Below the pieces are notes generated by a model that was not told where the DNA came from, ran no database searches, and saw only the letters and a program-made list of their open reading frames with translations. A stretch of 64,000 bases of DNA, from positions 124,001 to 188,000 of IMG/VR virus record IMGVR_UViG_3300030419_004471. One strand, written 5' to 3'. The translations under genes were made by a program, and so were the position numbers. Each line of letters starts with the position of its first letter. Positions within the stretch are counted from its first letter, which is position 1. This document shows, piece after piece, positions 1 through 64,000 of this stretch.

Positions 1-1
1 A

Positions 2-391
2 GACACCAATTAATTTAATAGTATTATACTTTATATTTCTTCTTGTAAGTTCGTTATCCCATCTTTTAAAATCTTCTTCTCTTCTATGCTCACCCATAAA
101 ATCTATAACAAATGTATCACATTCTATATCATAAAAAGTTGGATTTTCAGAACTAATCTTATTACCAGTACCAGTACCATCATCTGTCCAGTTTATATTG
201 GGACTACACATTTCTTCTAATTCATATCCATGCACAAAAAACATATCAAACTTTCTATCTAATGTATCTCTTAATACAGATATTGGATAATTTAATCCAA
301 TTCCATTATTACTTTTTAGTAGAAGTGAAATTCGGTGTTTATTTAATGTACCTAATTTTAACTCTTTATTTAATTGAGTAGTGTAGGGCAT
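2..391 (-). CDS. hypothetical protein, 3' end runs off window
   Basis: Hand-translated open frame MPYTTQLNKELKLGTLNKHRISLLL... from ATG at 391, abutting the cysC stop, with no stop before position 1. Confidence 0.7.
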   Translation of the reverse strand, partial: MPYTTQLNKELKLGTLNKHRISLLLKSNNGIGLNYPISVLRDTLDRKFDMFFVHGYELEEMCSPNINWTDDGTGTGNKISSENPTFYDIECDTFVIDFMGEHRREEDFKRWDNELTRRNIKYNTIKLIGV

Positions 392-862
392 TTATAATTT
401 TTCTAATTTGTGTAAGTGATTTATAATTTTAGAAAAAGACATATCGGGAGAATCTTCTGTTGTATCTATATCTATGAAATTTATTTCTGGTGCTTCGTAA
501 TCTTTAGCTCTAAACTTATATCTTTCTCTCTTCTCTGTAGTATGAAGATATATCTCTACGATATCTGAACTTAATTTATCTTTAAATTCTTCTCTTAGTT
601 TTCTAAATGGTGCAACTACTGAAACAACAACATCACATCCATTGTTATGAGCAAATTCTGCTATCATCTGAGCATTGCGGATATTGGTTTCTCTACCTTT
701 ATCTGAATAATCTTTGTTTACCGTTAATTTTCTTAAATCATCTCCGTCAATATGGAAAACATCTCGTCTCCAATTTCTTTTTTCGGTTTTTAAAAATTTG
801 TATAGTTTATTGCCTAACGTAGTCTTACCACTTGAAGGTTGTCCTGTAAACCAGTATATCAT
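392..862 (-). CDS. cysC: adenylyl-sulfate (APS) kinase
   Basis: IYWFTGQPSSGKTT P-loop, IDGDDLR, DYSDKGRETNI, VAPFRKLR and YEAP motifs. Confidence 0.88.
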   Translation of the reverse strand: MIYWFTGQPSSGKTTLGNKLYKFLKTEKRNWRRDVFHIDGDDLRKLTVNKDYSDKGRETNIRNAQMIAEFAHNNGCDVVVSVVAPFRKLREEFKDKLSSDIVEIYLHTTEKRERYKFRAKDYEAPEINFIDIDTTEDSPDMSFSKIINHLHKLEKL

Positions 863-873
863 AGAATTTATTT

Positions 874-1479
874 TTAAGTTATATCTTTTGATTCAATTAA
901 TGTATAAGAAAAAGAATTACCCCAAATACCAGCACCCTTTTTAACTATTTCCATAAAAGAATTAAAATCAGATTCCTTAGAAAATACTTGACAACCAGCT
1001 GACCATTTATCTACTTGTGTAGAACCATTAACTCTTGAACCTGCTTTATGTATATTAATACCAAATATACCTTCGTGTATATTGGATTCTAACAAATCAT
1101 AATTGTCATCTCTATTATTATCTCTATAAACCTTTATTGGTTTAGCTTGTCTTAGTGCTTCATATTTATTTTGATGCAGTCCAATCTTATGTGAACCTCT
1201 ATATTGACCTGGTTTTACAATTGCAACTCCAGCATTACTCATTATATTTTCTGTCCAATAAGAACCAGGGTCTGTTGTACAATCCCAACAATGAAAATTC
1301 CATTTACCATTTAAATCTTTATATGATAAAGTCATTTTATCATCAAACCTATTAGTAACTTTTCCATGCGTTGCTGAATTTCTAACTCCTACGATATTTA
1401 CATCGTATCCTTTGTTACCAGTGAACCACTTATAACCTTTTGATTGAACTGCTTTTTGTATTTGTTGTATTGTGTACAT
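874..1479 (-). CDS. L,D-transpeptidase/YkuD-like peptidoglycan enzyme, candidate endolysin
   Basis: GINIH...WSAGCQV (HxxxxS-x-GC catalytic motif) and TTDPG. Confidence 0.65.
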   Translation of the reverse strand: MYTIQQIQKAVQSKGYKWFTGNKGYDVNIVGVRNSATHGKVTNRFDDKMTLSYKDLNGKWNFHCWDCTTDPGSYWTENIMSNAGVAIVKPGQYRGSHKIGLHQNKYEALRQAKPIKVYRDNNRDDNYDLLESNIHEGIFGINIHKAGSRVNGSTQVDKWSAGCQVFSKESDFNSFMEIVKKGAGIWGNSFSYTLIESKDIT

Positions 1480-1500
1480 ATTCCTTGTATTTAGTTGTTA

Positions 1501-2058
1501 TTAATTTAGTAAATATCCATAAGGAGTTGCTGATATATCTTGTCCTATTGGATAGTATTCCAATTTCATTGATACAGTCATAGTTCTTTGAATGTATGGA
1601 TTAAAGAATTCTCCAGCAGCTTCTAAAGAAATTAAACCACTATGAGATTGACCTGCATCATAAACAATGACTTCATTCCAAACAATATATTCTTGGTCAC
1701 CTGGTATTTCTACTCCAGCATATTTGTTATCTGGATTTTCCCAAGTGTATGTACCAAGATCTAATAGTTCTCCATCATCGTTTGCATCTGAATCTAAACA
1801 ATACAATGCAAAGTGTTGTCTATCTAATCTTGGGTCACCTTCATCTATTTGAAGATACAGAATAAATATCTTTTTAAGTTTTTGGTCTACCCATTTTTCT
1901 CCAGCAAATGTAGTGATAACTGAATATCTTTCACTTGGGTCAAATGTTTCACCATCTAAAGTCATTTCGAATTTAGGTAGAAGTATCTCTTCTTCTTCCT
2001 TTTTACAACTGACAGTTAGTAGTACAATTCCTAATAATATCAATAATAATTTTTTCAT
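1501..2058 (-). CDS. lipoprotein, hypothetical
   Basis: MKKLLLILLGIVLLTVSC lipobox followed by KKEEEE, resembling a Bacteroidota lipoprotein export signal. Confidence 0.7.
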   Translation of the reverse strand: MKKLLLILLGIVLLTVSCKKEEEEILLPKFEMTLDGETFDPSERYSVITTFAGEKWVDQKLKKIFILYLQIDEGDPRLDRQHFALYCLDSDANDDGELLDLGTYTWENPDNKYAGVEIPGDQEYIVWNEVIVYDAGQSHSGLISLEAAGEFFNPYIQRTMTVSMKLEYYPIGQDISATPYGYLLN

Positions 2059-2059
2059 T

Positions 2060-2311
2060 TTAGTTACCACCTCTCCTCTTCTTTAATCTTTCTCTTCTTT
2101 GTTTCTGAATTTTTTCCCACTCCTCTTTGGTGTAAACCTTTATAGTTTTAGTGTTGTTACACTTATTAATAGTAGTAACAGTAACTTTTTCTTTTTCTAC
2201 TATCTTAGTGTGTATGCATTTATTTGCAGTTTGTGCTGTTCTTTGTCCTCTTTGTTGAGCGTTAGCTGTTAAGGAAAATAGAACTAATAATGTTATTAAT
2301 AAATTTTTCAT
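2060..2311 (-). CDS. small secreted basic protein
   Basis: Sec signal ending ANA|Q; two Cys. Confidence 0.6.
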   Translation of the reverse strand: MKNLLITLLVLFSLTANAQQRGQRTAQTANKCIHTKIVEKEKVTVTTINKCNNTKTIKVYTKEEWEKIQKQRRERLKKRRGGN

Positions 2312-2329
2312 AATTTTTTCTCTTTAATT

Positions 2330-3580
2330 TTATCTTGTGATTCCCTTACCGTAATCTGATTTTCTGTAATCCCTCACTCTGTATGGAATCTGATGCGATT
2401 TCCAATAGTGATTTAATGTATTTACCAAGTCTTTTACAACTGTTTTAAGTTTTTCTTTCTTTTGGTCGGTTGTGGTATCAAACATTCCTTTAGGTATCAT
2501 TCCTTTAATATAATTTTTTATTGGAAATATACCTACTTCGTTTACTGATTCGTTTGTTCTGTAAACTTGTCTTACAACTTTTCTATTTTTTAATAAATCA
2601 ATATAAACATCTAAACCCTTTCTTTCCATATCCTTTTTGAATTTGGAAAATAACTTATCATTATATTGAGAATCTCTTACTGTCTTAACAACTTTATTAC
2701 CTTTAGTTGCATATGCTACATATTGTTCATTCTCGTTTACTGATTCATAAATACCAATATTTATATTACCTGGTTCGAATTTAACTAATTTAGCTCCCAT
2801 TTCTTTACCAAACTTTTCCCATGCATCTTTATTTTTCATATAAGATGACATTCTTACTTCAAATCCTTTTCCTTTTTTAGTAATCTTTTTTAATGCTTTT
2901 GGTGAAATACCAACTTTATCCAATGCATTTATAATATCATATTTAAAATCTTTAATATTCCCTCTGTATCTTTCATTCATATTATCTTTTTTATAATCAT
3001 CATAGTTTTTCTTTGATAATTTTTGGCCACTTTCATTAAACATAGTACCAGTTTTCCAACTACCAGTGTGTTTTTTTAATACATTGTAAATCTTATGTAT
3101 CTCTGCATCATTATCATGCCCATGTCCTAATTCTATACTTAATTCACCTTTAGTGACAGGATGTTTACTGATGTAAACTCTTATTTTTCTGTTAATCTTT
3201 CTAACATCATTTTGGATTTTCAATAATTGTTTTGGAGTTACCTCAGGTTTCTTAGCGAATTTATTTTCTTCTATATCAGGTTGACCAGAATACTTTTTTT
3301 TCTTACCTAAGTTATTATCATCATCGTGGTCTCTCTTCTTAGCTCTAGTTTGAACGTGATAAAATGCGTATTCTTTTTTTAGTCTGTTAAGTATTTCTTG
3401 TTTTACTTTTTTTGGAAGTCCTTTATGTTTGGTTGATGCGTAGTCCTTTGCATCCTTTTTACTCATAGATTTAGCTGCATCTTTTACATCTTGAGATACA
3501 TCAGATGGTTTGATATCACCTTTTTTTAATCCGTGAACCATACCCATAAACTTTTGCTGTGCTATACTTTTACTTGGCAT
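2330..3580 (-). CDS. multi-module protein with N-terminal DUF3008-like domain; likely internal head protein
   Basis: MPSKSIAQQKFMGMVH...YASTKHKGLP is DUF3008-like; modules separated by (E)SVNE/xNE; late motif upstream. Confidence 0.6.
   Translation of the reverse strand: MPSKSIAQQKFMGMVHGLKKGDIKPSDVSQDVKDAAKSMSKKDAKDYASTKHKGLPKKVKQEILNRLKKEYAFYHVQTRAKKRDHDDDNNLGKKKKYSGQPDIEENKFAKKPEVTPKQLLKIQNDVRKINRKIRVYISKHPVTKGELSIELGHGHDNDAEIHKIYNVLKKHTGSWKTGTMFNESGQKLSKKNYDDYKKDNMNERYRGNIKDFKYDIINALDKVGISPKALKKITKKGKGFEVRMSSYMKNKDAWEKFGKEMGAKLVKFEPGNINIGIYESVNENEQYVAYATKGNKVVKTVRDSQYNDKLFSKFKKDMERKGLDVYIDLLKNRKVVRQVYRTNESVNEVGIFPIKNYIKGMIPKGMFDTTTDQKKEKLKTVVKDLVNTLNHYWKSHQIPYRVRDYRKSDYGKGITR
2538..2746. 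repeat. 14-bp direct repeat tcgtttactgattc (2538-2551, 2733-2746) encoding ESVNE
   Basis: Exact match seen in sequence. Confidence 0.8.
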
Positions 3581-3596
3581 AATAATTTCCTTCCAC

Positions 3597-3604
3597 TATA
3601 AATA
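3597..3604 (-). promoter_or_regulatory. putative late promoter TATTTATA
   Basis: + strand tataaata, 16 nt upstream of the 3580 start; recurrent motif. Confidence 0.6.
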
Positions 3605-3631
3605 TAAAGAATGTGAAGAAAATGTATATAT

Positions 3632-4684
3632 TTAGTTATTTATGCCACCTCTTGAAGAACCTCCAGAACTTCCTCCACTTGATACTCCACCGCTTGAACC
3701 TCGTGATGAACCTCCACTACTAACACCACTTGAACTTCCTCTACTAAAATTATTTGAACTTCCTCTACTGAAAGAATTAGAAGAGTTATTGATATTTGGA
3801 ATGGATGGTCTGGAGTTAATAGTGTTATTCCAATTATTAACTGGTCTACTATTATTGTTATTATTGTTAATAGGAACTACTGGTCTACCATTATTATATC
3901 TAATAACATTATTATTAGGTACATTATTTGGATTATTATAAACTCTAACATCATTAAACCTATCTCTTAATCTATCAACAATATTATCAATAACATTATT
4001 ATTATTGTTATTATTGTTATTTACATTATTTCTTGGTTTGTTATATCTTGTACTGATTAGGTTTTCTATATTACTATTACCATTATCTATAAATCTACTT
4101 CCTCTTCCTCCTCTAACATATGCAATATTTGTATTTTCTCTACTAGAATTCCAAATTACATTGTACCCTGGATTACCCCAAGGCCCATTGTACCAATTGT
4201 TCCATGGTCTGTAAGGTCTGTGCCAATTCCAAGCCCATCCATAATTCCAATTGTTCCATCCCCAATTATTATATCCCCATCCATAATTAAAGAATGGATA
4301 GTTAAATGCCCAATCATTCCAAAATTGATATCTATTCCAATAAACATCAAATGCTGTATATGGTCTCCAATAGCTAAAACTGTAGTTAGATGTGTACCAA
4401 CTATAAGGTTGGTCCATAGCATATTGTGCAAAATCCCATCTGAATCTTGAATCTGTTCTTAGTTTCCATCTTAATTGAGAATAAGATAAGGTATCTATTT
4501 TTACATCACTTGGTACTTCTAATGCTACTTCATGCGGCCCATATAATGGGTCGTGATACATAGTTGATAATTTAAATGATGCACATCCTGTAAATAAATT
4601 TAGTATAATCAATCCAGCTATTACACCAAGTACCTTAGCTATTGCATCAGCGTAACGTGTTGATTTTTTCTCTGATTGTGTCAT
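3632..4684 (-). CDS. lipoprotein with W/Y/N/G-rich and N/S/G-rich low-complexity tail
   Basis: LFTGC lipobox; GWGYNNWGWNNW segment; poly-N runs; RGSS repeats. Confidence 0.7.
   Translation of the reverse strand: MTQSEKKSTRYADAIAKVLGVIAGLIILNLFTGCASFKLSTMYHDPLYGPHEVALEVPSDVKIDTLSYSQLRWKLRTDSRFRWDFAQYAMDQPYSWYTSNYSFSYWRPYTAFDVYWNRYQFWNDWAFNYPFFNYGWGYNNWGWNNWNYGWAWNWHRPYRPWNNWYNGPWGNPGYNVIWNSSRENTNIAYVRGGRGSRFIDNGNSNIENLISTRYNKPRNNVNNNNNNNNNVIDNIVDRLRDRFNDVRVYNNPNNVPNNNVIRYNNGRPVVPINNNNNNSRPVNNWNNTINSRPSIPNINNSSNSFSRGSSNNFSRGSSSGVSSGGSSRGSSGGVSSGGSSGGSSRGGINN
3730..3769. repeat. 16-bp direct repeat ttgaacttcctctact (encodes SRGSS)
   Basis: Copies at 3730-3745 and 3754-3769. Confidence 0.75.
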
Positions 4685-4922
4685 TTAGTACCTCCTTTTC
4701 CAATTCGTTAATTCTATTTAAAATTTTTGAAATATCTTCACGAGTAGTTTTTATTGTACTCCTAATCTCTTTCCATTCTTTAATAGTATTTGTTGTATCT
4801 TTATCTATTTCTGATAAACTTACACTTTTCGTAGTATCGTTATTTGTTTGATTCTCTTCTTTAATAACATCACTACAGGACAATCCTAACATTGTTAGTA
4901 GTCCCAGTAAAAAACATTTCAT
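4647..4922 (-). CDS. small coiled-coil lipoprotein (possible o-spanin-like)
   Basis: LGLSC lipobox; heptad-rich C-terminus. Confidence 0.5.
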   Translation of the reverse strand: MKCFLLGLLTMLGLSCSDVIKEENQTNNDTTKSVSLSEIDKDTTNTIKEWKEIRSTIKTTREDISKILNRINELEKEVLNDTIREKINTLR

Positions 4923-4939
4923 ATAATCTAATCTTTACC

Positions 4940-4947
4940 TATAAATA
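4940..4947 (-). promoter_or_regulatory. putative late promoter TATTTATA
   Basis: Motif 17 nt upstream of 4922. Confidence 0.6.
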
Positions 4948-4954
4948 TAAGATT

Positions 4955-5485
4955 TTAGTGTTTTATGTGTTGTACTCTCCACTTTACATCCTTATTTCGT
5001 AGCATTCTTTTAGTAACATCTACATTCTTTTTAGAATCATCTGCGAAGTAAACATCATCATAGCCCTCATTATCAATCTTATCTTCAATCCAATCAGCTT
5101 TATCCTTTGGATTATTAGATGCTAATGCGGTTACATAAATCTTACTCATATTAATACCAATATCTTTGAGGTATTGTCTAATTGGTTTGTATGCAGCTCG
5201 TGCGGTTAGAATGTAAACTCCATCACCTCCACTACTACTAACAATTCTTCGTAGAACCGAAGTTATCTTTTTTATCTCGTTTGGATTCTGAACCTTTTCA
5301 AAATCTTTAAAATCAAATTCATCACCTGGTTTCTCTTTGTACACTGCGTATTGACCTGGTGTTAGTTTTCTTGTCTTACCTTTATTGGTAACATAAATAT
5401 ATGATGTGGTCTTTACCAGAGTATCATCAAAATCAAATACTCTGAGTTTTTTTGATTCCACAAATAAACTTCTTAATAATACCAT
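4955..5485 (-). CDS. HAD-superfamily phosphatase
   Basis: VFDFDDTL motif I, ILTAR motif II, K, YFADD motif IV. Confidence 0.8.
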   Translation of the reverse strand: MVLLRSLFVESKKLRVFDFDDTLVKTTSYIYVTNKGKTRKLTPGQYAVYKEKPGDEFDFKDFEKVQNPNEIKKITSVLRRIVSSSGGDGVYILTARAAYKPIRQYLKDIGINMSKIYVTALASNNPKDKADWIEDKIDNEGYDDVYFADDSKKNVDVTKRMLRNKDVKWRVQHIKH

Positions 5486-5489
5486 ATAC

Positions 5490-5497
5490 TATAAATA
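5490..5497 (-). promoter_or_regulatory. putative late promoter TATTTATA
   Basis: Motif 4 nt upstream of ATG at 5485. Confidence 0.6.
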
Positions 5498-5499
5498 TA

Positions 5500-5889
5500 T
5501 TACATAAATAGTTTGTAATTCTTTTCTTCGTTAACTGCTTCTATTTCATATGGATGAGTAGTATAATCATGTCCATATTTATCATAATATCTTTTAAACC
5601 AAGTAGGTGATTGTAAGTAGTGAACGTATTCGTGGATAAGAGTTTGAATAATCATTTTTCTACTTTTCATCTGAGGATAGTAAACACTAATCTCATTCAA
5701 CATTGAACAATACTCAGCGTGACATTTATCTTCTTCACCTTGAGCACCATCTTCACCACTATATTTTTCGTAGATGTTTTTGTGAAGTTCTATATAAGGA
5801 GTACATTCTTGGAATTTAGAGAACCCATAGTGCTTCTCAATCTTAGGATAAACTTCATCGATGATTTTTAACACTTTATCTTTAGTCAT
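5500..5889 (-). CDS. zincin (HExxH) metallopeptidase-like protein
   Basis: TLIHEYVHYLQ...HPYEIEA. Confidence 0.75.
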   Translation of the reverse strand: MTKDKVLKIIDEVYPKIEKHYGFSKFQECTPYIELHKNIYEKYSGEDGAQGEEDKCHAEYCSMLNEISVYYPQMKSRKMIIQTLIHEYVHYLQSPTWFKRYYDKYGHDYTTHPYEIEAVNEEKNYKLFM

Positions 5890-5905
5890 AACAATTATTT
5901 ACATA

Positions 5906-5938
5906 GTAAATATACGAAAAAAAATTGAATTATCCAAG
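5906..5938 (-). promoter_or_regulatory. Bacteroidota-type early promoter (TTGGA...CGTATATTTA)
   Basis: One of eight conserved two-box intergenic copies. Confidence 0.7.
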
Positions 5939-5957
5939 GATTTTGGTGGATTTTTTA

Positions 5958-6575
5958 CTATATTTCTAAGAAATTTGATAAATATCCAGCTATTCTACCT
6001 GCTTTTATTTGGAAATGTTCCCATTCATTTTTTGTCATTTTGTGCTTACGTTTTACATAATCACATCCTAAACATCCTATGAATTTTTCATCTAATGTGA
6101 ATAGAGGAATAACATAAGAAGATTTATCACCAGCAGCAATTCCTGCTTCTCTTAAACCATATGTTTTCCACTTTGAATCTTTGTAATCTGGTATAAAGAT
6201 ACCATTTTTCTTACCAAGATGATTAAATGCATGTGGGTAAAGTGATACGGGAATGTTATTGAATATATTTGCTACTGAAGAAATACCTCTATTTGCTGCT
6301 TCATAGAAGATTGAAAACTTTTGAATTGATTTACCTGTTGGATAATAATTACCACCATTGTGAAACTGAGTAATCCATACTCTACATCCTTTAAATTCTT
6401 CTCTTATCTCTTCAATTTCATCTTGAATTAGATTAGAATCCAACATTACCTGTTTGATTGTATCTTTCTTTTTTGCTAATTGTTTCTTTTGGTGATTTGT
6501 AATTATCAGGTATAATATCGGTCCTACCACACCTGTGATGAATGCCCCAATAAGCTCTATAAGTCCACTTTCCAT
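5958..6575 (-). CDS. single-TM protein with GAF-like domain; possible T4 T-like holin
   Basis: N-terminal TM helix; RVWITQFHNGG...SYVIPL...FIGCLGCDY GAF-like pattern. Confidence 0.5.
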   Translation of the reverse strand: MESGLIELIGAFITGVVGPILYLIITNHQKKQLAKKKDTIKQVMLDSNLIQDEIEEIREEFKGCRVWITQFHNGGNYYPTGKSIQKFSIFYEAANRGISSVANIFNNIPVSLYPHAFNHLGKKNGIFIPDYKDSKWKTYGLREAGIAAGDKSSYVIPLFTLDEKFIGCLGCDYVKRKHKMTKNEWEHFQIKAGRIAGYLSNFLEI

Positions 6576-6579
6576 TCTA

Positions 6580-6855
6580 CTAATCTTTTACTTTTAATTC
6601 TGCGTTTTTATATAATCCTGCTACCTTATCGTCCAACTCTTTAGTATATTTTTTCTTTAACGTAGTTAATTTAAGTAATTTTTGCTTAGATTTCTCAGCT
6701 TTCTTAGGGTCTTTATCTTTATATTTTAAATAAATCTGAACTTCAGCTTTCATAGTATCAACAACTTTACCTAAATCTTTAGATATTGTTTTAACACCTC
6801 TGGCTTCTTTTATTACAAATTCTCTTATTTTGTTTATTAGTTCAGAATTATTCAT
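6580..6855 (-). CDS. hypothetical helical protein
   Basis: Intact ORF from MNNSEL; IREFVIKE leader. Confidence 0.6.
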   Translation of the reverse strand: MNNSELINKIREFVIKEARGVKTISKDLGKVVDTMKAEVQIYLKYKDKDPKKAEKSKQKLLKLTTLKKKYTKELDDKVAGLYKNAELKVKD

Positions 6856-6856
6856 T

Positions 6857-7264
6857 TTAAAATTGTCCTGCTTTCTTAACATCTTCTATTGCTTCTTGTA
6901 ACTCATCTAATGTAACAGGACATTCTAAATCTAATCCTGCTTTAAAACTTTCTTCGTTGATACCATCTTTAAAAATTATTAAAGTTGGTGCCATTCGAAT
7001 TCTATATTCTTTTTTAGCCTTTGGAGCTTTAGCTATATCAACTCTGTAATACTTAACTCCATCTATCTTATCCCAATCAGCGAATGCATTTGCTTCATTA
7101 AATTTAGCCCAAAACTCTACAACTACTATATTTGCCTCATCATCTCCAAACGCTTCCTTATGGTTTATCTTATCTTCAAAATTTGAATCATCAATAAATT
7201 CTTGGCCGAAACTATTAAATCCGCAAACTAAAGATAAGATAAATATGAATAAAAATTTTCTCAT
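6857..7264 (-). CDS. secreted thioredoxin-fold protein lacking CxxC
   Basis: Signal peptide; VVVEFWAKFN where WxxWCxxC is expected; cis-Pro loop MAPTLIIFKDG. Confidence 0.7.
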   Translation of the reverse strand: MRKFLFIFILSLVCGFNSFGQEFIDDSNFEDKINHKEAFGDDEANIVVVEFWAKFNEANAFADWDKIDGVKYYRVDIAKAPKAKKEYRIRMAPTLIIFKDGINEESFKAGLDLECPVTLDELQEAIEDVKKAGQF

Positions 7265-7274
7265 ATTTGTCCTA

Positions 7275-7607
7275 TCAGTTATTTTTTTGTATTTCATATA
7301 AACGCTCATCGATTTTATCTAACTTTTCCTTAATCTCATCAACATCATCTTGAGTGTCCATAATAGTTTGGCGAATCAGCTCATCCTTCATATCAAACTC
7401 CATTCTTTCGATAACAGGTGTTGGTAACTCTTTCGCCTCTTGAATGTCAGCTTGTAGGGAATACCACATACCAATTAATGTAGCTAGTCCTACAACTACC
7501 ATTCCTATAGTTTTTAAACTTATCGAGAAATCAGATTTTCCATCCCCATCAATATCAATTCCCATTGATGTATCTTCACCTAATTCTCTAGTACCTTTTC
7601 TTGCCAT
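7275..7607 (-). CDS. single-TM coiled-coil protein
   Basis: TM IGMVVVGLATLIGMWY; C-terminal heptads; DIDGDGKSD Ca-loop-like motif. Confidence 0.65.
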   Translation of the reverse strand: MARKGTRELGEDTSMGIDIDGDGKSDFSISLKTIGMVVVGLATLIGMWYSLQADIQEAKELPTPVIERMEFDMKDELIRQTIMDTQDDVDEIKEKLDKIDERLYEIQKNN

Positions 7608-7627
7608 AATCTTCTTTCTTTAGTCTA

Positions 7628-8857
7628 TTATCTAAATGTATAGTTTATTCCAAATGTTGAATTAAAGAATTTAGTATCCCACATTTTATTGTATTCACCT
7701 TCAGCAAAAACTCCTAAATTCTTACCTATTTTCCAACCAAAGTTGATACCAAATTGATAATCTTCCCATTGTTCACCTTCTGCATCTTGTACCAATCCAC
7801 CTTTACCCCAATTGTTTCTGTTTAAGTAAGAGAAATCTTCATCTCCTTTAACATATTTGTGATATCCTGGTAGATAGTTTGCGTATCCGTGAAACCAAAA
7901 GTTATTCTTATAATGATAGAAATCAGCTCCTAAGATTGGTGATACAACACCGAATGGGTCTATACTATCCCAAATTTCATTATTATATCTGTTAATAAGG
8001 TCTCTGAATACTGTGTTTCTAAAATCTAAATCTGAATGTGCTACGATATTTCCTTGTTCATCTCTCCAAATCCAATCAAATCTTTCATTACCAGTTTCTA
8101 AATCAGTATAAGTTGTTGCGTGGTCTGTGTATCCATACTCGTATCCTAAAGAGTACCAAGGATTAGCTGGATATTCTTCCCCATCAATTATTTGAATTTC
8201 ATTTAACCAAATTTCAATCGGGTTATATCCATATGCTCTAGTGTGAGTTCTATATATTGCTCCAGCTGATAAACTAAATTTCTTACCAATTGGTAATCTA
8301 GCTCTTACTTCTGCTGATTTATATTCGAAATCAAATGCACCTTGGCTTCTTGATTCTAACTTAACAATATGATTTTTACCTGTGTGTCTAATAAAATACC
8401 TAAAGTTATTCCATTCTTCACCTCTAAGTCTTTCCTTTTCAAAGTGAAATAAATATTCAAATCCTTGAACTGCTGATGTTGGTGCGGATAATGCTTGTTG
8501 ACTTTCTCTGTATTGATTACCTGTCCAGAAGTTACCTGGTTTTCTTTCGTATTGAAATCTTCCTAGTTTACGGATACCTATTCCATATCTGTAATCAAAT
8601 GGATAATATTCTGTTACTTCTATAACTCTTGGTATAGCGTACAAATCTCCATCAGCTGGTCTTTCTACAAAGAAATCTTTTCTTGAGTTTTCATATGCAT
8701 TTCTGATATCACCGGCTGCATAAATTGTTCCGTATTTTAAGAAGTCATTATAGAACTCTTTAAATATATTCTTTTTTACTTTCGTTTCTTCTATTTCTTG
8801 GGCATTAACATTAAATGAAAGTAATAAACTTAACATTAATAATAGTAAATTTCTCAT
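7628..8857 (-). CDS. outer-membrane beta-barrel protein
   Basis: Signal peptide; alternating amphipathic strands; C-terminal FGINYTFR beta-signal. Confidence 0.7.
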   Translation of the reverse strand: MRNLLLLMLSLLLSFNVNAQEIEETKVKKNIFKEFYNDFLKYGTIYAAGDIRNAYENSRKDFFVERPADGDLYAIPRVIEVTEYYPFDYRYGIGIRKLGRFQYERKPGNFWTGNQYRESQQALSAPTSAVQGFEYLFHFEKERLRGEEWNNFRYFIRHTGKNHIVKLESRSQGAFDFEYKSAEVRARLPIGKKFSLSAGAIYRTHTRAYGYNPIEIWLNEIQIIDGEEYPANPWYSLGYEYGYTDHATTYTDLETGNERFDWIWRDEQGNIVAHSDLDFRNTVFRDLINRYNNEIWDSIDPFGVVSPILGADFYHYKNNFWFHGYANYLPGYHKYVKGDEDFSYLNRNNWGKGGLVQDAEGEQWEDYQFGINFGWKIGKNLGVFAEGEYNKMWDTKFFNSTFGINYTFR

Positions 8858-8891
8858 TTTTTCTCCCTAATTTTATAAGGTTATATTTGTA

Positions 8892-8899
8892 TATAAGTA
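8892..8899 (-). promoter_or_regulatory. putative late promoter variant TACTTATA
   Basis: + strand tataagta upstream of 8857. Confidence 0.5.
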
Positions 8900-8920
8900 T
8901 TAAAAAATAACCAAATCGTG

Positions 8921-9583
8921 CTATATTTTGTTTTCTATATCACTTTTTATGTATTGAAATAACTTTTTACCTATCTTTTCTCCAAAATCCTTATCAGAGG
9001 AATAATGTGCTCTAGCTATAAGTCTACTTTTTGATATATCCTTACCTGCGTTGATAAATTCATTTCGTAATCTACCTTTATCGTATTTTTCTGCTAAATA
9101 TAATCCTATTAATGTACCCTGAACTGCATGTCCTGAGGGATACGATGGTGTTTTCATAGAGGAAAGTATTACCTCTGCTAACTTCATATTATATTCTTGT
9201 GCTAATTTGCCTGGTCTTGGTCTATTAAAGTGATATTTTAGGTCTAAAATAATACCAGCTGAATCATCCATTAACTTTTCCACCATTTCTTTTGGAAACT
9301 CAACTCCATTTTTTTTACAAACTTTTTCAAAAACATCATCAATTTCATCATTTTCTACAACAAAGTTTTTATCTTCAGGTAATTTTTGTAAGGTTTTTAA
9401 TTCATTATATGTTTGTAGTGATTCATTTTTTGGTGGATGAGCATCTTTAAATTCTGAATAATCTAAATCACTAAATAGTCCATTTTTAACCTTATCTATC
9501 TTTTTTTGATGTTTAGGCTTGATGGAATCTGAATGCTTTAGATTCTTAATTGATACTATGTTTTCAAATGTATATACAAACAT
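8921..9583 (-). CDS. PAP2/haloperoxidase-fold acid phosphatase
   Basis: K..FNRPRP, PSYPSGH, SR...AHY.SD motifs. Confidence 0.85.
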   Translation of the reverse strand: MFVYTFENIVSIKNLKHSDSIKPKHQKKIDKVKNGLFSDLDYSEFKDAHPPKNESLQTYNELKTLQKLPEDKNFVVENDEIDDVFEKVCKKNGVEFPKEMVEKLMDDSAGIILDLKYHFNRPRPGKLAQEYNMKLAEVILSSMKTPSYPSGHAVQGTLIGLYLAEKYDKGRLRNEFINAGKDISKSRLIARAHYSSDKDFGEKIGKKLFQYIKSDIENKI

Positions 9584-9586
9584 ACC

Positions 9587-9594
9587 TATAAATA
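9587..9594 (-). promoter_or_regulatory. putative late promoter TATTTATA
   Basis: Motif 3 nt upstream of ATG at 9583. Confidence 0.6.
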
Positions 9595-9780
9595 TTACTT
9601 TTTAAAGTAATTCCAAATATCTATAGCTTTTGAAGTGATTTTTTCTGTTGCGTTACCAACTTTTTTTGAGATTTGTTTTGCGATTGGAGTAGGTAATACC
9701 TTTTCTAATTTCTTTTTGGCTTTACCCTTTGCGATTAAACCTGCACCTTTTTCGATTATTTTTTCTTTTAGCTTTCCCAC
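9595..9780 (-). CDS. small basic hypothetical protein
   Basis: GTG start with late motif 3 nt upstream (9784-9791). Confidence 0.55.
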   Translation of the reverse strand: MGKLKEKIIEKGAGLIAKGKAKKKLEKVLPTPIAKQISKKVGNATEKITSKAIDIWNYFKK

Positions 9781-9802
9781 AAATATAAATATACTCAGTA
9801 TA

Positions 9803-10690
9803 TTATTTCCATAATCCCATTTCGGAATTACATCCTGCTTCTGCTATTTTTTTAAATTCTTCTCTTCTATCTATGCCAGGTACAAAATCTGTAAGATGTT
9901 TGTTATTTCTGTATTTATAGTTTTCACAAACTACTAAATTTTTTATTTTGAATTGAATTCCTTCTTTGTGATGTTCACACCACCACATTATATATGTATC
10001 TTCTAAACCATAGTGTCCAAATGATTCAGGAACAGTCACCTTATCTAATAGTTCTTTAGATAAACAAGTAAACCAACCACCAGCAAATTTCATTCTTGGT
10101 TGTCCTATCACATTATTATTTACTGTTTCTATTCCAATGTTTCCATTCTTAATCCCACAATCTACAAATGGGTCATTTGTTTTTTGATAACCTAATGGTT
10201 CATTTAGGTATTGTTCATTTACTAAACAATCCCAAGTTGAATCCCATATACGAACTATTTCAGGAGTAACCACCGATAGTGGATACTTATCTTTTATAGA
10301 TTTAATAGAACTATCAATATAAGCAAGAGTTCTTTCATCGAATATGATATCTGTATCTAACCAAATATGATAATCTACATCTTTGTGAGTTTTCCAAGTT
10401 TTTCTTCTTTTCGATACACAACCCAAAACTTCTGATTTATCTTCAACTCTAAAGTATTTGTTAGTAATCCAATCTGATTGTTTTCTAAGTTTATCAAACT
10501 TACCAAAAAAGTACTCCATAGGAATTTTACTATTTTCCCATAACGTTAATTCACCAGTTAATGCTAATGTTATATCTAAAATAAAATCTTTTTCATCGAT
10601 ATAACGAAATGCTTTTTGTAGTTGAATTAATGTTAATTCTAAATCATCTATCTCGTGTGGTAAACAAAATATGGAAATACAATACTTCAT
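9803..10690 (-). CDS. GT-A fold glycosyltransferase
   Basis: WLDTD DxD motif, GGWF, YGLED. Confidence 0.7.
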   Translation of the reverse strand: MKYCISIFCLPHEIDDLELTLIQLQKAFRYIDEKDFILDITLALTGELTLWENSKIPMEYFFGKFDKLRKQSDWITNKYFRVEDKSEVLGCVSKRRKTWKTHKDVDYHIWLDTDIIFDERTLAYIDSSIKSIKDKYPLSVVTPEIVRIWDSTWDCLVNEQYLNEPLGYQKTNDPFVDCGIKNGNIGIETVNNNVIGQPRMKFAGGWFTCLSKELLDKVTVPESFGHYGLEDTYIMWWCEHHKEGIQFKIKNLVVCENYKYRNNKHLTDFVPGIDRREEFKKIAEAGCNSEMGLWK

Positions 10691-11085
10691 TATGCGTTAT
10701 AATCTACTTTAGTCCATTTATCATCTGAATCCATTCTGAAAGAACCTACATAAACTTGATTCCATTCATCAGGTGCTATTAGAGATAAGAATAGAGTTTC
10801 ATCTTTTTGTTGGTATAAATGATAAGTATGTCCTTTAATTGGTTCAAATCTAAACTCACTATTATATACTAACTTGTTCCACTCATATGCTTCTAATAAC
10901 TTTCTATACTCTTCTTTTATCTCTTCATAACGTGCTTCGAAGTAATGATTTGTCTTAATTAAGTTCTTTTGTTTGTATGAAGATATATCTGTTGTTCTAA
11001 TAGCTGGTGCTCCGACGTGGTCTCCATAAGGCATTATCGCCTTATTCTCTGCAAACATATCTGGTTTCTTTTTCTTTTTAGCCAT
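10690..11085 (-). CDS. DUF2452 family protein
   Basis: PYG..VGAPAI, FEPIKGHTYHLY, LSLIAPDEW. Confidence 0.75.
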   Translation of the reverse strand: MAKKKKKPDMFAENKAIMPYGDHVGAPAIRTTDISSYKQKNLIKTNHYFEARYEEIKEEYRKLLEAYEWNKLVYNSEFRFEPIKGHTYHLYQQKDETLFLSLIAPDEWNQVYVGSFRMDSDDKWTKVDYNA

Positions 11086-11311
11086 TACATTCACCATTAA
11101 CTATACAAGAATTATCCCAACCATCCTTCTGTGCATAACAAGAGTTCATATAAGTTGTTCCATCTGGTGCACATACTGGTTCATATATCTCTATACATAC
11201 AGCTCCTTTTGTATATTCTCCCTTAACACAAGTATCATCCTCTTCTTGACAAGATGTTAATAAAAACATTAGAAGCATAGAAGTCCAAAATGTTATTAAT
11301 ATATTTCTCAT
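11078..11311 (-). CDS. Kazal-type protease-inhibitor lipoprotein
   Basis: LTSC lipobox; CIEIYEPVCAPDGTTYMNSC Kazal signature; terminal GEC. Confidence 0.8.
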   Translation of the reverse strand: MRNILITFWTSMLLMFLLTSCQEEDDTCVKGEYTKGAVCIEIYEPVCAPDGTTYMNSCYAQKDGWDNSCIVNGECNG

Positions 11312-11787
11312 ACAACTACAACTAATTTTTTAGCTCCTTCAAATCCATACTTTAAACTATAAGTAAAAAGAAAATCACCAATTATTGTATTAACAAAAAA
11401 TGGTAATGCTAATACATAGCAACTTATTAATCCTTCTACTGTATGTGGGTATCCTAATAAGAAAACTCCAAAATTTGTAATTAAAAAGAACAATAATGAA
11501 CTACTAAATATTACTTTATTTGAAATTCTTTTAGAATTCATACCAATTAAAGATATTAACATAAATGATAAATAAACAAATATCGATATACTACTAAATC
11601 CTAAAAATAAATCAGATAGCCCCATACATAATAAAGGTAGTCCAAATGCTAACCATTTATTATCAAATCGGTTTCCACCAAATAAAGCTATTGCTGTTAT
11701 TGGAGCAACGTTAGGTGGGTGTGGTAATAATCTTGCTAATAATGCCAATACTATTAATAATAATACAACTTTATTTTTACTTATCAT
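11308..11787 (-). CDS. DUF6580-like membrane protein (ECF S-component-like)
   Basis: RLLPHPPNVAPITAIALF; FFLITNFG; multiple TM helices. Confidence 0.7.
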   Translation of the reverse strand: MISKNKVVLLLIVLALLARLLPHPPNVAPITAIALFGGNRFDNKWLAFGLPLLCMGLSDLFLGFSSISIFVYLSFMLISLIGMNSKRISNKVIFSSSLLFFLITNFGVFLLGYPHTVEGLISCYVLALPFFVNTIIGDFLFTYSLKYGFEGAKKLVVVV

Positions 11788-11983
11788 TGTTTTTCTTTTC
11801 TAATTTTATCCAAAATCTTTCAAATCCAAAATAACTTAATGTTTTAATTAGAGTATCTATTCCACCAATAGCTAAACCAAATTTCCAATTACCACTAACA
11901 AACCAACCTGATAATATAGTGATTGAGGTTGCTATACATCTCCAAATAATTGTTTTCGCTATTGTACTCCTATAACTTGTCAA
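11777..11983 (-). CDS. DUF2061 membrane protein
   Basis: STIAKTIIWR...K...YF.FERFW. Confidence 0.75.
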   Translation of the reverse strand: MTSYRSTIAKTIIWRCIATSITILSGWFVSGNWKFGLAIGGIDTLIKTLSYFGFERFWIKLEKKNNDK

Positions 11984-12777
11984 CTATATTTTTGGTATAT
12001 AAAATCTTTAAATTCTGGTATTCTATCATACTGATGAACTAAACAAAATGGTTCACCTTTTTGATTCTTAACAATATAATTTTCATCTACAATGGGTGTT
12101 GGTTCTAATAGAACATCTTTAAACTCATCTTTCTTTACTAATACAGTTCCCAATTGTGTAACAAATCCTTCTTCTTGATTTACTTTTTGTACATTTTGTA
12201 CGATACCATTTAAGTTAATTAGTACATTGTATGCAGCTTGGTCTGATAATTGGTCTGGATTCGATGTAGTCATACTCCATCTGTAGATGTTAATAAATAA
12301 ATCTCTAAGATATTCTGCTTCTCCAACTATTGTTCCAGCGCAATAAGATACTTTATTTTGTAACCATTCCCATTCCATAGGAAAAGATGTTCCACTATTT
12401 ACACAAGCCCAAGGGTCATCTTTCATAGTTATTGATTCTGAAAAAGCCATTATCTCATCATCCATATTATAATCAATCCATTCAGTAGGGTCTTTTTGAA
12501 ATATCACATCTTTTACATCTGTCCAAATAATCGTTTCATCTTTTGGAAACTGCTCTAACAATTTGTAGATATCTCTGAATCTTTGTAAGATGATATGTTG
12601 TTGTAATTCGTTCTGATACAACTCCCATCCTTTTGATTTAAGGTAATCAATAGTTTCTTGGGGTATATCATATACCATCATTACTTTTCTTCCCTTAAAA
12701 CCACTCTGATGGATTGATTCAACATAAGGTCTTATATCTTCTGGTCTATATTTTGTTATGCATCCTAATATTGTCAT
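11980..12777 (-). CDS. GT-A fold glycosyltransferase
   Basis: TDVKDVIFQ, CAGTIVG, DQAAYN, VHQYDR. Confidence 0.7.
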   Translation of the reverse strand: MTILGCITKYRPEDIRPYVESIHQSGFKGRKVMMVYDIPQETIDYLKSKGWELYQNELQQHIILQRFRDIYKLLEQFPKDETIIWTDVKDVIFQKDPTEWIDYNMDDEIMAFSESITMKDDPWACVNSGTSFPMEWEWLQNKVSYCAGTIVGEAEYLRDLFINIYRWSMTTSNPDQLSDQAAYNVLINLNGIVQNVQKVNQEEGFVTQLGTVLVKKDEFKDVLLEPTPIVDENYIVKNQKGEPFCLVHQYDRIPEFKDFIYQKYS

Positions 12778-13541
12778 AATTTAATTAAGTTATGGTCTTT
12801 ACATGCGGTTAATATTTCTATTCCCAATTCTTCATAATTTGGTACTTCCCAGTGTTCACATAATTTAGTATTCTGAATTATCTCATATCCAGCTAACATC
12901 ATAACATACTGAAATAAGAAATCTTGCCAACCATATATTTTATTTATTTTAGTAAAATCATCAAAAGGTTTTAAATATAAATCTAATGCCCTTTCATATG
13001 AATCCATATATTGAACTCTATTAAAAATAGTTCCTCCTCCACTAGCATAACCTGGACAATTATCCACTCCACCTACATGCCTTGAATAATCAAAATATTG
13101 ACCTGGAATATAATTTGCTCTCATTCTTCCTGTAGGTGATGGTGTTGTTGGGTGTATTGCCATAGAAAACTCTTCACTTAAAATACTGATTGGTTTTAAT
13201 ACAAAGTCATCTTCTTCGAATAACATAATATATTTTGAATCAGTTTTTTTACAAGCATCATAAATTCCTCTTAACCATTCTACTGCTTTTTCTTTTGTCC
13301 AATGTTCGTATCCTATATCCCTATCACCAAAGTTACCAGGATATCCTACTTGAAAATTATTTCTTGTAACAGTTGCTCCTATCTCCTTACCAACTTTAGT
13401 ATAATTTTCAATATCTCCATCGTAATCTACATTTATAAAAAGGTCTGCATCAGGATAAAACTTTTTTAAAGTTTGCATAGATTTCTTTCCTGCTTCCCAT
13501 TCAGTCCATGCCCACAAATATCCACTTATTAATTTACTCAT
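12774..13541 (-). CDS. putative glycosyltransferase (GT-A)
   Basis: MLFEEDD motif, GGGTIF, WQD; cluster context. Confidence 0.55.
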   Translation of the reverse strand: MSKLISGYLWAWTEWEAGKKSMQTLKKFYPDADLFINVDYDGDIENYTKVGKEIGATVTRNNFQVGYPGNFGDRDIGYEHWTKEKAVEWLRGIYDACKKTDSKYIMLFEEDDFVLKPISILSEEFSMAIHPTTPSPTGRMRANYIPGQYFDYSRHVGGVDNCPGYASGGGTIFNRVQYMDSYERALDLYLKPFDDFTKINKIYGWQDFLFQYVMMLAGYEIIQNTKLCEHWEVPNYEELGIEILTACKDHNLIKL

Positions 13542-13551
13542 AATTTATTTT

Positions 13552-13860
13552 TTAACATAATTCACATTCAGGCATAAACCAAAAGATTAGTATAATTAAC
13601 AGAATTGCTATTATTGTTACCAATATTCTAATTGGTCTTGATTGTTGTTCTTTCCATGCCCTAATTTTTAATCCCCACTTTGTACCTACTCTAGCAGCCC
13701 AATCAAATCCTCTACCTACCCAATCAAATGGTGGTACTTTTAAAAGTGTTACTAATCCTATAAGGAAACCTGTAAATCCTTCTCCTCCTACAATTAGTAA
13801 GATTGATGCTCCTAAGAAGTACCAACCTATGTATCTCTGTAAGTGTTGTTTCATATTCAT
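13552..13860 (-). CDS. small membrane protein
   Basis: Two to three hydrophobic segments; C-terminal CELC. Confidence 0.6.
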   Translation of the reverse strand: MNMKQHLQRYIGWYFLGASILLIVGGEGFTGFLIGLVTLLKVPPFDWVGRGFDWAARVGTKWGLKIRAWKEQQSRPIRILVTIIAILLIILIFWFMPECELC

Positions 13861-14528
13861 AATTGTTCGAAGTATCCTCCAATTTTAAATTTAACATCGG
13901 CTGTTACACTTCCTTTATCAGATGTTTTAAAATCATCAGGATGTACTACTCTAAAATCAATAGAACATCTCGTATCTTTTTCTTCGTTTGTTTGATTACC
14001 GTGCAAAAGATTTGGTCCACTAAATACTAAAATTTCACCATAAGATACATCGTAACCTTTGAAATCTTCTTTTCCTTCTTCTGATTCCATCCATATGGTG
14101 TTCGTTCCATATGCATCAGTAAATGGTAACCATAAGTTAATCTCATCTACTCCGTGATTGTAATCTCTATCTCTATGCCATTCACCAACCCCCAAGTTAT
14201 CAACTTGATGTACTCTAAATGTAGGAATCTTTTGATAAATTAAATTATCCCAGTTTCTTGATGTTCCCAAATATACACTATCATTCCAATTAAAATGCTC
14301 TACTACAACATCTCTAACAAATTCCCAATACAATGGATAAAATTCTGATTTGAATTTATCATAATATGTTTTGTGCCACATTGTAGCTTGGTCAGTAGGT
14401 TCAGTATATCTTTCATACTTCTTAACCTCGTGTAAATTTTCTAAACTTTTTTCACCTAAGATATCTTTTATCAAAGGTCTGAATTGATACTTAGATGTAT
14501 CGTATTTAATTTTATGTGTTTTTATCAT
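13857..14528 (-). CDS. 2OG-Fe(II) oxygenase-like protein (StrG-like)
   Basis: WHRD HxD, NLWLPFT, LHGN, TRCSIDFR. Confidence 0.7.
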   Translation of the reverse strand: MIKTHKIKYDTSKYQFRPLIKDILGEKSLENLHEVKKYERYTEPTDQATMWHKTYYDKFKSEFYPLYWEFVRDVVVEHFNWNDSVYLGTSRNWDNLIYQKIPTFRVHQVDNLGVGEWHRDRDYNHGVDEINLWLPFTDAYGTNTIWMESEEGKEDFKGYDVSYGEILVFSGPNLLHGNQTNEEKDTRCSIDFRVVHPDDFKTSDKGSVTADVKFKIGGYFEQL

Positions 14529-15199
14529 TCTGTTCTTTCTAATTTATATAAACTATTATCTACTGCTGATTTAAATTCATCATCCAACCACACAACATTA
14601 TCTTCACCAACTTGATTTACCATCGGTAAGTATAAGTTATGCATCCCAGAGTTAACTCCATGCGGAGGATTAGTTTCCATTTCCAATACTGCATCAAAAA
14701 ATGATTCCAACATTGAATATGGAAAAACTATAAATGTATCGTTTACTATTGGTAAATCCATAAACTCAGGTTCTCTCCAAAGAAAACTACACTTTGTAAA
14801 ATCATAATCATATTCTTCAAATGGATTTCTGAAAAAGTTTATATCATATCTAGTAGATATAACTAAATCTAAATCTTGATTGTAAAGTTGTTGTAAACTA
14901 TTTAGATATGAAACAGTCATTACTTTCATACCATTACCAACTCTATCACCACCACCTAATTTATTTAATTGCTGTTCTATAAATGTGTGTTTTATTGCTG
15001 GTGAATAATCTTCTACTATTTTATCTTGCTTTTCATTTTTATAACTGAAAAGGTAAAACTTTACTTCATGCCCATCTTTTCTCAATGGATTAACTACATT
15101 CTTATAAAAGTTTTGTATAGAGTTTTCATAATCTCTTAATCTACCGCCTTCTATTGCATTATTATAAGAAACTCCAACTAAATTAATTCCTATCTTCAT
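14525..15199 (-). CDS. putative glycosyltransferase-like protein (paralog of 16964-17638)
   Basis: MKIGINLVG; DLVISTRYD; ND.F. Confidence 0.5.
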   Translation of the reverse strand: MKIGINLVGVSYNNAIEGGRLRDYENSIQNFYKNVVNPLRKDGHEVKFYLFSYKNEKQDKIVEDYSPAIKHTFIEQQLNKLGGGDRVGNGMKVMTVSYLNSLQQLYNQDLDLVISTRYDINFFRNPFEEYDYDFTKCSFLWREPEFMDLPIVNDTFIVFPYSMLESFFDAVLEMETNPPHGVNSGMHNLYLPMVNQVGEDNVVWLDDEFKSAVDNSLYKLERTE

Positions 15200-15783
15200 A
15201 TGTTATATACTTTATTAATGGTTGGTATAAATTTTTTGTAAGTATCTAAATCACTATCATCTATATTACCTCTCTTATATATCTTTGGTTCGTGTTCATA
15301 ACAATCATCAACCGAAGGAATAGATTCTAATAATTTTAAAGAACCCAAAACAAACGCTGGAGCTATTTGTATTAATCTTTTATATAACTCCACCATTGTA
15401 TCTCCTTTAAATACAGGATATGTCATTTTACTAATAATCGGTCCTTTATCAAATACTTCTGTCATTTTATGGAAAGTTAAACCTTGTTCTATAGAATCTT
15501 CTTTTAAGGTATGATACAATATATCAGTTCCACCCCACTCAGGTAATAATCCCGTATGAACATTAAATGCGTTTTCCAAATTTAATAATCTTCTATTATA
15601 TTGTAGTGATAATTTTATATCATGCTCAACACTTTCATCAACAACTGGTAAACTCATTTCAGAACCAATAACAGGATTCTGAGAAGGAATATGTCCAACT
15701 AACTCATAATGATTTTGTAACAAATCACAAGTTACTTTTGTTAAGTGCGCAGAACCATAAATTAAAATCTTCTTTATTTCCAT
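15196..15783 (-). CDS. sugar N-formyltransferase
   Basis: NVHTGLLPEWGG; GLTFH; FDKGPII. Confidence 0.8.
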   Translation of the reverse strand: MEIKKILIYGSAHLTKVTCDLLQNHYELVGHIPSQNPVIGSEMSLPVVDESVEHDIKLSLQYNRRLLNLENAFNVHTGLLPEWGGTDILYHTLKEDSIEQGLTFHKMTEVFDKGPIISKMTYPVFKGDTMVELYKRLIQIAPAFVLGSLKLLESIPSVDDCYEHEPKIYKRGNIDDSDLDTYKKFIPTINKVYNI

Positions 15784-16964
15784 TTTTTAATACAATCTAC
15801 AATATATTCTCTTTGTTCTTTAGTTACCCACCAACCAACTGGTATCGAAACTACCTTATCAATTGTTTTTTCCAAATTAGGTAAATCAGTTTTAAACTCT
15901 TCCATACAACTATGTTTATCGTTTCTTTCGTGAACCTGAGATACCATAATGTTACACTCTTTCATATACTCATAGAACGAAGGTCTATCATCAACTAATA
16001 GTGAGTAAATCCAAAATGATGATTCAAATCCTTCTTCTCTTTTCAATAATGTAACTCCTTCTACATTTTGTAATTCAGAATCATAATAAGCTGCGTTATC
16101 TTTATGTTTACTAACAATATCATCTATATGTTTAAAATTCTCCATACCAACAGCTGCACATATATCATTCATATGAAACTTAAATCCCCATTCAGGAATA
16201 TCTGCTTCACATCTAAAATCAGTTCTACCCTTTGGATTTCTATCAATACCATACCATCTAAGTAATTTTGCTCTTTCATATAATTCATCATGCGGACAAA
16301 ATAATAAACCACCATCAACAGAGGTTATATGTTTGATTGCTTGTAATGAGTTCATCACAAAATTATTATGATTTCCTAAATATTTTCCTTTATACTTTGA
16401 ACCAAAAGCATGAGCCGCATCTTCTATCAATGCTGGTGCCCATCCATTCTTGCCTCTGAATTTAGCTCTGATATCTCTAATCTTATCTAAATCCAATGGA
16501 TATCCTCCCCAATGAACTCCCATAATAGCTTTTGTTTTTGGAGTCATCTTCTTTTCCAAATCCTCCAAACACATATTCAAAGTTGTTGGGTCAATATCTA
16601 CCCATTTGATTTTAAGATTGTTTGCTACGATTGGCCAATTAGATGCAGTACAAGTTAATGGTGTTGCTAATACCTCATCACCATCTTCTATACCAGGCCA
16701 ATTATGTTCTACAAAAGCAACTCCAAAAAATTCTTCTCTCCAATGTGGTTTTGGTTTTTTTAATAAATGTAATGCTAAATGTAAAGCTGATGTTCCAGCA
16801 TTTGTAGTTACTACTTTCTCATTACCAAAGTATTCCCCAAGTTGTTTTTCAAACTCATCTACTTTAGTTCCTTGTCCAATGTAACCACTATCTAATACTT
16901 CTCCAACTTTTTCTTTGGCAGTTGGTGCCATAAAAACTTTAAATAAAGGGATTGTTTCTTTCAT
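15774..16964 (-). CDS. DegT/DnrJ/EryC1/StrS PLP sugar aminotransferase
   Basis: GTSALHLA, EDAAHAFG, SLQAIKHITSVDGG. Confidence 0.92.
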   Translation of the reverse strand: MKETIPLFKVFMAPTAKEKVGEVLDSGYIGQGTKVDEFEKQLGEYFGNEKVVTTNAGTSALHLALHLLKKPKPHWREEFFGVAFVEHNWPGIEDGDEVLATPLTCTASNWPIVANNLKIKWVDIDPTTLNMCLEDLEKKMTPKTKAIMGVHWGGYPLDLDKIRDIRAKFRGKNGWAPALIEDAAHAFGSKYKGKYLGNHNNFVMNSLQAIKHITSVDGGLLFCPHDELYERAKLLRWYGIDRNPKGRTDFRCEADIPEWGFKFHMNDICAAVGMENFKHIDDIVSKHKDNAAYYDSELQNVEGVTLLKREEGFESSFWIYSLLVDDRPSFYEYMKECNIMVSQVHERNDKHSCMEEFKTDLPNLEKTIDKVVSIPVGWWVTKEQREYIVDCIKKWK

Positions 16965-17638
16965 TAATACCATAGTTTATTATCTCTTAGTAAATCAAAT
17001 GGTAAATCATTAGATTTATTAACTAAGTGATATAGATTTTTTCTTTTTAATATATTCATAAAATTCTTTTCTGCAAATTCTATATATCCAATTTTTTTGG
17101 AGTGTTTAAGATATTCACTAAAAATATCTGAGAAAAGAATATCTGCGTTATCTTGATTTAAAATACAAAGATTATCATCTGTAATTTCACTACCAGGCCA
17201 ATGTTGATTTGATATGTTTATTTTATCCATATCTAATTTATTTAAATCAATATCAATACTAGCTCCCAAATCATATCTACTTCTAATAACACAATCATAT
17301 TTTTCACCTGATAATTGTATGTGTTTGTAAGTCATTTCCCAACTATAAAACATTGGAAATGTTCTAAAGTTACCCCAAACATCATAATCCTCTAAAGGTC
17401 TACTTCTATCATCGTTTGGAGATTCAATACCTTCTCTATGTTTTGTAAACTTAACTGGTTTTTGTATGAAGAGTATTTTTGGTTTGTTATATATCCTTTT
17501 AACTTCATCGTATTCTTCATCTTTCCAACAATGTAAATACAAATCCACATCGTTATTATCAATAATATGTTTCCAATATTGTTTATATCCTTCTTCAACT
17601 TTTCTGGCTAAACCAGTTAACATTAATGCTACCTTCAT
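16964..17638 (-). CDS. putative glycosyltransferase-like protein
   Basis: MKVALMLTG..R; YLHCW; YDCVIRSRYD. Confidence 0.5.
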   Translation of the reverse strand: MKVALMLTGLARKVEEGYKQYWKHIIDNNDVDLYLHCWKDEEYDEVKRIYNKPKILFIQKPVKFTKHREGIESPNDDRSRPLEDYDVWGNFRTFPMFYSWEMTYKHIQLSGEKYDCVIRSRYDLGASIDIDLNKLDMDKINISNQHWPGSEITDDNLCILNQDNADILFSDIFSEYLKHSKKIGYIEFAEKNFMNILKRKNLYHLVNKSNDLPFDLLRDNKLWY

Positions 17639-18127
17639 CTAAATAATTGTTTGATTTCTTTTTGTAAAGATTTCATCTTTAAAATTTGATATAAAATCTG
17701 AACATACTCCATAACATTTACTAACATCATCATTGTATCTTTCAGGTTGAACTGCTATACTATACTTTAATGGTTGTTTACCTGGAAAAGCCCAAATATA
17801 ACCTTTAGAAGTGATAGTTACATCATCAGTTTGATGATAAAAATAATTTAATTCTTTATATCCAAGAGTTTCTTCTAAATTTTTGAGTTCTTCTATTGTT
17901 TTTATATCTTTACAATGAACCCATAATTGATTACTTCTTCTTGTTAACCATTTAAAAGCTACTTCATATTGAGGTTCATCGTGTCCCAACCAAAAAAATC
18001 CATCTACAAACCATAAATCTATCTCAACATCATAACCTTGTTTTAAAGCATCATTAATATATTTAGGTTCATTTTCTAAATCTGGTTGCTTACCATTAAT
18101 ATTTCCTCTATGCGATATTAATCTCAT
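17639..18127 (-). CDS. GDPD/PLC-like phosphodiesterase
   Basis: ISHRGN, EN, VEID, LGHD, HCK, CSD. Confidence 0.75.
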   Translation of the reverse strand: MRLISHRGNINGKQPDLENEPKYINDALKQGYDVEIDLWFVDGFFWLGHDEPQYEVAFKWLTRRSNQLWVHCKDIKTIEELKNLEETLGYKELNYFYHQTDDVTITSKGYIWAFPGKQPLKYSIAVQPERYNDDVSKCYGVCSDFISNFKDEIFTKRNQTII

Positions 18128-18555
18128 TAATTAAAATAAATTTCTGAAGCATCATCTTCTATCTCTTCTATCCGTTTTGCTTTATCATCAATCACTAAAT
18201 CAAAGTGTGGTTTTGTTGGTTGAAAGGGTTTATCCTCTCTATAACCTACAATCAAATCATCAAATTTACATCCCCAACTTTCTAATTGTTTTGTTGTAAA
18301 ATCATATAAATCTCTCTGAGAAGTTCCTCCTCTACCAGTCCAATATGTTACATGCCAACCATCATCTTTAAATTTATTTATTTTATCAATATTTTTTTGA
18401 TTAGGTATAGCTGCTTCATAAACTCTCTTTCCTTCATAAAAACAAATTGTTTCATCTATATCTACAAATACTCTCTTTTGTCCTGTTGAGAATCTATTAG
18501 ATTCTATTGGTTGTTTATTTTTTGGTGTTTGGTTTTGTGGTACAAATAACTTCAT
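18127..18555 (-). CDS. HAD phosphatase (capsule-biosynthesis type)
   Basis: VDIDETI, WTGRG, KP, IDDKA. Confidence 0.75.
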   Translation of the reverse strand: MKLFVPQNQTPKNKQPIESNRFSTGQKRVFVDIDETICFYEGKRVYEAAIPNQKNIDKINKFKDDGWHVTYWTGRGGTSQRDLYDFTTKQLESWGCKFDDLIVGYREDKPFQPTKPHFDLVIDDKAKRIEEIEDDASEIYFN

Positions 18556-19922
18556 TACTTATAATTTTCTAAATAGTATTTTAAATCTTCAGGTGTTCCC
18601 AGTCCCCACATCTTATCAATATTAAATGTACGAATTTCTTTTCCATCGCCTATTGCTTGATTGAAAACAGGACAAACATAAAACTCATTGTTCACTCTGA
18701 TATCCTTTTCAATCATATCCTCTGCATAGTTTACAAAATCAGAACCTTTCTTCCAATAGTAAAAACCAACAGTTGCTATATCTGATATAGGATTTTTCTC
18801 AGCTACCTCAGTTACTAATCCCTCATCATTAACTTTAGCGAAACTCCATTTAGGATGGGTTGCTTTGAAAGATACGATACCACCATCAGCTTCAGTTTCA
18901 TTCATTTTATATAAAAACTCATTTGAATCCCATTCTACGAATTGGTCTGAGTTAGCAAAAAATAATGGATTATCTGAATTGATGTATTCTTTGGCTAATA
19001 GTGCAGTACAAGCTGCTCCTTCGGTTATTCCATCTACTTCTACTATTTTACAACCTGGTGTTATTAGATTCAATAAAGTATCTAAGTTATATTTTTCTCT
19101 ATGTTCTTTTTGTACAACATAAACATAATTTGCTTTTATATTTAGATTTTCAACTACCACTTGAATCATAGGTTTTCCTTTTACATCTATTAATGGTTTA
19201 GGAAATGTATATCCAGCTTGTTGAAATCTACTTCCAGCTCCTGCCATTGGAATTAAAACTGTTAGGTTTTCATCTCTCCAAGCAGGTGTTGATTGTATCT
19301 CTCCCATATTGATTTGATTTAATTTGTTTTTAATATTTTGTAATGTAACTTCTTTTGTATTCTTAACTCTTAGTATATGTGATTTAGAACGAGCTGCTGC
19401 AAGTAATCCATAAGGTGAATCTTCTACTATTAATGTTTCTTCAGGTAAACAACTCATCATTGATATTGCTTTCCAATACATCTCTGGATGTGGTTTACCA
19501 TTTTTAACATCTTCGTTAGATATTATTAAATCCATATATTCCATAATACCCAATTTAGATAAAACTGTCAAGCAAGTTTTTCTAATTGAGTTTGAACATA
19601 CTGCAATCTTATATCCACATTCTACCAAATCACTCATCAATTCAATAAGAACATTATTAACTTCAAGTGTTTTAAGTTTTTCTAAAGTTAATCTTTGTTT
19701 GGTTTCCCAAACCTCAGAATGATTTTCTGTTGGTAATCCTTTCTTTTCGGATAACATATCTAATTTTTGAACTGTTTTCAATCCATCGTAAGTAGATAAA
19801 TGTTCATTCCAACTAATAGCATATTTTTTACCTAACGCTTCATTTAGTGCATTATAGTGAATGTTTTTAGCTTCAACTAAAACTCCATCCAAATCAAATA
19901 TAACTAATTTTATTTTACTCAT
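18555..19922 (-). CDS. HAD phosphatase fused to sugar-phosphate nucleotidyltransferase
   Basis: FDLDGVL/KPHP/VEDS followed by IPMAGAGSRF, PKPLI, LGTPEDL. Confidence 0.85.
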   Translation of the reverse strand: MSKIKLVIFDLDGVLVEAKNIHYNALNEALGKKYAISWNEHLSTYDGLKTVQKLDMLSEKKGLPTENHSEVWETKQRLTLEKLKTLEVNNVLIELMSDLVECGYKIAVCSNSIRKTCLTVLSKLGIMEYMDLIISNEDVKNGKPHPEMYWKAISMMSCLPEETLIVEDSPYGLLAAARSKSHILRVKNTKEVTLQNIKNKLNQINMGEIQSTPAWRDENLTVLIPMAGAGSRFQQAGYTFPKPLIDVKGKPMIQVVVENLNIKANYVYVVQKEHREKYNLDTLLNLITPGCKIVEVDGITEGAACTALLAKEYINSDNPLFFANSDQFVEWDSNEFLYKMNETEADGGIVSFKATHPKWSFAKVNDEGLVTEVAEKNPISDIATVGFYYWKKGSDFVNYAEDMIEKDIRVNNEFYVCPVFNQAIGDGKEIRTFNIDKMWGLGTPEDLKYYLENYK

Positions 19923-20224
19923 TTTTTAAGAATACCTAACAATTGATGTTCATTAAATAAAAGAAATTTATCATCTCCCATTTTGATTTCATCGCCTGCC
20001 ATATCTTTAGCATACATAACTTTATCACCAACTTTAACTGTCATTGGTATTCGTTCTCCTGTTTGTGAAAAAATACCAGTTCCAACTGATACTACTTCAC
20101 CATATACTTTTTGTCCTCTTGTTGCACTATCTGCTATGATAATACCGCTTTTTGTTTTCATTTCGCCAGAGTCTATCTTTACAAGTACTCTGTCTCCTAA
20201 TGGTCTAAATTTACCTTCTTCCAT
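19919..20224 (-). CDS. groES: co-chaperonin GroES
   Basis: RPLGDRVLV, TKSGII, VVSVGTG, VKVGDKV. Confidence 0.92.
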   Translation of the reverse strand: MEEGKFRPLGDRVLVKIDSGEMKTKSGIIIADSATRGQKVYGEVVSVGTGIFSQTGERIPMTVKVGDKVMYAKDMAGDEIKMGDDKFLLFNEHQLLGILKK

Positions 20225-20954
20225 GCTTACCTTCGTCTAAATGACAAAATAACCCTTCACCATGCGCTACTTTGTATGTTTGTTTTGCCCACCACTTTGA
20301 AATATTACCTTCTAATGCAATACCCTCACCAGCGAACTGTTTAACTGTTTCTAAATAAAAATCCTTTTTGTATAAACAAGGATTATTTGTCCAATTACCA
20401 TAACGAGAAGTGGTGATAAAATATTCACCATCTCTTTTTATATGTTCTGGAAACTTTTCAGCTGGGTTACACCAATGAACCGAATCCAATAAATGAGGTG
20501 ATGTACATTCAATCTCTTTATCGTAATAGTCTAATTCTCTTCCTTGATATTGGAATGAGAAGTGTGGAAATCCCGGATTAGCTCTGTGTCTATATCTTAC
20601 ACAACTAAATCCATTATCTAATAATTTCACTCCACTTAACAATCTTGTTCTTGCGAGTTCTTTATCTTCTATTAATTTCCAATCATGCTCTAATACTAGA
20701 ACATTTTCTGTTTTAGCTTGTTCGGTAAGTTCTATAAATGCACTACCGATGCCAATGTTTTCTTTTTTTGCGATATATGGAATCCCAAAATGATTTGCTA
20801 TATCTTTATCTTGTTCTGAGAATTCTTGAAATAGGATACAAACATCATTAATCTGATGTAGAAATTCTTGATTGAAATATGTTTGTAGTGTGTTAACTAA
20901 AGTTTGTCCACTGTTCCATGCTAAAATTCCTATACTTATTGGGAGTTTTTCCAT
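20211..20954 (-). CDS. GT2-like glycosyltransferase
   Basis: ISIGILAWN, ENIG, LEHDW, TNNP. Confidence 0.65.
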   Translation of the reverse strand: MEKLPISIGILAWNSGQTLVNTLQTYFNQEFLHQINDVCILFQEFSEQDKDIANHFGIPYIAKKENIGIGSAFIELTEQAKTENVLVLEHDWKLIEDKELARTRLLSGVKLLDNGFSCVRYRHRANPGFPHFSFQYQGRELDYYDKEIECTSPHLLDSVHWCNPAEKFPEHIKRDGEYFITTSRYGNWTNNPCLYKKDFYLETVKQFAGEGIALEGNISKWWAKQTYKVAHGEGLFCHLDEGKHGRR

Positions 20955-21838
20955 TCTTCGTATTTATCAATTATAAAATCAACTCTTTGCTTTTGTGTAT
21001 GGTTATCTAATACTTTTCTATATCCATTCTCAGCTATTCTTTCTCTCTCTTTATTATCATCTGCATATTTGTTCATTTTGTTAATACAATCAACCATATC
21101 ATTATAGTAAACTATATCCTCACCATCAACAAATAGTTCATCTAATCTTTTTGATTTATTTAATCTATCAGTTAGTACCATTTTTTTACAAGCCATTCCT
21201 TCAAATATTCTACGAGTAATTTCACCCCATCTACTATGTTGAAGTACTATCATACCACTATTTAAAAATTGAGTATGTTCATCAGATTCCATTCCATTTT
21301 TATTACCAATACTTCCAGCTGAATGTGCAGTTATAGTATCTAAAAACTGAGAACCTCCCATACCTCTAGTTGTAACTGCTATAAATTGATTTTCAACTTC
21401 TTCTATTGGATATTGAACTCTTGTATCTGCAAAGTGTGTCCACCAATAAGCATTTCTTCCTCTTTTCTTATATTCTTCAGCTGATTCATAATCAGGTGAA
21501 AGAGTCATATGAAATCTTTCAGATTTTGGATAGTTGTTTTCAAAATTTTGTGGGTCATCTCCACTCTCTTGTACCCAAAATGCTGATGGTAGTTTTTCTT
21601 TATCTAATTCTGGTGAATCAAATCTACCCCAATCCATAAACAATACGATATTAGAATCATCTTCTTTACTTAACCAATCTTTAATATTATCATCAAAGTA
21701 TTGACCTGTTCTATTTGAACCTATGGAAACTATATTAACATCCCATCCTCTATCTTCAAACTCATAAGCTAATGATAATGGTGTTGACCACTTCTCACCA
21801 TCATATGCATATACAAATGTTATTTTAGATTGTTTCAT
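20936..21838 (-). CDS. GT-B glycosyltransferase (CgeB/Glyco_trans_1_2-like)
   Basis: DDP, RIFEGMAC, RERIAENG..V...HT. Confidence 0.78.
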   Translation of the reverse strand: MKQSKITFVYAYDGEKWSTPLSLAYEFEDRGWDVNIVSIGSNRTGQYFDDNIKDWLSKEDDSNIVLFMDWGRFDSPELDKEKLPSAFWVQESGDDPQNFENNYPKSERFHMTLSPDYESAEEYKKRGRNAYWWTHFADTRVQYPIEEVENQFIAVTTRGMGGSQFLDTITAHSAGSIGNKNGMESDEHTQFLNSGMIVLQHSRWGEITRRIFEGMACKKMVLTDRLNKSKRLDELFVDGEDIVYYNDMVDCINKMNKYADDNKERERIAENGYRKVLDNHTQKQRVDFIIDKYEEWKNSQ

Positions 21839-22448
21839 AAAATTCGTTTTGTTTTTCCTGTCTTTCAATTTTTTTGTGATGATATAAACAATATTCTTCT
21901 TGTGGAGGAAAGTTTGAAACAGTATCATAACCTGTAATTCTTTCGTGAACTTTATTCATCCACATTATTTCTGGTGTGTTTCTATAAACTCTAGTTTGAT
22001 AATCAGGGAAATTAACCCAACCTTTATCACTTACATTCCATCCCCATTTTTTAATATGTTCATCTGTTAATCCTTCAACAGTATTTATTCTTGGAATAAA
22101 AATAACATCAACTTCATTACCATCCAATATATCAGCTAATGAACTTGCTAAGTATTCATTTGGAATTTCATCTGCATCAATCTGAAAAATATAATCTTTG
22201 GTACAATGTGATTTTAAATTATTTTTAAATGATGCGAAATCTTTATTTAATGGAAATGCAATTACTTTGTATCCGTGCATCTTTTCCATTATTTTTAGAT
22301 ATTCCAATACTTCATCAGTAACCGATGATTCATCATACTGAACAACTACTTCATCATTTTCATTTGAGTGTAATTGTAAAAAGTTTAGAAGATTCGTTAT
22401 CTCTTCTAATTCATTACATACTGTTATTGCGTAACTAATCGTTTTCAC
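21825..22448 (-). CDS. GT2 glycosyltransferase
   Basis: ISYAITVCNE, IDADE, PDYQTR, VHE. Confidence 0.85.
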   Translation of the reverse strand: MKTISYAITVCNELEEITNLLNFLQLHSNENDEVVVQYDESSVTDEVLEYLKIMEKMHGYKVIAFPLNKDFASFKNNLKSHCTKDYIFQIDADEIPNEYLASSLADILDGNEVDVIFIPRINTVEGLTDEHIKKWGWNVSDKGWVNFPDYQTRVYRNTPEIMWMNKVHERITGYDTVSNFPPQEEYCLYHHKKIERQEKQNEFYETI

Positions 22449-22962
22449 TTCTATCTTGTTTTAATACGTCTTTAATTTCTGCTTTTGTATCTGTCTCTTC
22501 ATTAAATAATTTTACTAATGCATCATATTCAAAAACTACTTCACTAGCGTTTTGTATTTTATCTATAAAATATGTTCTATAGTTACCTAATCTATAGGAA
22601 TAGACAGCTCTATTATTTTTAATAAACCCATCAAATAATCTTTTACCTGGTGCATCAAATTTTTTCAATAAAGATGCCAAATCTTTATAATCTGGTGTTA
22701 TTGGGTTAGTTTTATCTCTTAGCTTTCTAAGCATTGATATTAAGGATGTTGGTAATACCTCATTAATTTTTATACAATGTAATTTCATCTTACCTCCATC
22801 AGAAACTCTACCAATTACAAAAACATATCTTGCATCAGGTCCTCTTTTAGTATCACCACCATAGTTAACAAGTCTGTAAATATTTCCTTGTTTTATCTGA
22901 GCTTTAGCTACTCTTCTTTCTGGTTTAAGAAACTCTAAATATTGATTTATATAATTTGGCAT
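22435..22962 (-). CDS. hypothetical phage protein (weak resemblance to T4 gp2 end protector)
   Basis: GNIYRLVNY...YRTY pattern; function tentative. Confidence 0.4.
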   Translation of the reverse strand: MPNYINQYLEFLKPERRVAKAQIKQGNIYRLVNYGGDTKRGPDARYVFVIGRVSDGGKMKLHCIKINEVLPTSLISMLRKLRDKTNPITPDYKDLASLLKKFDAPGKRLFDGFIKNNRAVYSYRLGNYRTYFIDKIQNASEVVFEYDALVKLFNEETDTKAEIKDVLKQDRSEND

Positions 22963-24224
22963 TATAACTTTTTAATTTCAGGTAATTTTAAACTTACAAA
23001 CTCTGGTAGTTTGATATATTTATCCATAATTTTTCCGAACTTCTCATGCATTGCTTTTAAAGAAAAGTTTTTCTTTGTATTATTAACTAATCCTTTTGAT
23101 TTATTTGAATAAGTTTTATAATCGTTAAATACTTTATCAATCATACCAGCCGCATAAGAGTAATTTAATTGATACCATTTTGCTTCTTTTAATAAGAACT
23201 TATCTGCAACACTTGGATGAATATTATCCAATGCTCCTTCTAAAAATACAGTGTTCTCTTCTGGTAAGAAATCTAAATGCCCACTCCATTTGGATACTAA
23301 GATAGGTTTTCCTGTTAGTGAGAATTCACATAATGGTCTCCCATATCCCTCACCTTTAGTAAAAGATATCATAGCTTTTACTTTTGGATGATGATACAAA
23401 GATGCCATTTCATCTTCATGCAAATCACCAAATAAAAGATATATTGGTGGACAGTTATCTCCGAATTGAGATTTTATTGATTTAATCTTAGCTGATATAT
23501 CTTCTCTATCAATAACTGAGAATCCAGCTGAAGATGTTTTTAATATTAATCCTGGTTGTTTATTTTTTGGAGTATTTTTAAAAACAGTACAGAATGTTTG
23601 AATCATCATACCAACATCCTTTCTATCTTTACCTAAATCTCCTTTTAACCAATGCCCAACAAAAAGATAATTCCAATCAGTTTCTATCCCTTCTAAAACA
23701 TCTTTTTCTGTTTTAGGATTTAAAAATGTTTCTAATTGAACTCCCTCATGCAAAACTTCTATAGGTGTAGTTACCTTATGTTGTTTTACAACTTTATTTG
23801 TTCTCTTATCTCTTTCATCATATATAGTATTTGCCAATGTAGCTTTAGAGAATTCTGTAGGTACTATAATCAAATCCATTCTATTACATCCATCAATCCA
23901 ATCTTTTGGTGCTAATGTTGATTCAATACCAGCCGTTATACCAATACTAAACTTAGCTCTTTTTTGGAATTCATTTGGTACTGTCATTTGAATATGAACC
24001 TCTGGTTGTTTATCTACTGGTCTTGCACAACTTTCTAATAATTTTTTACCAAAATCTGTTGTTGGATTTATTTGATTTTGTGGTGTAGTACCCCAACGAG
24101 TTGGAATAGTATGTACATCAAACTTATCATATTCAAAAATTGATTTCAAGATATCTCTTGAATGGTCACCATATCCACTTCTTGTTGCAACTGGCGCCTG
24201 ATATATTAATAATGGTTTACTCAT
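22962..24224 (-). CDS. GT4-like GT-B glycosyltransferase
   Basis: SGYG, RKD, KGEGYGRPLCE. Confidence 0.85.
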   Translation of the reverse strand: MSKPLLIYQAPVATRSGYGDHSRDILKSIFEYDKFDVHTIPTRWGTTPQNQINPTTDFGKKLLESCARPVDKQPEVHIQMTVPNEFQKRAKFSIGITAGIESTLAPKDWIDGCNRMDLIIVPTEFSKATLANTIYDERDKRTNKVVKQHKVTTPIEVLHEGVQLETFLNPKTEKDVLEGIETDWNYLFVGHWLKGDLGKDRKDVGMMIQTFCTVFKNTPKNKQPGLILKTSSAGFSVIDREDISAKIKSIKSQFGDNCPPIYLLFGDLHEDEMASLYHHPKVKAMISFTKGEGYGRPLCEFSLTGKPILVSKWSGHLDFLPEENTVFLEGALDNIHPSVADKFLLKEAKWYQLNYSYAAGMIDKVFNDYKTYSNKSKGLVNNTKKNFSLKAMHEKFGKIMDKYIKLPEFVSLKLPEIKKL

Positions 24225-24225
24225 C

Positions 24226-25617
24226 TTATTTTATTTTGTATAAATTATATCTCTTTTTAGGTTTCCAGTTCTTTATTGCTTTCTCAATACCATCTGCCAT
24301 ACATTTATTTTGGTTATCTACATTTAATCCTAAATCCCCTAAAAATGCTTCTCTTCCAGCTTTTCCAGCTTTTTTTCTACCTTCATCACCTTTATCATAC
24401 CAATATCTAATTGCTTGTGCAACTTCAGTTACATCAACTTTATCATCAATAATATAAGGTGTTGGAACTGAACCTGTCATTGTTTGTACTCTACTCCATA
24501 CGGGCTTTACCCATTCACCGTGAGTTACTTTATCTTCCCAATCTCTCCAATTATGAAGTGAACCAATTTTCTTATAATCTTCTGCAGTAAATAATTTACC
24601 ATCTGATTTCTTTCTAAATCCACATTGGTCTTGCAATCCACCAGTAATGTTTACTATAATTGGTGTTTCAGCCATTACTGATTCAGCGGTTGTTAATCCG
24701 AATCCTTCATTACCTGCTATATTGATTGTAACATCAGCTAAGTTGTATAGATAATTTAATTGTTGTGTATCTATTCTTGCTGTTGAAAATCTAACATCAT
24801 AATCAGGACAAATATTATCTTTTACTGCAAATAAATTTGTTCCATTTTGGTCGATAGGTTGTGTGTGCATCACTAAACAACACTTATCTCTATCTTCTTC
24901 AGGTAAACCATCTACAAATTGTTTGTATGCCCATATAACATCTGATGGTTGTTTTCTTTTAATATTTCTATTCATCCAAAATAAAACAAATTTATAATCT
25001 TTATCACCTAATATTTGTTTTTTGAAATCATCAGGAATATCATTTACTTCTTTAAAACTTTCAGAATTAATACCGTGTGGTACATAATCTACTTGCCAAT
25101 CTTCTAATGGTGTAATGGTTTCTGAATCTAATTTACCTAACCTACTTACTATACCATAAGTTTGTCTTGATATACATCCTAACCAATCACAACTTTCATA
25201 ATAATCTCTATTATATTTTGGGTCAGGTAAGTCATCCCATATATGATAAAATAATATTGGAATGTTTTCTCTAATCTCTGCTTCAATATCATATAACCAT
25301 CTCCAATATCTTGGGTCTGTAAAATGTAATATAGCATCTGGGTTATGTCTCATTATCAATTGCCTTAAAACATCTGGGTCTCCATACCCAGTCCAAGGAA
25401 TTATCTTTAATGATGCATCTTCAACGCCAGTTTGTTTTCTAACATCTGCACCCAAATCTATTTCTTTACCTTTATCAGGATGATTTACAGCTGCACCTAA
25501 CTGAACCCAATGGAATCTATCTAAAGTTCCCATAACAAATTCTTTAGATACTGTTGCTATACCTGATGTCATTCTTAAATCATCAGATAGTAATAGAATC
25601 TTCTTTTTTTCTGCCAT
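24226..25617 (-). CDS. GT4-like GT-B glycosyltransferase
   Basis: NRNIKRKQ, NEGFGLTTAES, TGGLQDQ. Confidence 0.85.
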   Translation of the reverse strand: MAEKKKILLLSDDLRMTSGIATVSKEFVMGTLDRFHWVQLGAAVNHPDKGKEIDLGADVRKQTGVEDASLKIIPWTGYGDPDVLRQLIMRHNPDAILHFTDPRYWRWLYDIEAEIRENIPILFYHIWDDLPDPKYNRDYYESCDWLGCISRQTYGIVSRLGKLDSETITPLEDWQVDYVPHGINSESFKEVNDIPDDFKKQILGDKDYKFVLFWMNRNIKRKQPSDVIWAYKQFVDGLPEEDRDKCCLVMHTQPIDQNGTNLFAVKDNICPDYDVRFSTARIDTQQLNYLYNLADVTINIAGNEGFGLTTAESVMAETPIIVNITGGLQDQCGFRKKSDGKLFTAEDYKKIGSLHNWRDWEDKVTHGEWVKPVWSRVQTMTGSVPTPYIIDDKVDVTEVAQAIRYWYDKGDEGRKKAGKAGREAFLGDLGLNVDNQNKCMADGIEKAIKNWKPKKRYNLYKIK

Positions 25618-25627
25618 TAATTGTTAT

Positions 25628-25768
25628 TTAAATTGTTCTGAATCTTCGTGATGAATTCCAATATACTCTTGGTGTATTACCTAAGTATTTTTTACGATAT
25701 ATTCTATCGTTGAAATCATTACGGATGGAATTTAATTGTGTATTACCGTTTTCTTGATTTTGTTTCAT
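25628..25768 (-). CDS. 46-aa hypothetical protein missing from the ORF track
   Basis: Hand-translated MKQNQENGNTQLNSIRNDFNDRIYRKKYLGNTPRVYWNSSRRFRTI; fills the gap exactly. Confidence 0.6.
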   Translation of the reverse strand: MKQNQENGNTQLNSIRNDFNDRIYRKKYLGNTPRVYWNSSRRFRTI

Positions 25769-25770
25769 TT

Positions 25771-25965
25771 TTAAAATTGCGAACCACTTACTTCTAATAA
25801 TGTGTATTCATTGATTTCTTCCCTAAAATCTTTATCTTCAACATATTTATCAACCGCTCTATTAACTAATTTTTGAAGTGTAATGTCCGAATCAAAAGAT
25901 AAACTTTTAAACTTGGAGTAAACATTTTTCAGAATCTTTACTGTTGTTAATTTTGTTTCTACCAT
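25771..25965 (-). CDS. small ribbon-helix-helix-like DNA-binding protein
   Basis: LTTVKI strand followed by two helices (TLQKLVNRAV). Confidence 0.55.
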   Translation of the reverse strand: MVETKLTTVKILKNVYSKFKSLSFDSDITLQKLVNRAVDKYVEDKDFREEINEYTLLEVSGSQF

Positions 25966-25985
25966 AATCTCTTTTATTTGTTATA

Positions 25986-26003
25986 TATAAGTATATATAA
26001 ATA
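25986..26003 (-). promoter_or_regulatory. tandem late motifs (TATTTATA and TACTTATA) heading the glycan island
   Basis: + strand tataagta 25986-25993 and tataaata 25996-26003. Confidence 0.55.
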
Positions 26004-26022
26004 TAAGAAAATTATAAAAACA

Positions 26023-26880
26023 TTAATTCCAAGCCGAACACAATCCTCTTTCTTTAAACTCACACCAATCACATAATCTAGTTTTGTTTGTAAAGTAATC
26101 TATATCCCTATGCTTACCCTCATCATCAAACACAGTTTCAATGAAATTCATAAACCCATTCCAAGCCTTATTAATGGATGGTTTTCCATTAGCTGGAATG
26201 TGAGATGATATACGAGGAATAGGAAAATCATAATTCTCATTTATTTTTCTTTTAAGAATCTGAAACTCTACGTGAACTTTATTTAGAGGTAAATTATACT
26301 TCTCTGCGTAAATCTTTTTGTACAATAAAATTTGTGCGTTTTTTATTGGGTCTCGCTTTTGGTATTTATTCCAACCTCTTGTTGATGTTTTTAAGTCTAT
26401 AATAGTAATTGAGTTATCATATAAATTCCTTATAACAACATCAATAAAACCAAGAAAATTTATATTTGGTTTTACTTTAGCGTTTAAGGGTAGCTCAATA
26501 GCTTCTAACTTTTGATTCTTTTTAGAATACCATTTAGCTAATTTTGTTTTAAAAAACTTTAGTATCTGCCTACCATCCCCAAAAAACTCTTCCAATTCAA
26601 TTTGAGTACAGGGTAATCTATCACCTTGCTTTTCTTTTTCTTTCTTAAACTCTTCAACCAATTTATCTTTTAGTAATAAATCCAAGTCTATTTCCATAGC
26701 TTGTTTCTTTGTTACATTGTACATCACATCCAAAAAATGTTGGATGGTTTCGTGCATAGCCGTACCAAAGATTGTGTGAATGTTACCAGAACTTTCACCT
26801 AATTTATCAATATAGTTTAGTTTGAATTGTTGTGGACATGAACTCCACATATTATATTGTGAGAAAGACACTCTAGCCAT
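26023..26880 (-). CDS. PD-(D/E)xK RecB/Cas4-like exonuclease
   Basis: SFSQ..CP, FGTAMH, E, GFID, IIDLKT, Q..LY, CDWC...C Fe-S staple. Confidence 0.85.
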   Translation of the reverse strand: MARVSFSQYNMWSSCPQQFKLNYIDKLGESSGNIHTIFGTAMHETIQHFLDVMYNVTKKQAMEIDLDLLLKDKLVEEFKKEKEKQGDRLPCTQIELEEFFGDGRQILKFFKTKLAKWYSKKNQKLEAIELPLNAKVKPNINFLGFIDVVIRNLYDNSITIIDLKTSTRGWNKYQKRDPIKNAQILLYKKIYAEKYNLPLNKVHVEFQILKRKINENYDFPIPRISSHIPANGKPSINKAWNGFMNFIETVFDDEGKHRDIDYFTNKTRLCDWCEFKERGLCSAWN

Positions 26881-26896
26881 ATACTAATTTGTTATA

Positions 26897-26928
26897 TAAA
26901 TATACAAAAAATTCCTGAGAAATCCAAA
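26897..26928 (-). promoter_or_regulatory. Bacteroidota-type early promoter
   Basis: TTTGGA...TGTATATTTA; shares aaaaattcctgagaaatccaaat with the 38006 copy. Confidence 0.7.
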
Positions 26929-26932
26929 TATT

Positions 26933-27736
26933 TTACCAAAAAGTTTTCTCTCTATCTGAATCAGGTTCGTATGTAGTATGATGTACCACATCTGTATTAT
27001 AATCACTAGCTGATTTTGGATAAGGTTTTGTTTCGTGTTTTAATCTTTTTACCAAATCTCTCTTCTCTTTTTTACTCTGAGGTAGAATCTGAATGTATCT
27101 ATGTTTTGGTGGTTCTTCTCTTCTCCAGAACTCTTTATAACCTTGCTTACCGATTTCTTTTCTAAGGTGTTCTAAGTTACCACTACCCCATAAATTAAAT
27201 ACACTTCTACTATGAATCCAATCATATGGGTCTTTACTTAATGAGATACCCCAATTAGGCATAAGAGCGATATCTGTTGATAATCCTTGATAAATCCAAT
27301 TGGTAGCTTGATATATTCCTCCTAAGTGTTCTTGTCCATTATCAGCATAAGATAATAAAACTTTTATATTTTTATCATTATCTTTAATCCATTTAAATGT
27401 TTTTGCCAATGCATTAGATTCTATATTTGAACCATACCCATCATCAACATATAATCTAGTCAACTCTAAGATGTTATCTTTAGATAATCCCTCACAAACA
27501 GAAGTTGCTGCTTTTGCTCCTACTGGAAATCCATATATTGCACATCCTATTAGTTTATCTTTATTACCAAATACATCTTCTTCATCTAACTTATAGTAAA
27601 TACCCAAAGCATATCTACACATAGTCCAAGCATGCGTATAATGCTTCTTTACTATAATATCCTTCGCTATGGATTTAGATATTTGTGCAACGTGCACTCT
27701 ACTAACATCACAATATTCTTTACCTTCTACTTTCAA
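26933..27736 (-). CDS. Mom-like GNAT DNA-modification protein
   Basis: HY, ILELTRL, NIES, LLSYAD...H.GGIYQATNW.YQG, KHRY. Confidence 0.8.
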   Translation of the reverse strand: MKVEGKEYCDVSRVHVAQISKSIAKDIIVKKHYTHAWTMCRYALGIYYKLDEEDVFGNKDKLIGCAIYGFPVGAKAATSVCEGLSKDNILELTRLYVDDGYGSNIESNALAKTFKWIKDNDKNIKVLLSYADNGQEHLGGIYQATNWIYQGLSTDIALMPNWGISLSKDPYDWIHSRSVFNLWGSGNLEHLRKEIGKQGYKEFWRREEPPKHRYIQILPQSKKEKRDLVKRLKHETKPYPKSASDYNTDVVHHTTYEPDSDREKTFW

Positions 27737-28466
27737 TTGGTTCTAATTTATGTATTTCTAATTCATCCGTATCATTATTCTTAGGATAAGTTTCTGATGG
27801 ATGTTTTAATGTTTTTAATATTTTCTTTCGTTCACCACCTTTACTCAGTATGTAAACGTATCTATGTTTTCTTGGTTCTTTACGAATCCAAAATGGTTTA
27901 TCAACTTTTTCTTGTATTTTCTTTGGGTCATTAGTTCCATAATATGGGAAGATAGTTCTACCATGCTGCCATTCACCATCTTCATTAAATTTAAAACTCC
28001 AACTATCATTGTATCTAAGTGAGTTACCCTGATAAATCCAATTGGTAGCTTGATAAATTGTACCAGCGTGTCCTTCTTTTGGGTCTGAATATGATATTAA
28101 TCCTTTAATTTGTGGTGCGTTTTCTCTTAACCATTTAAAACTCTGTCCTATAAACCAACTTTCTATATTCGAACCATAATCATCAAATATAAAAACTCTA
28201 ACTAACTCTAATACTTCTGTTCTATCTAATAAAGGTGATATTGATTGTCCACTTAATCTTCCGATTGGGTCTCCATAACATATTACACCTATAAGTTTTT
28301 CTGATGAATTAAAAAATTGATGTGAATCATCTTCGATATATAATCCTAATGAATAGGATACTTTTGTCCAAAGATGTGAATAATGATTTTTAACTATAAT
28401 ATCTTTAGCTACAGATTTGGAAATCTTTCTAATAGATAATTTTGATGTATCACAATATTGCTTCAT
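27720..28466 (-). CDS. Mom-like GNAT DNA-modification protein (paralog)
   Basis: NHYS, LELVR, NIES, ISYSD..GH.GTIYQATNW.YQG, KHRY. Confidence 0.8.
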   Translation of the reverse strand: MKQYCDTSKLSIRKISKSVAKDIIVKNHYSHLWTKVSYSLGLYIEDDSHQFFNSSEKLIGVICYGDPIGRLSGQSISPLLDRTEVLELVRVFIFDDYGSNIESWFIGQSFKWLRENAPQIKGLISYSDPKEGHAGTIYQATNWIYQGNSLRYNDSWSFKFNEDGEWQHGRTIFPYYGTNDPKKIQEKVDKPFWIRKEPRKHRYVYILSKGGERKKILKTLKHPSETYPKNNDTDELEIHKLEPIESRR

Positions 28467-28666
28467 AAACTTCCAGTCCAAAACTCATTTAAATGTTGCC
28501 AAGTCTTGTTGGTTATGATTTTGTTTATGTTAGCTGGTGAGACTTTATTGTTACGAGCTATGATGGTTATATTTCTATGACCCATTCTCCATAACTTTCT
28601 TATTTGTATAACCTGTTCATCCGTCAGTTTTGCTGATGGATGTGATTGGCCTCTTCTTATTGGCAT
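28463..28666 (-). CDS. small HTH protein (homing-endonuclease C-terminal-like)
   Basis: GQSHPSAKLTDEQVIQIR...IA...VS...I..I...TW. Confidence 0.7.
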   Translation of the reverse strand: MPIRRGQSHPSAKLTDEQVIQIRKLWRMGHRNITIIARNNKVSPANINKIITNKTWQHLNEFWTGSL

Positions 28667-28930
28667 TTATAAATTTTCATTAATACTATTTGTGTACGCT
28701 AGCTCTGATTGCACTCCTACAAATCTATTTATTTCAACTCCATCCTTCTCTATTACTACTGTAGGAACTGACCTAACGTGGTATTTTTGAGCTTCTTCAA
28801 ATTGTTCGTCTATATTAATATACGAAAAATTTACCGAATTTCCAAATTTTTGATTAACTTTTTCTAAAATCGGTTTTAGAGCTTTGCAAGGTCCACACCA
28901 AGGGGCTTCGAATTTTTTAACTTCTATCAT
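28667..28930 (-). CDS. trxA: thioredoxin
   Basis: WCGPC; VRSVPT. Confidence 0.92.
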   Translation of the reverse strand: MIEVKKFEAPWCGPCKALKPILEKVNQKFGNSVNFSYINIDEQFEEAQKYHVRSVPTVVIEKDGVEINRFVGVQSELAYTNSINENL

Positions 28931-28949
28931 TTTTTTCTCCTATTTAAAT

Positions 28950-30734
28950 TTAACCATCACACGCAACACAATCAGGGTCAACTGCTCTATCTGCAATATC
29001 ACCTCTGAGTACACTTTCCGTTCTCATATAATACAAAGTTTTTATACCTTGTTTCCACGCTTCCATTGTAACTTGATTAATCCACTTCGGTGTTGCAATC
29101 GAAGGGAACGCCAAATTTAATGATACGGATTGGTCAATATACTGCTGTCTAACACCAGCTTGCTTAACCAAATCCATTTGATTAATTTCTTTGAATGTTT
29201 TAAATACTTCTTTTACTGGATAAACCTTATCCCTATCTCCATTTTTAATATCTTTACATAATGTAAGTTTTCCATCTAAATAACACCATTTATCCAATTC
29301 TTTTAATGATTGAACAGAACCACCGTCATCCAATATTTTATCCCAAGTTTCCTTTTTATTTATACCAGCTTTTCTTAGTGCTTTTTCTAGCTCCCCATTC
29401 TTTCTAATAAATGTACCTTTAGAAGTTTGCTCAGTAAATACATTAGCTGCCCAAGGCTCAATACCTGGTGATACATTACCACTAAGTTTTGAATTACTAA
29501 CAGTTGGTGCAACTGCTCTTAAATGTGTATTTCTAAATCCACTTTCTCTACACCATAATGGTTCACCATATTCTTCTGCTAATTGTCTACTAGCTCTTTC
29601 TGATTCAATTTTTAATTGTGAAAATATTTTACGAGTTTCAAACTGAGCTTCCATACCTTCAAATGGAATACCTCTTTGTTGTAAGTAAGTGTGCCATCCT
29701 AAAACTCCTAATCCTAATGCTCTACCTTTTTCAGCAGATGCTACTGAATTTTCAAATCCTCTCATATTTTTAGCTTTCTGAATAAATTCTGAAAGTACTC
29801 CATCTAAAAATATAGTTGCAGTATGAACTAAATCAGTATCTCTCCACTCATCATACTTTGCTAAGTTAAGTGAAGATAAACAACATACAAATGAATGATT
29901 CTCATCAGTATGTAAAGTGATTTCTGAACAGATATTAGTCATAAATACTTTTAATCCATTCTTTTTGTACATATCAGGATTACCTTTGTTTACATTACCT
30001 TTAAACATAATGTAAGGTTCACCTGTTGCTTTTCTTTTTTGTAATAATTTACCCCATTTTCTTCTTGCATCTTCATTACCATCTTGAAGTTTTCTCATAA
30101 ATTTATCACCAACGATTGCACATTGATGTAAATTAAGTGATTGTCTGTTTACATCACCTTTAGGTTCTCTTATCTCTAACCAATCTTCAAAATCATCGTG
30201 TTCAATGTTTAAGTTAACTGAAGCAGCTCCTCTTCTTACTGAACCTTGATTCGTAGCAAGAATTGTAGAATCATATATTTTTGCGAAAGGTACAACACCA
30301 TCTGATGTACCATTCATAGTAATTATAGAACCTGCTGGTCTAATTTGGTTAATACATATACCAACACCACCACCATGCTTTGCTAATAGCATTAATTCTA
30401 AATTCTTTTTTCCAATCTCATAGATACTATCACCCACATCTATACCAAAGCAACTTATTGGTAATCCTCTATCTGTTCCAGTATTTGAAAGAACTGGTGT
30501 TGCTAAATTTAACCAACCTTTCCAGATGTAATCAAAGAACTTTGTTGCCATCTGAGGTTTGTTTAATCTTTGTGCAATACGAGTAGCTACTCTCCAATAT
30601 GCATCTTTGGGTTTTTCACCAGGTAAAAGATACCCTTTTGAAATTGTTTTAACATATATTTCTGTATTTGCCCAAGATGGAAAATCTACATCAATTTCCC
30701 ATTCAAACTCTTCACCATAATTTTTTGCTGCCAT
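28950..30734 (-). CDS. nrdA: class Ia ribonucleotide reductase alpha subunit (no ATP cone)
   Basis: ISCF, TNICSE, APT, TLYY, C-terminal CVAC. Confidence 0.95.
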   Translation of the reverse strand: MAAKNYGEEFEWEIDVDFPSWANTEIYVKTISKGYLLPGEKPKDAYWRVATRIAQRLNKPQMATKFFDYIWKGWLNLATPVLSNTGTDRGLPISCFGIDVGDSIYEIGKKNLELMLLAKHGGGVGICINQIRPAGSIITMNGTSDGVVPFAKIYDSTILATNQGSVRRGAASVNLNIEHDDFEDWLEIREPKGDVNRQSLNLHQCAIVGDKFMRKLQDGNEDARRKWGKLLQKRKATGEPYIMFKGNVNKGNPDMYKKNGLKVFMTNICSEITLHTDENHSFVCCLSSLNLAKYDEWRDTDLVHTATIFLDGVLSEFIQKAKNMRGFENSVASAEKGRALGLGVLGWHTYLQQRGIPFEGMEAQFETRKIFSQLKIESERASRQLAEEYGEPLWCRESGFRNTHLRAVAPTVSNSKLSGNVSPGIEPWAANVFTEQTSKGTFIRKNGELEKALRKAGINKKETWDKILDDGGSVQSLKELDKWCYLDGKLTLCKDIKNGDRDKVYPVKEVFKTFKEINQMDLVKQAGVRQQYIDQSVSLNLAFPSIATPKWINQVTMEAWKQGIKTLYYMRTESVLRGDIADRAVDPDCVACDG

Positions 30735-30735
30735 T

Positions 30736-31155
30736 TTATAATAATTTTATTTGTGATGAATCACCATAATTTCCAAATAATTCATCGTCTTTTTTAATAT
30801 CTCTTAATGCTATTCCTGTATTGCTATCTATATTACCTTTTTCATACATAGTGTTTATCATAGCCAATGGTTCTGAAAATAAAAAATTAGTATCCTTTAT
30901 CAATCTAAAACTGATATATGAATAATCATCATTTATTCTACTCCCATATGAACGTAACAAATATGCTAAAACTTCTTTAGGTAACTCCTTAGCTTCTTTA
31001 AATCTTATTCTATACCATTTAGTTTTTCCTTCCCAATTTGGAAAAACCTGCTCTCCTTTCTTAATATCTACCAAAGCAAACAAACCAACACCGTGCACTT
31101 TGCTTGGTCTTTGATATGATTTTACACTCGTATTAAGATAATCAAATGGTTTCAT
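30736..31155 (-). CDS. SET-domain protein (lysine methyltransferase-like)
   Basis: SKVHGVGLFALVDIKKGE; ALRDIKKDDELFGNYG; NH motif appears as MINT. Confidence 0.78.
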   Translation of the reverse strand: MKPFDYLNTSVKSYQRPSKVHGVGLFALVDIKKGEQVFPNWEGKTKWYRIRFKEAKELPKEVLAYLLRSYGSRINDDYSYISFRLIKDTNFLFSEPLAMINTMYEKGNIDSNTGIALRDIKKDDELFGNYGDSSQIKLL

Positions 31156-31732
31156 ACTTTTTTCTTTTTTGAAAATCCCCATCGATAAAATAAGTCCAGT
31201 TACAATTGTGTCCATCTTCAATTATTTTAGGATAATTCTCCCTGTGTGGAGAATTAATCTTAAACCAGTGAGAATGTAAATCTTTTGTATCTCTTATAGA
31301 AAAATAACTAAAAATTGATAAAACACAATTTTCATTTGCAACCATCTTTGCATAATCCTCAAACTTATTATAGTTTGAATCATCATAAGTATCCATAAAG
31401 ATACCATCAAATTTGATATCCAGCTCTGGTATTACATCTATCCAATCTCCAAAATGTATATGAACATTCTCTTTACCCTCAGCCCACTCTAGAGCTTTTG
31501 AATAAATTTGTGGATTTGATTCGATACAATGATAGTTGCCAACTCTTTTATAAATGGCATCTGCACTATATCCAAGTCCAAATCCTACATCTAATACTTT
31601 ACCACCATTTTGTGTAACTATATTAGAATAAAATTCCATCAATTCTTTAGATACAATATCCATAACAATTGATGAATGGTCATCAGAATAATATATTCTG
31701 CTATCTGTTATTGTAACCTTTTTATTTTTCAA
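31142..31732 (-). CDS. class I SAM methyltransferase, GAMT/Rmt2-like
   Basis: VM, GGKVLDVGFGLG, IESNP, GDWIDV, FDGIFMDTY; TTG start. Confidence 0.8.
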   Translation of the reverse strand: MKNKKVTITDSRIYYSDDHSSIVMDIVSKELMEFYSNIVTQNGGKVLDVGFGLGYSADAIYKRVGNYHCIESNPQIYSKALEWAEGKENVHIHFGDWIDVIPELDIKFDGIFMDTYDDSNYNKFEDYAKMVANENCVLSIFSYFSIRDTKDLHSHWFKINSPHRENYPKIIEDGHNCNWTYFIDGDFQKRKKYETI

Positions 31733-31737
31733 TTTTT

Positions 31738-32733
31738 TTAAAATAAATCATCCCAATCTTCTCCCTCATTAGCTTTACTATAATCAGTAGGTCTAATAGC
31801 GAAAAAATCGGTATGAGTGTGTCCACCTGTCAAATGATAAAACCAATCTAAATTATCAGCTTTCTTCTTATCGAATTCAAAGATACCTTTGTATCCTAGT
31901 TCTTCTAATTTAGTATTGGTTCGTTGTTTAATAAACTCTTTTAAATCATCTGCTTTTAAATTTTCCAAATCACCCATCTCAAACATTTTATCAATAAATT
32001 TAAGTTCGAGTTCAACGATTAATTTAGCGGCTTCAGTAATACTCTTTTTACATTGTTTTAATAAGTCTGGATATTCATCACACATATGTCTGAATAATAC
32101 ACATCCCATTTTAGAATGTAAAGATTCATCTCGTACTGACCATTTCATTTGCTGACCAATACCTTTGAGTTTATTTCTCATTTGAAATGAATATAGAACA
32201 GCGAATGAAGAATACAAAGAAACTCCTTCAGCAAATGCAGAAAAGATAGCTAAACTTCTACCTACTTCTTGTCTTGCTTTTTCATTTTTTTGTAAATCTT
32301 CATGTGTCCAATCTGCAGAGGTTTCTGTGAGTAATTCAAATTTTTCCGCTACTGCTGGTTCGTGTAGAAAAGCTTCGAAGTTTTCCAATCCTAATGTTTC
32401 ATTTAGATATGAATATGCAGTTGCATGAATGGTTTCTTGTGAACCAAACATCATTGCCATTTGTCTTATCTCATGCTTAGGAAACCATTTAGTAACCATA
32501 TTAGTCCAATAATCTGAAACTGCACATTCTGTTTGTGCAAATCCCAATAGAATATTACCAACTAAGTTTTTTTCTTCCTTAGTTAAGGTTTCATTCCAAT
32601 CCTTGACATCCATTTGCATGGGTATCTCGGTGTGAAGCCAAAATGCTTGTGCTTGTTTTAACCAGCCTTCATTATAATATATTGGATATTCGAATGGTTT
32701 GAACGGAATTCGTTCTTTGAATAGTTTACTCAT
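31738..32733 (-). CDS. nrdB: class Ia ribonucleotide reductase beta subunit
   Basis: ETIHATAY, AEGVSLYSSF, RDESLH, DFF...DY. Confidence 0.95.
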   Translation of the reverse strand: MSKLFKERIPFKPFEYPIYYNEGWLKQAQAFWLHTEIPMQMDVKDWNETLTKEEKNLVGNILLGFAQTECAVSDYWTNMVTKWFPKHEIRQMAMMFGSQETIHATAYSYLNETLGLENFEAFLHEPAVAEKFELLTETSADWTHEDLQKNEKARQEVGRSLAIFSAFAEGVSLYSSFAVLYSFQMRNKLKGIGQQMKWSVRDESLHSKMGCVLFRHMCDEYPDLLKQCKKSITEAAKLIVELELKFIDKMFEMGDLENLKADDLKEFIKQRTNTKLEELGYKGIFEFDKKKADNLDWFYHLTGGHTHTDFFAIRPTDYSKANEGEDWDDLF

Positions 32734-32746
32734 TTTTTTATAACCT

Positions 32747-32917
32747 TTATTTGTTTTCCTCTACAGACGCTTTTCTATAATCTGTAACTAATTTTTTAAT
32801 TTCACCAATAGCTTTTCTTGCTCTTGATTTAGCTGCTTTTGATGTTCCATTGTGTTCTAATTCGAATTGTGTGTACAATTCTTTAATTTGTTCGAAAAGT
32901 TCCTGTGATTTTGCCAT
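32747..32917 (-). CDS. Hc1-type histone H1-like protein (56 aa, not in ORF track)
   Basis: MAKSQELFEQIKELYTQFELEHNGTSKAAKSRARKAIGEIKKLVTDYRKASVEENK; KAA.xRARK...L.....RK signature; AGGAG RBS. Confidence 0.8.
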   Translation of the reverse strand: MAKSQELFEQIKELYTQFELEHNGTSKAAKSRARKAIGEIKKLVTDYRKASVEENK

Positions 32918-33011
32918 AATTTATTTCTCCTTTTAATTTAAGTTCGGTGAATATAACTATTGTATATATTTAAAAAAATTCACCAATGTTATTTATTTTT
33001 GTAACTTTTTT

Positions 33012-34373
33012 CTAAAAGTTCATACTCTCCACATATTTCTTATGTAATAATTGCTTCCTTTCTATGTTTCCACTAGCGGATTCTTTAGTAGAAAGTATCC
33101 CTTCGGCTGAAGTTCCTTCGTAAACTTCTATGAATCCTGTATTAGTATCCATCTTACAAGGGAATGTTATTCCATCAGGTCCGAATCTGTTTTTCATAAT
33201 GTGAGCTCTTGCAGTATTATTCAATTTATCTTTTGATTTTCTACTCCAACTCATAATGAAATCAGCATTCATAACTTTTGCATAAGAGTCTGAAATTTTA
33301 TCTGCTTCTATAACTTCTGAATCAATTGCTGAACGATTAGTTTGAGATGCTGTCCATATTGGAATACCATATTCACCACTTAATCCTCTTAAGTCAATAT
33401 AAACACCACCTTGCTCAGCGTATGTTGAATCAGTTTTATTTGAATGTGATAGTAACAAATCTGCATAATCGATTAAGATTAAATCAGGTTTATTATCTGT
33501 TGCTATCATTTTATCTATGTGTTGTGCAATCTTCTTTGAAGATACACCTTTAGGTGGGAAATATTTAATTAATAATCTTCCCTGCAATCCTTTAATTTTT
33601 TCTTTTACTTTTTCTTTATTTTCTTTAATATCAGCTGATGGTATTTTAGAAAATACAGTATCATATCTTTGTCCTACATAATGTTCTGATAATTCTAATG
33701 AATAATGAACTACACTTAATCCTTGTTTTACTGCTGATGCTCCTAATGTAGTTAGTATCCAAGTTTTACCAACACCAGATGGTGCAACTACAACTCCCAA
33801 TTCACCTGGTCCTAATCCACCATCCATTAAATCATTCACTGGTTTCCAATCGGTTGGTACGGTATCTCTTTTTACATCATCTATACGAGAATCAAAATCA
33901 TCTTTATAGTCATGTCCTAAATCAGTCTCAATACCTACTTTCATAGCTTTATCAACCAAATCTTTTATCCTATTGTAATTACCAGCTTTTAATAAATCAA
34001 CTGATGTTAATATTACCTGTTTAAGATTTTGATTTCTACAAAACGAAGTAAACTCTTTTTTAATATAATCTAAATCTACATTACCAACTTGAGTATAAAC
34101 ATGTCTAAGTTGTTCTTTAACTGTAGTTTTTAAAATTTCATTATCTAATTTAGAAACTTTTACTTTGAAAACATCCATAGTAGGAGGTTTTCTAAACTCT
34201 TCATTATAATCTATGATTTCACCAATAATCCATTTATTAGCTTCTGATTCAAAAAACTTTGGTGATACTACTTCTGAAAGTTTATCTAAGAATTTACCAT
34301 CTGTAAGTAATGCTGAAACTACTTTAGATTGGAATGAATTTCCATATTTTGATAAATTATCTATCTCTTGCAT
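33012..34373 (-). CDS. 41: replicative helicase (T4 gp41/DnaB-like)
   Basis: APSGVGKT, SLE, IDYAD, SQTNR, KNRFG. Confidence 0.92.
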   Translation of the reverse strand: MQEIDNLSKYGNSFQSKVVSALLTDGKFLDKLSEVVSPKFFESEANKWIIGEIIDYNEEFRKPPTMDVFKVKVSKLDNEILKTTVKEQLRHVYTQVGNVDLDYIKKEFTSFCRNQNLKQVILTSVDLLKAGNYNRIKDLVDKAMKVGIETDLGHDYKDDFDSRIDDVKRDTVPTDWKPVNDLMDGGLGPGELGVVVAPSGVGKTWILTTLGASAVKQGLSVVHYSLELSEHYVGQRYDTVFSKIPSADIKENKEKVKEKIKGLQGRLLIKYFPPKGVSSKKIAQHIDKMIATDNKPDLILIDYADLLLSHSNKTDSTYAEQGGVYIDLRGLSGEYGIPIWTASQTNRSAIDSEVIEADKISDSYAKVMNADFIMSWSRKSKDKLNNTARAHIMKNRFGPDGITFPCKMDTNTGFIEVYEGTSAEGILSTKESASGNIERKQLLHKKYVESMNF

Positions 34374-34822
34374 TAAACTTTTAGTTTAAGTTTTGTTATT
34401 TGTTTCTTCTCTGTTCCGTATTTTTCGCAGATATATTTAATGTGTTCTCTGCCTTCTCTAGTAGAATAAAGTATTTCTAAATATTCATTTGCTTCTTTTT
34501 TTGAACATTCATAATCTACACAAACCAAATCTACTAACCAATCCTCATACTTTTGTGATTTTTTCCCCTTTACATATCTAAGATAATGCCTCCCCTTTGG
34601 TATGATACCAATGTATGCTAAATATAATGCTTTCGGAGGAAGAGCTTGTGTATATGGTTGTAGTTCCGCTATTAAATCAATCCAATCTGGATTCATTGAA
34701 AGAAACCTATGAATCATATAATTTGACCAACTCTTCAAATCTTCGTCCTCTAACTTATCGAAATATTTAGGGTCTTGATATTGTGTTATCGCTTTTATGT
34801 GGTCAAATAATCCTTTAGCCAT
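34373..34822 (-). CDS. 62: clamp-loader small subunit (gp62-like)
   Basis: YMIHRFLSM, SKKEANEYL; adjacent to gp44. Confidence 0.7.
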   Translation of the reverse strand: MAKGLFDHIKAITQYQDPKYFDKLEDEDLKSWSNYMIHRFLSMNPDWIDLIAELQPYTQALPPKALYLAYIGIIPKGRHYLRYVKGKKSQKYEDWLVDLVCVDYECSKKEANEYLEILYSTREGREHIKYICEKYGTEKKQITKLKLKV

Positions 34823-35105
34823 TCTTCTTAGTGTCTATTTTTTTATCCAAGTGTTTAATCTCTTCAGGTAATAATTGCTCATTTAAAGCCCCACATTCAC
34901 CACAAAGATAAACGTCAATTGGTATCATCACATCTTGCGCTGTACCAGTAATTAAACGAGATATTGTTCTAAGCTTTACACCTGGTAAAAATACATCATA
35001 ACCACATTCAGTACATACCATTGGTTTTGATGTTTTTAAATCTATTTTAGGTTGTTGTTGAGGTGTGTTTCCTGCTCCTCCTGCAGTTCCTATAATTTTT
35101 GCCAT
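34815..35105 (-). CDS. zinc-ribbon protein
   Basis: CTEC...CGEC. Confidence 0.65.
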   Translation of the reverse strand: MAKIIGTAGGAGNTPQQQPKIDLKTSKPMVCTECGYDVFLPGVKLRTISRLITGTAQDVMIPIDVYLCGECGALNEQLLPEEIKHLDKKIDTKKNG

Positions 35106-35106
35106 A

Positions 35107-36057
35107 TTATTTGTTTATCGTTGATAAAATGTTTAGTATCGTAGCCATAAAGGGTATTTCCTTATCGACTGCTAAAGCATCTCTATGTTGACCTTCTGCT
35201 AATACCAAAATTACTCCACTAACCTTACCTGAAGCATATTCATCTACCTTTTCATAGAGTACTGAATACATTTCTGTAAAATCTTGCATTTTAGAATCCG
35301 CAACCATCTGCCTTATTTTCATATATTTATTCCTACTATCATCTGATGATTTAAGAATATCTAATATTTTAGTTTTGAAATCAGAATCCATCAAATCATT
35401 TTTAGAAAGTTTTAACTCACCCTTAACAGAATTAAGTTGACAAGTATTTATTACTTTTCTTATATCAGGATATGATGAATCTATGATAGGAACTAAATCC
35501 TTTACATCATATTTTATTTCTTCGGAACTAAGTATCTTATCTAATTGTACTGCAACTTCTTTTTTAGAAGGTGGTACAATTTGGAATGTTTGACATCTAC
35601 TTTGAATTGGGTCAATTATCTTCTCAACATAATTACAGGTCAAAATAAACCTACAATGTTTTGAAAATGTTTCCATAAGATTTCTTAATATAGCTTGTGC
35701 ATTTGGAGTCATATAATCAAACTCATCCAATATAACAATCTTATATTTCTTAAATCCTTGTGATGATGCAAAGTTCTTAACTTTATTTCTAACTGTATCT
35801 ACATTGTTTTCATCAGATGCATTTATAATCATATAATCACATTCAATTGATTTAACAATGAGTTTAGCCAAAGTTGTTTTACCAGTACCAGCTTTACCAA
35901 AAAGTAAAAGGTGTGGAACATCTGATGTTTCCAAATATCCTGCAACCTTTTCCTTTAGATGTTCATTACCAACATAATCATCTAATTTTACGGGTCTATA
36001 TTTCTCTACCCATAATGAATTATCTATTGTTTCTTCTGTTTGTTCGAAAAATCCCAT
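35107..36057 (-). CDS. 44: clamp-loader AAA+ subunit (gp44/RFC)
   Basis: WVEKYRP, GKAGTGKT, NASD, LDEFD, SRC. Confidence 0.95.
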   Translation of the reverse strand: MGFFEQTEETIDNSLWVEKYRPVKLDDYVGNEHLKEKVAGYLETSDVPHLLLFGKAGTGKTTLAKLIVKSIECDYMIINASDENNVDTVRNKVKNFASSQGFKKYKIVILDEFDYMTPNAQAILRNLMETFSKHCRFILTCNYVEKIIDPIQSRCQTFQIVPPSKKEVAVQLDKILSSEEIKYDVKDLVPIIDSSYPDIRKVINTCQLNSVKGELKLSKNDLMDSDFKTKILDILKSSDDSRNKYMKIRQMVADSKMQDFTEMYSVLYEKVDEYASGKVSGVILVLAEGQHRDALAVDKEIPFMATILNILSTINK

Positions 36058-36058
36058 A

Positions 36059-37279
36059 TTATCTTCCTACTTCTTTTAAATAATTGTTTTTCATTGTTTC
36101 CCAATCCATACCAATAGCATCTATATAAAATAAATGTTCTGGTTTCAATCGATTAGAATCATATAACTTTGTATATCTTTTTATGGCTTGTCTTTTCCAC
36201 CACTTATTAATGTAATCAACTCCCTCTTCAAACTTCTTTTTCATCTTTAAATCTTTTTCTTCAATTTCTGAACGAAGAAATTCTGGTCCGTTTTCATACA
36301 TCATAGCAAGATACACTCCTCTTTTGAATCCGTGATGGTAATCAGCTGCTCTGATACCACATTCTTTAAAGATTCTTCCTAAAATCTTTTGTTTAATACC
36401 ACTAACAGGTCCTTGTCGTTGAGATTCAGCTCCATACATATTAGCTCCGTTTCTTTTTCTTTCTTCTGTAATATGTTCTTTATACCAATCCTCTCTGTTT
36501 TCTTTTAACCATTGGTGCCACGGGTCATAAAATTTATCATCAGGTTTAATTGCTATCTTACCAGCAGATTCCCCTAATGTTTTAAAATGTGGAATACCAT
36601 TATATTGAGAATGAATACCATATAAAGAAGTTGTACCAACACCAATTAGAGTTTGTCCATATTTCTTTTTCCAAAAATCTCTAATTTCAGGTACAGTAGT
36701 CATCATCGCTGTAAGTTTACCACCTAAGAAATTATATCCTAATGGTTGTGTACATACTATCGTAGAAGCGATTGTTGTATAATTTAACTTACCCTTTTTA
36801 AACTTATCTTCTTTATTCCATCCTATGTATTTATCTCTAACACCCATCGATGTAACATCAGATGCTAAAGATATCATACCCAGCAATTTACCACTTTTCT
36901 TATCCTTAACAAAAACTTTAACATTTCTACCAGGGTTAGCTGTCCAACTCATTGTATGAATCATCTTTCTAAGATGTGTCCATTTTGTAGCTTCTTTAGT
37001 ATCTTCTACAATTTCAACGTATGGTTCTAACTCTTCAATTTCTTTTATTGTAAGTTCTTTATCATTAATATCTGTAGGTCTCCATTGCCAATCATAATAA
37101 GATGCTATAGCAGATTTATCTCTAATCATAGAATCTCCTTGCAACTCTACCCACTTTTTATATAAAGTTTGTTCCTCTACAGACATCTGCATAAGATAGT
37201 CCATATTCTCAATGAGCTTTTTCTTCTCATCTTCGAATACAAATTGAGGTTTAGCTGGTTCGGTATCCCAAAAACTCAT
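36059..37279 (-). CDS. DUF4338/Druantia DruA-like protein
   Basis: PGR, RD.YIGW, QPLGYNFLGGKL, TTSLYG..SQYN, G.KRGVY. Confidence 0.72.
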   Translation of the reverse strand: MSFWDTEPAKPQFVFEDEKKKLIENMDYLMQMSVEEQTLYKKWVELQGDSMIRDKSAIASYYDWQWRPTDINDKELTIKEIEELEPYVEIVEDTKEATKWTHLRKMIHTMSWTANPGRNVKVFVKDKKSGKLLGMISLASDVTSMGVRDKYIGWNKEDKFKKGKLNYTTIASTIVCTQPLGYNFLGGKLTAMMTTVPEIRDFWKKKYGQTLIGVGTTSLYGIHSQYNGIPHFKTLGESAGKIAIKPDDKFYDPWHQWLKENREDWYKEHITEERKRNGANMYGAESQRQGPVSGIKQKILGRIFKECGIRAADYHHGFKRGVYLAMMYENGPEFLRSEIEEKDLKMKKKFEEGVDYINKWWKRQAIKRYTKLYDSNRLKPEHLFYIDAIGMDWETMKNNYLKEVGR

Positions 37280-37974
37280 TACTTAATCTCTACTAAATAA
37301 TAATTTGATGTATAATCTCCGTCCTCAAATGAAAGATGTGCTAATCCTTTAGATGAAATTTTTAATGAAGATGATTTTGAACCTTTGTTAGCTATAAGAA
37401 TAGCTTTTAGATATTTAGCTGAAAATGCTATAGGTTTTATATCATTATCACATTTACAATTAACATCAATACTAATTCTATTTGAATTAATTGATGAATA
37501 ACCTAAAATGATTTCACCTTTGTTTTTTGTACAAGTAAAAGTAAATGTATCTGCATCTGCTAATGCTCCTTTTGATTTGATAAATTTATTTACAAACTCA
37601 TCATCTAATGTTACCTCAGAATCAAATTCAGGTAATGCCTTTAAATCAGGTACAGCAGGTATAACAGATGGAGCAGCTAGCATATATTGTACTTTCGTAC
37701 CCTTATCACTAAATTTAAGAGCTCCTGTTACCTCTTCTACTTTTATTGATGAATCTAATACACTTAACAATCCTCTCAATTGAGAAGTTGTATAAATACC
37801 AAATTCACCACTAGGAAACTCACTATCTTTCACAGATACGTTTCCTAATAATGTCTTATCATCAGAAATCATTCTGACTGACATTGAATCATCAGTAGAG
37901 TTCATCATTACTGATTCAACCTCGCCACCGAGATTATATCGATTTATGAACCCATCTAATTTTAATTTTTCCAT
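37279..37974 (-). CDS. 45: DNA sliding clamp (gp45-like)
   Basis: EFGIY motif, PCNA-like two-domain pattern, replisome context. Confidence 0.75.
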   Translation of the reverse strand: MEKLKLDGFINRYNLGGEVESVMMNSTDDSMSVRMISDDKTLLGNVSVKDSEFPSGEFGIYTTSQLRGLLSVLDSSIKVEEVTGALKFSDKGTKVQYMLAAPSVIPAVPDLKALPEFDSEVTLDDEFVNKFIKSKGALADADTFTFTCTKNKGEIILGYSSINSNRISIDVNCKCDNDIKPIAFSAKYLKAILIANKGSKSSSLKISSKGLAHLSFEDGDYTSNYYLVEIK

Positions 37975-38005
37975 AATTATCCTTTTATTAATTTATTTAT
38001 TGTTA

Positions 38006-38037
38006 CAAATATACGAAAAATTCCTGAGAAATCCAAA
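38006..38037 (-). promoter_or_regulatory. Bacteroidota-type early promoter
   Basis: TTTGGA...CGTATATTTG (-33 TTTG, -7 TAnnTTTG). Confidence 0.75.
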
Positions 38038-39084
38038 TTATTTCGTAATTATATTTCCAAAAGTATCCCTCAACCAATCATTAAAATTTTTACCAAATGC
38101 ATCAGTAACCTTATATTTTACTAATGTTTTCATAATATCTAATTTATTGATTGGATTTACTTCTTCATCATATCTATCTAAGATATTCATCTTAATGTTA
38201 CCACTAATATCTGGGTCATGCAATTGCATCAATTCTCTATTCATTAAGATTTGTTCTTTTGAATTTAATATCTCATCATAAATTTTAAGCTTTCCTTTCT
38301 TTTCATCAGCTAATTTTAATAAATCTTCAACTGATATTTTTTTATTTTCTGTAATTTCAGGAAATCTTTTAACTAATGTTTTAATACCACATCCGTGAAC
38401 ACCTGGTATATTATCTGAAGTATCACCATCTAATACTCTAAATAGTAATAAATTTTTAGATTCAATACCATATTCTTCCTTTACCAACTCTTTGTTGTAA
38501 AGTTTCTTTTTGGTAGGAGACCAAACGATGGTCGTATCATCTACTAATTGTAGGAAATCCTTATCAGTAGACATAACCACCGCTTGTTCGTTCTCTTTAA
38601 GAAGTTGGGTACTAATGTACGCCATTACATCATCCGCTTCACAACCATCGTAAATCATTGTTGTAATAGGTAAATAATTTAAGATATCAGCTAACCAAAC
38701 GAATTGTCTCTTCATTGATTCTCTTTCATCTTCTTCATTCATCAAATCAGCATATTGTCTATTGACTCTTAACTTATTTTTTGAACGTTCTGATTTATAC
38801 CCACTAAATCTTTTCTTTCTTTTCTGAGAACCTCCCTTACCATCAAAAACTACAATGACTCTTGTCGGTTGAGTGTTTCTAATCGCATAACCTATTGATT
38901 TCAGAACACCAGTTACACCACCAACGTGGTCACCATCATCATTCATTGTAGGAATGGATGACCAGCATCTGATAAATGTATTTAAACCATCGATAATTAG
39001 AACTCGGTCATTTCGTTTCCTATCGATATTTTGGTCGTGTGCTCTTTCAACCGAATTAAGTATGTCTTTGTAGAGTTTCTTCAT
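38038..39084 (-). CDS. rnh: 5'-3' exonuclease / T4 RNase H-like
   Basis: IIDG, VFDG, YK..R, EADD, STDKDF, GDTSDNIPGV. Confidence 0.92.
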   Translation of the reverse strand: MKKLYKDILNSVERAHDQNIDRKRNDRVLIIDGLNTFIRCWSSIPTMNDDGDHVGGVTGVLKSIGYAIRNTQPTRVIVVFDGKGGSQKRKKRFSGYKSERSKNKLRVNRQYADLMNEEDERESMKRQFVWLADILNYLPITTMIYDGCEADDVMAYISTQLLKENEQAVVMSTDKDFLQLVDDTTIVWSPTKKKLYNKELVKEEYGIESKNLLLFRVLDGDTSDNIPGVHGCGIKTLVKRFPEITENKKISVEDLLKLADEKKGKLKIYDEILNSKEQILMNRELMQLHDPDISGNIKMNILDRYDEEVNPINKLDIMKTLVKYKVTDAFGKNFNDWLRDTFGNIITK

Positions 39085-39317
39085 TAAAGTACTTCTTTTG
39101 TTGTTGAAAAATACTTTTCTAATGTTTCTAATCTCTCATCAGCAGATGCTAATAACTTTAAAGCTTGTGTTGCATTATCCCAAAAATCTTTTGTGGAATG
39201 GTCTCCGATTCCAGCAGGAAAGTTTTTCAGTAAATCCAATGATAACAAAGCTTTGTTCTTATCAGCTTCAGCTTCTGATTTTAACATGTCAAATATTCTT
39301 TTATCTATTTTTGCCAT
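39084..39317 (-). CDS. conserved phage hypothetical protein
   Basis: P.GIGDHS helical hairpin. Confidence 0.6.
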   Translation of the reverse strand: MAKIDKRIFDMLKSEAEADKNKALLSLDLLKNFPAGIGDHSTKDFWDNATQALKLLASADERLETLEKYFSTTKEVL

Positions 39318-39321
39318 AATT

Positions 39322-40443
39322 TTAATCATTTTCACCAGGTAACTCAGTATCTACTTCCATAGCATCTATATCTAATGTATCTGATTTGTATTGAAGTATT
39401 GTTGATTCACATATCTTTTTGTAAATCTGGTCTCTAACTTCTTCTCTATCATCCATCAATTCGATAAAATCCTTAGATTGAAACTTTAGTTCTTCACCAG
39501 TTTCAGTATCTATGTAAGTGTACCAAGCGCCAGCTTGTTTTACTAATTTATTATCTTTCATTACTCGTAACCAAGAACCATAGTTATCAATACCTCTATC
39601 GAAGTAGATTTCAAAATCAGCCGCTCTTAAAGGTGGCCCCATTCGATTCTTTATTACTTGACATCTCACTTTCATACCAACAACCTTATCCAATCCATTC
39701 ACTTTCATTTTGATTTGCCCCATTCCCTTCAATCTCAGTCTAACTGAAGAGTGGAAAGCTAGTGCTTTACCACCTGAAGTAGTCCAAGGGTCACCAAACA
39801 TTGCGTTCATTTTTTGTCTAAGTTGATTAGTAAATACTAATGAAATTTTCTGTCTACCAATCATATTGGTAATCTTTCTCATCGCCTTAGAAATAATAAT
39901 AGCTTTATCTGTAGCATATCCATCTTTATTATAATCAGCTGCTAACTCATTCTTAGTTGAAGCTGCTGCTACTGAATCTACTACGATTGTAACTAATTTA
40001 TCTCTTGAGGTTTGTCTTACCTTTTCAATGATAGTTTCACAATAATCAAAGATTTGTTCAACAGAATCCGCTGATACATAAAGAAGTTTAGAAACATCAA
40101 CACCGATAGCTTCTAAAAATTCTCTACTTACTGCAGTTTCGGTATCAATTAATACAGCTACACCACCTTGCTTTTGTGTTTCAGCAAGACAATGAGCAGA
40201 TACTAATGATTTACCACTCTGTTCCAAACCTGTAATCTCTGTAATTCTACCAACAGGCAACCCACCATATGGGCGATTAGAAATTGCAACATCCAACATA
40301 GCACATCCAGTCGAAATCCAACCCTCAACATTTGTGGGTGCTTCATCCGAATCAAGGAAAAATGCTACCTTCTGGTCTTTCGCTGATTTATTCAGCTCGC
40401 CAGCTAGAATATCTGCTAGTTCTAATTCTTTTTTCTTTGCCAT
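39322..40443 (-). CDS. uvsX: RecA/UvsX recombinase
   Basis: GLEQSGKS, DTE, VDSVAA, TNQLR, GGKALAF. Confidence 0.93.
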   Translation of the reverse strand: MAKKKELELADILAGELNKSAKDQKVAFFLDSDEAPTNVEGWISTGCAMLDVAISNRPYGGLPVGRITEITGLEQSGKSLVSAHCLAETQKQGGVAVLIDTETAVSREFLEAIGVDVSKLLYVSADSVEQIFDYCETIIEKVRQTSRDKLVTIVVDSVAAASTKNELAADYNKDGYATDKAIIISKAMRKITNMIGRQKISLVFTNQLRQKMNAMFGDPWTTSGGKALAFHSSVRLRLKGMGQIKMKVNGLDKVVGMKVRCQVIKNRMGPPLRAADFEIYFDRGIDNYGSWLRVMKDNKLVKQAGAWYTYIDTETGEELKFQSKDFIELMDDREEVRDQIYKKICESTILQYKSDTLDIDAMEVDTELPGEND

Positions 40444-40456
40444 TTAGTTTTTAATA

Positions 40457-41284
40457 TTATTTGTTAAACAAATCATCAAATGCAGCCGCAACATCATCAG
40501 TTTTCTTAGATGTTTTTGGTTTATCATCAGTATCAAATGGTAAATCATCAACTTCTTTTTCTGATTTAACCTCTTTGTTTGATAATGTTTCCTCAGCTAC
40601 TGAAGGTTCACCATCTTCATTTTTATCTGAAGTTGGATTTAACCATCCTTCTAATACTGCTTTTAATTCATCATAAGATAATTCTGAATATAAATCAGTA
40701 ATTTCAGTTTGAGTTTCTAAAAATTTAGTAACATCTTCAGCTTTATCAGATAATGCACTTTGATTTGGTTTAACTCTAATAGTTGTAACAGGATATGAAG
40801 TTCCTGCTTCTTCGGCAGATTGGTATTCTATAGTAATATCTCTACCCGTTTTAGGGTCTGTTATATCACCATAATCTGGGTCTGCTATATATCCAAGAAT
40901 TTCTTGATATACAGTTTTACCGAATCCCCAAAATTTGATTCCTTCTCCTTCTTGTCCTCTCACTAAAATAGGAACGAAAGTTCTTAATTTCGGCTCCATC
41001 TGCTTAGCAGCTTTCCAATCTTCCTTATCACCCATTCTTTTCAATCTATCAGCAAACTCAACTATAGGGTCAGGTCTACCAAATGATTGTGGTGAGAGAT
41101 AAGTTTTATTATTAATGTTGTAGTGAAAATACAATTCGATGAAAGGATTATCTTTTTCGAATTTGTAGGGAACGATTCTGACTTGATGTTTACCAGGTGT
41201 TGGTTTCCATAGATTGTCAGACTTCTTTTGTGTGTTTTGTAGTTTGTTCAGTCTACCTCTGATTGCGTCAATATTAATTGCCAT
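40457..41284 (-). CDS. 32: single-stranded DNA-binding protein (gp32-like)
   Basis: DPI.E, FGKTVY, DITD...GRD, acidic C-terminal tail ending FDDLF. Confidence 0.85.
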   Translation of the reverse strand: MAINIDAIRGRLNKLQNTQKKSDNLWKPTPGKHQVRIVPYKFEKDNPFIELYFHYNINNKTYLSPQSFGRPDPIVEFADRLKRMGDKEDWKAAKQMEPKLRTFVPILVRGQEGEGIKFWGFGKTVYQEILGYIADPDYGDITDPKTGRDITIEYQSAEEAGTSYPVTTIRVKPNQSALSDKAEDVTKFLETQTEITDLYSELSYDELKAVLEGWLNPTSDKNEDGEPSVAEETLSNKEVKSEKEVDDLPFDTDDKPKTSKKTDDVAAAFDDLFNK

Positions 41285-41363
41285 AATTTACTCCTTTTAA
41301 GTGTTAATATAATTTTAAATTTTACAGTTTAGTTTGAGATGCGTTTCTTACATCCGGTGTATA

Positions 41364-41371
41364 TATAAATA
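41364..41371 (-). promoter_or_regulatory. putative late-type promoter TATTTATA
   Basis: Motif about 80 nt upstream of the gp32 start. Confidence 0.5.
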
Positions 41372-41415
41372 TAACAAACTTCCAAAAACCACCGATATTT
41401 TTAGAGTTTTTTTAA

Positions 41416-41760
41416 CTATTTTGCCCACTTTTTTCGGTTAACAATTTGAGAGATAACACCATAGACTGAAAGGTCTTGATATGTATCTTCTATTGCTTCA
41501 CCAACCTCATCAGGTTGACCTTTTACAACCAATTGTTTTAACCTCTGAATCTTATCGTTTTTTCTAAACCAAAGACCAGTAAGCGCAACGTTAATATCAT
41601 CCGATGATTCCAATACTGAACCTACTGATATATTATCAGGTCCATAATTTCTTTGTTTCTTACAAAATGTATCGTACATCTCATCTAATATTTTTTTAAA
41701 TTCTTGAGTTGTTGCTGGAAATTTATCCTCACAATACTCAATCGCAGTTTGTTTTTTCAT
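41416..41760 (-). CDS. DUF1599 / nucleotide-modification-associated (MazG-like) protein
   Basis: KKQRNYG, NDKIQRL, EAIEDTYQDLSVY. Confidence 0.75.
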   Translation of the reverse strand: MKKQTAIEYCEDKFPATTQEFKKILDEMYDTFCKKQRNYGPDNISVGSVLESSDDINVALTGLWFRKNDKIQRLKQLVVKGQPDEVGEAIEDTYQDLSVYGVISQIVNRKKWAK

Positions 41761-41780
41761 ATAATATAACTTTATTTCTA

Positions 41781-41812
41781 CTAATATACAAAAAATTTTT
41801 CACATTTCCAAA
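41781..41812 (-). promoter_or_regulatory. Bacteroidota-type early promoter
   Basis: TTTGGA...TGTATATTAG. Confidence 0.65.
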
Positions 41813-44326
41813 TTAAAATGAAAAAAACTTTTCAGCTGTTTTTGTTGAGGATAAAACCTCACCCCATTTCATAGCCCCATAAAAATCCTCTAACTTCTTT
41901 AAAAGTTCTCTTTCAAAGATTTTATCATAATCAATATAGGTCTTTACTAAATCCATAATTTCCTTTGGGTCATCATATCCTTTGAATGCTACTCCATCTA
42001 ATCCCATTGGATTTTGTTTAAGATACACCCATTTAACCTTATCACCATTTTTCATAGGTTCATATTTCATCTCACATTTAAAATGAGATAATAGTTGATT
42101 AAATGCTATAGCTGCTTTTACGTGAGCTGGTGTGCCTGATACAAATTGGAACATTCTGATTTGTTTACCCTTTGGAAGATATTTTGTTAAATTCTTTACA
42201 GATGTATTTTTTGCAATATCTACAACATTCATCTGAGATAAATTATTTTTGAAATCATAAATCTTATCAGTAAGTTCAGTTTCCGTTTTACCTTTTAGAA
42301 TATCAATTAGAACTTCACTCATAAACTTTCTAAATGCCGCTGGATAAGATGACCTAACAACATCTAAGCCCTTTACATCTAATTTATTAACAGATACACC
42401 ATTATCAGATATAATCCATTGTGCGTATCGTTTTTTAGCTATCCAAATACCTGATTTAGAAACATATTCTTTTTTAATCTCAAATCTATGTTTATCAATA
42501 TTGAAAATTCTTTTTGCAAGTATATCATAAAAATCATTTAGATAATCTTGCATTTCTCCTGCTATTCCATTTACGAAACCAGCGATATCATCATCAGAAT
42601 TATCTCTCCAAGTTGGGTTTCTACTATCAAGTAAGGGAGTAGCACTAAAAAAAACGGAATCAGTGTCAATGTATATATTACTATCCAAATCGGGATTACC
42701 CAATTCTTTATTGTACCTGATGTTAGCCATGTCAGCAGTTGACTTAATAACTGTCTGTCCTGTCGTGGTAACAGCGGTAGCATTATCAACATCATAAAAC
42801 CTAAAGGCAGGAAGGCCAAGCACCCCATATAAAGAATTAAGTAGAATTTTTTGTACCAATTGACGTTTTTTATACCATTCATATTTTTCATTATCTCCGC
42901 TTTTTCCATATTGTTTCATTTTATTTTTGAACTCAACTCTTTGATTAAACCAAATATCTAAGATATCAGGTATACAACCAACAGTATCAGTTCTATATAA
43001 TACACCATTAGATGCAACTGAAAATTTTGAATTATCTAAATACTTTTTAAGATTTTCTTTTGTAATCGTATCTTCACCGATTGTATAAGTATCCTTACCA
43101 CCCTTTACAAACTCATTCGCATCCCAATCATTAATCTTACCAATCTTAGTTTCTGGTGAGATATTAATACTCATAATAATAGATGGATATAGAGAAGTTA
43201 AATCTAAATCATAAATCCATTCATATTTTCCAACGATAGGTGCTTTTACATATGCTCCGATAAACTTCTCCTCATTGTTATCTCTTAATGCTTGCATTCT
43301 CTCCTGTCTATCAGCTGGTTTATTTGGTGCTACGATACCTTTTCTTTTCAAATAACATAACAATGCTCCTTCTAAGTATTTTGATGAATAAACAAAATCT
43401 TCGTATGGAACGTGACCTGCATGACAAATACCTCTTGCCGTATCGATGAATTGTAACTTCTTATCCATATCAACTACCAACTCAACATCCACTAAGTTAT
43501 ACTCAATAAACTTCTCTATATCATCTCTAAATAATTGGTCTAAGTTTCCTTGATATTCTACCTTACCTCTACCTAACTCTTTTGATGCAATACTATCTAA
43601 ACGATAATTGTCTAATTCTGTATAAGTAAAGTTTTTGTAAAGTGCTAAATAATCTAAATAAGATACACCAGCCATAAAGAATCTCTTACGATAAGGTGAC
43701 CAGAAACATTCACCGATTGGTGATAATCTATTTGCGTTTCTTTTACCTATAACATTTTTTATTCTATTATAAAGATATGGTGTATCAAAGTAATCTATAT
43801 TCCATCCAGTAACAATAGTTGGATTAATATATTCATATAGTTCTAAATATTTTTCTAATAATTCTGCTTCACTTCTAAATGGTAGTACAATAGCTTTATC
43901 AGTTTTCTTATTTGATAAAACATTATCTTTATCTAAAACCAAAACATAATATTGATTGGTAGCTGAATCATGCAATGCTATAGAAGTAATTTCATTCTTA
44001 GCTTCTTGCATATCAGGTAAACCTGTTTCCATCTCTACCTCAATATCATATGTAAGAGTTATATGCCCTTCTGATGGTAAATCCGAATCAGTATATGTAT
44101 CTACTAAAACTCTAGTCGTTTCTGCAACATCTGATTCAAAAAGATTAGGATTATCTTTATTGAATTTATATATCTTAGTTAACCTATCTCCATACAAAGA
44201 TACACACTCACCATTTTCTGCTTTTTCATATGCATATCTTGTATAAGGGAAAGTTCTGTAACCTAATTTATCATCCCATAAGTGTATGAGATTCTTCTGT
44301 CTTTGGTAATATACGTTTTGGTACAT
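41813..44326 (-). CDS. 43: family B DNA polymerase (gp43-like)
   Basis: DIE exonuclease motif, GWN..FD, DLTSLYPS, KILLNSLYG, YIDTDS, KKRY. Confidence 0.97.
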   Translation of the reverse strand: MYQNVYYQRQKNLIHLWDDKLGYRTFPYTRYAYEKAENGECVSLYGDRLTKIYKFNKDNPNLFESDVAETTRVLVDTYTDSDLPSEGHITLTYDIEVEMETGLPDMQEAKNEITSIALHDSATNQYYVLVLDKDNVLSNKKTDKAIVLPFRSEAELLEKYLELYEYINPTIVTGWNIDYFDTPYLYNRIKNVIGKRNANRLSPIGECFWSPYRKRFFMAGVSYLDYLALYKNFTYTELDNYRLDSIASKELGRGKVEYQGNLDQLFRDDIEKFIEYNLVDVELVVDMDKKLQFIDTARGICHAGHVPYEDFVYSSKYLEGALLCYLKRKGIVAPNKPADRQERMQALRDNNEEKFIGAYVKAPIVGKYEWIYDLDLTSLYPSIIMSINISPETKIGKINDWDANEFVKGGKDTYTIGEDTITKENLKKYLDNSKFSVASNGVLYRTDTVGCIPDILDIWFNQRVEFKNKMKQYGKSGDNEKYEWYKKRQLVQKILLNSLYGVLGLPAFRFYDVDNATAVTTTGQTVIKSTADMANIRYNKELGNPDLDSNIYIDTDSVFFSATPLLDSRNPTWRDNSDDDIAGFVNGIAGEMQDYLNDFYDILAKRIFNIDKHRFEIKKEYVSKSGIWIAKKRYAQWIISDNGVSVNKLDVKGLDVVRSSYPAAFRKFMSEVLIDILKGKTETELTDKIYDFKNNLSQMNVVDIAKNTSVKNLTKYLPKGKQIRMFQFVSGTPAHVKAAIAFNQLLSHFKCEMKYEPMKNGDKVKWVYLKQNPMGLDGVAFKGYDDPKEIMDLVKTYIDYDKIFERELLKKLEDFYGAMKWGEVLSSTKTAEKFFSF
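42571..42909 (-). CDS. candidate overprinted (+1 frame) membrane protein within polB
   Basis: 112 stop-free codons, two to three TM segments, coinciding with atypical synonymous codons in polB. Confidence 0.45.
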   Translation of the reverse strand: MEKAEIMKNMNGIKNVNWYKKFYLILYMGCLAFLPLGFMMLIMLPLLPRQDRQLLSQLLTWLTSGTIKNWVIPIWIVIYTLTLIPFFLVLLPYLIVETQLGEIILMMISLVS

Positions 44327-45456
44327 TAACTATTTAATTGTTTATGAAGTTCTTTAATCATTTTATCTTCGTTATTGGATAATTGTTTAGCTCTTTCGAT
44401 TGAACGAAGTTCTTGTGTAAATCTAAATATATCATCATCCAACATTTTATCTAACATTTCAAAGAAATCTTTCTTTTTTGTGAAAAATAATCCATCTGGG
44501 TCTATTTCTCTATAACATAAAGAATCTTGAAATATCATTGGAGTACCATTCATCATACAATCAGTACCACTAACACTCCAACCATAATTTGTTTGTCTCA
44601 TCTGTACACCAACTTTACAATTTTGTAATCTTTCGTAGTATTCATGCTTTGGAACTTTTGTATTATCAATCCAAGATTCACTTGGTTTACCTTTAAGTTG
44701 TGGCACCCATAAAACAAAATCATCTCTTTGTTTTCTATATTCCTTCATAAGTTTTAAAAACGCAGGCCATCCTTTGTAACCAGCAGCCCTATGATTGAAT
44801 ACAATAACATTTCTTTTTTCGTTTGAAGGTTTTTCAACTATAAATTCTTTTGGTAATCCTAAATTCCATACTGTAAGAATATCATCTAATTTATTTACAA
44901 ATTCTTCAGTAAATGTTTCTTTAGCTTCTTCTAATACTCTATTCTTTTGGTCTTGTGTATTTAAATAACAAGTATCCATTTGAGATACTCCTAATAATTC
45001 TATAGGTAACCACATCCATTTTGCTTTACCCGGCCTTCTATCTGCTCCATTTGCCGATTTCATTTCCCACCAATGACAATAACCAATTATTTTTGTATCC
45101 ATATTCTTTTTATATCTACCAGTCTGAACCCAATCTGGTAAATGAGAATATATTACATCATAATCTATGTCTTTTGATAATTTTATTAAATCTAATGGAG
45201 GGAATGCTCTTTGATTCATCATATCACCACTAAATGGTGCAATATGTTGTTTTACATTTTCTAAATTAAGTTTTCTTACTGGTTTTGGTAATATTACATT
45301 CCAAAAGTAATCACCTAATTTATCCAATGCAATAATATGGTTGTATAAAACATCCACAAATGAATCTTTTTCAATACTACCAGCATTCGTGATATTTGGT
45401 ATCACCAACACTTTTCTAGCATCTTTGTAATCTATTTTAGTTTCCCAAAAACTCAT
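44326..45456 (-). CDS. GT-B glycosyltransferase, candidate DNA-modifying enzyme
   Basis: VFNHR...KGW..F; WSVSGTDCMMNGTP; translationally coupled to polB. Confidence 0.7.
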   Translation of the reverse strand: MSFWETKIDYKDARKVLVIPNITNAGSIEKDSFVDVLYNHIIALDKLGDYFWNVILPKPVRKLNLENVKQHIAPFSGDMMNQRAFPPLDLIKLSKDIDYDVIYSHLPDWVQTGRYKKNMDTKIIGYCHWWEMKSANGADRRPGKAKWMWLPIELLGVSQMDTCYLNTQDQKNRVLEEAKETFTEEFVNKLDDILTVWNLGLPKEFIVEKPSNEKRNVIVFNHRAAGYKGWPAFLKLMKEYRKQRDDFVLWVPQLKGKPSESWIDNTKVPKHEYYERLQNCKVGVQMRQTNYGWSVSGTDCMMNGTPMIFQDSLCYREIDPDGLFFTKKKDFFEMLDKMLDDDIFRFTQELRSIERAKQLSNNEDKMIKELHKQLNS

Positions 45457-45465
45457 TATCTCTAT

Positions 45466-45972
45466 TTAGTGTATTTGGATTCCATTCTCATATATTTCTT
45501 TAGTTTGTAGGTGAGCTGCTAATCTTGGGTCTTTACCTTTATTCTTCTTCTTAAATTGTTTTTTTAGTTTTGGTAAAAGTAAATTATAAACAGTATCTCC
45601 ATCCAATTTCCATATCTCTGCTATTGGATTGCTTGGGTCTGTAGTAAATCTAGCAATATAATGGTTTTTATATTTTTTAATTTTTTCTTTTTTTAAATAA
45701 TCATTTTGTTCTTTCCAAGTATTAAATACGGAAATTCCAGAATATGCAGCTTTTATTTTATCAGCTGTTGTTGATTTATATTCACAATCTCCATCGGAGT
45801 CTATCCCATCAGCTCCACTCAATGTTTCCGCCACTTTATGACCAAGTTTAATTGCTATCAAAATCTCTCTACTTCGTGCATAAGAAAATGGGTCTCCCCA
45901 ATTTCCTTCTTTACAAGCCTCCATCATAAGATTCCAAGCTTTTGAATATTTTTGTTCTGGTGTTATACGCAT
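45466..45972 (-). CDS. PD-(D/E)xK type II restriction endonuclease-like protein (PvuII-like)
   Basis: RE...GADGIDSDGDCEYKS catalytic layout; C-terminal KDPR. Confidence 0.6.
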   Translation of the reverse strand: MRITPEQKYSKAWNLMMEACKEGNWGDPFSYARSREILIAIKLGHKVAETLSGADGIDSDGDCEYKSTTADKIKAAYSGISVFNTWKEQNDYLKKEKIKKYKNHYIARFTTDPSNPIAEIWKLDGDTVYNLLLPKLKKQFKKKNKGKDPRLAAHLQTKEIYENGIQIH

Positions 45973-45991
45973 ATTTTAGGGTTTTATGTTA

Positions 45992-46023
45992 CTAATATAC
46001 GAAATTATTTTGAATTATCCAAG
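45992..46023 (-). promoter_or_regulatory. Bacteroidota-type early promoter for the nuclease-GT-polB unit
   Basis: TTGGA...CGTATATTAG. Confidence 0.7.
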
Positions 46024-46047
46024 GAAAAAGTGAAGTTTTTTTCAGTT

Positions 46048-46443
46048 TTATGAAAATTTTATTACATCGAATACTCTTGTGTTGATTTTCTTAGTGCCTT
46101 CAACATTAGTTACTATGATTGAGTTTCTGAATTTATCCCAATCTACTGTAAAAGATTTATCAATTACACCATTATTCTCTTCTTTTATCAGTTCGTTTAA
46201 TGCGTTTATTGTGTACAATGTATTTGATTGTTTTTTTCTATGTACCAATATAGTATCAGATAATGGTTTATCTGGTTTATATTTAGTGTCTATATTATAA
46301 GTTACGAACAACTCTTCTAAATCTGATTTATTTTGAAGAACATAAATGTAGTTATAAACTATATGGTATGTTTCTCTGATGTCTTGAAGTGTTGTTTGTA
46401 ACCTCTCTTTTGTTGTAAAAGTACACAATAGTTGAGTTTTCAT
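46048..46443 (-). CDS. conserved phage hypothetical protein
   Basis: QLLCTF, HRKKQSNTLYTINALN; late motif at 46471-46478. Confidence 0.7.
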   Translation of the reverse strand: MKTQLLCTFTTKERLQTTLQDIRETYHIVYNYIYVLQNKSDLEELFVTYNIDTKYKPDKPLSDTILVHRKKQSNTLYTINALNELIKEENNGVIDKSFTVDWDKFRNSIIVTNVEGTKKINTRVFDVIKFS

Positions 46444-46500
46444 AAATCTTTCTTCCGATTTTTATACACCTATAAGTATTAATCGCAAAAAGATTAATTA

Positions 46501-48525
46501 TTATGATGGTTTCTTATCACCTGATTTCAAACATTTCTGTAAAGATGGATGATAATTGTATACTGTTGATAGTTTACCTAAGATTCCTGTCTTAGAACGT
46601 TGTTTCTTTTCACCAATTGGATATCTATCACCACCTTCTGTTACTGCATATATTATTTTAGAAGCACCTGTTATTGCTGTTCCACCTCTTTGAGTCTGTT
46701 CAGATTCTTCACTTACTTCAAAGTTTTTAATCATTTGATTTTTATTTTCAAATGGTAGACAGTTTGATAATGATTTTTTATCTACTTTTACACCACCACT
46801 TTCTTGATAAAATGCGTCTTGGTCTTGGAAAACACCTTCACCACCAAACATCATACCTAAGTGAAGTTTTTCTGCAACTGATTCTGCTTCTAATACAGTA
46901 CCCATACCCATTTCTTTACCATCCACCATCACTTTAGTTTCGTTCAACTTTTTAATAGTATCTAAATCTGTACCAATTGTTGCTTTTCTAATTTTACCAA
47001 TTTCTGCACCAATTCGAGGACCACCTGTTGCATTTGATAAATCTGCTACAATTCTTTGTTCATCCTTTGTTAAATCATTTGGGTTTTTATTAGCGTAGTT
47101 TACAAATCCCTTCATAATCTGTTCATCTGTTGGTGGGGTATCCGAACCATCAGGTAAATATTCAGTTTTCTTTGAAATCTTTTTTTCCATCGCTTTCCAA
47201 TATTTTAAAGGGTCTTTTCCTTTTGATAATGTTTTTGAAAGTTCCACTAACTCACTTGTATTAACACTATCTAAATGTTTTCCAGGTCCTGAAGTTACAG
47301 TATTTAGTTTTTCTTCCAATTCTGAATATTTCTTTTCTTGGTCATCCATTATCGTTTTAGCAATCTCACCTTGTTTTTTATCTAGTGTACCCTTTGATAC
47401 TAAATTATCTACTTCTTTCTTTTTTAAAGTAAATTCTGCTTTTAATGATGATTGTGCTACTAAGGCGTTAACATTATCTTTATCAGAATAAAAAGTCATA
47501 TGTAAATCACCTGTATCTTCATTGGTAACGAATATTGCTGTATCCGATGGATTTGCTCCACCACCACCACTTTTGATTATATCAATTGCTTCTTCTTTAC
47601 TAACTTCTGTATTTCCTAAAAATACTTTACCTGTTACACCATTTACCATATTTTCTTGGGCTTTTAAACCTTTTGAATCTCCGAAAAATGGTTCTGCTTT
47701 AGCATTTGTGATATTATTTTTGCTAAGAATATTTTGTCTAACGTGGTCATTTTTACTTTGTGCTGCTCGAGTAGCGATTATTGCTTTACCAGCCTCACCT
47801 ATTGATATACCATATTTTTCTGCTATTGGGGCCGCTTCTTTTTTTGTTATACCTGTTGGTAGGTTATCACTTTTATTATCTTTTCCTAAACCACTTCCTT
47901 TTAATTGGTTACAAGTATTCTCTAAAACGGAATCATAATTAAATTCTTTTCCCGAGTTTATTGAGTCTGTTGCTCCTGTAGATGAAAATATCTCATTTAA
48001 CATTGAACCTGCTGAACCTGGCGCACCTTTTTCAAATCCCGTTTCAATAAATTTATCCATTGATGCTCTATTATCTTCTGATGAAAAAGTATCTGATTCT
48101 TCACTCGGTTTATCAGTTTTTTCTTTTTCCTTCTCTATCTTTTTCTTTATATCAGGTGCATGAGCAAAATCACCTTTACCACTTATAGCAGTTTTTGGTT
48201 TTTCTTCTGTTGATTGTGCATCTGTATCTATTGGTGTATATTTTCCACCATCATCTTTTTTAAAGGTTTGTGCATCTTTTTTATCCTTATCACCTATCTT
48301 AACATAAACACCTTTTCCTTTATGATGGTATTTCTCATCTTCCTTTTCATCTTCCTTTAATAAGTTTTTGATTAGTTCGTATTTGACATCAGTCAATCCC
48401 ATTTCAGTAAGAACCTCACTCAAAATACTAATATGAGCAGGTTTACTAAAATTAGGATATCCTTCATCTGAACGATAGGATATTTCTAATAGTATATCTT
48501 TTATAATGTCATCTTTATTCACCAC
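46501..48525 (-). CDS. large hypothetical protein, possibly head-packaged, with a PD-(D/E)xK-like core
   Basis: L-x-E leaders; NE...NPSD...YSDK; late motif at 48527-48534 (true start may be GTG 48522). Confidence 0.5.
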   Translation of the reverse strand: MVNKDDIIKDILLEISYRSDEGYPNFSKPAHISILSEVLTEMGLTDVKYELIKNLLKEDEKEDEKYHHKGKGVYVKIGDKDKKDAQTFKKDDGGKYTPIDTDAQSTEEKPKTAISGKGDFAHAPDIKKKIEKEKEKTDKPSEESDTFSSEDNRASMDKFIETGFEKGAPGSAGSMLNEIFSSTGATDSINSGKEFNYDSVLENTCNQLKGSGLGKDNKSDNLPTGITKKEAAPIAEKYGISIGEAGKAIIATRAAQSKNDHVRQNILSKNNITNAKAEPFFGDSKGLKAQENMVNGVTGKVFLGNTEVSKEEAIDIIKSGGGGANPSDTAIFVTNEDTGDLHMTFYSDKDNVNALVAQSSLKAEFTLKKKEVDNLVSKGTLDKKQGEIAKTIMDDQEKKYSELEEKLNTVTSGPGKHLDSVNTSELVELSKTLSKGKDPLKYWKAMEKKISKKTEYLPDGSDTPPTDEQIMKGFVNYANKNPNDLTKDEQRIVADLSNATGGPRIGAEIGKIRKATIGTDLDTIKKLNETKVMVDGKEMGMGTVLEAESVAEKLHLGMMFGGEGVFQDQDAFYQESGGVKVDKKSLSNCLPFENKNQMIKNFEVSEESEQTQRGGTAITGASKIIYAVTEGGDRYPIGEKKQRSKTGILGKLSTVYNYHPSLQKCLKSGDKKPS

Positions 48526-48537
48526 CTATAAATATCC

Positions 48538-49170
48538 TTATATAATAGTTTTACTTCTTCTATTAACCTGACATTGGATTTCGTAATCACTCCAATGTTT
48601 TGTTGGTACTGAATTTGGAAAGTAAAAACATTCTTTTCTACCATCTGGGAATGTTATATGTTTCCAATAACCATTTGGTACATGCCCACCAGTTGGTAAT
48701 ATTAAATGGTCTTTTTCAAAATGTAAAACAATTCTTACTTTTAAAGTACCATATTTTTTAGCCCATTCTCTTTCTTGAGCTTCCAACTCTCTCCACGCAC
48801 CTCTATTTAACTTATCAAATTGTAGAGAACAATTTAAATAAGAAAATGTAGTTTTTAAATTTTCTTTAGTGTCGGTAAAAGCAGCGGCTGGTGCCATATG
48901 ACCTTTATCCCACACATTATTTTTATAATCATCATTATCTGATGTATAAACTCCTTTAGGAACATAAAAATCCATACTACCTCTATCGAATTTTTTAACA
49001 ATATTCCTAACTTCATACTCAACCCAATTTGGTTGTTCTAATGTTTCATTGTAAGAAACTTTAAATACATCATTCTCAATTCTTACATCTGTTCTGTTTT
49101 GTCCAAAGCTACTAAGGAAAACTCCTACGCATAATAGTAGGGATAAGCTTAATTTCAATTTGTATTTCAT
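48538..49170 (-). CDS. secreted DNA/RNA non-specific endonuclease (NucA/EndA family)
   Basis: Signal peptide; DKGHMAPA; TF..N..Q..LNRGAWRELE; VP..YWK; late motif 49202-49209. Confidence 0.88.
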   Translation of the reverse strand: MKYKLKLSLSLLLCVGVFLSSFGQNRTDVRIENDVFKVSYNETLEQPNWVEYEVRNIVKKFDRGSMDFYVPKGVYTSDNDDYKNNVWDKGHMAPAAAFTDTKENLKTTFSYLNCSLQFDKLNRGAWRELEAQEREWAKKYGTLKVRIVLHFEKDHLILPTGGHVPNGYWKHITFPDGRKECFYFPNSVPTKHWSDYEIQCQVNRRSKTII

Positions 49171-49219
49171 AATCTATCTTTACTTGTAATCACTTCTAAT
49201 ATATAAATATTAGATTTAT

Positions 49220-50458
49220 CTAAATAAGTTTTATTTTTGGCTTTTCAGGTTCTTTACTATCTAATTCTTCACCATCTAATAAATGGTATAAATTTGAATG
49301 TACAAAGGGTATTGGGTCTGAATCACCTCTCGGGTTTTGCTTGGTTCTTCGTACTAATTTTTTAAGTTGTTCTATAAGTATAGGATATTTTGGATGTGTA
49401 GATACACACACATTTCTATCATTATACCATTCCTCTGTATGCACTCTCCAATCTTGAATCGCTCTAAACATTATATGATAATCTGTAAAAGAATCTTTGA
49501 ATATATCTTCTATCATATCAACGAAATCTATCATTTGTTCTACATTATGGTCTTGTACAACAAAAGAGAAGGTACAATTTAATATTGGTTCATCTATAGT
49601 AGCTATAAATTTTAAATTCTCCATTAATACATCCCATCTACCATTTAATCTTACTTTATTTTCATAAGTTTCTTTTTCTGCCGCATCTATTGATATTTCT
49701 ATACCTTCAATAATTGGATGTACATTAGATATGGAGTTCCACATCTTTTCAGTAAGCATATTACCATTTGTAACTATAAAAAGATTTTTAAGTTTTGGAT
49801 ATTTCTTTATGTCTAAATTTTGTAACCATTTTCTAAATACATTAGAATAAAATGGGTCACCACTACCTGTACATATTATTTTTTCTACTCCTTCACTAAA
49901 CTGAGTATCGAATGAATTCATTATACTTTCTGCGTTAGGATTATGAGCATTTGTATTTAAATGTATTCTACAAGATGGACATTTAAGATTACAACTAGCA
50001 TCGAAATTTAAATAAACTTGGTCTGGTAATTTTTGATGTTGAATATATTCAAATTCTTTTAAAGAATAGTTTTTTCCAGTATGAGGGTCAATGAATTTAG
50101 CCTTAAATTCCTTTTCTGGTAATGAACTATGTTCATTTACCCAAGGACACATCATAGAACAATACTTATAATCTCCTTCAGATATTGCTTCTCTTAATTT
50201 AGTATGAAATTTATTATTCCAATTTTTAGAAAGGTCATTTATATCTTCTATTTCTGATACATCGTGAGCTGATAATTGTCTAGGGAAATTTTTTTTATCC
50301 TTATGTCTTGATAATAGTTCGGCTTCAAATTCTTTTTTAAGAGTATCTTGGTCGAACCATTCTGGACAACAAGGGGATGTTGAGGTGTTAAATATCTGTA
50401 ACTCCCTGAATGGGGCTGGACATCTAAAATCTTTTAATCTTTTTAGATTCTTCTTCAT
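49220..50458 (-). CDS. radical SAM protein with N-terminal SPASM/Twitch-like Cys cluster
   Basis: CNLKCPSC, GSGDPF, TNG, SIDAA. Confidence 0.85.
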   Translation of the reverse strand: MKKNLKRLKDFRCPAPFRELQIFNTSTSPCCPEWFDQDTLKKEFEAELLSRHKDKKNFPRQLSAHDVSEIEDINDLSKNWNNKFHTKLREAISEGDYKYCSMMCPWVNEHSSLPEKEFKAKFIDPHTGKNYSLKEFEYIQHQKLPDQVYLNFDASCNLKCPSCRIHLNTNAHNPNAESIMNSFDTQFSEGVEKIICTGSGDPFYSNVFRKWLQNLDIKKYPKLKNLFIVTNGNMLTEKMWNSISNVHPIIEGIEISIDAAEKETYENKVRLNGRWDVLMENLKFIATIDEPILNCTFSFVVQDHNVEQMIDFVDMIEDIFKDSFTDYHIMFRAIQDWRVHTEEWYNDRNVCVSTHPKYPILIEQLKKLVRRTKQNPRGDSDPIPFVHSNLYHLLDGEELDSKEPEKPKIKLI

Positions 50459-50470
50459 ATACTATATATA

Positions 50471-51544
50471 TTATACCTTCGAATAATCTTTTATTACCAT
50501 CGCACCATTTATATATGTAAAATCTTCAAACATTTTTTGAAGTTCATAATTAGAAAACTTTTTATGTAATCCGTTATGACATTCATTACATAGAATTTGT
50601 ATATCATTTTCTTCTTCAAACCCCATTCTTTTATAGGTATTATGATGGGCATGATATTCCGATTCTTTTTTTGATGCATCTCCACACATCTGACACTTAC
50701 ATCCTCTTTTTTTAAGTAGATATTTTCTTTTTCTTTTCCAACAACCAGAACCTATGTAGAGAGAATGTTGATTCTCAAATTGCACTTCTGATAAATTAAA
50801 TTTTTCAGAAAAGGGATTCTTCACATCTTCCTTTAATGATAAATCACCATTTAATATTAGATATATTAAATCTCTATTTTGTCGTATTACTCTCAAAGAA
50901 CTATTATCATAAATTGGTGATAAAGCTTTCTGAATAATATTCAAATGTTTATCATTTAAAATACCACCATAGGTTATTGATGAAGAAATCATAGTTCTGG
51001 ACTGAGAGTTGATTTGTTTCCAAACTTTTTTATTTTGTTTAATTTGAATTAACATATTAATCATCTCTTCGTTAAGATAATATTTATAATTTACTTCTGT
51101 TTTTGGAATTTTTCTAACATATGGTTTTGTTTCAAGTGATGTTACTTTGGGTTTTTTAATTCTTGTTATTTTTGTGGGTTTTATTTCTTTAACTTTAGCG
51201 TAAAAGAATCGTGGATTCGATTCATCTAATATATCCATTATACCCTTTATCTTAACTGCTTTTTGAATTGGTTTAAGATGTTTTGAGTTTAGAATTCCTT
51301 TTCTTCTAATAGATTGAGTAATTAATCCTTTTGTATTTGGGTTAACTTTTTTATAATCTTTAGATTGTTTAAATAACTTTAAAAATTCTATTTGTCCAGG
51401 GTTCAATGGATACATTACCCTACCCCTCGACTTTTTCTTTTTCTTTCTTTTGGGTTTTGATTTAGTATTTTTAGTGCGTTTTTTAGAAGGTAGAGTAAGT
51501 TCTCCACTTTTATATTTTTTAAATATAATATCCATTTCACTCAT
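50471..51544 (-). CDS. HNH endonuclease with duplicated N-terminal domain
   Basis: CQMC...AHHNTY...LCNECHNGLH; two GILNxKHL repeats. Confidence 0.75.
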   Translation of the reverse strand: MSEMDIIFKKYKSGELTLPSKKRTKNTKSKPKRKKKKKSRGRVMYPLNPGQIEFLKLFKQSKDYKKVNPNTKGLITQSIRRKGILNSKHLKPIQKAVKIKGIMDILDESNPRFFYAKVKEIKPTKITRIKKPKVTSLETKPYVRKIPKTEVNYKYYLNEEMINMLIQIKQNKKVWKQINSQSRTMISSSITYGGILNDKHLNIIQKALSPIYDNSSLRVIRQNRDLIYLILNGDLSLKEDVKNPFSEKFNLSEVQFENQHSLYIGSGCWKRKRKYLLKKRGCKCQMCGDASKKESEYHAHHNTYKRMGFEEENDIQILCNECHNGLHKKFSNYELQKMFEDFTYINGAMVIKDYSKV

Positions 51545-51547
51545 ACC

Positions 51548-52825
51548 TTAAACTTTCGAATAATCTTTACCAAAGCTCATTCTAGTCGGAAATCCAAAAC
51601 TTTCAATAGTTGATTGAACATCCATTAACCATTGAACATCTTTTGGAGCTTCTTCCGCAAGTTCAAATAAGAATGAATCATATGTATATAAAATCGGTAA
51701 GGGTAAACTCTTTTCCTTCAGCTTTTTCATAACCTCAATATTAAATTCAGTTTCAGTCGCTTGAAGTAGATAATTGAAGTACTTTTGTCCAGTCGGTTGT
51801 TCTATCCAACCTATAGGTATTCTTCTACCTTTTGGGGTTTTGATATAACCATTCTTTATAGCTTCTTCTTGCATCTTTCTAATAAATCTATCAACTTTAT
51901 CAAAGAATGGGATTTTTCTATCTTCATCAGTTACACCACCATAAAGTATTTTAAATGTTCTTCCTTTTGAATCATCATAGGAACATCCATATTGGTCTGC
52001 TAACCATTGGTGAACGGATGTATCGGGTAATTTATACTTAATCATTTTAGCAATAATCCTAACGTGATATGCATCATAATCGAATTGTACAAACTTTTTA
52101 CCTTTTGGGGGAATGAATATCTCTCTACTACCATCACTTTTATTAAGAGCTGAATAATTAATACCCAAATGCCTGTTGGATGGTCTGCTTGTTATTGTAT
52201 ATGGATTGTATTCTGTAAATGTTCGAGAGAACCAAAGTGATTTCTTATTATCTGGCCATCTATCAAGAAATTTTTCCCTATCGACCTGAATCCCCTTTTG
52301 TTCGATTTCTGAAAGAATAGGTATCATAGTATCATCAATCCACGAATTTGTTGATGGAATTAGTAATTGTTGTCTTAATTCATCTAAAATATCCTTTATA
52401 ACCTCTATAAACTTCATTATAGGGATACTTTTACCTAAACTATCTCTTATACCCAAACGAGTGTAAAAGTTCGTTAAATCCTCTATTTTCTCTCCATAAG
52501 GATATAGTTTGTTATTTTCAAAGAAAAGATTTGATTGTATATCCTTAGTATTCTTTATATTTAACTTAGTTTGTAGTAGCCCTTTCTTATTCCATACCCA
52601 TTTTTCTTTTTTTGATTTTGATAAATCTATTTCTAATTTTTCACAATCATTATGATTAAATGGTAAAATAAAATGTAAATTTTCAAATGCTACATATAAA
52701 AAGGATATATCAGAAGTCATTGGATGACGCTCTAAATCCTCCCAAATAGGCATAATTAATGAAGTTTCATTATTCCAATATTCGAGAAATTGTTCTTTTT
52801 CACTATGTGACTCAACAATAATCAT
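51548..52825 (-). CDS. atypical minimal family A DNA polymerase
   Basis: TSRPS, FDYDAYH (motif A), KGRTFKILYG (motif B), NYLLQ, YTYDS (motif C). Confidence 0.78.
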   Translation of the reverse strand: MIIVESHSEKEQFLEYWNNETSLIMPIWEDLERHPMTSDISFLYVAFENLHFILPFNHNDCEKLEIDLSKSKKEKWVWNKKGLLQTKLNIKNTKDIQSNLFFENNKLYPYGEKIEDLTNFYTRLGIRDSLGKSIPIMKFIEVIKDILDELRQQLLIPSTNSWIDDTMIPILSEIEQKGIQVDREKFLDRWPDNKKSLWFSRTFTEYNPYTITSRPSNRHLGINYSALNKSDGSREIFIPPKGKKFVQFDYDAYHVRIIAKMIKYKLPDTSVHQWLADQYGCSYDDSKGRTFKILYGGVTDEDRKIPFFDKVDRFIRKMQEEAIKNGYIKTPKGRRIPIGWIEQPTGQKYFNYLLQATETEFNIEVMKKLKEKSLPLPILYTYDSFLFELAEEAPKDVQWLMDVQSTIESFGFPTRMSFGKDYSKV

Positions 52826-52829
52826 TGTA

Positions 52830-52861
52830 CAAATATACGAAAAATATTTTAATTTTCCAAA
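52830..52861 (-). promoter_or_regulatory. Bacteroidota-type early promoter, probably leaderless
   Basis: TTTGGA...CGTATATTTG ending 4 nt before ATG 52825. Confidence 0.72.
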
Positions 52862-53274
52862 TCTTTTTGAGATATTTTGATAAGTGGGAATATAATTCCA
52901 ACTGTTTTTCTCATTTTAGAATAATTGAAGAAGAATCTTATAGGATATTCTTTTAATGGTTTTACTGTTGCTATAGCAAATGGTTTAGTATCAGCGTGTC
53001 CACCAATAATAATACCCCCACCTAAACTAAATTGTTCGAAATGATATTGTGAATTAACCATAACCTTTCCTTTGTTTAGATTTTCTATTGGAGTCATATA
53101 AGCAATCCCAACTGATACTATTGTATCATACCTTTGATTTAAAGATATTCCAATCATATCGTCTCCTACATTAAGTGCTCTTCCAGTCATAACTCCTACA
53201 GTTGTTTGTGCAAATGTAGTAGTTGATAGCAATAATAATAAAATTATTGCAATTATAATTTTAAAAGTTCTCAT
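52849..53274 (-). CDS. small secreted beta-rich (OMP-like) protein
   Basis: Signal TFA|Q; alternating beta-strands. Confidence 0.5.
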   Translation of the reverse strand: MRTFKIIIAIILLLLLSTTTFAQTTVGVMTGRALNVGDDMIGISLNQRYDTIVSVGIAYMTPIENLNKGKVMVNSQYHFEQFSLGGGIIIGGHADTKPFAIATVKPLKEYPIRFFFNYSKMRKTVGIIFPLIKISQKDLEN

Positions 53275-54170
53275 TTTATAAATGGTAATATTGATAATTC
53301 TTTTGCTTTAGATTCCACCATAACATCCACATCATTACCATAAGTATTTGGTAAAGTATCAATATAATCCGAATGTGCTTGTGGTTTAAGTTTTTCGTTA
53401 CCTTCGTGTAATGATTTAGATTCTGAATAGTGAACAATTGGTTTGATACCTTTAGGCCAAGTAGATATTGCTAACTCTAAAGCTTCTTGCTCTGATAAAT
53501 CACCTGTACAAAATTTGTGGTGATGATAATCAAATACAATAGGGATACCGATTCTTTCGTGTATGTACATCAAATCTTTTACTGAGTACATAGATGCTTT
53601 ATCATCGTTTTCTACAGTCAATCTAGTCTGAACTGATTCTGGTAATCTTTCGAAGTTTTTACAAAACCTATCCATAGCGGATATCTTATCACCATAAACA
53701 CCATTACAATGAATATTGATTTTGTTATAAGGTGAACGTTCTAAACCAATCATATCGAAAACTTCGCCATGTATCCGTAAATCAGTAATAGTTTTTTCTA
53801 CAACACTTTCTCGTGGTGAAACCAATACATTGAATGGACCTGGATGTGAAGTCAAACGTAATCCGTTGTTTTTTGCATAAAACCCACAACCAGCCAATAA
53901 TGTTTTGATTCTTAGGTATTGTGGTAAATCTTCAAATTTGTATTCAGATGCCCAAGGAAAGAACTCTGATGATATTCTGAAACATTTGATTCCATTCTTT
54001 ACATTCCATCTAAGTATCCTACCTAAATCAGCTGCGTTTAACATACCCAACTCACCAGCATAATCCAAACCTCTTTCTTTAAAGGTTCTTTTTATCATAC
54101 TACGATTAGTTGTTATTTTTGGTTTTTGACTAGATAAAGTCATATTGATGCAAGCGTATCCTAAATTCAT
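53271..54170 (-). CDS. uvsE: UV-damage endonuclease
   Basis: LGYACIN, FRISS, HPG.F, ENDD, FDYHHH, HYSE, AHSD, ESKAKE. Confidence 0.95.
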   Translation of the reverse strand: MNLGYACINMTLSSQKPKITTNRSMIKRTFKERGLDYAGELGMLNAADLGRILRWNVKNGIKCFRISSEFFPWASEYKFEDLPQYLRIKTLLAGCGFYAKNNGLRLTSHPGPFNVLVSPRESVVEKTITDLRIHGEVFDMIGLERSPYNKINIHCNGVYGDKISAMDRFCKNFERLPESVQTRLTVENDDKASMYSVKDLMYIHERIGIPIVFDYHHHKFCTGDLSEQEALELAISTWPKGIKPIVHYSESKSLHEGNEKLKPQAHSDYIDTLPNTYGNDVDVMVESKAKELSILPFIK

Positions 54171-54190
54171 ATATTATTATTTGTGTTATA

Positions 54191-54222
54191 CAAATATACG
54201 AAAAATTATTGAAATATCCAAG
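54191..54222 (-). promoter_or_regulatory. Bacteroidota-type early promoter
   Basis: TTGGA...CGTATATTTG. Confidence 0.75.
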
Positions 54223-54239
54223 GAAAAAGTGAATTATTT

Positions 54240-54629
54240 TTAAAGTTTTTTAGAATATGTGTGAAGTGATTCATTTTGAATTTTAATCCAATCTTCTATA
54301 TTTACTTTAATACCCAATTCATTAGCGAATAGTAATCCTTTTTTCCAAGCGTTGATTTCGTTAATATATTGGTAGAATTTAAACTTTTTAGGTTCTTTAT
54401 CCTCATCTATAGTTTTAAAATAATTATCTTTATCAGTTTGAAGAAAATGTCCTACTTCGTGTAAAAGAGAATATAATCCGTTTTTTTCTAAATTGTGATT
54501 ATGGTGAATAAATATCTTTTTATTCTTATGCCCCATAAAAGCAGTGATTTGTCCAAGTAATACATCGATTCCAAATTTCTCCTTGAGATAATCAGAAACT
54601 TTTTTAAATTGTTTAGGGTATTTTTTCAT
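54240..54629 (-). CDS. HExxH metallopeptidase-like protein
   Basis: LLHEVGH...EINAW..G. Confidence 0.72.
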   Translation of the reverse strand: MKKYPKQFKKVSDYLKEKFGIDVLLGQITAFMGHKNKKIFIHHNHNLEKNGLYSLLHEVGHFLQTDKDNYFKTIDEDKEPKKFKFYQYINEINAWKKGLLFANELGIKVNIEDWIKIQNESLHTYSKKL

Positions 54630-55134
54630 ATTTTACTATTCGTTCACAATCCCACCTAAACCATCTTGTTACCTGTTTTTGAGATGGATAACATTCTTTG
54701 AGTATATTACCTTTTAATTTTTTTGTATCTTCATCAAGTGGTTGTTTATAACAAGTATCAAATACCCATAATTTTTCAGGGCATAACCTACTCATTACAT
54801 TATGAGTTCCAATATGTCTATAATGACCATATTCACCACCTTGATTATGTGTTACTACTTTTTCCCAATTCCTTTCGTTCAAAACTCGTTCCAAACGAGG
54901 AATCAAAATCGATTCATTATATGCTGTGGAAGATTTGTAAGGTTCTCCATCCCAATGTTCCCATTTCTCTACTCCCAACATTTCCATCGCTTTGATGAAT
55001 TCTTTATGTCTTATTAAGTGGTTTCCATAATCTAATACAACCACTTTGTATTCATTTGGATGTTTAATTAACTCTCCACCACCAAATAGTGTCTCATCAT
55101 CTGGATGAGCAACTACCATTAATTTGTTAATCAC
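54613..55134 (-). CDS. PIG-L/LmbE family deacetylase
   Basis: VAHPDDE; THN..GEYGH.RH; YPSQ. Confidence 0.85.
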   Translation of the reverse strand: MINKLMVVAHPDDETLFGGGELIKHPNEYKVVVLDYGNHLIRHKEFIKAMEMLGVEKWEHWDGEPYKSSTAYNESILIPRLERVLNERNWEKVVTHNQGGEYGHYRHIGTHNVMSRLCPEKLWVFDTCYKQPLDEDTKKLKGNILKECYPSQKQVTRWFRWDCERIVKYEKIP

Positions 55135-55137
55135 ATC

Positions 55138-55169
55138 TAAATATAGACAATTTTTAGGAAAAATCCAAG
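55138..55169 (-). promoter_or_regulatory. Bacteroidota-type early promoter variant, probably leaderless
   Basis: TTGGA...CTATATTTA just upstream of GTG 55134. Confidence 0.55.
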
Positions 55170-55175
55170 GAAAAT

Positions 55176-55931
55176 TTAAGATATTTTTGCAGAACCTACA
55201 TCAATTGGTTCTCTTTTCATATGATTTCCTTTAGCGAAGTTTGCACCTTCTTTGATATAACCAGTTAAGAATGCTCTTCTGAATCTTTTTGAAGTGTTTG
55301 GTTCTGAACCGTGTACTACATTTGAATGAAGTAATGCAACCTGTCCTTTCCTTAGATACCCATCTATATGTGGAAAATTATGGTCATCTGGTAATACACA
55401 AGGTTTTCCTCTTTCGTTCCTCCAATTCTTAGGATTTGAACCAGCTCTTTCTTCATCTACTTCTATTGGTAATCTACCTAAGTGATGAGAACCTTCCAAA
55501 TACCAAACAGAACCATTGTTAGGGTCGTGATTATCAAGTGCAATAGAAACATTAACTATTTCATTTGCATTACATTGTGTATAGAATATGTTTTGATGTT
55601 GGTCTCTTCCTAATTGACCTGGTGGTTTGAAGTATGCCCAAGTTTGTACTCCAAATATTTTAGAATTCATCAGAAACTCACACGCTTCTATAATCTTAGG
55701 ATGTTTCATTAAACCAGTTAGAACCTTTGATTCTTTGTGTGGATACATATATGGGTCATATTCTCCCCATTCACCTTCTGTATCATTTTCTTGTCTTTTA
55801 ACTCTGACTCTTTCTAATTCATCTCCTATAGCATCAGCTTCTGATTCTGTTAAGAGGTTTAAAATAGATACTCCTTTGTATCTCCAGTCAAATTGTAATT
55901 GTTGTTTTTCTAATTCGGTAAGATAACTCAT
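55176..55931 (-). CDS. phytanoyl-CoA dioxygenase (PhyH)-family 2OG-Fe(II) enzyme
   Basis: KPP, HQN (HxD variant), IALD, NG, GSH, HGS.PN.S...RR. Confidence 0.85.
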   Translation of the reverse strand: MSYLTELEKQQLQFDWRYKGVSILNLLTESEADAIGDELERVRVKRQENDTEGEWGEYDPYMYPHKESKVLTGLMKHPKIIEACEFLMNSKIFGVQTWAYFKPPGQLGRDQHQNIFYTQCNANEIVNVSIALDNHDPNNGSVWYLEGSHHLGRLPIEVDEERAGSNPKNWRNERGKPCVLPDDHNFPHIDGYLRKGQVALLHSNVVHGSEPNTSKRFRRAFLTGYIKEGANFAKGNHMKREPIDVGSAKIS

Positions 55932-55964
55932 ATAACTTTAATTTATGTTGTATATGTATATATA

Positions 55965-56321
55965 TTAGTTTTTTGAATATTCCAATAAATTTACTAATCT
56001 ATTTTTTAATTGTGGCATTACTTTCAATTGTTCACCAATACTAGCTTTGTTGGATTTTTTGATTTCTTCTTTAGTTCCAGTAATTCTCCATTTTAAACTT
56101 GCAACTCTAAATAGTGGATTTCCTCTTAGTATCGCAAACCTGTCACTGGATACTTCTGAAATTGGTGATAAATTATCATTTGTTTTTTGTGCAAATCGTC
56201 TTACAATATATCCTCTATTAATATCGTATTTTGAAATTTTAGGAATATGTGGTTTTATCTCAGCTGAAAGCTTTATATTTCTTGATACAGTTAATCCTTT
56301 ATATTGTTCGTTATTATCCAT
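55965..56321 (-). CDS. hypothetical protein of the tail/baseplate module
   Basis: GYIVRRF...WRITG; coupled to the upstream hub-like gene. Confidence 0.6.
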   Translation of the reverse strand: MDNNEQYKGLTVSRNIKLSAEIKPHIPKISKYDINRGYIVRRFAQKTNDNLSPISEVSSDRFAILRGNPLFRVASLKWRITGTKEEIKKSNKASIGEQLKVMPQLKNRLVNLLEYSKN

Positions 56322-58639
56322 TATGCTTTAGGTCTAAATTGCCCCTCTATTGTTGTTTTCCAATTCATACCATCTATCGAATGTTCTACAGATGTAGTAG
56401 TAAATTCTCCGGTTCTAGTATATTTCTCAGGAATACCAGTTATTGTGAATGTATCCCCAAATGCTATACCACTATTACCGTGTATATCAAAATTATATTT
56501 TACTGTTCCCATTAACGGACCTGTTCCTTTGATTGCTTTTCCGTCTGAATCATAATTTGGATTATCTTTTGTTTGATTTTTCTTCCATAACATTTCATCA
56601 TCATATGTTGGGAACATTATTACAGAATCTAAATCTGTAGTATCTAAATCTATATGACCATCTTTTACGGATGGATATGCTCCTATCTTTTCTAAGAAAG
56701 AGTTGTACAAATCAGCTTTATCTTTTTCGGGAATATCACTTTCTACATCCTCCATTGGTTTTGTATCATCTTTATTTACTGCAGCTTTAGCATTATGTAA
56801 ATCTAATACAGAATCTCTAAATGTGGGTTGATTAAATAATGCATTGTTAGTTTCTCTCTCATCCGCATCTCCAGATATATTAGCTGCTCCACCATCGGCA
56901 GCTTTTCTATCAGCTATTATAGAACTTGCCATATCTCCAGGTAAATCTATATCTAATGTACCTCCTAAGAAAAATGATTGTTCACCATTATGTACAAATG
57001 GTGTTGGTGAAGATTCTTCGTGAGTTGTACACGCCATATCAACTACTTGTAGACATCTCTGTCCTTGTTTTAAATCCATTATAGCTTCAGGAGCAGCTGA
57101 TTCTACTATTTCAAACTTCCATAAGTTACCACAAGCTGCTGACATACCATTTAATATTTCCATTAAAACATCTCTATATGTTGTTGATTCTTTTTCTAAT
57201 ACCCCAATGATAAAATCCATATTAACATAAAGATTATCTAAATATCCCCAAGTATTTGCATCTCTAGCTATTGTTCTAAATCCATGCTCTGTAGGTTCTA
57301 ATTGTCTTGAAGCTAAAGCTGTTGGTTCTGGGAATTGTACAGCTATATTTCCTGATTCATCTCTTTGTGCGCAAGGATTCGGTGGATTTTTTTTCTGTTC
57401 TTGTGTTCCTTCACTTATTATTTCAAGAAATCCAAAATCAGGACAATTTTCATTTGGTACTAACAATACATCTTTTTTAGTTGAAAACATACTTTTAAAT
57501 CCACCACAAACTGTCCATTCTGTAAATATTTTTATTGGATAATTATTAGGTCCAACTTGGAATCCCTTTTCTAACATTATTTTATCGTTAGTATCTAATA
57601 CTTTCTTTATTACAGAAAATTTAACAAATCTTTCCGTTCCAATTAAATCCGTACCATTTGGTATTTCTAATTGTGAACCATTTAACTGAACATCATTTGT
57701 GAAAATCCACCAACCACCTTCTGATTCACCACCTAATTTATTTCTAGTTGAAGTATTGAAATTTATATAATTTTCTTCTTTACTAAGTTCACCAGCTAAA
57801 GCTTTTATTGCAGCTGTTTGTTTATGATTTGGTAATGAATTAAAGAAATATCTCCAATTTTTTTCTCCTGCTGTTAGGCTTGATGTACTTTTTTTCCCTA
57901 AGTCAGCATATTTTAAACCTGGTGTTGGTTGTTTCTCTTTAGAATCATCATCATCACCTTTATCAGATGATATAATAGGTTTTGTAGTTTGAATCATTCC
58001 CGGCATATTACCCATACCTTTGATGGTTACATCCAATTTATAAACATCACCATCACTTCCTACTTTAAATCCAGTTATAAATCCTAAAATAGCGTTATAA
58101 TCTCCTTGTGAATCTTTTCTTTTTTTCAAAAGTAAATTGAAATCCATACCCACATTTGCAATAGCTTCTGTATTTAAATCAATTAATTCATTATGAGCTC
58201 TATGTAAATCCCAACCAAACTCAACCAATATAGTATGACCTGGTTCACCAAAATATTTTTGAAGTACATCTACTTGACCACTTGTATATGCATCTATTGT
58301 GAAGTTACATTCTCTAGCTAATCCCCAATCATTATCCTTTAAAGTTAATCCACTAATTGTTGGAGATGGTCTTATTCCTCTATCTTCGCCTTGTACCGTA
58401 ACTGGCTCTCCTGCCCAATTTAATCCAACTACACCAGGAGAATCTGCAGTTCCATAAACCGAACTGGTACTACCAAATAGAGGTAAATCAGGATTTGATT
58501 GTAAAACCAATCCTTCTCCAGAATTACCAATTACTCGTATCCATGCATTTAATCTAGTTGTATAGTGTGCTTCTCTCTTTCTATAAAGATTATCTACAAC
58601 CCATTCTGGTATCGCTCTGTATGCTGGCCATTTGCTCAT
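56321..58639 (-). CDS. baseplate hub-like structural protein
   Basis: PGHTILVEFGW; C-terminal HGNSGI.FGD.F....IP...F....VEHSI....WKT; tail context. Confidence 0.6.
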   Translation of the reverse strand: MSKWPAYRAIPEWVVDNLYRKREAHYTTRLNAWIRVIGNSGEGLVLQSNPDLPLFGSTSSVYGTADSPGVVGLNWAGEPVTVQGEDRGIRPSPTISGLTLKDNDWGLARECNFTIDAYTSGQVDVLQKYFGEPGHTILVEFGWDLHRAHNELIDLNTEAIANVGMDFNLLLKKRKDSQGDYNAILGFITGFKVGSDGDVYKLDVTIKGMGNMPGMIQTTKPIISSDKGDDDDSKEKQPTPGLKYADLGKKSTSSLTAGEKNWRYFFNSLPNHKQTAAIKALAGELSKEENYINFNTSTRNKLGGESEGGWWIFTNDVQLNGSQLEIPNGTDLIGTERFVKFSVIKKVLDTNDKIMLEKGFQVGPNNYPIKIFTEWTVCGGFKSMFSTKKDVLLVPNENCPDFGFLEIISEGTQEQKKNPPNPCAQRDESGNIAVQFPEPTALASRQLEPTEHGFRTIARDANTWGYLDNLYVNMDFIIGVLEKESTTYRDVLMEILNGMSAACGNLWKFEIVESAAPEAIMDLKQGQRCLQVVDMACTTHEESSPTPFVHNGEQSFFLGGTLDIDLPGDMASSIIADRKAADGGAANISGDADERETNNALFNQPTFRDSVLDLHNAKAAVNKDDTKPMEDVESDIPEKDKADLYNSFLEKIGAYPSVKDGHIDLDTTDLDSVIMFPTYDDEMLWKKNQTKDNPNYDSDGKAIKGTGPLMGTVKYNFDIHGNSGIAFGDTFTITGIPEKYTRTGEFTTTSVEHSIDGMNWKTTIEGQFRPKA

Positions 58640-58655
58640 TTTTCATCTTTTAAGT

Positions 58656-59459
58656 TTACCAAGCTTTACAACTCCAATATCTAGCCTTATGTCTTGGGCC
58701 TGGATTATCACAATTGTGTCTTGCTCTGAATGCTTTTCTTCTTGAAGGAATATCTTTTTGAATCTGCATTGTTTTTTGACCTGCTTTTTTTGCGGAAGTT
58801 CCACCGTGTCCAAAGTTTACTTTTACTACATTTCCTTTTGGATTTTTTACATATACTTTAAATTTCTTTACATCACCTCTCATTGGTTTGTTTAATTTAA
58901 CTTTTCTTCCTTGATATTCTGCTTCATTGATTTCAGATTTTAAAGTTTTCATAAATTCTATAAATTCTTTTATATCTTGCTGATTAACAACATCATATTC
59001 ACCGATTTGTTCTTTTTTCCAACCACCACCAGCTGCTTTATATTTTTTAGCTGCCCAAGCATTTGCATAAGCTGATGGATATACATCAAACTTCTTTTTA
59101 GCTTGAGATTTATAATAAGACCATTTAGATGGATTTGTTGGTACATTTTTTTCTAAAAATAATTCTAATTTTTCTTGTATTTCTTTTTTTGTCTTTACCA
59201 TAATCGGTTTCCTTCCTTGTCCTGGTTGGTTTTTACCACCTCTACCAGCTTTGTTTTGTGCTGCTCTTTTTCTACGAGTTGCAGATTCTTTTTCTTTCTT
59301 ACTCATACTACGAGCTTTACTAGCAGGAACACATTTTGCATATCCCCTTTTGTCTCCACTTGTTCCACATTCAGGATGTTTTCCTGATTTATCTTTTTTT
59401 CCAATGTTTACCCATTTCTGTTTAAACCACTTTCTTAAATCTTCGTGTACACTATGCAT
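58656..59459 (-). CDS. multi-module basic protein (C-terminal DUF6321-like); likely head-associated
   Basis: EDLRKWF..KWV; YPSAYAN; EAEYQGRKVKLNKP...ARYWSC, with modules separated by x-x-E. Confidence 0.65.
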   Translation of the reverse strand: MHSVHEDLRKWFKQKWVNIGKKDKSGKHPECGTSGDKRGYAKCVPASKARSMSKKEKESATRRKRAAQNKAGRGGKNQPGQGRKPIMVKTKKEIQEKLELFLEKNVPTNPSKWSYYKSQAKKKFDVYPSAYANAWAAKKYKAAGGGWKKEQIGEYDVVNQQDIKEFIEFMKTLKSEINEAEYQGRKVKLNKPMRGDVKKFKVYVKNPKGNVVKVNFGHGGTSAKKAGQKTMQIQKDIPSRRKAFRARHNCDNPGPRHKARYWSCKAW

Positions 59460-59751
59460 TACTAGTCTCCTTTCTTACAATTTCTGTAAAATCTTTTGGT
59501 ATTCTTAAAATAGTACCATCTGTTAATCCTAACTTAGCATCGTGTATATTATTAGCGTTAGCTATAATCCACCAATAAGCAGGAGTTCCATAATATTGTT
59601 TTGATAATAAATCTAATCTATCACCAGTTTGTGTAGCAACATATATATCATCATTCTTTAAAGGTATTCTTTTTAACCTCTTAGATTTATATACAGTCTT
59701 TCCATCTGTACTCTTTTTTGTTATATTTTTGTGATATCTACTAATTGCCAT
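59452..59751 (-). CDS. LysM baseplate wedge protein (gp53/tail X-like)
   Basis: GDRLDLLS..YYG...WWIIA.AN...G..LRIP; late motif at 59758-59765. Confidence 0.8.
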   Translation of the reverse strand: MAISRYHKNITKKSTDGKTVYKSKRLKRIPLKNDDIYVATQTGDRLDLLSKQYYGTPAYWWIIANANNIHDAKLGLTDGTILRIPKDFTEIVRKETSNA

Positions 59752-59765
59752 TTTTATTATAAATA

Positions 59766-61460
59766 TTATCCACTTGTATTATATGTTAAAGGTGTAAACC
59801 CATATAAATTTTCTCTTCTTTCAGTATTTCTTCTTTGTTCTAAAAACTTCATTGTTATTGAAACTTCTACTAAATGTGGTAATTTGTATCCTTTTTCTAC
59901 TGTTGGTACATTTTTTACACCAGCTTTTTCAAAAAATGCAGCACTTGATTCATATTCTTTAACTTGTTCTGTAGTTCCATCTAACTGCCAATTAGAATTA
60001 TCAGGAACAGTATATTGTAATGATTCAATAAAAGCTTCTCTCTTTTTATATAAATCACCTAAAGTAAAATATAAAAGTGGTGCTCTTACTGAACCAATTG
60101 AAGATTGATAACCTGATTTAATATCTGGATTACCTAATGGATATGTTAAAGATGTTAAAAATCCAATCTTACTCCAATTATTAAGTAATTCTTTTGAATT
60201 CATTGGATATATTGTAAAATTAAAAGTAACACTTCTTTCTACACCATCATATGTGTAAAAATTAAATGGGTTACCACTAAATTTAGCTCCTGCCCAAGAT
60301 GGAGATACCGTTTCTGAAAGTCCTGTAATAGTTCCTCTGAAGTTTACAGTTTCATCAGTAACAACACTTTGAAATTTTAATGGTACAAAATCCCAGTCAT
60401 CTATTGATTTATTATTAATTTTTAAATCTTCTGAAGTATAGATTCCAGTTTGATTTATTGCATCATCTGTGTTTGTAAATCCTTTATCAGAAATTAATTT
60501 GTTTCCTAACTCATCCTTCTCAGTACTGAATTTATTTTCTTCATTAAACTTTACTGAATCAACATTTGTTTTTATATTAACACCTTCTGCTCCATCTTTT
60601 GTTACTTGTTTACCAAGAGCGTCTTTCCCAGTAACTTGTACATATCCTTTTCCAACTCTTAAAGCAGCTAATTGGGCTTCAGGTGTTTCGTATTTGATGT
60701 AAGTACTACTTTTTTCATCTATATTTAATTTATTTTCTAATGCTTTTTCTGAATATGTAGTACCTGTTACACTTTCAAAAATACCAGGTGATGGTTTTGT
60801 CTCTTTTTCCTTATATGGTTCTTTTTTACCAAATCTACTTTTTAAATTATTTTTAAAACTACTATCATTAAATAATGTATCTCTAAGTGTATCCTTTGCT
60901 TCTTTTAGTAATTTACCAGCTGCTTGTTGAGCAATTGTCTTTGGAGTTCCACCACTTAATAGTCCACCAATAAAACTTCCTTGTGCACCTCTTTTTATTT
61001 TTATTAGTCTTTCTTCATAACCTGATTGAACACCAAGCGTTGGGTCATTTAGTGTACCACCACGACCAAATTTATCACTAGCTTTTGTTACTGCATCATT
61101 AGCAAGTTTTGCTAATCCTTTTAATTCATCACCATCACCACCACCAGCTTTTTTTGTATATGAACTTGGTATAAGAGTTTGAGGTACACCTAATGTAGAG
61201 TTAACTACAGTTCTTAGATTTTTTATCGTACCACCAATTAAACCACCATCACCTTCATCGGTACGCATCTTATCCATATCAGGTGTTGAACGAAGAGCTA
61301 TACGAGTAGCTTCGTTGCCATATATTAATGGATTGTTAAGTTCTACTGCAGATTTTACTCTAACACCAGTAAGTTCTTGCTCAACACCAGTCAATCTATC
61401 TGGTTTTACTTGTTTATCTAATCCTGCTCCCCTAAATAATTCTAATATTGTTCTTCCCAT
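59766..61460 (-). CDS. baseplate/tail-tube-initiator-like protein
   Basis: FRGTITGLSE..SPSW...Y.Y.G.ERSVTFNF...P.....LGD; follows tape measure. Confidence 0.65.
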   Translation of the reverse strand: MGRTILELFRGAGLDKQVKPDRLTGVEQELTGVRVKSAVELNNPLIYGNEATRIALRSTPDMDKMRTDEGDGGLIGGTIKNLRTVVNSTLGVPQTLIPSSYTKKAGGGDGDELKGLAKLANDAVTKASDKFGRGGTLNDPTLGVQSGYEERLIKIKRGAQGSFIGGLLSGGTPKTIAQQAAGKLLKEAKDTLRDTLFNDSSFKNNLKSRFGKKEPYKEKETKPSPGIFESVTGTTYSEKALENKLNIDEKSSTYIKYETPEAQLAALRVGKGYVQVTGKDALGKQVTKDGAEGVNIKTNVDSVKFNEENKFSTEKDELGNKLISDKGFTNTDDAINQTGIYTSEDLKINNKSIDDWDFVPLKFQSVVTDETVNFRGTITGLSETVSPSWAGAKFSGNPFNFYTYDGVERSVTFNFTIYPMNSKELLNNWSKIGFLTSLTYPLGNPDIKSGYQSSIGSVRAPLLYFTLGDLYKKREAFIESLQYTVPDNSNWQLDGTTEQVKEYESSAAFFEKAGVKNVPTVEKGYKLPHLVEVSITMKFLEQRRNTERRENLYGFTPLTYNTSG

Positions 61461-63562
61461 TATTCTCGTTCTCCGTAATTGTTAGATTGGCTTCTTGATA
61501 CTACTTTAGAAACCCCGTCTGTAACTTTTTTACCATCCATATTTACAACAACCTGTAAATTTCTAATATCTTCACCTAAAGTATTTATAGCTGCTACTAC
61601 TGCTCTATTATCTCCACCACCTCCACCTCTATTACCAAATAAACCACCAAATAAACCTGGAGCTGCTACTAAATCATCATTATCCGATAATTGGAACAAT
61701 CCTCCTTCTTTAGTAGATACTTGTGTTTTACCATCAGCAGGAGATGCCATATCACCAGCTTCACCATATAGTTTACTAAATCCAGTTCCTATAATAGCGG
61801 CTGCTGTAGCAGCACCCAAAATCGGTCCTACTATTGGTATCCAAGCTAATGCACCATATGCTGCATATGCAGCCATTAATATCATAGCTGCTGCCACCAA
61901 TTTTATCATTCCCGCAAAAGGGCCTAAAGCATCTGCCCATCCTCTAATATAGTCTGCAACAGTTCCAACCATAGTAATCATCGAAGTAAAAAAACCTACT
62001 ATACCACTAACAACCCACATTACTCCTTCTAAAGCTGGCATAACACCTTCCATTATTGGTGCAAATGCCAATACTAATTGAGTACCTATTTCTGAAAATG
62101 AGTTCGCTACATTATCTAATACTGATTGCATTTCTTTTTGGTCTTTAATTTTTTGTGTTTGATTTGCTAAATCAGTTTTTGAAATATTATTTAAATCTTT
62201 ACCAGAAGCGATAAGTGCATCATAAGCAGCTTGTTGGTCTGCATTCATTTTACCAAACTTTTGCCTTACATTAAGTTGATTTTGTATTTCACTAAACTCC
62301 ATACCAGCAGCTTCAGCTAATTTCTGCTTTTGGAAGTAATTTAAATTATCTAAATCAATTGTACCTTGTATTTGGTCTAATACTGCTTGTTGTGATTTAA
62401 CTATATCACCAGTAGCTGCTAATTCTCTAGCTCTGTTAAAATTAACTGATTGTCCTAACATAGCAGATGCTTCTAATTCAGCGTTAATACTATTATTAAA
62501 ATCTAATAATCCTTCTGCTACTTTAGATGCCTGACCTATTGATGTTCCTAATCTTGCTGCTTGAACTGCTGCTTTGGTTAAATCTTGTACTGAACCTGAG
62601 AAATGCATTGCTGCTGCTTCTGAGTTTTCAGCTATATCTTTTATTACTTTTGATGGAGCTACTCCAGCAGCTGCAGCTAATTGTGTAGTAAATTCAACTT
62701 GATATTGTGCAGCTTCGGCAGATAATCCTCCTAATTGTTGGAATATAGAATTTAATTTTGCTCCATCTGCAGCTGCTACTCCGAAGTTCTTTTCCAATGC
62801 AACTGTACTTTCTAATACTTCTTTTGATGGTTTTCCTATTCCTTCAAATTCATTAATAAATGCTGCAGCTGCCTTACCCACATCTTCCATTGATGCACCT
62901 AAACCTGCCGTACCTTTTGTTACTGCAGCTATATCACCTTTTAATCCTTTAGTTTGGGAGTTTAATAAACCTGTTTCTTCTCTAACTGCCTTTGCAGCTC
63001 CTTCTAATTTTTGAAACCCAACAAAAGCTAATGCTAATGCCGCGAGTAATCCCATAGCAATAAACATAGGTCCTAATTTTGCAAGCATACCTGACATTGA
63101 TTTTAATGAAGCAGTTCCTCCTGCTACACCAGCTCGAAAAGATTTGAAGAATCCAGCCCCTCCTTTTTGTGCAGCTTGAAATGATGATGTAAATCTACTA
63201 CTGAATCTATGTGCAGCTACATCAAATACTCTACCTGCTTTTGCTGCAAATGGGTCAAATACTTTTCCTAATGATGTACCAATTACTGGAACATCTTTTA
63301 CCATATCGCCTATTTTTTCTAATCCAGCTTTGAATCCTTCTGCTGTTTCTTTTGCTTTTTTATTTACAGATGTTAATACTGCATTTTGTTGTTTAGTTGC
63401 TTTAAGAGCTGCTCTAAGGGCTTTAGCTTTTTCTATTTGATTTTTCTTAACGGCACCACTAGTTTTTTCTATAATTTTCTCACTTGCTAAAATTTCAGCA
63501 TTAAGTGAAGAAATCTGTTTTAAGTTTTCTATTTGCCCTATGTAGTCTTGTTCTCTTGCCAT
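61460..63562 (-). CDS. tail tape measure protein
   Basis: Long Ala/Gly-rich helical protein with hydrophobic stretches; C-terminal V.MDGKKV. Confidence 0.82.
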   Translation of the reverse strand: MAREQDYIGQIENLKQISSLNAEILASEKIIEKTSGAVKKNQIEKAKALRAALKATKQQNAVLTSVNKKAKETAEGFKAGLEKIGDMVKDVPVIGTSLGKVFDPFAAKAGRVFDVAAHRFSSRFTSSFQAAQKGGAGFFKSFRAGVAGGTASLKSMSGMLAKLGPMFIAMGLLAALALAFVGFQKLEGAAKAVREETGLLNSQTKGLKGDIAAVTKGTAGLGASMEDVGKAAAAFINEFEGIGKPSKEVLESTVALEKNFGVAAADGAKLNSIFQQLGGLSAEAAQYQVEFTTQLAAAAGVAPSKVIKDIAENSEAAAMHFSGSVQDLTKAAVQAARLGTSIGQASKVAEGLLDFNNSINAELEASAMLGQSVNFNRARELAATGDIVKSQQAVLDQIQGTIDLDNLNYFQKQKLAEAAGMEFSEIQNQLNVRQKFGKMNADQQAAYDALIASGKDLNNISKTDLANQTQKIKDQKEMQSVLDNVANSFSEIGTQLVLAFAPIMEGVMPALEGVMWVVSGIVGFFTSMITMVGTVADYIRGWADALGPFAGMIKLVAAAMILMAAYAAYGALAWIPIVGPILGAATAAAIIGTGFSKLYGEAGDMASPADGKTQVSTKEGGLFQLSDNDDLVAAPGLFGGLFGNRGGGGGDNRAVVAAINTLGEDIRNLQVVVNMDGKKVTDGVSKVVSRSQSNNYGERE

Positions 63563-63575
63563 AGTTAGCTATTAC

Positions 63576-63836
63576 TTATTTTATTCCAAATTGTTTCATA
63601 GCTTTTGCTAACGCTGGAGATGGTTTTAAACCTTTGGCTTTCATCTTAGCGGTTGCTTTTTTTAAATCATCTAAAGCTTTATCACCATCTGCTAAAGCTT
63701 GTTGAAGTGATTTATCTTTAGCCAATACTTTTTGAATTTTTCTTTTGAAAAAATTAACTAAAAATCCTTCTCTTTTTAGATTGTGTTTTTTAACAATATT
63801 AGAGAATAGTATCTTATCGTTTTCGTTTATTTTCAT
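63576..63836 (-). CDS. hypothetical protein
   Basis: AGGAG RBS; late motif at 63870-63877. Confidence 0.65.
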   Translation of the reverse strand: MKINENDKILFSNIVKKHNLKREGFLVNFFKRKIQKVLAKDKSLQQALADGDKALDDLKKATAKMKAKGLKPSPALAKAMKQFGIK

Positions 63837-63883
63837 AGTTTTTCTCCTTTGTGGGTATTTTTATACAACTATAAATATAAAGT

Positions 63884-63913
63884 AAAAAAAAAGTGAGGAA
63901 TTATCTCCTCACT
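63884..63913 (-). terminator. intrinsic terminator
   Basis: Minus strand AGTGAGGA-GATAAT-TCCTCACT followed by a T-run. Confidence 0.8.
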
Positions 63914-64000
63914 CTTATGTTTGGTTTTCTGACATTTGGTGATGATTTTTTCATCGCCTTATCATGCTCTTCTTTCTCTTTTTTCTTTGCCTCTCCAAGT
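63901..64000 (-). CDS. 3' end of an upstream gene (possibly tail assembly chaperone)
   Basis: ...LGEAKKKEKEEHDKAMKKSSPNVRKPNIRVRR*; position before the tape measure gene. Confidence 0.5.
   Translation of the reverse strand, partial: LGEAKKKEKEEHDKAMKKSSPNVRKPNIRVRR

What the first reader, a model, noticed from the sequence alone, without database searches (positions are those of the whole stretch)
26933..28666. Tandem Mom-like GNAT paralogs preceded by an HTH gene
Seen: two overlapping paralogs sharing HY/LELxR/NIES/SYxD/IYQATNW/KHRY, directly downstream of nrdA-trx-HTH. Known: Mu Mom is a GNAT-fold enzyme that makes N6-carbamoylmethyl adenine to block restriction. Inference: a heterodimer or two sequence specificities giving heavy adenine hypermodification.
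Basis: partly seen in the sequence, partly recalled or inferred. Interest (0 to 1): 0.6.

Follow-up and report, generated by a model that had tools for sequence, protein, structure and literature searches.

The report
Tandem Mom DNA-modification genes, jumbo phage
An uncultured marine jumbo phage carries two old, both intact copies of the Mom enzyme (which in phage Mu puts a glycine-derived group on adenine in DNA to block restriction) behind a small DNA-binding-type gene. This array is conserved in dozens of related aquatic phages and most likely gives two adenine-modifying activities rather than one heterodimer.

Summary
Window 26933-28666 (minus strand) encodes three coupled genes: a 67-aa HTH-like protein, MomA (248 aa) and MomB (267 aa).

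**Family.** Both Moms match Pfam Mom PF25680 end to end (E about 1e-45) and are 41% identical to each other. Both keep H58, Y59, R111, S124, D149, Y159 and W181 (Mu numbering). dN/dS is about 0.1 for each.

**Origin.** They are not a recent duplication. MomA and MomB are separate, well-supported clades, and MomB's nearest kin are single-copy Moms.

**Spread.** The module recurs as 65 distinct A+B sequence pairs in IMG/VR contigs. A few have three tandem copies. No cultured phage record (0 of 324) has two copies.

**Heterodimer.** An obligate heterodimer is disfavoured:
- relatives exist with HTH-MomB only;
- other genes lie between A and B in many relatives;
- B alleles are exchanged independently of A.

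**Two specificities.** Columns fixed differently in the two clades are enriched in the HTH-like insertion that Mu Mom is thought to use on DNA (odds ratio 6.3, p = 4e-4). That fits two DNA-context specificities. Fixed differences beside the catalytic Ser leave different donors open.

The chemistry (Gly-tRNA to N6-glycyl-dA to ncm6A) is inferred from Mu only. I rate this a new variant of a known kind, of moderate interest.

The parts
28463..28666 (-). 67-aa HTH-like gene, first gene of the module. It is single-copy in the genome and has no cysteines, so it is not a Com-type zinc finger.
   Evidence: ORF. No Pfam or NCBIfam hit. Weak PHROG and PADLOC hits to the DNA-binding part of HNH/homing endonucleases (E 1.7e-4 and 0.02). 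AF2 model pLDDT 76 with four predicted helices. Middling fold matches led by DNA-binding HTH domains. Atlas HTH_7-like viral clusters score 0.92. Lies directly upstream of the first Mom in nearly all A/B-lineage loci. Only one copy in the 213.6-kb genome.
27720..28466 (-). MomA, 248 aa, Mom-family GNAT. ATG at 28466, stop at 27720-27722.
   Evidence: PF25680 156.9 bits, phrog_1384 E 2.7e-53. Matches PDB 8bv8 (Mu Mom) by sequence, E 2.2e-13. Start fixed by comparison with relatives. H58, Y59, R111, S124, D149, Y159 and W181 are invariant in 73 distinct orthologs. dN/dS 0.09.
26933..27736 (-). MomB, 267 aa, Mom-family GNAT. TTG start at 27736, stop at 26933-26935.
   Evidence: PF25680 155.8 bits. 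AF2 model pLDDT 90.3; best PDB match is 8bv8 (Mu Mom), E 4e-15, TM 0.70-0.73. H58, Y59, R111, S124 and Y159 are invariant in 71 distinct orthologs; D149 is D in the window copy and N in 12 of 71. dN/dS 0.11. TTG/ATG start comparison.
28463..28466 (-). ATGA stop/start overlap between the HTH gene and MomA (translational coupling).
   Evidence: Sequence read. A second group of relatives has TAATG here instead.
27720..27736 (-). 17-nt overlap of the MomA 3' end with the MomB 5' end. The MomB TTG lies inside the MomA codons Pro-Ile-Glu.
   Evidence: The TTG is kept in all 72 overlapping loci.
28667..30734 (-). Conserved upstream context: nrdA (28950-30734) and thioredoxin (28667-28930). There is no gap between the thioredoxin stop and the HTH start.

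Best explanation
The locus is a three-gene module (HTH-like gene, MomA, MomB). It sits in the nucleotide-metabolism and replication gene block of an uncultured marine phage of about 214 kb, probably one infecting Bacteroidota.

MomA and MomB are two anciently separated, separately translated and catalytically intact members of the Mom family. By homology with Mu Mom, each takes glycine from host Gly-tRNA(Gly) and acylates N6 of adenine in double-stranded phage DNA after replication. The adduct then rearranges to N6-carbamoylmethyl-adenine, which blocks host restriction enzymes.

I think the two enzymes work independently and recognise different DNA contexts. Together they would mark more adenines than one enzyme could in a 31% G+C genome. 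The small HTH protein is a lineage-specific companion, either a DNA-binding regulator or an accessory factor.

Shown here: family membership, intact catalytic residues, purifying selection on both copies, conservation of the array, and the genetic independence of the two copies. Inferred: the chemistry, the target base, the difference in specificity and the role of the HTH protein.
For: Family: PF25680 full-length hits for both copies; sequence match to PDB 8bv8; the MomB model matches 8bv8 best. Residues needed in Mu (PMC13219725), namely H58, Y59, R111, S124, D149, Y159 and W181, are kept in both clades.

Both copies are under purifying selection: median dN/dS 0.09 and 0.11.

Old, distinct subfamilies: A clade 99/99, B clade 100/100. 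B is sister to single-copy Moms at 98/96.

Conservation: nrdA-trx-HTH-MomA-MomB occurs in every locus long enough to show it among the first 37 loci and in most of 79 further loci. There are 65 distinct A+B sequence pairs.

Independence:
- HTH-MomB-only relatives, on contigs up to 100 kb that hold a single Mom.
- One to two small ORFs, or a 2.4-kb insert with a methyltransferase-like ORF, between A and B in many relatives.
- MomB then starts with its own ATG.
- L028 and L188 have window-like A copies but divergent B copies.
- dS between the window and L001 is 0.27 for A and 0.67 for B.

Specificity: columns fixed differently in the two clades are enriched in the stretch aligned to Mu 169-213, the HTH-like insertion proposed to sit in the DNA major groove. 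The odds ratio is 6.3 (p = 4e-4). A-B identity is 28% there against 47% elsewhere, and MomB carries two small indels there.

Rationale: only 8.8% of this genome's adenines lie in the Mu motif context SAS. The genome has no PF01555, PF02086 or PF00145 DNA methyltransferase.

Presence: contigs about 93% identical, lying inside both genes, occur in a marine metatranscriptome library.
Against: No modified base has been measured for this phage or for any member of either clade.

Mu's essential R151 is Lys in MomA and Gly in MomB. This position is variable across the family, and a His three residues on is conserved instead.

Fixed A/B differences also lie next to the catalytic residues (Mu 60, 87, 126, 148, 157). 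The paralogs could therefore differ in donor or chemistry rather than in DNA context.

The tight overlap of the genes in the window fits a protein complex as well as it fits ordinary phage gene packing. DNA carry-over in the RNA library is not excluded.

No MomA-only relative was seen, so it is not shown that MomA can act alone.
Confidence: 0.5

Rival explanations
1. Different chemistry. MomA and MomB use different aminoacyl-tRNA donors, or modify different acceptor atoms or bases, so the virion DNA carries two chemically different adducts.
For: Fixed clade-specific substitutions sit beside catalytic residues. The residue two after S124 is Phe in A and Ala in B. Mu-87 is Asp in A and Phe in B. 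Mu-151 is Lys in A and Gly in B. Mu-157 is Thr in A and Gly in B. The two clades are old and separate. [quoted passage not shown]
Against: All residues shown to matter in Mu are shared. The strongest concentration of divergence is in the DNA-side insertion, not the core. Metagenomic Mom homologs tested by Silva et al. are described as active in their assay. There is no direct evidence for any donor other than Gly-tRNA in this family.
Confidence: 0.2
2. Obligate heterodimer. MomA and MomB form one enzyme, as a heteromeric version of the Mu Mom homodimer, and neither works alone.
For: Mu Mom is a tight homodimer, and the monomeric W48A mutant is nearly inactive. In the window the genes overlap by 17 nt and are translationally coupled. 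A and B co-occur in 65 distinct pairs, and no MomA-only relative was found.
Against: HTH-MomB-only relatives exist (L076, L085, L109-L112, L119). Five of their contigs, up to 100 kb, were searched and hold a single Mom. In many relatives the genes are 0.2-2.4 kb apart with other genes between. A and B tree positions disagree for L028 and L188. The Mu interface residue W48 is Ser in both and the segment holding Y28 is absent. Both copies keep a full catalytic set, which does not fit a catalytic-plus-scaffold pair.
Confidence: 0.12
3. Redundancy or back-up. Both enzymes make the same mark at the same sites. The second copy serves dosage, timing, or escape from a host factor that inhibits one Mom type.
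For: Both are intact and under similar constraint. Copy number varies from one to three among relatives, as expected for a dispensable and exchangeable function.
Against: Only 41% identity, and clade-specific fixed differences are conserved across 70+ orthologs of each clade. Pure redundancy would not usually keep two such distinct forms across a whole phage lineage.
Confidence: 0.1
4. One paralog no longer acts on phage DNA. It might acylate RNA/tRNA or host DNA, or act as a regulator.
For: GNATs that act on tRNA are structural neighbours of Mom: AtaT appears among the fold hits, and the paper compares Mom with TacT and FemX. MomB lacks the Mu R151 equivalent, and a subclade has D149N.
Against: The D149N form occurs as the only Mom in some relatives. 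The HTH-like insertion needed for Mu activity on DNA is present in both copies.
Confidence: 0.05

Closest known systems
Phage Mu Mom (PDB 8bv8; PMC13219725)
   Same: Same Pfam family. GNAT core plus an HTH-like insertion. H58, Y59, R111, S124, D149, Y159 and W181 are conserved. Phage-encoded. A small upstream gene overlaps the mom start.
   Different: Only 21-28% identity. Two tandem copies instead of one. Mu R151 is replaced by Lys (A) or Gly (B). The Mu dimer residue W48 is replaced by Ser, and about 16 residues around Y28 are missing. The upstream gene is an HTH-like protein without cysteines, not the Com zinc finger. The genes sit among nucleotide-metabolism genes, not at the end of a late operon.
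Polaribacter phage P12002L Mom-like protein (NC_028924, gp53)
   Same: Closest cultured-phage relative (about 47% identity to MomA and 43% to MomB). Marine, with a Flavobacteriia host.
   Different: Single copy, in a 48.7-kb genome, next to a DNA methyltransferase, with no HTH gene upstream. It forms its own clade in the tree.
Mom domains of cultured jumbo phages (Iyer et al. 2021, PMC7824862)
   Same: Mom-family enzymes in phages with genomes above 200 kb.
   Different: Those are described as typically fused to a restriction-endonuclease-fold domain. Here the Moms are stand-alone and tandem. A PD-(D/E)XK/Cas4-like exonuclease is a separate downstream gene, and only in the nearest relatives.
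Phages with several orphan or multispecific DNA methyltransferases (my own knowledge, e.g. Bacillus SPbeta-group multispecific C5 methyltransferases)
   Same: Functional analogy: several modification specificities in one phage genome, to cover many host restriction systems.
   Different: Unrelated enzymes and chemistry. The analogy has not been tested here.

Membership tests
Mom family (Pfam PF25680 / phrog_1384) | Full-length match to the family profile above the curated cut-off | tested here: met
   MomB 155.8 bits and MomA 156.9 bits against a cut-off of 27.1, covering profile positions 2-202 of 202. phrog_1384 E 9e-46 and 2.7e-53.
Mom family (Pfam PF25680 / phrog_1384) | GNAT fold with the Mom-specific HTH-like insertion (Mu 175-209) | tested here: met
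   MomB model pLDDT 90.3, with two helices (175-182 and 187-196) at the insertion. Best PDB match is 8bv8, E 4e-15, TM 0.70-0.73; ordinary GNATs follow at E above 7e-5. MomA was judged by alignment only and was not folded.
Mom family (Pfam PF25680 / phrog_1384) | Catalytic residues essential in Mu: R111, S124, D149 | tested here: met
   Present in both window proteins. R111 and S124 are invariant in 73 MomA and 71 MomB orthologs. D149 is invariant in A; in B it is D in 59 and N in 12 of 71.
Mom family (Pfam PF25680 / phrog_1384) | R151, essential in Mu | tested here: not met
   Lys in MomA and Gly in MomB. The position also varies in cultured-phage Moms (R, T, E, S, M), and a His at Mu-154 is conserved instead, so it does not define the family.
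Mom family (Pfam PF25680 / phrog_1384) | Supporting residues H58, Y59, Y159, W181 | tested here: met
   Conserved in both window proteins and nearly all orthologs.
Mu-type Mom homodimer | Dimer interface residue W48 (W48A is monomeric and nearly inactive) | tested here: not met
   Ser in both paralogs, and the segment with Y28 is absent. The oligomeric state here is unknown.
Mom enzymes (biochemical definition) | Gly-tRNA(Gly)-dependent formation of N6-carbamoylmethyl-dA in dsDNA | not testable with these tools
   Known for Mu only (PMC13219725). Needs expression plus LC-MS.
Mu com-mom regulatory unit | Upstream Com zinc-finger translational activator | tested here: not met
   The upstream 67-aa protein has no cysteine and is predicted to be a helical, HTH-like domain. 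Only the gene position and the overlap resemble com.

The most novel reading that the evidence does not exclude
The arrays of two to three divergent Mom paralogs are a combinatorial DNA-hypermodification system. Each paralog would use a different aminoacyl-tRNA donor, or target a different base or context, so these abundant aquatic jumbo phages carry several distinct amino-acid-derived adducts on their DNA. The conserved HTH protein would direct or time the reaction.
Probability: 0.15. Interest if true: 0.8.

Novelty: new variant of a known kind. Interest (0 to 1): 0.5.

Why it matters
The mechanism of Mom was worked out only in 2023-2026, and for a single enzyme from Mu. What sets its DNA-context and donor specificity is unknown.

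This lineage offers natural pairs and triplets of intact, clearly distinct Mom enzymes in one genome, with dozens of orthologs of each. It also offers natural 'knock-outs' (MomB-only relatives) and allele swaps. That is a ready comparative system for mapping specificity determinants.

The phages are widespread. Near-identical sequence occurs in runs from more than ten seawater, marine, freshwater and cold-seep studies. Their DNA may therefore be heavily adenine-modified, which bears on restriction evasion in Bacteroidota hosts and on how well such phages are recovered by sequencing.

Tried and rejected
**Heterodimer prediction (complex prediction, MomA + MomB).** No verdict: score 0.14 against a mark of 0.32, and controls were not run. 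I count it neither for nor against binding.

**Frameshift fusion of MomA and MomB.** Rejected. MomB has its own ATG at the same codon wherever the genes are separated or only one Mom ORF is seen.

**The long TTG-started MomA ORF (28481).** Rejected. Relatives have an in-frame stop there.

**MomB inactive because R151 is Gly.** Rejected as an argument, because the position is not conserved in the family.

**Recent local duplication.** Rejected by the tree.

**HTH as a Com analogue.** No zinc-finger features. Only the gene position is similar.

**HTH as a degraded homing endonuclease.** Weak hits only. It is conserved, single-copy and coupled to Mom, so it is more likely functional.

**A phage tRNA-Gly to feed Mom.** None found; the tRNAs are Glu, Ala and Cys.

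**NCBIfam and PADLOC scans of the Moms.** Nothing useful.

**Literature.** Four searches and readings found no report of tandem Mom arrays. This is absence in the held library only.

**Not used.** I did not run the costly all-protein profile search (search of protein representatives), because the family scans settled the identity.

Full report
**What is there.** All genes in this part of the window run on the minus strand. From upstream to downstream they are:
- nrdB (31738-32733)
- a methyltransferase-like ORF and a SET-domain ORF
- nrdA (28950-30734)
- thioredoxin (28667-28930)
- a 67-aa ORF (28463-28666)
- MomA (27720-28466)
- MomB (26933-27736)
- a PD-(D/E)XK exonuclease (26023-26880)

Both match Pfam PF25680 'Mom' over the whole model (about 156 bits against a cut-off of 27.1) and phrog_1384. 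MomA matches the Mu Mom crystal structure 8bv8 by sequence (E 2e-13). An AlphaFold model of MomB (pLDDT 90.3) has 8bv8 as by far its best PDB match (E 4e-15, TM 0.70-0.73).

**Gene boundaries.** Comparison with related contigs corrects the MomA start. The TTG at 28481 is preceded or interrupted by a stop in close relatives, and the conserved start is the ATG at 28466, which overlaps the stop of the 67-aa gene as ATGA. A second group of relatives has TAATG here. MomB starts at a TTG embedded in the last codons of MomA, giving a 17-nt overlap. That TTG is kept in all 72 overlapping loci. It is an ATG at the same codon in 43 loci where the genes are separated and in 13 where only one Mom ORF is seen in the locus. 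MomB is therefore a separate protein, not a frameshift fusion.

**Where the window comes from.** The window is bases 124001-188000 of a 213.6-kb IMG/VR virus record that CheckV rates complete. It has 31% G+C and encodes tRNA-Glu, tRNA-Ala and tRNA-Cys but no tRNA-Gly. Its NrdA is closest to Flavobacterium and Cellulophaga phages (59% and 48%). The closest cultured Mom is from Polaribacter phage P12002L. A Bacteroidota host is likely. Near-identical sequence occurs in 18 public runs from more than ten studies, mostly seawater. Contigs from two independent runs cross the A/B junction with no differences. No PF01555, PF02086 or PF00145 DNA methyltransferase was found in the genome.

**What is known about Mom.** Silva et al. 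2026 (PMC13219725) showed the following for Mu Mom:
- It transfers glycine from Gly-tRNA(Gly) to N6 of adenine in dsDNA, in the context SAS.
- The adduct rearranges to N6-carbamoylmethyl-dA.
- The enzyme is a tight homodimer, and W48A is monomeric and nearly inactive.
- R111, S124, D149 and R151 are essential; H58, Y59, Y159 and W181 are important.
- An HTH-like insertion (about residues 175-209) is required and is modelled in the DNA major groove.

**Are both copies intact?** In 73 distinct MomA and 71 distinct MomB sequences, H58, Y59, R111, S124 and Y159 are invariant. W181 is invariant in MomA and nearly so in MomB. D149 is invariant in MomA. In MomB it is Asp in the window and in most orthologs, and Asn in one subclade that includes copies standing as the only Mom. 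R151 is Lys in MomA and Gly in MomB. That position varies across the family, including in cultured-phage Moms, whereas a His at Mu-154 is conserved. I therefore do not read it as loss of function. Median dN/dS is 0.09 for MomA and 0.11 for MomB. A marine metatranscriptome library holds contigs about 93% identical inside both genes, though DNA carry-over cannot be excluded.

**Evolution of the pair.** Three scans of IMG/VR gave 240 loci. A tree of 48 representatives gives a MomA clade (99/99) that is always first in the array, and a MomB clade (100/100). The sister of MomB is a clade of single-copy Moms (98/96). The Polaribacter-phage clade and a 'middle copy' clade are separate, and the backbone between clades is unresolved. 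The two genes are therefore old, distinct subfamilies brought or kept together, not a recent duplication.

The module nrdA-trx-HTH-MomA-MomB recurs in every locus long enough to show it among the first 37 loci and in most of 79 further loci. There are 65 distinct A+B sequence pairs. Three distinct arrays have a third Mom between A and B, and one has a distant third copy 3.3 kb downstream. By contrast, none of the 324 cultured-phage records that match MomA has two matching places. Among 80 loci nearest to Mu-type and other cultured-phage Moms, 78 have one copy and 2 have two non-adjacent copies.

**Heterodimer or two enzymes?** Four points argue against an obligate heterodimer.
- Relatives L076, L085, L109-L112 and L119 have the HTH gene followed directly by MomB with no MomA. 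The five of their contigs that I searched (6-53% complete, up to 100 kb) hold a single Mom.
- In many relatives A and B are 0.2-2.4 kb apart. One to two small ORFs lie between them, and in L103 a 415-aa ORF plus an N6/N4-methyltransferase-like ORF.
- The trees disagree. L028 and L188 have window-like MomA copies but MomB copies from a different, well-supported subclade. Between the window and L001, dS is 0.27 for MomA and 0.67 for MomB.
- The Mu dimer residue W48 is Ser in both, and the segment holding Y28 is missing.

The complex prediction gave no verdict, and I do not use it.

**Where the paralogs differ.** I compared columns that are at least 90% conserved within each clade. Sixty-two are shared, and they concentrate in the GNAT core. 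Columns fixed differently, or fixed in only one clade, are enriched in the stretch aligned to Mu 169-213. There, 16 of 22 conserved columns are clade-specific, against 21 of 71 elsewhere (odds ratio 6.3, p = 4e-4). A-B identity is 28% there against 47% elsewhere, and MomB has two small indels there. This is the element that Mu Mom is thought to place in the major groove, so different DNA-context specificities are the most economical reading. A second specificity would also be useful here, because only 8.8% of this genome's adenines lie in Mu's SAS context.

Fixed differences also lie beside catalytic residues: Mu-60 S/T, Mu-87 D/F, Mu-126 F/A, Mu-148 S/A and Mu-157 T/G. A difference in donor or chemistry therefore cannot be excluded.

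**The 67-aa gene.**
- It has no Pfam or NCBIfam match.
- It has weak matches to the DNA-binding part of HNH and homing endonucleases.
- A word-based search found only close orthologs (73).
- A model (pLDDT 76) has four predicted helices.
- Its middling fold matches are led by DNA-binding HTH domains: Tc3, CENP-B, IstA, Hin and resolvase, with GcrA lower in the list.
- Language-model look-alikes are viral HTH_7-type clusters.
- It has no cysteine, so it is not a Com-type zinc finger.
- It is single-copy in the genome.
- It lies directly upstream of the first Mom (A, or B where A is absent) in nearly all loci of this lineage. The exceptions are L114 and L118. It is absent from the other Mom clades.

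Its role is unknown. I guess a DNA-binding regulator or accessory factor.

**Verdict.** The locus contains two genuine, intact Mom-family enzymes in a conserved array with a lineage-specific HTH partner. The array is widespread in uncultured aquatic jumbo phages and, in the literature I could search, is not described. My ranking of readings is:
- two independent adenine-modifying activities with different DNA contexts, about 0.5;
- different chemistry, about 0.2;
- obligate heterodimer, about 0.12;
- redundancy or back-up, about 0.1;
- one copy no longer acting on phage DNA, about 0.05.

None of the chemistry has been measured for this lineage.

Noticed in passing
L147-L150 and L165 (e.g. L147:3953-6210): Related viral contigs carry three tandem Mom ORFs: MomA, a shorter 237-239-aa 'middle' copy on a long branch with catalytic residues intact, and MomB. 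L146 has a different pair (274 + 232 aa). L187 and L190 have A and B plus a very divergent third Mom 3.3 kb downstream.
   Followed up: partly
L103:1585-3751: Between MomA and MomB this relative has a 2.4-kb insert. It encodes a 415-aa ORF and a roughly 305-aa ORF with DPFxG and PPY motifs typical of N6/N4 DNA methyltransferases. The Mom array may be a hot spot for DNA-modification genes.
   Followed up: no
window 30736-31732 (-): A SET-domain ORF (PF00856, E 9e-6) and a SAM-methyltransferase-like ORF overlap each other between nrdB and nrdA. A SET-domain protein is unusual in a phage.
   Followed up: no
window 21825-25617 (-): A cluster of glycosyltransferase-like genes lies downstream of the module. 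It comprises a GT2 (207 aa), a 420-aa ORF with no Pfam hit, and a 463-aa GT4 that also scores 25.9 bits (cut-off 26) on PF20706 'GT4 in conflict systems'. The target (DNA, virion or host surface) is unknown.
   Followed up: no
window 26023-26880 (-) and 25771-25965 (-): A PD-(D/E)XK/Cas4-like exonuclease with a C-terminal Cys cluster, followed by a small Arc/RHH-like ORF, lies directly downstream of MomB. They are neighbours of the Moms only in the closest relatives (L001-L006), not in the wider lineage.
   Followed up: partly
MomB orthologs in L057, L062, L069-L071, L076, L085, L087, L088, L100, L109: A MomB subclade has Asn in place of the catalytic Asp (Mu D149), including copies that are the only Mom in their contig. 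This suggests Asn is tolerated or that the activity is altered.
   Followed up: partly
L057, L062-L064, L069: In these relatives the NrdA upstream of the module is only 38-39% identical to the window's, against 78-92% elsewhere, while HTH, MomA and MomB remain 69-81% identical. The nrdA gene has been replaced, so the region is mosaic.
   Followed up: no
G000:C1 77143-93366 (outside the window): The phage encodes tRNA-Glu(TTC), tRNA-Ala(TGC) and tRNA-Cys(GCA) but no tRNA-Gly, the donor tRNA used by Mu Mom.
   Followed up: yes

What the first reader, a model, noticed from the sequence alone, without database searches (positions are those of the whole stretch)
36059..37279. Druantia DruA/DUF4338-like gene wedged between sliding clamp and clamp loader
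Seen: DUF4338-like motifs, translationally coupled to gp45 and directly upstream of gp44, in an early unit. Known: DruA belongs to a bacterial anti-phage system. Inference: here it is a replisome-coupled DNA modifier (possibly Mom/GNAT-related) or a defence mimic. This would also hint at DruA's unknown biochemical role.
Basis: partly seen in the sequence, partly recalled or inferred. Interest (0 to 1): 0.6.

Follow-up and report, generated by a model that had tools for sequence, protein, structure and literature searches.

The report
Phage DruA-family GNAT beside replisome genes
A marine T4-like phage carries, between its sliding-clamp and clamp-loader genes, a strongly conserved enzyme of the same family as the bacterial defence protein DruA; its predicted fold is most like the DNA-modifying enzyme Mom, and in related phages it sits beside true Mom genes, so it is probably a DNA-modification enzyme, though its chemistry is untested.

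Summary
Window 36059-37279 (- strand) is a 406-aa ORF that matches Pfam DruA/DUF4338 (73 bits, cut-off 27) and PADLOC DruA1. Its ATG overlaps the stop of the sliding-clamp gene (TAATG), and its stop lies 1 nt before the gp44 clamp-loader start.

The AlphaFold2 model (pLDDT 89.8) has a GNAT fold. Its best match among 48,161 PDB chains is phage Mu Mom (Z 9.7). A bacterial DruA model gives the same top match (Z 10.2). No sequence profile links the family to Mom.

In about 110 related loci the gene recurs in at least five different positions inside the replisome cluster. It evolves as slowly as the replisome genes (dN/dS 0.065). Some relatives fuse it to a ParB_N domain.

This phage also has two true Mom genes, about 7.6 kb away. 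In relatives, Mom genes lie directly next to the DruA-like gene.

The rest of Druantia is absent, and nothing supports a defence mimic. My best reading (about 0.45) is a nucleic-acid, probably DNA, acyl- or aminoacyl-transferase that belongs to a Mom-type modification toolkit expressed with the replisome. Donor, target and clamp contact are unknown.

DruA-like and "Mom-like" proteins in cyanophages are already published, so this is a new member of a known kind.

The parts
36059..37279 (-). DruA/DUF4338-family gene, 406 aa (P0001)
   Evidence: ORF. Pfam PF14236 73.3 bits. PADLOC DruA1. AF2 model pLDDT 89.8, pTM 0.85.
37229..37279 (-). N-terminal residues 1-17: disordered in the model but carrying conserved aromatic/acidic short motifs (M-x-F-W-D ... 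F-[DV]-[FY]-[DE]). Possibly a docking peptide; untested.
   Evidence: pLDDT 41 for residues 1-10. Alignment of N-termini. The complex test with gp45 gave no verdict.
37031..37237 (-). N-terminal helical region, residues 15-83, acidic (residues 1-84 have pI 4.4)
   Evidence: DSSP on the model. Charge count.
36569..37030 (-). GNAT core, residues 84-237: strands 86-91, 119-126, 132-140, 168-176, 213-218, 233-237
   Evidence: Model. More than 50 GNAT structures at Z 7.3-9.7, spanning model residues about 79-350.
36713..36751 (-). Loop after strand 4, residues 177-189 (TQPLGYNFLGGKL). It is glycine-rich and invariant, and sits where GNATs carry motif A (Q/R-x-x-G-x-G/A).
   Evidence: Q178, P179, G181, G186, G187, K188 and L189 are invariant in 47 phage sequences. 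P, GGKL are also invariant in the alignment with a bacterial DruA.
36602..36643 (-). Strand 5 and the following loop, residues 213-226 (GVGTTSLYGIHSQY), with invariant T216, T217, L219, Y220, G221, S224 and Y226
36320..36568 (-). Basic helical insertion, residues 238-320 (pI 9.5), between the last two core strands. This is the same topological place as Mom's essential HTH-like insertion.
   Evidence: DSSP. Alignment ranges, model 79-336 to Mom 20-230. Mom's insertion at residues 175-209 is described in PMC13219725. Charge count. The placement is inferred from strand order, not from a residue-level superposition.
36062..36319 (-). Last core strand (321-326) plus C-terminal helices. The extreme C-terminus, V-G-R, has G405 and R406 invariant.
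37279..37974 (-). gp45-type sliding clamp; its stop overlaps the start of the DruA-like gene
   Evidence: phrog_223, 4.1e-13. Junction sequence.
35107..36057 (-). gp44-type clamp-loader ATPase; starts 1 nt after the stop of the DruA-like gene
   Evidence: phrog_168, 1.2e-79. Junction sequence.
34373..35105 (-). orf96 (34815-35105; no family, but conserved in this position in relatives) and gp62-type clamp-loader subunit (34373-34822)
   Evidence: phrog_225, 5.7e-16. Synteny.
41813..44326 (-). gp43-type family B DNA polymerase. In several relatives the DruA-like gene lies directly next to it.
   Evidence: phrog_262, 7e-188. Synteny.
27720..28481 (-). True Mom-family gene A (253 aa)
   Evidence: Pfam PF25680 Mom, 156.9 bits against a cut-off of 27.1. 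Keeps Mom residues H58, Y59, R111, S124, D149 and Y159.
26933..27736 (-). True Mom-family gene B (267 aa), 42% identical to gene A
   Evidence: Pfam PF25680, 155.8 bits. Residue mapping and identity.

Best explanation
The gene encodes an active GNAT-fold transferase of the DruA/DUF4338 family. It is an accessory gene, not a core one, transcribed and probably translationally coupled with the clamp and clamp-loader genes of a roughly 214-kb marine T4-like phage.

The most likely function is transfer of an acyl or aminoacyl group onto nucleic acid, most probably the phage's own replicating or newly replicated DNA. It would act as one member of a Mom-type DNA-hypermodification toolkit that these phages keep inside or next to the replication module. 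The glycine-rich loop after strand 4 (TQPLGYNFLGGKL) and the T-T-S-L-Y-G...S-x-Y segment would form the donor and catalytic site. The basic helical insertion between the last two strands would hold the nucleic acid, as proposed for Mom's insertion at the same place.

Shown here: family membership, the fold, the gene order and its recurrence, purifying selection, co-location with Mom genes, and the ParB_N fusion.

Inferred: that the protein is catalytically active, that the substrate is DNA, that it acts at the fork, and that its role differs from that of the two true Mom enzymes. The donor (acyl-CoA or aminoacyl-tRNA), the target base and any clamp contact are unknown.
For: (1) Family. Pfam DruA 73 bits, PADLOC DruA1 E 1.4e-19.

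(2) Fold. In the AF2 model (pLDDT 89.8), the best of 48,161 PDB representatives is Mu Mom 8bv8_B (Z 9.7, rmsd 3.7, 170 residues aligned). The next hit has Z 8.4, and all further hits are GNATs aligning about 135-165 residues. Foldseek gives Mom probability 0.99. A bacterial DruA model also ranks Mom first (Z 10.2, 169 aligned).

(3) Insertion. A basic helical insertion (residues 238-320, pI 9.5) lies between the last two strands, where Mom has its essential HTH-like insertion.

(4) Neighbourhood. Of 58 loci with at least 3 kb on both sides, 41 have gp43, gp44, gp45 or gp62 within 5 kb, and 23 have one within 500 nt. There are at least five arrangements: gp45-X-gp44, X-gp43, gp44-X-gp62, gp43-X, and X followed by gp62 a few kb on. 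These arrangements occur on both sides of the deepest split of the family tree.

(5) Mom linkage. The phage has two true Mom genes 7.6 kb away. All 4 long relative contigs searched have 1-3 Mom genes. Mom ORFs lie within the fetched flanks in 17 loci. They are directly adjacent in L040, L044, L050 and L056, and between gp43 and gp45 in L047 and L034.

(6) DNA-related fusion. L090 encodes a 603-aa ParB_N + DruA protein, and an ESM Atlas cluster of 235 mostly viral members has the same architecture. Mom-family genes in phages Antuna and phiEf11 directly follow ParB-like genes.

(7) Constraint. dN/dS is 0.065, similar to gp44 (0.055-0.066), gp43 (0.07-0.11) and gp45 (0.10). In deeper pairs its dN is lower than that of every replisome gene.

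(8) Shared invariant columns. The columns S, R, I, P, GGKL, TT, G, Y, W and R are the same in phage proteins and a bacterial DruA.

(9) Literature. DUF4338 is called a GNAT domain in PMC10853773. Mom transfers glycine from Gly-tRNA to N6 of adenine in dsDNA, per PMC13219725.
Against: There is no sequence-level link to Mom. The Pfam Mom model is not hit, and hhalign probabilities are 1.3%, 0.2% and 1.5%.

The two models also share most of their alignment rows, so they are not independent.

Mom's catalytic residues (R111, S124, D149, R151) could not be mapped, and the local sequence patterns differ (S-F-A-D-E-R in Mom, T-T-S-L-Y-G here).

The phage already has two Mom enzymes, so the same reaction would be redundant.

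Seventeen of the 58 evaluable loci have no replisome gene within 5 kb. These include both pelagiphages, which also lack Mom.

Gene order in T4-like phages is partly inherited, so the loci are not independent events.

No biochemical, expression or modification data were obtainable.
Confidence: 0.45

Rival explanations
1. It is a protein N-acetyltransferase. It would acylate a phage replisome protein or a host protein, for takeover or regulation, using acetyl-CoA, as most GNATs do.
For: The many GNAT hits at Z 7.3-8.4 are mostly protein or small-molecule acetyltransferases. The loop after strand 4 (Q-P-L-G-Y-N, G-G-K) resembles the CoA-binding motif A, which Mom lacks. The gene sits among replisome genes.
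Against: Mom is the best structural match for both models. Relatives are fused to ParB_N. Mom genes are directly adjacent in several relatives. A large basic insertion lies at Mom's proposed DNA-binding site.
Confidence: 0.2
2. It is an RNA- or tRNA-directed GNAT. It would modify tRNA or aminoacyl-tRNA (as TacT/AtaT toxins or TmcA do), either to reshape translation or as an accessory step that prepares the aminoacyl-tRNA donor for the neighbouring Mom enzymes.
For: Mom uses Gly-tRNA (PMC13219725), so a tRNA-handling partner next to Mom genes is conceivable. GNATs acting on tRNA (TacT, FemX, TmcA) are described in that paper. A bacterial GNAT toxin (7byy) and FemA (1lrz) are among the structural hits at Z 7.5-7.6.
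Against: These hits rank no better than any other GNAT. The pelagiphages have the gene without any Mom. The ParB_N fusion points to DNA. The window has no tRNA gene.
Confidence: 0.12
3. It is a defence mimic or decoy. The phage copy of DruA would poison or titrate the host's Druantia type I complex without any catalysis.
For: It is homologous to DruA over most of its length.
Against: The active-site-like invariant residues are shared with a bacterial DruA, and dN/dS is 0.065. The family is common outside Druantia: next to recombinases, next to TniQ, in several copies per genome, and in 25 of 401 sampled genomes. The genome has no DruE hallmark. The gene occurs in phages of very different hosts, such as Pelagibacter and Synechococcus. 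The host of this phage, and that host's defence systems, are unknown.
Confidence: 0.04
4. It is a selfish mobile cassette. The gene would persist because it moves between phage genomes into gaps between conserved replication genes, as free-standing homing endonuclease genes do, with no role in replication or modification.
For: It is absent from the nearest isolate, Mel-JY01, at the same gp45-gp44 junction. Its position within the cluster changes often, with 24 changes on the tree. It is more similar between some phages than their flanking core genes are, for example 81% against 57-67% in L014. Bacterial relatives lie in mobile elements.
Against: The fold is a transferase, not a nuclease. Purifying selection is strong across 22-90% identity. 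It recurs next to Mom genes and in ParB_N fusions.
Confidence: 0.07

Closest known systems
DruA (DUF4338, Pfam PF14236), first gene of the Druantia type I anti-phage system
   Same: Homologous over the core, the insertion and part of the C-terminal region: Pfam 73 bits, PADLOC DruA1 E 1.4e-19, and the phage-family HMM hits a bacterial DruA at 7e-25. Same invariant columns. Same GNAT fold, with Mom as top PDB match.
   Different: It is encoded by a lytic-type T4-like phage inside the replisome cluster. No DruB-E genes are present. It has its own N-terminal region with aromatic/acidic motifs. The function of DruA itself is unknown: no paper in the searched library holds both 'Druantia' and 'GNAT'.
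Phage Mu Mom (Pfam PF25680; PDB 8BV8), a Gly-tRNA-dependent adenine N6 modifier of dsDNA
   Same: GNAT fold. Mom is the best structural match, with the longest alignment (170 residues). Both have an extra helical insertion between the last two strands. Both families associate with ParB-type domains. The two kinds of gene are neighbours in related phages.
   Different: No detectable sequence relationship. The protein is twice as long, with added N- and C-terminal helical parts and an insertion about twice as long. It keeps a motif-A-like glycine-rich loop that Mom lacks. Mom's catalytic residues were not mapped. In this phage it co-exists with two true Moms.
DruA-like / 'Mom-like' proteins already noted in T4-like cyanophages (S-PRM1 and five others in the Phold preprint 10.1101/2025.08.05.668817; ORF152 'methylcarbamoylase mom' of S-SCSM2R in PMC12801897) and the 'DUF4338 domain-containing protein' of Pelagibacter phage Mosig
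   Same: Same family: 24-32% identity by tblastn. The S-SSM7 and Mosig homologues hit Pfam DruA. In S-SSM7 the gene also lies in the clamp-loader cluster, between gp44 and gp62.
   Different: Those reports give a structural resemblance only. In the passages read, none mentions the replisome linkage, the co-location with true Mom genes or the ParB_N fusions. The S-SCSM2R paper treats the protein as the phage's Mom, which this window argues against, because true Moms co-exist with it.
Canonical GNAT N-acetyltransferases (for example RimI, SpeG, AAC(6'), Naa50)
   Same: Core fold, Z 7.3-8.4 to dozens of structures. Glycine-rich loop after strand 4.
   Different: About 250 extra residues (N-terminal helices, an 83-residue insertion, C-terminal helices). 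The motif reads Q-x-x-G-x-N rather than Q/R-x-x-G-x-G/A. No helix is modelled where helix 4 normally lies (residues 219-232 are coil).
Phage orphan DNA methyltransferases and ParB_N-methyltransferase fusions (a functional analogy, from general knowledge)
   Same: An accessory, phage-encoded, single-gene DNA modifier that would protect progeny DNA. The ParB_N fusion architecture is shared with relatives of this gene.
   Different: The chemistry would be acyl or aminoacyl transfer, not methyl transfer. No Dam, N6_N4 or C5 methyltransferase Pfam hit was found in this phage genome.

Membership tests
Pfam PF14236 DruA / DUF4338 protein family | Score above the curated gathering threshold of the family HMM | tested here: met
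   73.3 bits against a cut-off of 27, covering profile positions 46-296 of 297. PADLOC DruA1 PDLC00002: 68.5 bits.
Pfam PF14236 DruA / DUF4338 protein family | Conserved residues shared with a bacterial family member | tested here: met
   In the alignment with the G322 bacterial DruA (268 bits to PADLOC DruA1), the invariant columns correspond to P0001 G134, S140, R148, I174, P179, G186-G187-K188-L189, T216, T217, G221, Y226 and R368.
Druantia type I defence system (DruA-B-C-D-E) | DruE, a large YprA-like helicase with the DUF1998/MZB domain, in the same locus or genome | tested here: not met
   PF09369 has no match in the 213.6-kb genome, while the control genomes do match.
Druantia type I defence system (DruA-B-C-D-E) | druB, druC and druD adjacent to druA | tested here: not met
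   The neighbours are the sliding clamp, clamp loader, orf96 and gp62.
Druantia type I defence system (DruA-B-C-D-E) | Confers anti-phage defence | not testable with these tools
   This needs plaque assays. The gene is in a virus genome rated 100% complete by CheckV.
Mom family (Pfam PF25680) | Match to the Mom HMM or profile | tested here: not met
   No Mom hit at E <= 1. hhalign probabilities 1.3%, 0.2% and 1.5%. As a positive control, the window's two true Mom genes score 156-157 bits.
Mom family (Pfam PF25680) | GNAT fold with an extra helical insertion between the last two strands | tested here: met
   Mom is the top PDB match (Z 9.7, 170 aligned). The insertion at residues 238-320 lies between strands 233-237 and 321-326; Mom's is at 175-209. 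The placement is inferred from strand order and alignment ranges, not from a residue-level superposition.
Mom family (Pfam PF25680) | Catalytic residues R111, S124, D149 and R151 (with H58, Y59, Y159) | tested here: inconclusive
   No reliable residue-level alignment could be obtained; the hhalign alignment has low confidence. The local motifs differ.
Mom family (Pfam PF25680) | Gly-tRNA-dependent modification of adenine N6 in dsDNA | not testable with these tools
   This needs biochemistry, as in PMC13219725.
GNAT superfamily | Mixed alpha/beta GNAT core fold | tested here: met
   226 chains at Z >= 5. All 50 rows shown are GNAT-fold acyl- or acetyltransferases or relatives of them such as FemA. 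DUF4338 is called GNAT in PMC10853773.
GNAT superfamily | Motif A, Q/R-x-x-G-x-G/A, after strand 4 (acyl-CoA pyrophosphate binding) | tested here: inconclusive
   Q178-P-L-G181-Y-N183 followed by G186-G187-K188 is invariant, but the last motif position is N rather than G/A. No ligand test was possible.
Sliding-clamp client proteins (gp45-binding) | A terminal aromatic peptide that docks on the clamp | tested here: inconclusive
   The disordered N-terminus has conserved F-W-D and F-D-F type motifs, and the phage's gp43 ends in FFSF. The complex prediction scored 0.22 against a mark of 0.34, which is no verdict.

The most novel reading that the evidence does not exclude
DruA-family proteins would be a second, sequence-unrelated lineage of Mom-like enzymes that write an acyl or aminoacyl mark on DNA. 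In T4-like marine phages the enzyme would travel with true Mom genes and the replisome, and would add a so far undescribed hypermodification to nascent DNA. In Druantia type I the same chemistry would be the missing 'self-marking' or sensing activity of the system. Phage copies would then be the counterpart of orphan methyltransferases.
Probability: 0.2. Interest if true: 0.85.

Novelty: new member of a known kind. Interest (0 to 1): 0.55.

Why it matters
DruA is the signature gene of Druantia type I, and its biochemistry is unknown. Recent mechanistic work found in the library concerns the DruH-DruE type III systems.

Four lines of evidence here turn 'function unknown' into a concrete, cheap experiment. 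The family has a GNAT fold closest to Mom. Phage and bacterial members share one invariant residue set. Some members are fused to ParB_N. In an abundant group of marine phages the gene stays with the replisome genes and with true Mom genes. The experiment is to express the protein and look for a new nucleoside, first with acyl-CoA and then with aminoacyl-tRNA as donor.

The result also corrects a published annotation habit of calling the cyanophage homologues 'mom'. The phage in this window has both kinds of gene. More broadly, these phages appear to keep a multi-enzyme DNA-modification set inside the replication module.

Tried and rejected
- Megablast of the 6-kb region against GenBank phages found no match.
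- A profile search of PDB sequences with the family alignment found nothing.
- Foldseek against the PDB gave no hit at E <= 1e-3, although Mom and GNATs had high probability.
- Sequence links to Mom failed. I tried hhalign with Mu Mom alone, with a 10-sequence Mom profile and with a 12-sequence Mom profile, and blastp against the window's own Mom paralogues. All were non-significant. The last hhalign alignment had a plausible register in its first half only, so I did not use it to map catalytic residues.
- The clamp-docking test (complex prediction with gp45 x3 and P0001 residues 1-60) scored 0.22 against a mark of 0.34. That is no verdict, and I count it neither for nor against binding. The first attempt met a busy machine.
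- The promoter and terminator scan was uninformative, with fewer promoter-like sites than in shuffles.
- The NCBIfam scan gave only a chance-level hit.
- I looked for a canonical Druantia type I locus as a reference. The strongest bacterial DruA in 401 sampled genomes lies after TniQ and before a HerA-like ATPase, with no DruE. It served as a bacterial family member, not as a proven Druantia component.
- The larger bacterial fusion proteins (693 and 1281 aa) showed no further Pfam domain.
- The careful tree search did not finish, so the tree I cite is the quick one.
Full report
**What is there.** The window is bases 124001-188000 of a 213,601-bp IMG/VR virus record that CheckV rates 100% complete. 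It has about 30% G+C, and every long ORF is on the minus strand.

The reported interval 36059-37279 is exactly one ORF of 406 aa, P0001. It matches:
- Pfam PF14236 'DruA' at E 2.4e-20 and 73.3 bits (cut-off 27), across profile positions 46-296 of 297;
- the PADLOC DruA1 model at E 1.4e-19;
- phrog_19197, of unknown function.

The gene lies in a tight co-directional replication block. In order on the minus strand:
- gp43 polymerase (41813-44326), orf114, and gp32 (40457-41284);
- UvsX (39322-40443), orf83, and an exonuclease (38038-39084);
- gp45 clamp (37279-37974), the DruA-like gene, and gp44 (35107-36057);
- orf96, gp62 (34373-34822), and gp41 helicase (33012-34373);
- nrdB and nrdA.

The clamp's TAA shares its last base with the ATG of the DruA-like gene (TAATG). 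That gene's TAA is followed by a single base and then the gp44 ATG. 'Early unit' could not be checked, because the promoter scan was below chance.

**Who else has it.** The word-index search found 2,942 relatives. The best 120 are 77-90% identical and come from marine metagenomes, on contigs of up to 250 kb.

In GenBank phages, tblastn finds the family in 31 records. These include Pelagibacter myophages Mosig and HTVC008M (30-32% identity over the full length) and about 25 T4-like Synechococcus phages (24-29% identity).

The nearest isolate by polymerase, Microcystis phage Mel-JY01 (53% identity), has the order gp43, clamp-like gene, gp44, a small ORF, gp62, with nothing inserted. The gene is therefore accessory, not part of the core replisome.

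The literature already holds three separate pieces:
- DUF4338 is called a GNAT domain (PMC10853773).
- Six Synechococcus phages are noted as having DruA-like folds (preprint 10.1101/2025.08.05.668817).
- The S-SCSM2R homologue is annotated 'methylcarbamoylase mom' from structural similarity (PMC12801897).

No paper in the library contains both 'Druantia' and 'GNAT'.

**Fold.** I built a 47-sequence alignment of loci-derived homologues at 34-91% identity. AlphaFold2 then gave a confident model, with pLDDT 89.8 and pTM 0.85. Its parts are:
- a disordered N-terminus (residues 1-14);
- N-terminal helices (15-83);
- a GNAT-like core (strands 86-91, 119-126, 132-140, 168-176, 213-218, 233-237);
- an 83-residue helical insertion (238-320);
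- a last strand (321-326) and C-terminal helices.

An exhaustive structural comparison with 48,161 PDB representatives put phage Mu Mom (8bv8_B) first, at Z 9.7, rmsd 3.7 Å and 170 aligned residues. Dozens of GNAT acetyltransferases followed at Z 8.4-7.3, with roughly 135-165 aligned residues. Foldseek listed Mom at probability 0.99, but no hit passed E 1e-3. The GNAT fold is therefore secure.

The specific closeness to Mom is only suggestive. The margin is 1.3 Z units, and no sequence profile links the two families.

Mom has an essential HTH-like insertion at residues 175-209, proposed to lie in the DNA major groove (PMC13219725). Judged by strand order and alignment ranges, P0001's larger basic insertion (pI 9.5) is in the same topological place.

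**Relation to bacterial DruA.** Sampling 401 genomes of one phylum found PF14236 in 25 of them, often on tiny contigs or in several copies per genome.

The strongest hit scores 268 bits to PADLOC DruA1. It lies after a TniQ gene and before a HerA-like ATPase, with no DruE nearby. Other cellular relatives of the phage clade lie next to serine recombinases. The family is thus much wider than Druantia.

Aligned with the phage proteins, the bacterial protein keeps the same invariant columns: S140, R148, I174, P179, G186-G187-K188-L189, T216, T217, G221, Y226 and R368 in P0001 numbering. Its model (pLDDT 72.5) again ranks Mom first, at Z 10.2 with 169 aligned residues, against 9.7 for the next hit.

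The phage genome has no DUF1998/MZB domain, the hallmark of DruE. The protein is a member of the DruA family but not part of a Druantia system.

**Gene neighbourhood.** I fetched 80 viral loci and 30 loci from MAGs, most of which look like misbinned phage. I then located replisome genes in them by tblastn. Of 58 loci with at least 3 kb on both sides, 41 have gp43, gp44, gp45 or gp62 within 5 kb, and 23 have one within 500 nt.

The position is not fixed:
- gp45-X-gp44 in this phage's clade and in L074 (41% identity);
- X directly before gp43 in L038, L039, L042, L049, L050, L080, L081, L097 and L098;
- gp44-X-gp62 in cyanophage S-SSM7 and in L083, L111 and L115, with L096 similar (gp44-X, gp62 2.6 kb further on);
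- gp43-X in L101, L104, L105 and L107;
- X followed by gp62 1.5-4 kb downstream in L061-L079.

A quick maximum-likelihood tree shows replisome-linked arrangements on both sides of the deepest split, with 24 changes of arrangement. Seventeen evaluable loci, including both pelagiphages, have no replisome gene within 5 kb. Inherited synteny inflates these counts. Even so, repeated relocation within the cluster is harder to explain by inheritance alone.

**Selection.** Against the closest relatives, where dS is about 0.75, dN/dS is 0.065. The corresponding values are 0.055-0.066 for gp44, 0.07-0.11 for gp43 and 0.10 for gp45.

In deeper pairs its dN is below that of every replisome gene. For L014 it is 0.148 against 0.26-0.36. 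This could also reflect exchange of the gene between phage lineages.

**The decisive context: true Mom genes.** A search of the phage's own genome with Pfam Mom (PF25680) found two tandem genes, at window 27720-28481 and 26933-27736. They score 157 and 156 bits, lie just after nrdA, and are followed by a PD-(D/E)XK nuclease gene. They are 42% identical to each other and keep Mom residues H58, Y59, R111, S124, D149 and Y159.

All four long contigs of relatives that could be searched also carry one to three Mom genes. Within the fetched flanks, Mom-family ORFs occur in 17 loci:
- directly upstream of the DruA-like gene in L040 (63 nt), L044 (32 nt) and L050 (41 nt);
- overlapping its end in L056;
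- between gp43 and gp45 in L047 and L034;
- a few kb upstream, just before gp43, in L027 and L030.

Two things follow. First, the DruA-like gene is not the phage's Mom. Second, in this phage group Mom-type DNA modifiers are themselves housed in the replication module, and the DruA-like gene keeps company with them.

Co-occurrence is not obligatory. The two pelagiphages have the DruA-like gene without Mom. S-SSM7 has its Mom far away. Mel-JY01 has neither.

**Domain fusions.** An ESM Atlas cluster of 235 mostly viral members combines DruA with ParB_N (TM 0.85 to the model). Locus L090 encodes such a 603-aa protein, with ParB_N at 23.6 bits (just under its cut-off) and DruA at 76 bits.

Mom-family genes of Microbacterium phage Antuna and Enterococcus phage phiEf11 directly follow ParB-like genes. 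Both families therefore associate with the same DNA-related domain.

Giant-virus proteins of 469-1260 aa also contain the fold.

**Interpretation.** My best-supported reading (about 0.45) is an active GNAT-fold transferase that acts on nucleic acid, most probably phage DNA. It would be part of a Mom-type hypermodification set expressed with the replisome. The donor could be an acyl-CoA or an aminoacyl-tRNA. An acyl-CoA is hinted at by the motif-A-like Q-P-L-G-Y-N/G-G-K loop, which Mom lacks. The target base and any division of labour with the two Moms are open.

The rivals, in order:
- a protein acetyltransferase (0.2);
- a tRNA-directed or donor-preparing GNAT (0.12);
- a selfish mobile cassette (0.07);
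- a Druantia decoy (0.04).

The N-terminal aromatic/acidic motifs (F-W-D ... F-D-F), set beside gp43's FFSF tail, make a clamp-docking peptide conceivable. The single complex prediction gave no verdict, so I make no claim of binding.

**Verdict.** The GNAT fold and Mom resemblance hold, as does the gene-order coupling to the replisome. Physical coupling, early timing and DNA modification are untested, and the mimic idea is unsupported.

Homologues in cyanophages and pelagiphages are already annotated or discussed, so the gene is a new member of a known kind. What this analysis adds is a testable link between DruA-family proteins, Mom-type DNA modification and the replication module.

Noticed in passing
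window 26933-28481 (- strand): Two tandem true Mom-family genes (Pfam PF25680, 156-157 bits), 42% identical to each other, both keeping Mom's H58, Y59, R111, S124, D149 and Y159. Two paralogues suggest two specificities (donor or sequence context).
   Followed up: partly
window 26023-26880 (- strand): A PD-(D/E)XK nuclease gene (PF12705, 65 bits) lies directly downstream of the two Mom genes.
   Followed up: no
window 30736-31732 (- strand): A SET-domain protein (PF00856, E 8.9e-6) and a small methyltransferase-like protein (weak Methyltransf_25/PCMT hits) lie between nrdA and nrdB.
   Followed up: no
window 20936-25617 and 44326-45456 (- strand): A run of glycosyltransferase genes (Glyco_trans_1_2, Glycos_transf_2, two phrog_2170), plus a weak GT4/GT1-like ORF just upstream of gp43. 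They could act on DNA or on surface sugars.
   Followed up: no
window 50471-52825 (- strand): An HNH endonuclease gene (phrog_119) lies next to a 425-aa ORF whose C-terminal part matches a DNA-polymerase phrog (phrog_17, residues 310-402).
   Followed up: no
window 46501-48525, 49220-50458, 56321-58639, 59766-61460, 61460-63562 (- strand): Five large ORFs (412-772 aa) have no PHROG match at E <= 1e-5.
   Followed up: no
window 34815-35105 (- strand) and the same position in L006-L060: A small ORF (orf96) with no family match is conserved between gp44 and gp62 in nearly all relatives. Mel-JY01 and S-SSM7 also have a small ORF after gp44.
   Followed up: partly
L014, L015, L030 compared with the window: The DruA-like gene is much more similar between these phages (71-81%) than the flanking gp43, gp44 and gp45 genes are (50-67%). 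This means either stronger constraint or exchange of the gene between lineages.
   Followed up: partly
L090:1800-3608; ESM Atlas cluster of 644-aa proteins: ParB_N + DruA fusion proteins, mostly viral (235 members in the cluster).
   Followed up: partly
L164 (Microbacterium phage Antuna); L167 (Enterococcus phage phiEf11); hits H77 and H78: Mom-family genes directly follow ParB-like nuclease genes. In Antuna a tRNA-Gly(ccc) gene lies next to the Mom gene. In Microbacterium phages WaterT and BarnCat the Mom-like gene abuts DNA polymerase I.
   Followed up: no
G002 (5 copies); small contigs L177-L186; L189 (G322): Bacterial DUF4338 genes are often multi-copy or sit on very short contigs, as repeated mobile elements do. 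The best DruA1 match lies between a TniQ gene and a HerA-like ATPase, not in a Druantia operon.
   Followed up: partly
BFVD hits A0A3G4ZXG3, A0A5K0UAJ3, A0A3G4ZRA1: Giant-virus proteins (Faunusvirus, Yasminevirus, Dasosvirus; 469-1260 aa) contain the same fold, at Foldseek E 5e-20 to 1.5e-9.
   Followed up: no
window 36062-36070 (residues 404-406) and all 47 aligned homologues: The extreme C-terminus ends in V/I-G-R, with G and R invariant, including in pelagiphage homologues. Conservation of the very last residues is unexplained.
   Followed up: no
G000:C1:69848-70636 (outside the window): A thymidylate-synthase-family gene (PF00303, 323 bits). No Dam, N6_N4 or C5 DNA methyltransferase Pfam match anywhere in the phage genome.
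   Followed up: no

Follow-up and report, generated by a model that had tools for sequence, protein, structure and literature searches.

Introduction

Genes nested in another reading frame are textbook features of tiny phages and of a few lysis cassettes, whereas they are rarely demonstrated in large dsDNA phages, where genome space is not limiting, and gene callers discard them by design. One of the closest parallels is the lysis gene E of phiX174, a membrane protein of roughly 90 aa that is encoded wholly inside gene D in the +1 frame. It appears to have arisen by overprinting and owes its hydrophobicity to the third codon positions of the host gene becoming its second positions. In lambda, the o-spanin gene Rz1 is likewise a +1-frame gene fully embedded in another gene, Rz, of a dsDNA phage and has an envelope-associated product, typically a small proline-rich lipoprotein with a lipobox whose host gene is its functional partner. 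The S (envelope) gene of hepatitis B virus encodes a multi-helix membrane protein in the +1 frame entirely within the polymerase gene P, so that the two constrain each other (PMC9093120), although much of this overlap seems to lie on the tolerant spacer domain of a reverse transcriptase. Small phage proteins of about 70-100 aa with a basic N-terminus and two membrane helices include T4 Imm and Sp, which are likely made early, as well as class II holins and pinholins such as phage 21 S.

Here we describe a +1-frame ORF inside the polB gene of a marine T4-like phage, which very probably encodes a small two-helix membrane protein, although this inference rests on sequence comparison and not on direct evidence of translation. 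In contrast to phiX174 E, which has one transmembrane helix, lies in a scaffolding-protein gene of a 5.4-kb ssDNA phage and has a defined target (MraY), the ORF encodes two hydrophobic helices, its host gene encodes the catalytic core of a replicative polymerase in a 214-kb dsDNA phage, and no sequence similarity exists. In contrast to Rz1, no lipobox consensus is conserved: residues 27-30 read YMVC or YMGC, Cys30 is replaced by F, S or Y in some relatives, and PolB is functionally unrelated. In contrast to the hepatitis B virus overlap, the one described here covers the conserved motifs B and C of a family B DNA polymerase. The likeness to Imm, Sp and the class II holins is limited to size and hydropathy and, for Imm and Sp, presumed early expression. 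Full-text literature searches revealed no report of a nested gene in a T4-type polB.

Results

A +1-frame ORF spans motifs B to C of polB

The analyzed window is a stretch of 64,000 nucleotides (positions 124,001 to 188,000 of IMG/VR virus record IMGVR_UViG_3300030419_004471). Its polB gene overlaps a 112-codon ORF with an ATG start, offset by 1417 nt from the polB start and thus in the +1 frame. The ORF covers polB codons 473-586, including KILLNSLY (motif B) and IYIDTDSV (motif C). All protein features described in the original prediction are present. The locus is composed of the following features:

41813..44326 (-): polB, family B DNA polymerase of 837 aa and host gene of the overlap (Pfam DNA_pol_B, 7.6e-40; exonuclease domain, 2.7e-21); neighbors are a RecA/UvsX-like gene and a gp32-like gene
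42571..42909 (-): nested +1-frame ORF, 112 aa plus stop (TAA at 42571-42573), N-terminus MEKAEIMKNMNGIKNVNWYKK
42907..42909 (-): start codon ATG, built from the last two bases of polB Tyr473 (TAT) and the first base of Gly474 (GGA)
42916..42918 (-): upstream +1-frame stop (TGA) that bounds the ORF, two codons before the ATG
42882..42934 (-): putative translation-initiation region, an A-rich, unstructured 51-nt window around the ATG
42847..42906 (-): basic N-terminal segment (residues 2-21), variable but lysine/arginine-rich in the alignment
42769..42846 (-): hydrophobic helix 1 (residues 22-47, FYLILYMGCLAFLPLGFMMLIMLPLL), the most constrained part
42751..42768 (-): charged loop PRQDRQ (residues 48-53)
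42700..42750 (-): amphipathic stretch (residues 54-70, LLSQLLTWLTSGTIKNW), with L54, L55, W61, L62 and S64 invariant in the 22-sequence alignment
42622..42699 (-): hydrophobic helix 2 (residues 71-96)
42574..42633 (-): C-terminal extension particular to this lineage (residues 93-112)
42716..42865 (-): rare-codon cluster in polB (codons 488-537)
42707..42859 (-): core of suppressed synonymous variation in polB (codons 490-540)

Within the ORF, polB uses GGG GTG CTT GGC CTT CCT GCC, AGG, ACC, ACC ACG, CCC, TCC and CCC, each of which accounts for 3-14% of its amino acid in this genome. Codons 488-537 hold 18 rare codons per 50, compared to a genome mean of 4.3 and a 99th percentile of 11, and only 0.03% of windows of the genome reach 18. 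Thirteen dicodons in the ORF could give a +1 stop with the usual TTA/GTA/ATA and all of them avoid it. However, GGG, GTG, GGC, GCC and AGG are not needed for stop avoidance but change the +1 amino acid instead. Given the PolB protein and the codon usage of the genome, the exact probability of the frame being open here is 2.1e-6, and it was open in 0 of 20,000 polB resamplings. The ORF is the longest of 6416 +1 open stretches in the 265 crude genes of the genome, followed by stretches of 100 and 83 codons. A geometric expectation makes 114 codons look extreme, but the real distribution is heavy-tailed, and a stretch of at least 114 codons somewhere in the genome arises in 37% of resampled genomes. 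These come mostly from one low-complexity gene, whereas all other genes together give about 0.11 per genome. The evidence from this single genome is therefore only suggestive, and we did not rest the case on length.

The ORF is retained in divergent relatives

Of 64 unique relatives found with PolB itself, 28 have the +1 frame open, and of 98 unique related polB genes from metagenomic viral contigs obtained after a second search, 63 are open. The number of stops per sequence in codons 473-564 is distributed as 0:63, 1:0, 2:1, 3:1, 4:5, 5:9, 6:10, 7:9, so that the two states are sharply bimodal rather than a drift continuum. ORF-bearing relatives extend down to about 75% PolB identity, and the flank synonymous codon identity among open sequences has a median of 0.60, with saturation at about 0.5. 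A neutral simulation on the flank tree starting from an open ancestor left a mean of 1.6 of 64 tips open (maximum 11 in 1000 runs). Of the five alternative frames, only the +1 sense frame is open in all 63. Most relatives stop at polB codons 565/566, giving 92-93 aa (54 of 63), whereas the 112-aa form occurs in 6 of 63.

The ATG is the first one after the upstream +1 stop in 62 of 63 ORF-bearing relatives and is relocated two codons downstream in the remaining one. The upstream stop lies 2-4 codons before the ATG in 62 of 63. Codon 474 is GGA/GGG in 62 of 63, compared to GGT in 35 of 35 stop-bearing relatives. The mean MFE of the window around the ATG is -0.33 kcal/mol, compared to -5.35 for other polB windows, and its A content is 59% in ORF-bearing relatives, whereas stop-bearing relatives give -2.72 kcal/mol and 44% A. 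Although no Shine-Dalgarno motif precedes the ATG, only 52 of 265 genes in this genome have a Shine-Dalgarno-like motif and upstream regions are about 50% A, so that the context resembles that of the other gene starts.

Constraint on synonymous sites follows the +1 protein

Observed/expected synonymous differences in polB fall to 0.45-0.48 at codons 495-530 in ORF-bearing relatives, the lowest in the gene, compared to 0.85-0.9 in stop-bearing relatives. With each region on its own tree, the rate of polB-synonymous, +1-changing substitutions in the core is 1.46, against flanks of 3.9-4.5. The doubly synonymous rate in the core is 3.41 (flanks 3.8-4.2) and thus exceeds that of the +1-changing sites (binomial p = 0.015), although this comparison rests on only about 3 sites (codons 490, 495, 499). 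Stop-creating synonymous changes are 0 per 11 opportunities in the core and 1 per 13.9 in the whole ORF, against flank rates of 3.5-4.4. Since the open class was defined by having no stops, this contrast is partly circular, which is mitigated by the absence of any one-stop sequence. Stop-bearing relatives show no reduction. Among polB-nonsynonymous changes in the core, +1-changing ones are not rarer than +1-silent ones (17 per 232 against 3 per 101), but the counts are tiny.

By sub-segment on one tree, the constraint begins at the ATG and ends at the common stop: synonymous rates are 4.66 upstream, 2.85 in the N-terminus, 1.23 in helix 1, 2.20 in the loop, 2.52 in helix 2, 3.01 in the tail and 4.96 downstream. 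In helix 1, where codons are near-invariant, the polB-synonymous, +1-changing rate is 1.23 against flanks of 4.7-5.0, the doubly synonymous rate is 3.81 and stop-creating changes are 0 per 7.0 opportunities. In helix 2 nucleotides turn over but only 1 stop-creating change occurs per 2.9 opportunities. Leucine codons at risk of making a stop vary among CTT/TTG/CTC/CTG but are never TTA. The helices use NNT codons and the loop uses A/G-ending codons, with +1 residues of the loop varying only among Q/R/K/D/P across relatives.

The original prediction cautioned that +1 frames of T-ending codons are naturally hydrophobic. This caveat is real but insufficient, as mean Kyte-Doolittle hydropathy is 2.04 for helix 1 and 2.26 for helix 2 in ORF-bearing relatives but 0.00 and 0.75, respectively, for the same segments in the others. 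Still, accepted changes in helix 2 are not conservative in hydropathy (mean |dKD| 4.94).

Homology and family membership

A profile search of 1.84 billion representative proteins revealed no homologue outside polB, apart from calls of this same ORF. No Pfam or PHROG match was better than E = 0.03, with none to a holin, spanin or Imm family, and Atlas features were uninformative. Two hydropathy peaks of at least 1.6 over 19 residues would suit a class II holin or pinholin, and the predicted structure is all-helical but of low confidence (AlphaFold pLDDT 61). However, the ORF does not lie in a lysis cassette and there is no adjacent endolysin: it is nested in polB, between a glycosyltransferase-like gene and a DUF1599 gene in the replication module. 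The dual-start-like M1/M7/M10 of this phage is not conserved, since M7 is confined to this phage in the 22-sequence alignment, M10 occurs in only a minority and most relatives have a single N-terminal Met.

Sigma-70-like sites are no more frequent than in shuffles (17 against 18.6), and the recurrent TATTTATAG motif is absent from polB, giving no indication of an internal promoter. In public runs only DNA metagenomes hold the phage. One 188-nt contig from a library labelled metatranscriptomic, but probably DNA, covers 42801-42988 and does not allow conclusions about expression.

Discussion

The original prediction that polB contains an overprinted gene for a small membrane protein, dual-coded with the active-site region, is supported, and it passes the test proposed with it, i.e. 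retention of the +1 ORF together with suppressed synonymous variation in exactly those relatives. The outcome that had been named as refuting, relatives with +1 stops and normal synonymous rates, also exists but applies to a distinct subset of 35 sequences, which look like losses or replaced patches. The frame, its start codon and its hydrophobic pattern are preserved by purifying selection in a large, diverse group of uncultured aquatic T4-like phages, at the cost of rare codons in polB. We conclude with high confidence that the +1 frame of polB codons 473-565 (to codon 585 in this phage) is a real protein-coding gene under selection, encoding a small helical-hairpin membrane protein with a basic N-terminus, two hydrophobic helices and a charged loop, even though its product has not been demonstrated. 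Translation is inferred to occur from the polB message by internal, Shine-Dalgarno-independent initiation at the ATG formed by Tyr473-Gly474. As polB is probably an early or middle gene in T4-type phages, the protein would be made early and inserted in the host cytoplasmic membrane. Because it is repeatedly dispensable, an accessory role in host interaction appears more likely than a core one. Superinfection exclusion or immunity in the manner of T4 Imm/Sp, or control of lysis timing, are the leading guesses, but any particular function remains doubtful. The same holds for the holin/antiholin, exclusion or replication-anchor functions originally proposed.

Three alternatives appear improbable to us. 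A nucleotide-level element, such as an RNA structure, a regulatory or protein-binding site, a replication origin or a site protected from a nuclease, could constrain synonymous sites and leave the open frame as a by-product. Codons 494-536 are indeed nearly invariant at the nucleotide level in ORF-bearing relatives, and the constraint is deepest over only about 130-150 nt rather than the whole ORF. However, the region folds no better than shuffles (z = +0.83), there is no Rfam match and the consensus fold is weak without a compensatory pair, albeit covariation tests have no power with so little variation. Furthermore, doubly synonymous sites inside the invariant block change at about the flank rate, and variation follows +1 amino-acid classes (Q/R/K in the loop, F/Y and V/A/G in helix 1). 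In the loop and helix 2 nucleotides turn over at about half the neutral rate, yet only 1 stop-creating change is seen per 6.9 opportunities and hydrophobicity is kept. The conserved ATG and second codon also speak against such an element. They also disfavor programmed +1 frameshifting from polB, which would fuse a truncated PolB N-terminal part (exonuclease domain) to a membrane anchor. In favor of frameshifting, the strongest constraint starts around codon 488-494, downstream of the ATG, rare codons that could pause ribosomes (CGT, AGG, GGG) cluster here, no Shine-Dalgarno motif is present, and two database sequences show frame-fused products, though these may be errors. Yet the ATG is kept in 62 of 63 and relocated when lost, even where PolB changes Tyr to His, the N-terminal segment is constrained, the start window is unusually unstructured and A-rich as at the true gene starts of this genome, and no conserved slippery motif was noticed in the codon tables, although this was not searched for formally.

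The third alternative is a chance open frame carried on a young recombining patch, spread for example by gene conversion or as a nuclease-resistant recoded variant, of which the recombinant patch is partly right for some relatives. The region tree and the flank tree disagree, within-class identity exceeds the flanks mainly in codons 474-520, and long +1 open runs are not rare in a single genome. Sister pairs of the numbered polB relatives (L011/L026 and L021/L016) share flanks at 0.80-0.90 synonymous identity but only 0.30-0.44 in codons 474-565, with identical PolB residues, so that the patch was clearly exchanged. This mosaicism also complicates tree-based counts. It does not, however, explain the constraint within ORF-bearing sequences. 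Their region nucleotide identity to this phage falls to 0.74-0.84, and distant pairs are at flank-level or lower synonymous identity in codons 520-565 (0.49-0.50), yet none of the 63 has a stop. The absence of a reduced rate at doubly synonymous sites and the bimodal stop count point in the same direction. Escape from a homing endonuclease would fit the different history of the segment and its flanks, but no such gene flanks polB in the window and no relative has an intron or intein in polB. All fetched polB genes are uninterrupted, except for a premature stop in L071 and frame switches in L154.

The ORF is absent from the nearest outgroups: Mel-JY01, L162 and L163 have stops. On rooted trees the open state is basal with stop-bearing lineages nested inside it. 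We infer that the ORF arose de novo on the stem of this phage group. We consider it likely that a protein-coding gene, whose early-made product would form a wholly new family with a host-interaction role, was born inside the catalytic palm (motifs B to C) of a replicative family B DNA polymerase and has since been maintained by selection across a widespread group of marine and freshwater T4-like phages. This would show that even the most conserved, catalytically essential part of a polymerase can host a new gene, and would add an abundant, uncharacterized membrane protein family to aquatic viromes. PolB is a common marker gene for T4-like phage diversity, and this segment violates the assumption that its synonymous sites are neutral and tree-like.

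Natural carriers and non-carriers differ almost only at polB-synonymous sites and thus offer a clean natural experiment on de novo gene birth, dual-coding conflict and gene loss. The two proteins appear to constrain each other: in ORF-bearing sequences polB is held to rare codons and shows almost no variation at residues 517 (Thr in 24 of 27), 521 (Thr) and 549 (Ser), which vary in relatives without the ORF. The conflict seems to be resolved repeatedly by loss of the nested gene, in part by recombinational replacement of the segment with a copy that is amino-acid-identical but differently coded. Simple relaxation can be rejected as the origin of the stop-bearing relatives L016/17/26/27/31-33/36 nested among carriers, because their segment is far more diverged than their flanks, but it remains plausible for L057/66/70, whose +1 translation still resembles the ORF.

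The nested ORF and its host gene

The genome comprises 213,601 bp with 31% G+C and was found in marine metagenomes. Coding density is about 94% and 263 of 265 crudely called genes lie on the minus strand. Its replication module is T4-like, with a RecA/UvsX-like gene, a gp32-like gene and a family B DNA polymerase. The features in and around the polymerase gene are as follows:

44326-45456 (-), glycosyltransferase-like gene upstream of polB, ending at the base where polB begins, so that the two overlap by one base
41813-44326 (-), polB, 837 aa
42571-42909 (-), nested ORF, 112 aa, starting 1417 nt into polB and thus in the +1 frame
41416-41760, 114-aa DUF1599 (nucleotide-modification-associated) protein downstream of polB

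The nested ORF put forward in the original prediction is real. It covers polB codons 473-586, including motif B (KILLNSLY) and motif C (IYIDTDSV), and its translation has the layout that had been described: a basic N-terminus, a 26-residue hydrophobic helix, the sequence PRQDRQ, an amphipathic stretch, a second hydrophobic helix and a hydrophobic tail. The claim that polB switches to rare codons in this stretch is also correct. Codons 488-537 of polB hold 18 codons that each serve under 15% of their amino acid, whereas the genome mean is 4.3 per 50 codons and only 0.03% of windows reach 18. Comparable or higher densities (16-20 per 50 codons) were seen in three adjacent genes at positions 100389-101712 of the genome, which may be recently acquired or represent further dual coding. 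Thirteen dicodons could form a +1 stop with the preferred TTA/GTA/ATA and all avoid it. Several other rare codons (GGG, GTG, GGC, GCC, AGG) are not needed for stop avoidance and instead set the +1 amino acid.

The ORF is the longest of 6416 +1 open stretches in the 265 genes. The exact probability that this stretch is open, given the PolB sequence and genome codon usage, is 2.1e-6, and it was open in 0 of 20,000 polB resamplings. However, when all genes were resampled, a +1 run of at least 114 codons arose somewhere in 37% of trials. These runs come mainly from one gene at 3632-4684 (-) encoding a 350-aa low-complexity protein rich in W, N, G and S, whose N-terminal hydrophobic segment ends in LFTGC and resembles a lipoprotein signal. 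Its composition alone produces +1 and antisense open stretches of 100-129 codons, which dominate the genome-wide off-frame ORF statistics, while the remaining genes give about 0.11 such runs per genome. The evidence from the single genome is therefore suggestive but not decisive.

Retention of the ORF among relatives

A PolB-based scan of viral contigs returned 80 loci at 75-100% amino-acid identity, 64 of them unique. Of these, 28 have no +1 stop over codons 473-564 and share a recognisable peptide with the consensus MEKVEIKKNTNGIKNVSWFRRFYLTLYMVCLVFLPLGSMMLIMLPLLPQRDRQLLNQLLIWLTSSTIRSLVLLMLTLIYTLILILYFSQQFLY, whereas the rest carry several stops. A second scan with a profile of the peptide found 126 loci, of which 80 were retrieved and 42 were new. 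Pooled, 98 unique sequences cover codons 330-700, and the number of stops per sequence is sharply bimodal (0:63, 1:0, 2:1, 3:1, 4:5, 5:9, 6:10, 7:9). The second search favoured ORF-like sequences, although sequences with one stop would still have been found.

Among the 63 open sequences the ORF is 92-93 aa long in 54 and 112 aa in 6, including this phage. The first ATG after the upstream stop is the one built from Tyr473/Gly474 in 62 of 63, and it is kept even where PolB has His473 (CAT). In the one sequence that lost it, an ATG appears two codons downstream. Codon 474 is GGA or GGG in 62 of 63 open sequences but GGT in all 35 stop-bearing sequences. Of the five alternative frames only +1 sense is open in all 63, and every other frame has at least two stops in every sequence.

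Retention of the open frame is not explained by descent alone. At same-amino-acid sites in the flanks, open sequences share the codon at a median of 0.60, with saturation at about 0.5, but in codons 490-540 they share it at 0.82, where stop-bearing sequences share it at 0.65. We simulated synonymous turnover on the flank tree, starting from an open ancestor and calibrated on flank divergence. This left a mean of 1.6 of 64 tips open (maximum 11 in 1000 runs), compared to 28 observed.

Synonymous constraint and its nature

A Synplot-like profile gave observed/expected synonymous differences of 0.45-0.48 at polB codons 495-530 in open sequences, the lowest value in the gene, whereas stop-bearing sequences gave 0.85-0.9. 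We then counted changes by parsimony in the 63 open sequences, giving each region its own tree, and classified each change by its effect in both frames. In the core (codons 490-540), polB-synonymous changes that alter the +1 protein occurred at 1.46 per opportunity, compared to 3.9-4.5 in the flanks. Changes synonymous in both frames occurred at 3.41, compared to 3.8-4.2 in the flanks. Within the core, the difference between doubly synonymous and +1-changing sites has a binomial p of 0.015, but this test rests on only about three sites (codons 490, 495 and 499). Changes that are polB-synonymous and create a +1 stop numbered 0 per 11 opportunities in the core and 1 per 13.9 over the whole ORF, against flank rates of 3.5-4.4. 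It should be noted that the open class is defined by absence of stops and that the parsimony counts ignore recombination.

By segment, on one tree from the ORF region, the polB-synonymous rate is 4.66 upstream of the ATG, 2.85 in the N-terminus, 1.23 in helix 1, 2.20 in the loop, 2.52 in helix 2, 3.01 in the tail and 4.96 downstream. The constrained span therefore matches the ORF. Stop-bearing sequences show no reduction in any class.

The codon choice at individual positions shows the logic of this constraint. Helix codons are NNT, which puts T at +1 position 2 and gives hydrophobic residues, whereas loop codons end in A or G, giving Q/R/D/K. Leucines at risk of creating a stop alternate among CTT/TTG/CTC/CTG but are never TTA. 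The sites that do vary inside the frozen block are either silent in +1 (CTA/TTA at codon 495) or conservative (F/Y, R/K, V/A/G). Mean hydropathy of the two helices is 2.04 and 2.26 in open sequences, but the same segments give 0.00 and 0.75 in the others, which answers the caveat of the original prediction that +1 frames are hydrophobic anyway.

Origin, loss and mosaicism

The nearest cultured phage is Microcystis phage Mel-JY01 (53-54% PolB identity). This phage and two further outgroup contigs (L162, L163) have +1 stops in this region. In PolB trees built with the overlap masked and rooted on these outgroups, the open state is basal in the ingroup and four stop-bearing groups of relatives are nested within it: L057/66/70, L016/17/27, L026/31/32/33/36 and a 24-tip clade. 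One gain followed by several losses is the most parsimonious reading, although the rooting rests on a long branch. No protein outside this polB segment was found to resemble the ORF in a search of 1.84 billion representatives, which gave only two hits, one a call of this same ORF and one a frame-switched polB fragment.

L057/66/70 look like decay in place, as their +1 translation still resembles the ORF but has lost the ATG and gained 2-4 stops. In contrast, L016/17/26/27/31-33/36 share flanks with open sisters at 0.80-0.90 synonymous identity but only 0.30-0.44 in codons 474-565, which is below saturation, while their PolB residues there are almost identical to those of their sisters. In these sequences the segment (polB codons ~430-580, about locus 2290-2740) was replaced by recombination with a long-diverged, ORF-less copy, the donor of which is not close to the one big-clade member compared (L049; 0.53-0.62). 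The alternative of a recombinant patch, also raised in the original prediction, is thus real in the family, but it describes how the ORF is lost or moved and not why it is conserved.

Possible expression and function

Inside polB there is no promoter-like signal above chance, so the polB message is the likely template for the nested ORF. The motif TATTTATAG, possibly a phage promoter motif, occurs 8 times in the window (at 3596, 4939, 5489, 9586, 48526 and 63869 on the minus strand and at 9912 and 61582 on the plus strand) against 2.8 expected, and elsewhere in the genome it sits within 30 nt upstream of several start codons, but it is absent from polB. Only 52 of 265 genes in this genome have a Shine-Dalgarno-like motif, and upstream regions are about 50% A. 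The 51-nt window around the nested ATG is 59% A and essentially unstructured in open sequences, with an MFE of -0.33 kcal/mol compared to -5.35 for other polB windows, whereas stop-bearing sequences give -2.72 kcal/mol and 44% A. Although direct evidence of translation is lacking, this fits internal, leader-structure-dependent initiation. A programmed +1 frameshift is a less likely alternative, given the conserved ATG and the constrained N-terminus. Still, two database sequences switch between the nested-ORF frame and the polB frame inside the overlap, giving fused products: protein P0003 and the relative L154 (IMGVR_UViG_3300046170_000405, around locus 2001-2270), which has a 368-aa open frame that starts as the nested protein and continues as the PolB C-terminus. 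These could reflect either an assembly indel or a real frameshift.

No family, fold or feature search gave a lead to the function of the product. Given its anatomy (basic N-terminus, two helices, charged loop), its early expression with polB as presumed from T4, and its repeated dispensability, we favor an accessory role in the cytoplasmic membrane. Superinfection exclusion or immunity, or control of lysis timing, are possible candidates, but each of them remains a tentative guess.

The mechanism of origin and the type of product match phiX174 E in D and lambda Rz1 in Rz, and the pairing of a polymerase with a membrane protein recalls HBV S in P. The present case differs in that the protein family is new, the host gene is the catalytic core of a replicative family B polymerase, the genome is that of a large dsDNA phage, and natural carriers and non-carriers coexist. 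No prior report was found in three literature searches.

A further observation concerns polB codons 517, 521 and 549 (window ~42678-42777). In ORF-bearing sequences the PolB residues at these positions are Thr (24 of 27), Thr and Ser (both 27 of 27), but they vary in stop-bearing sequences (Glu/Thr, Leu/Thr and Tyr/Ser/Phe, respectively), and all three outgroups have Glu and Leu at the first two. A CTA/TTA codon for Leu521 would put a TAA in the +1 frame. This suggests that the nested gene restricts the polymerase sequence.
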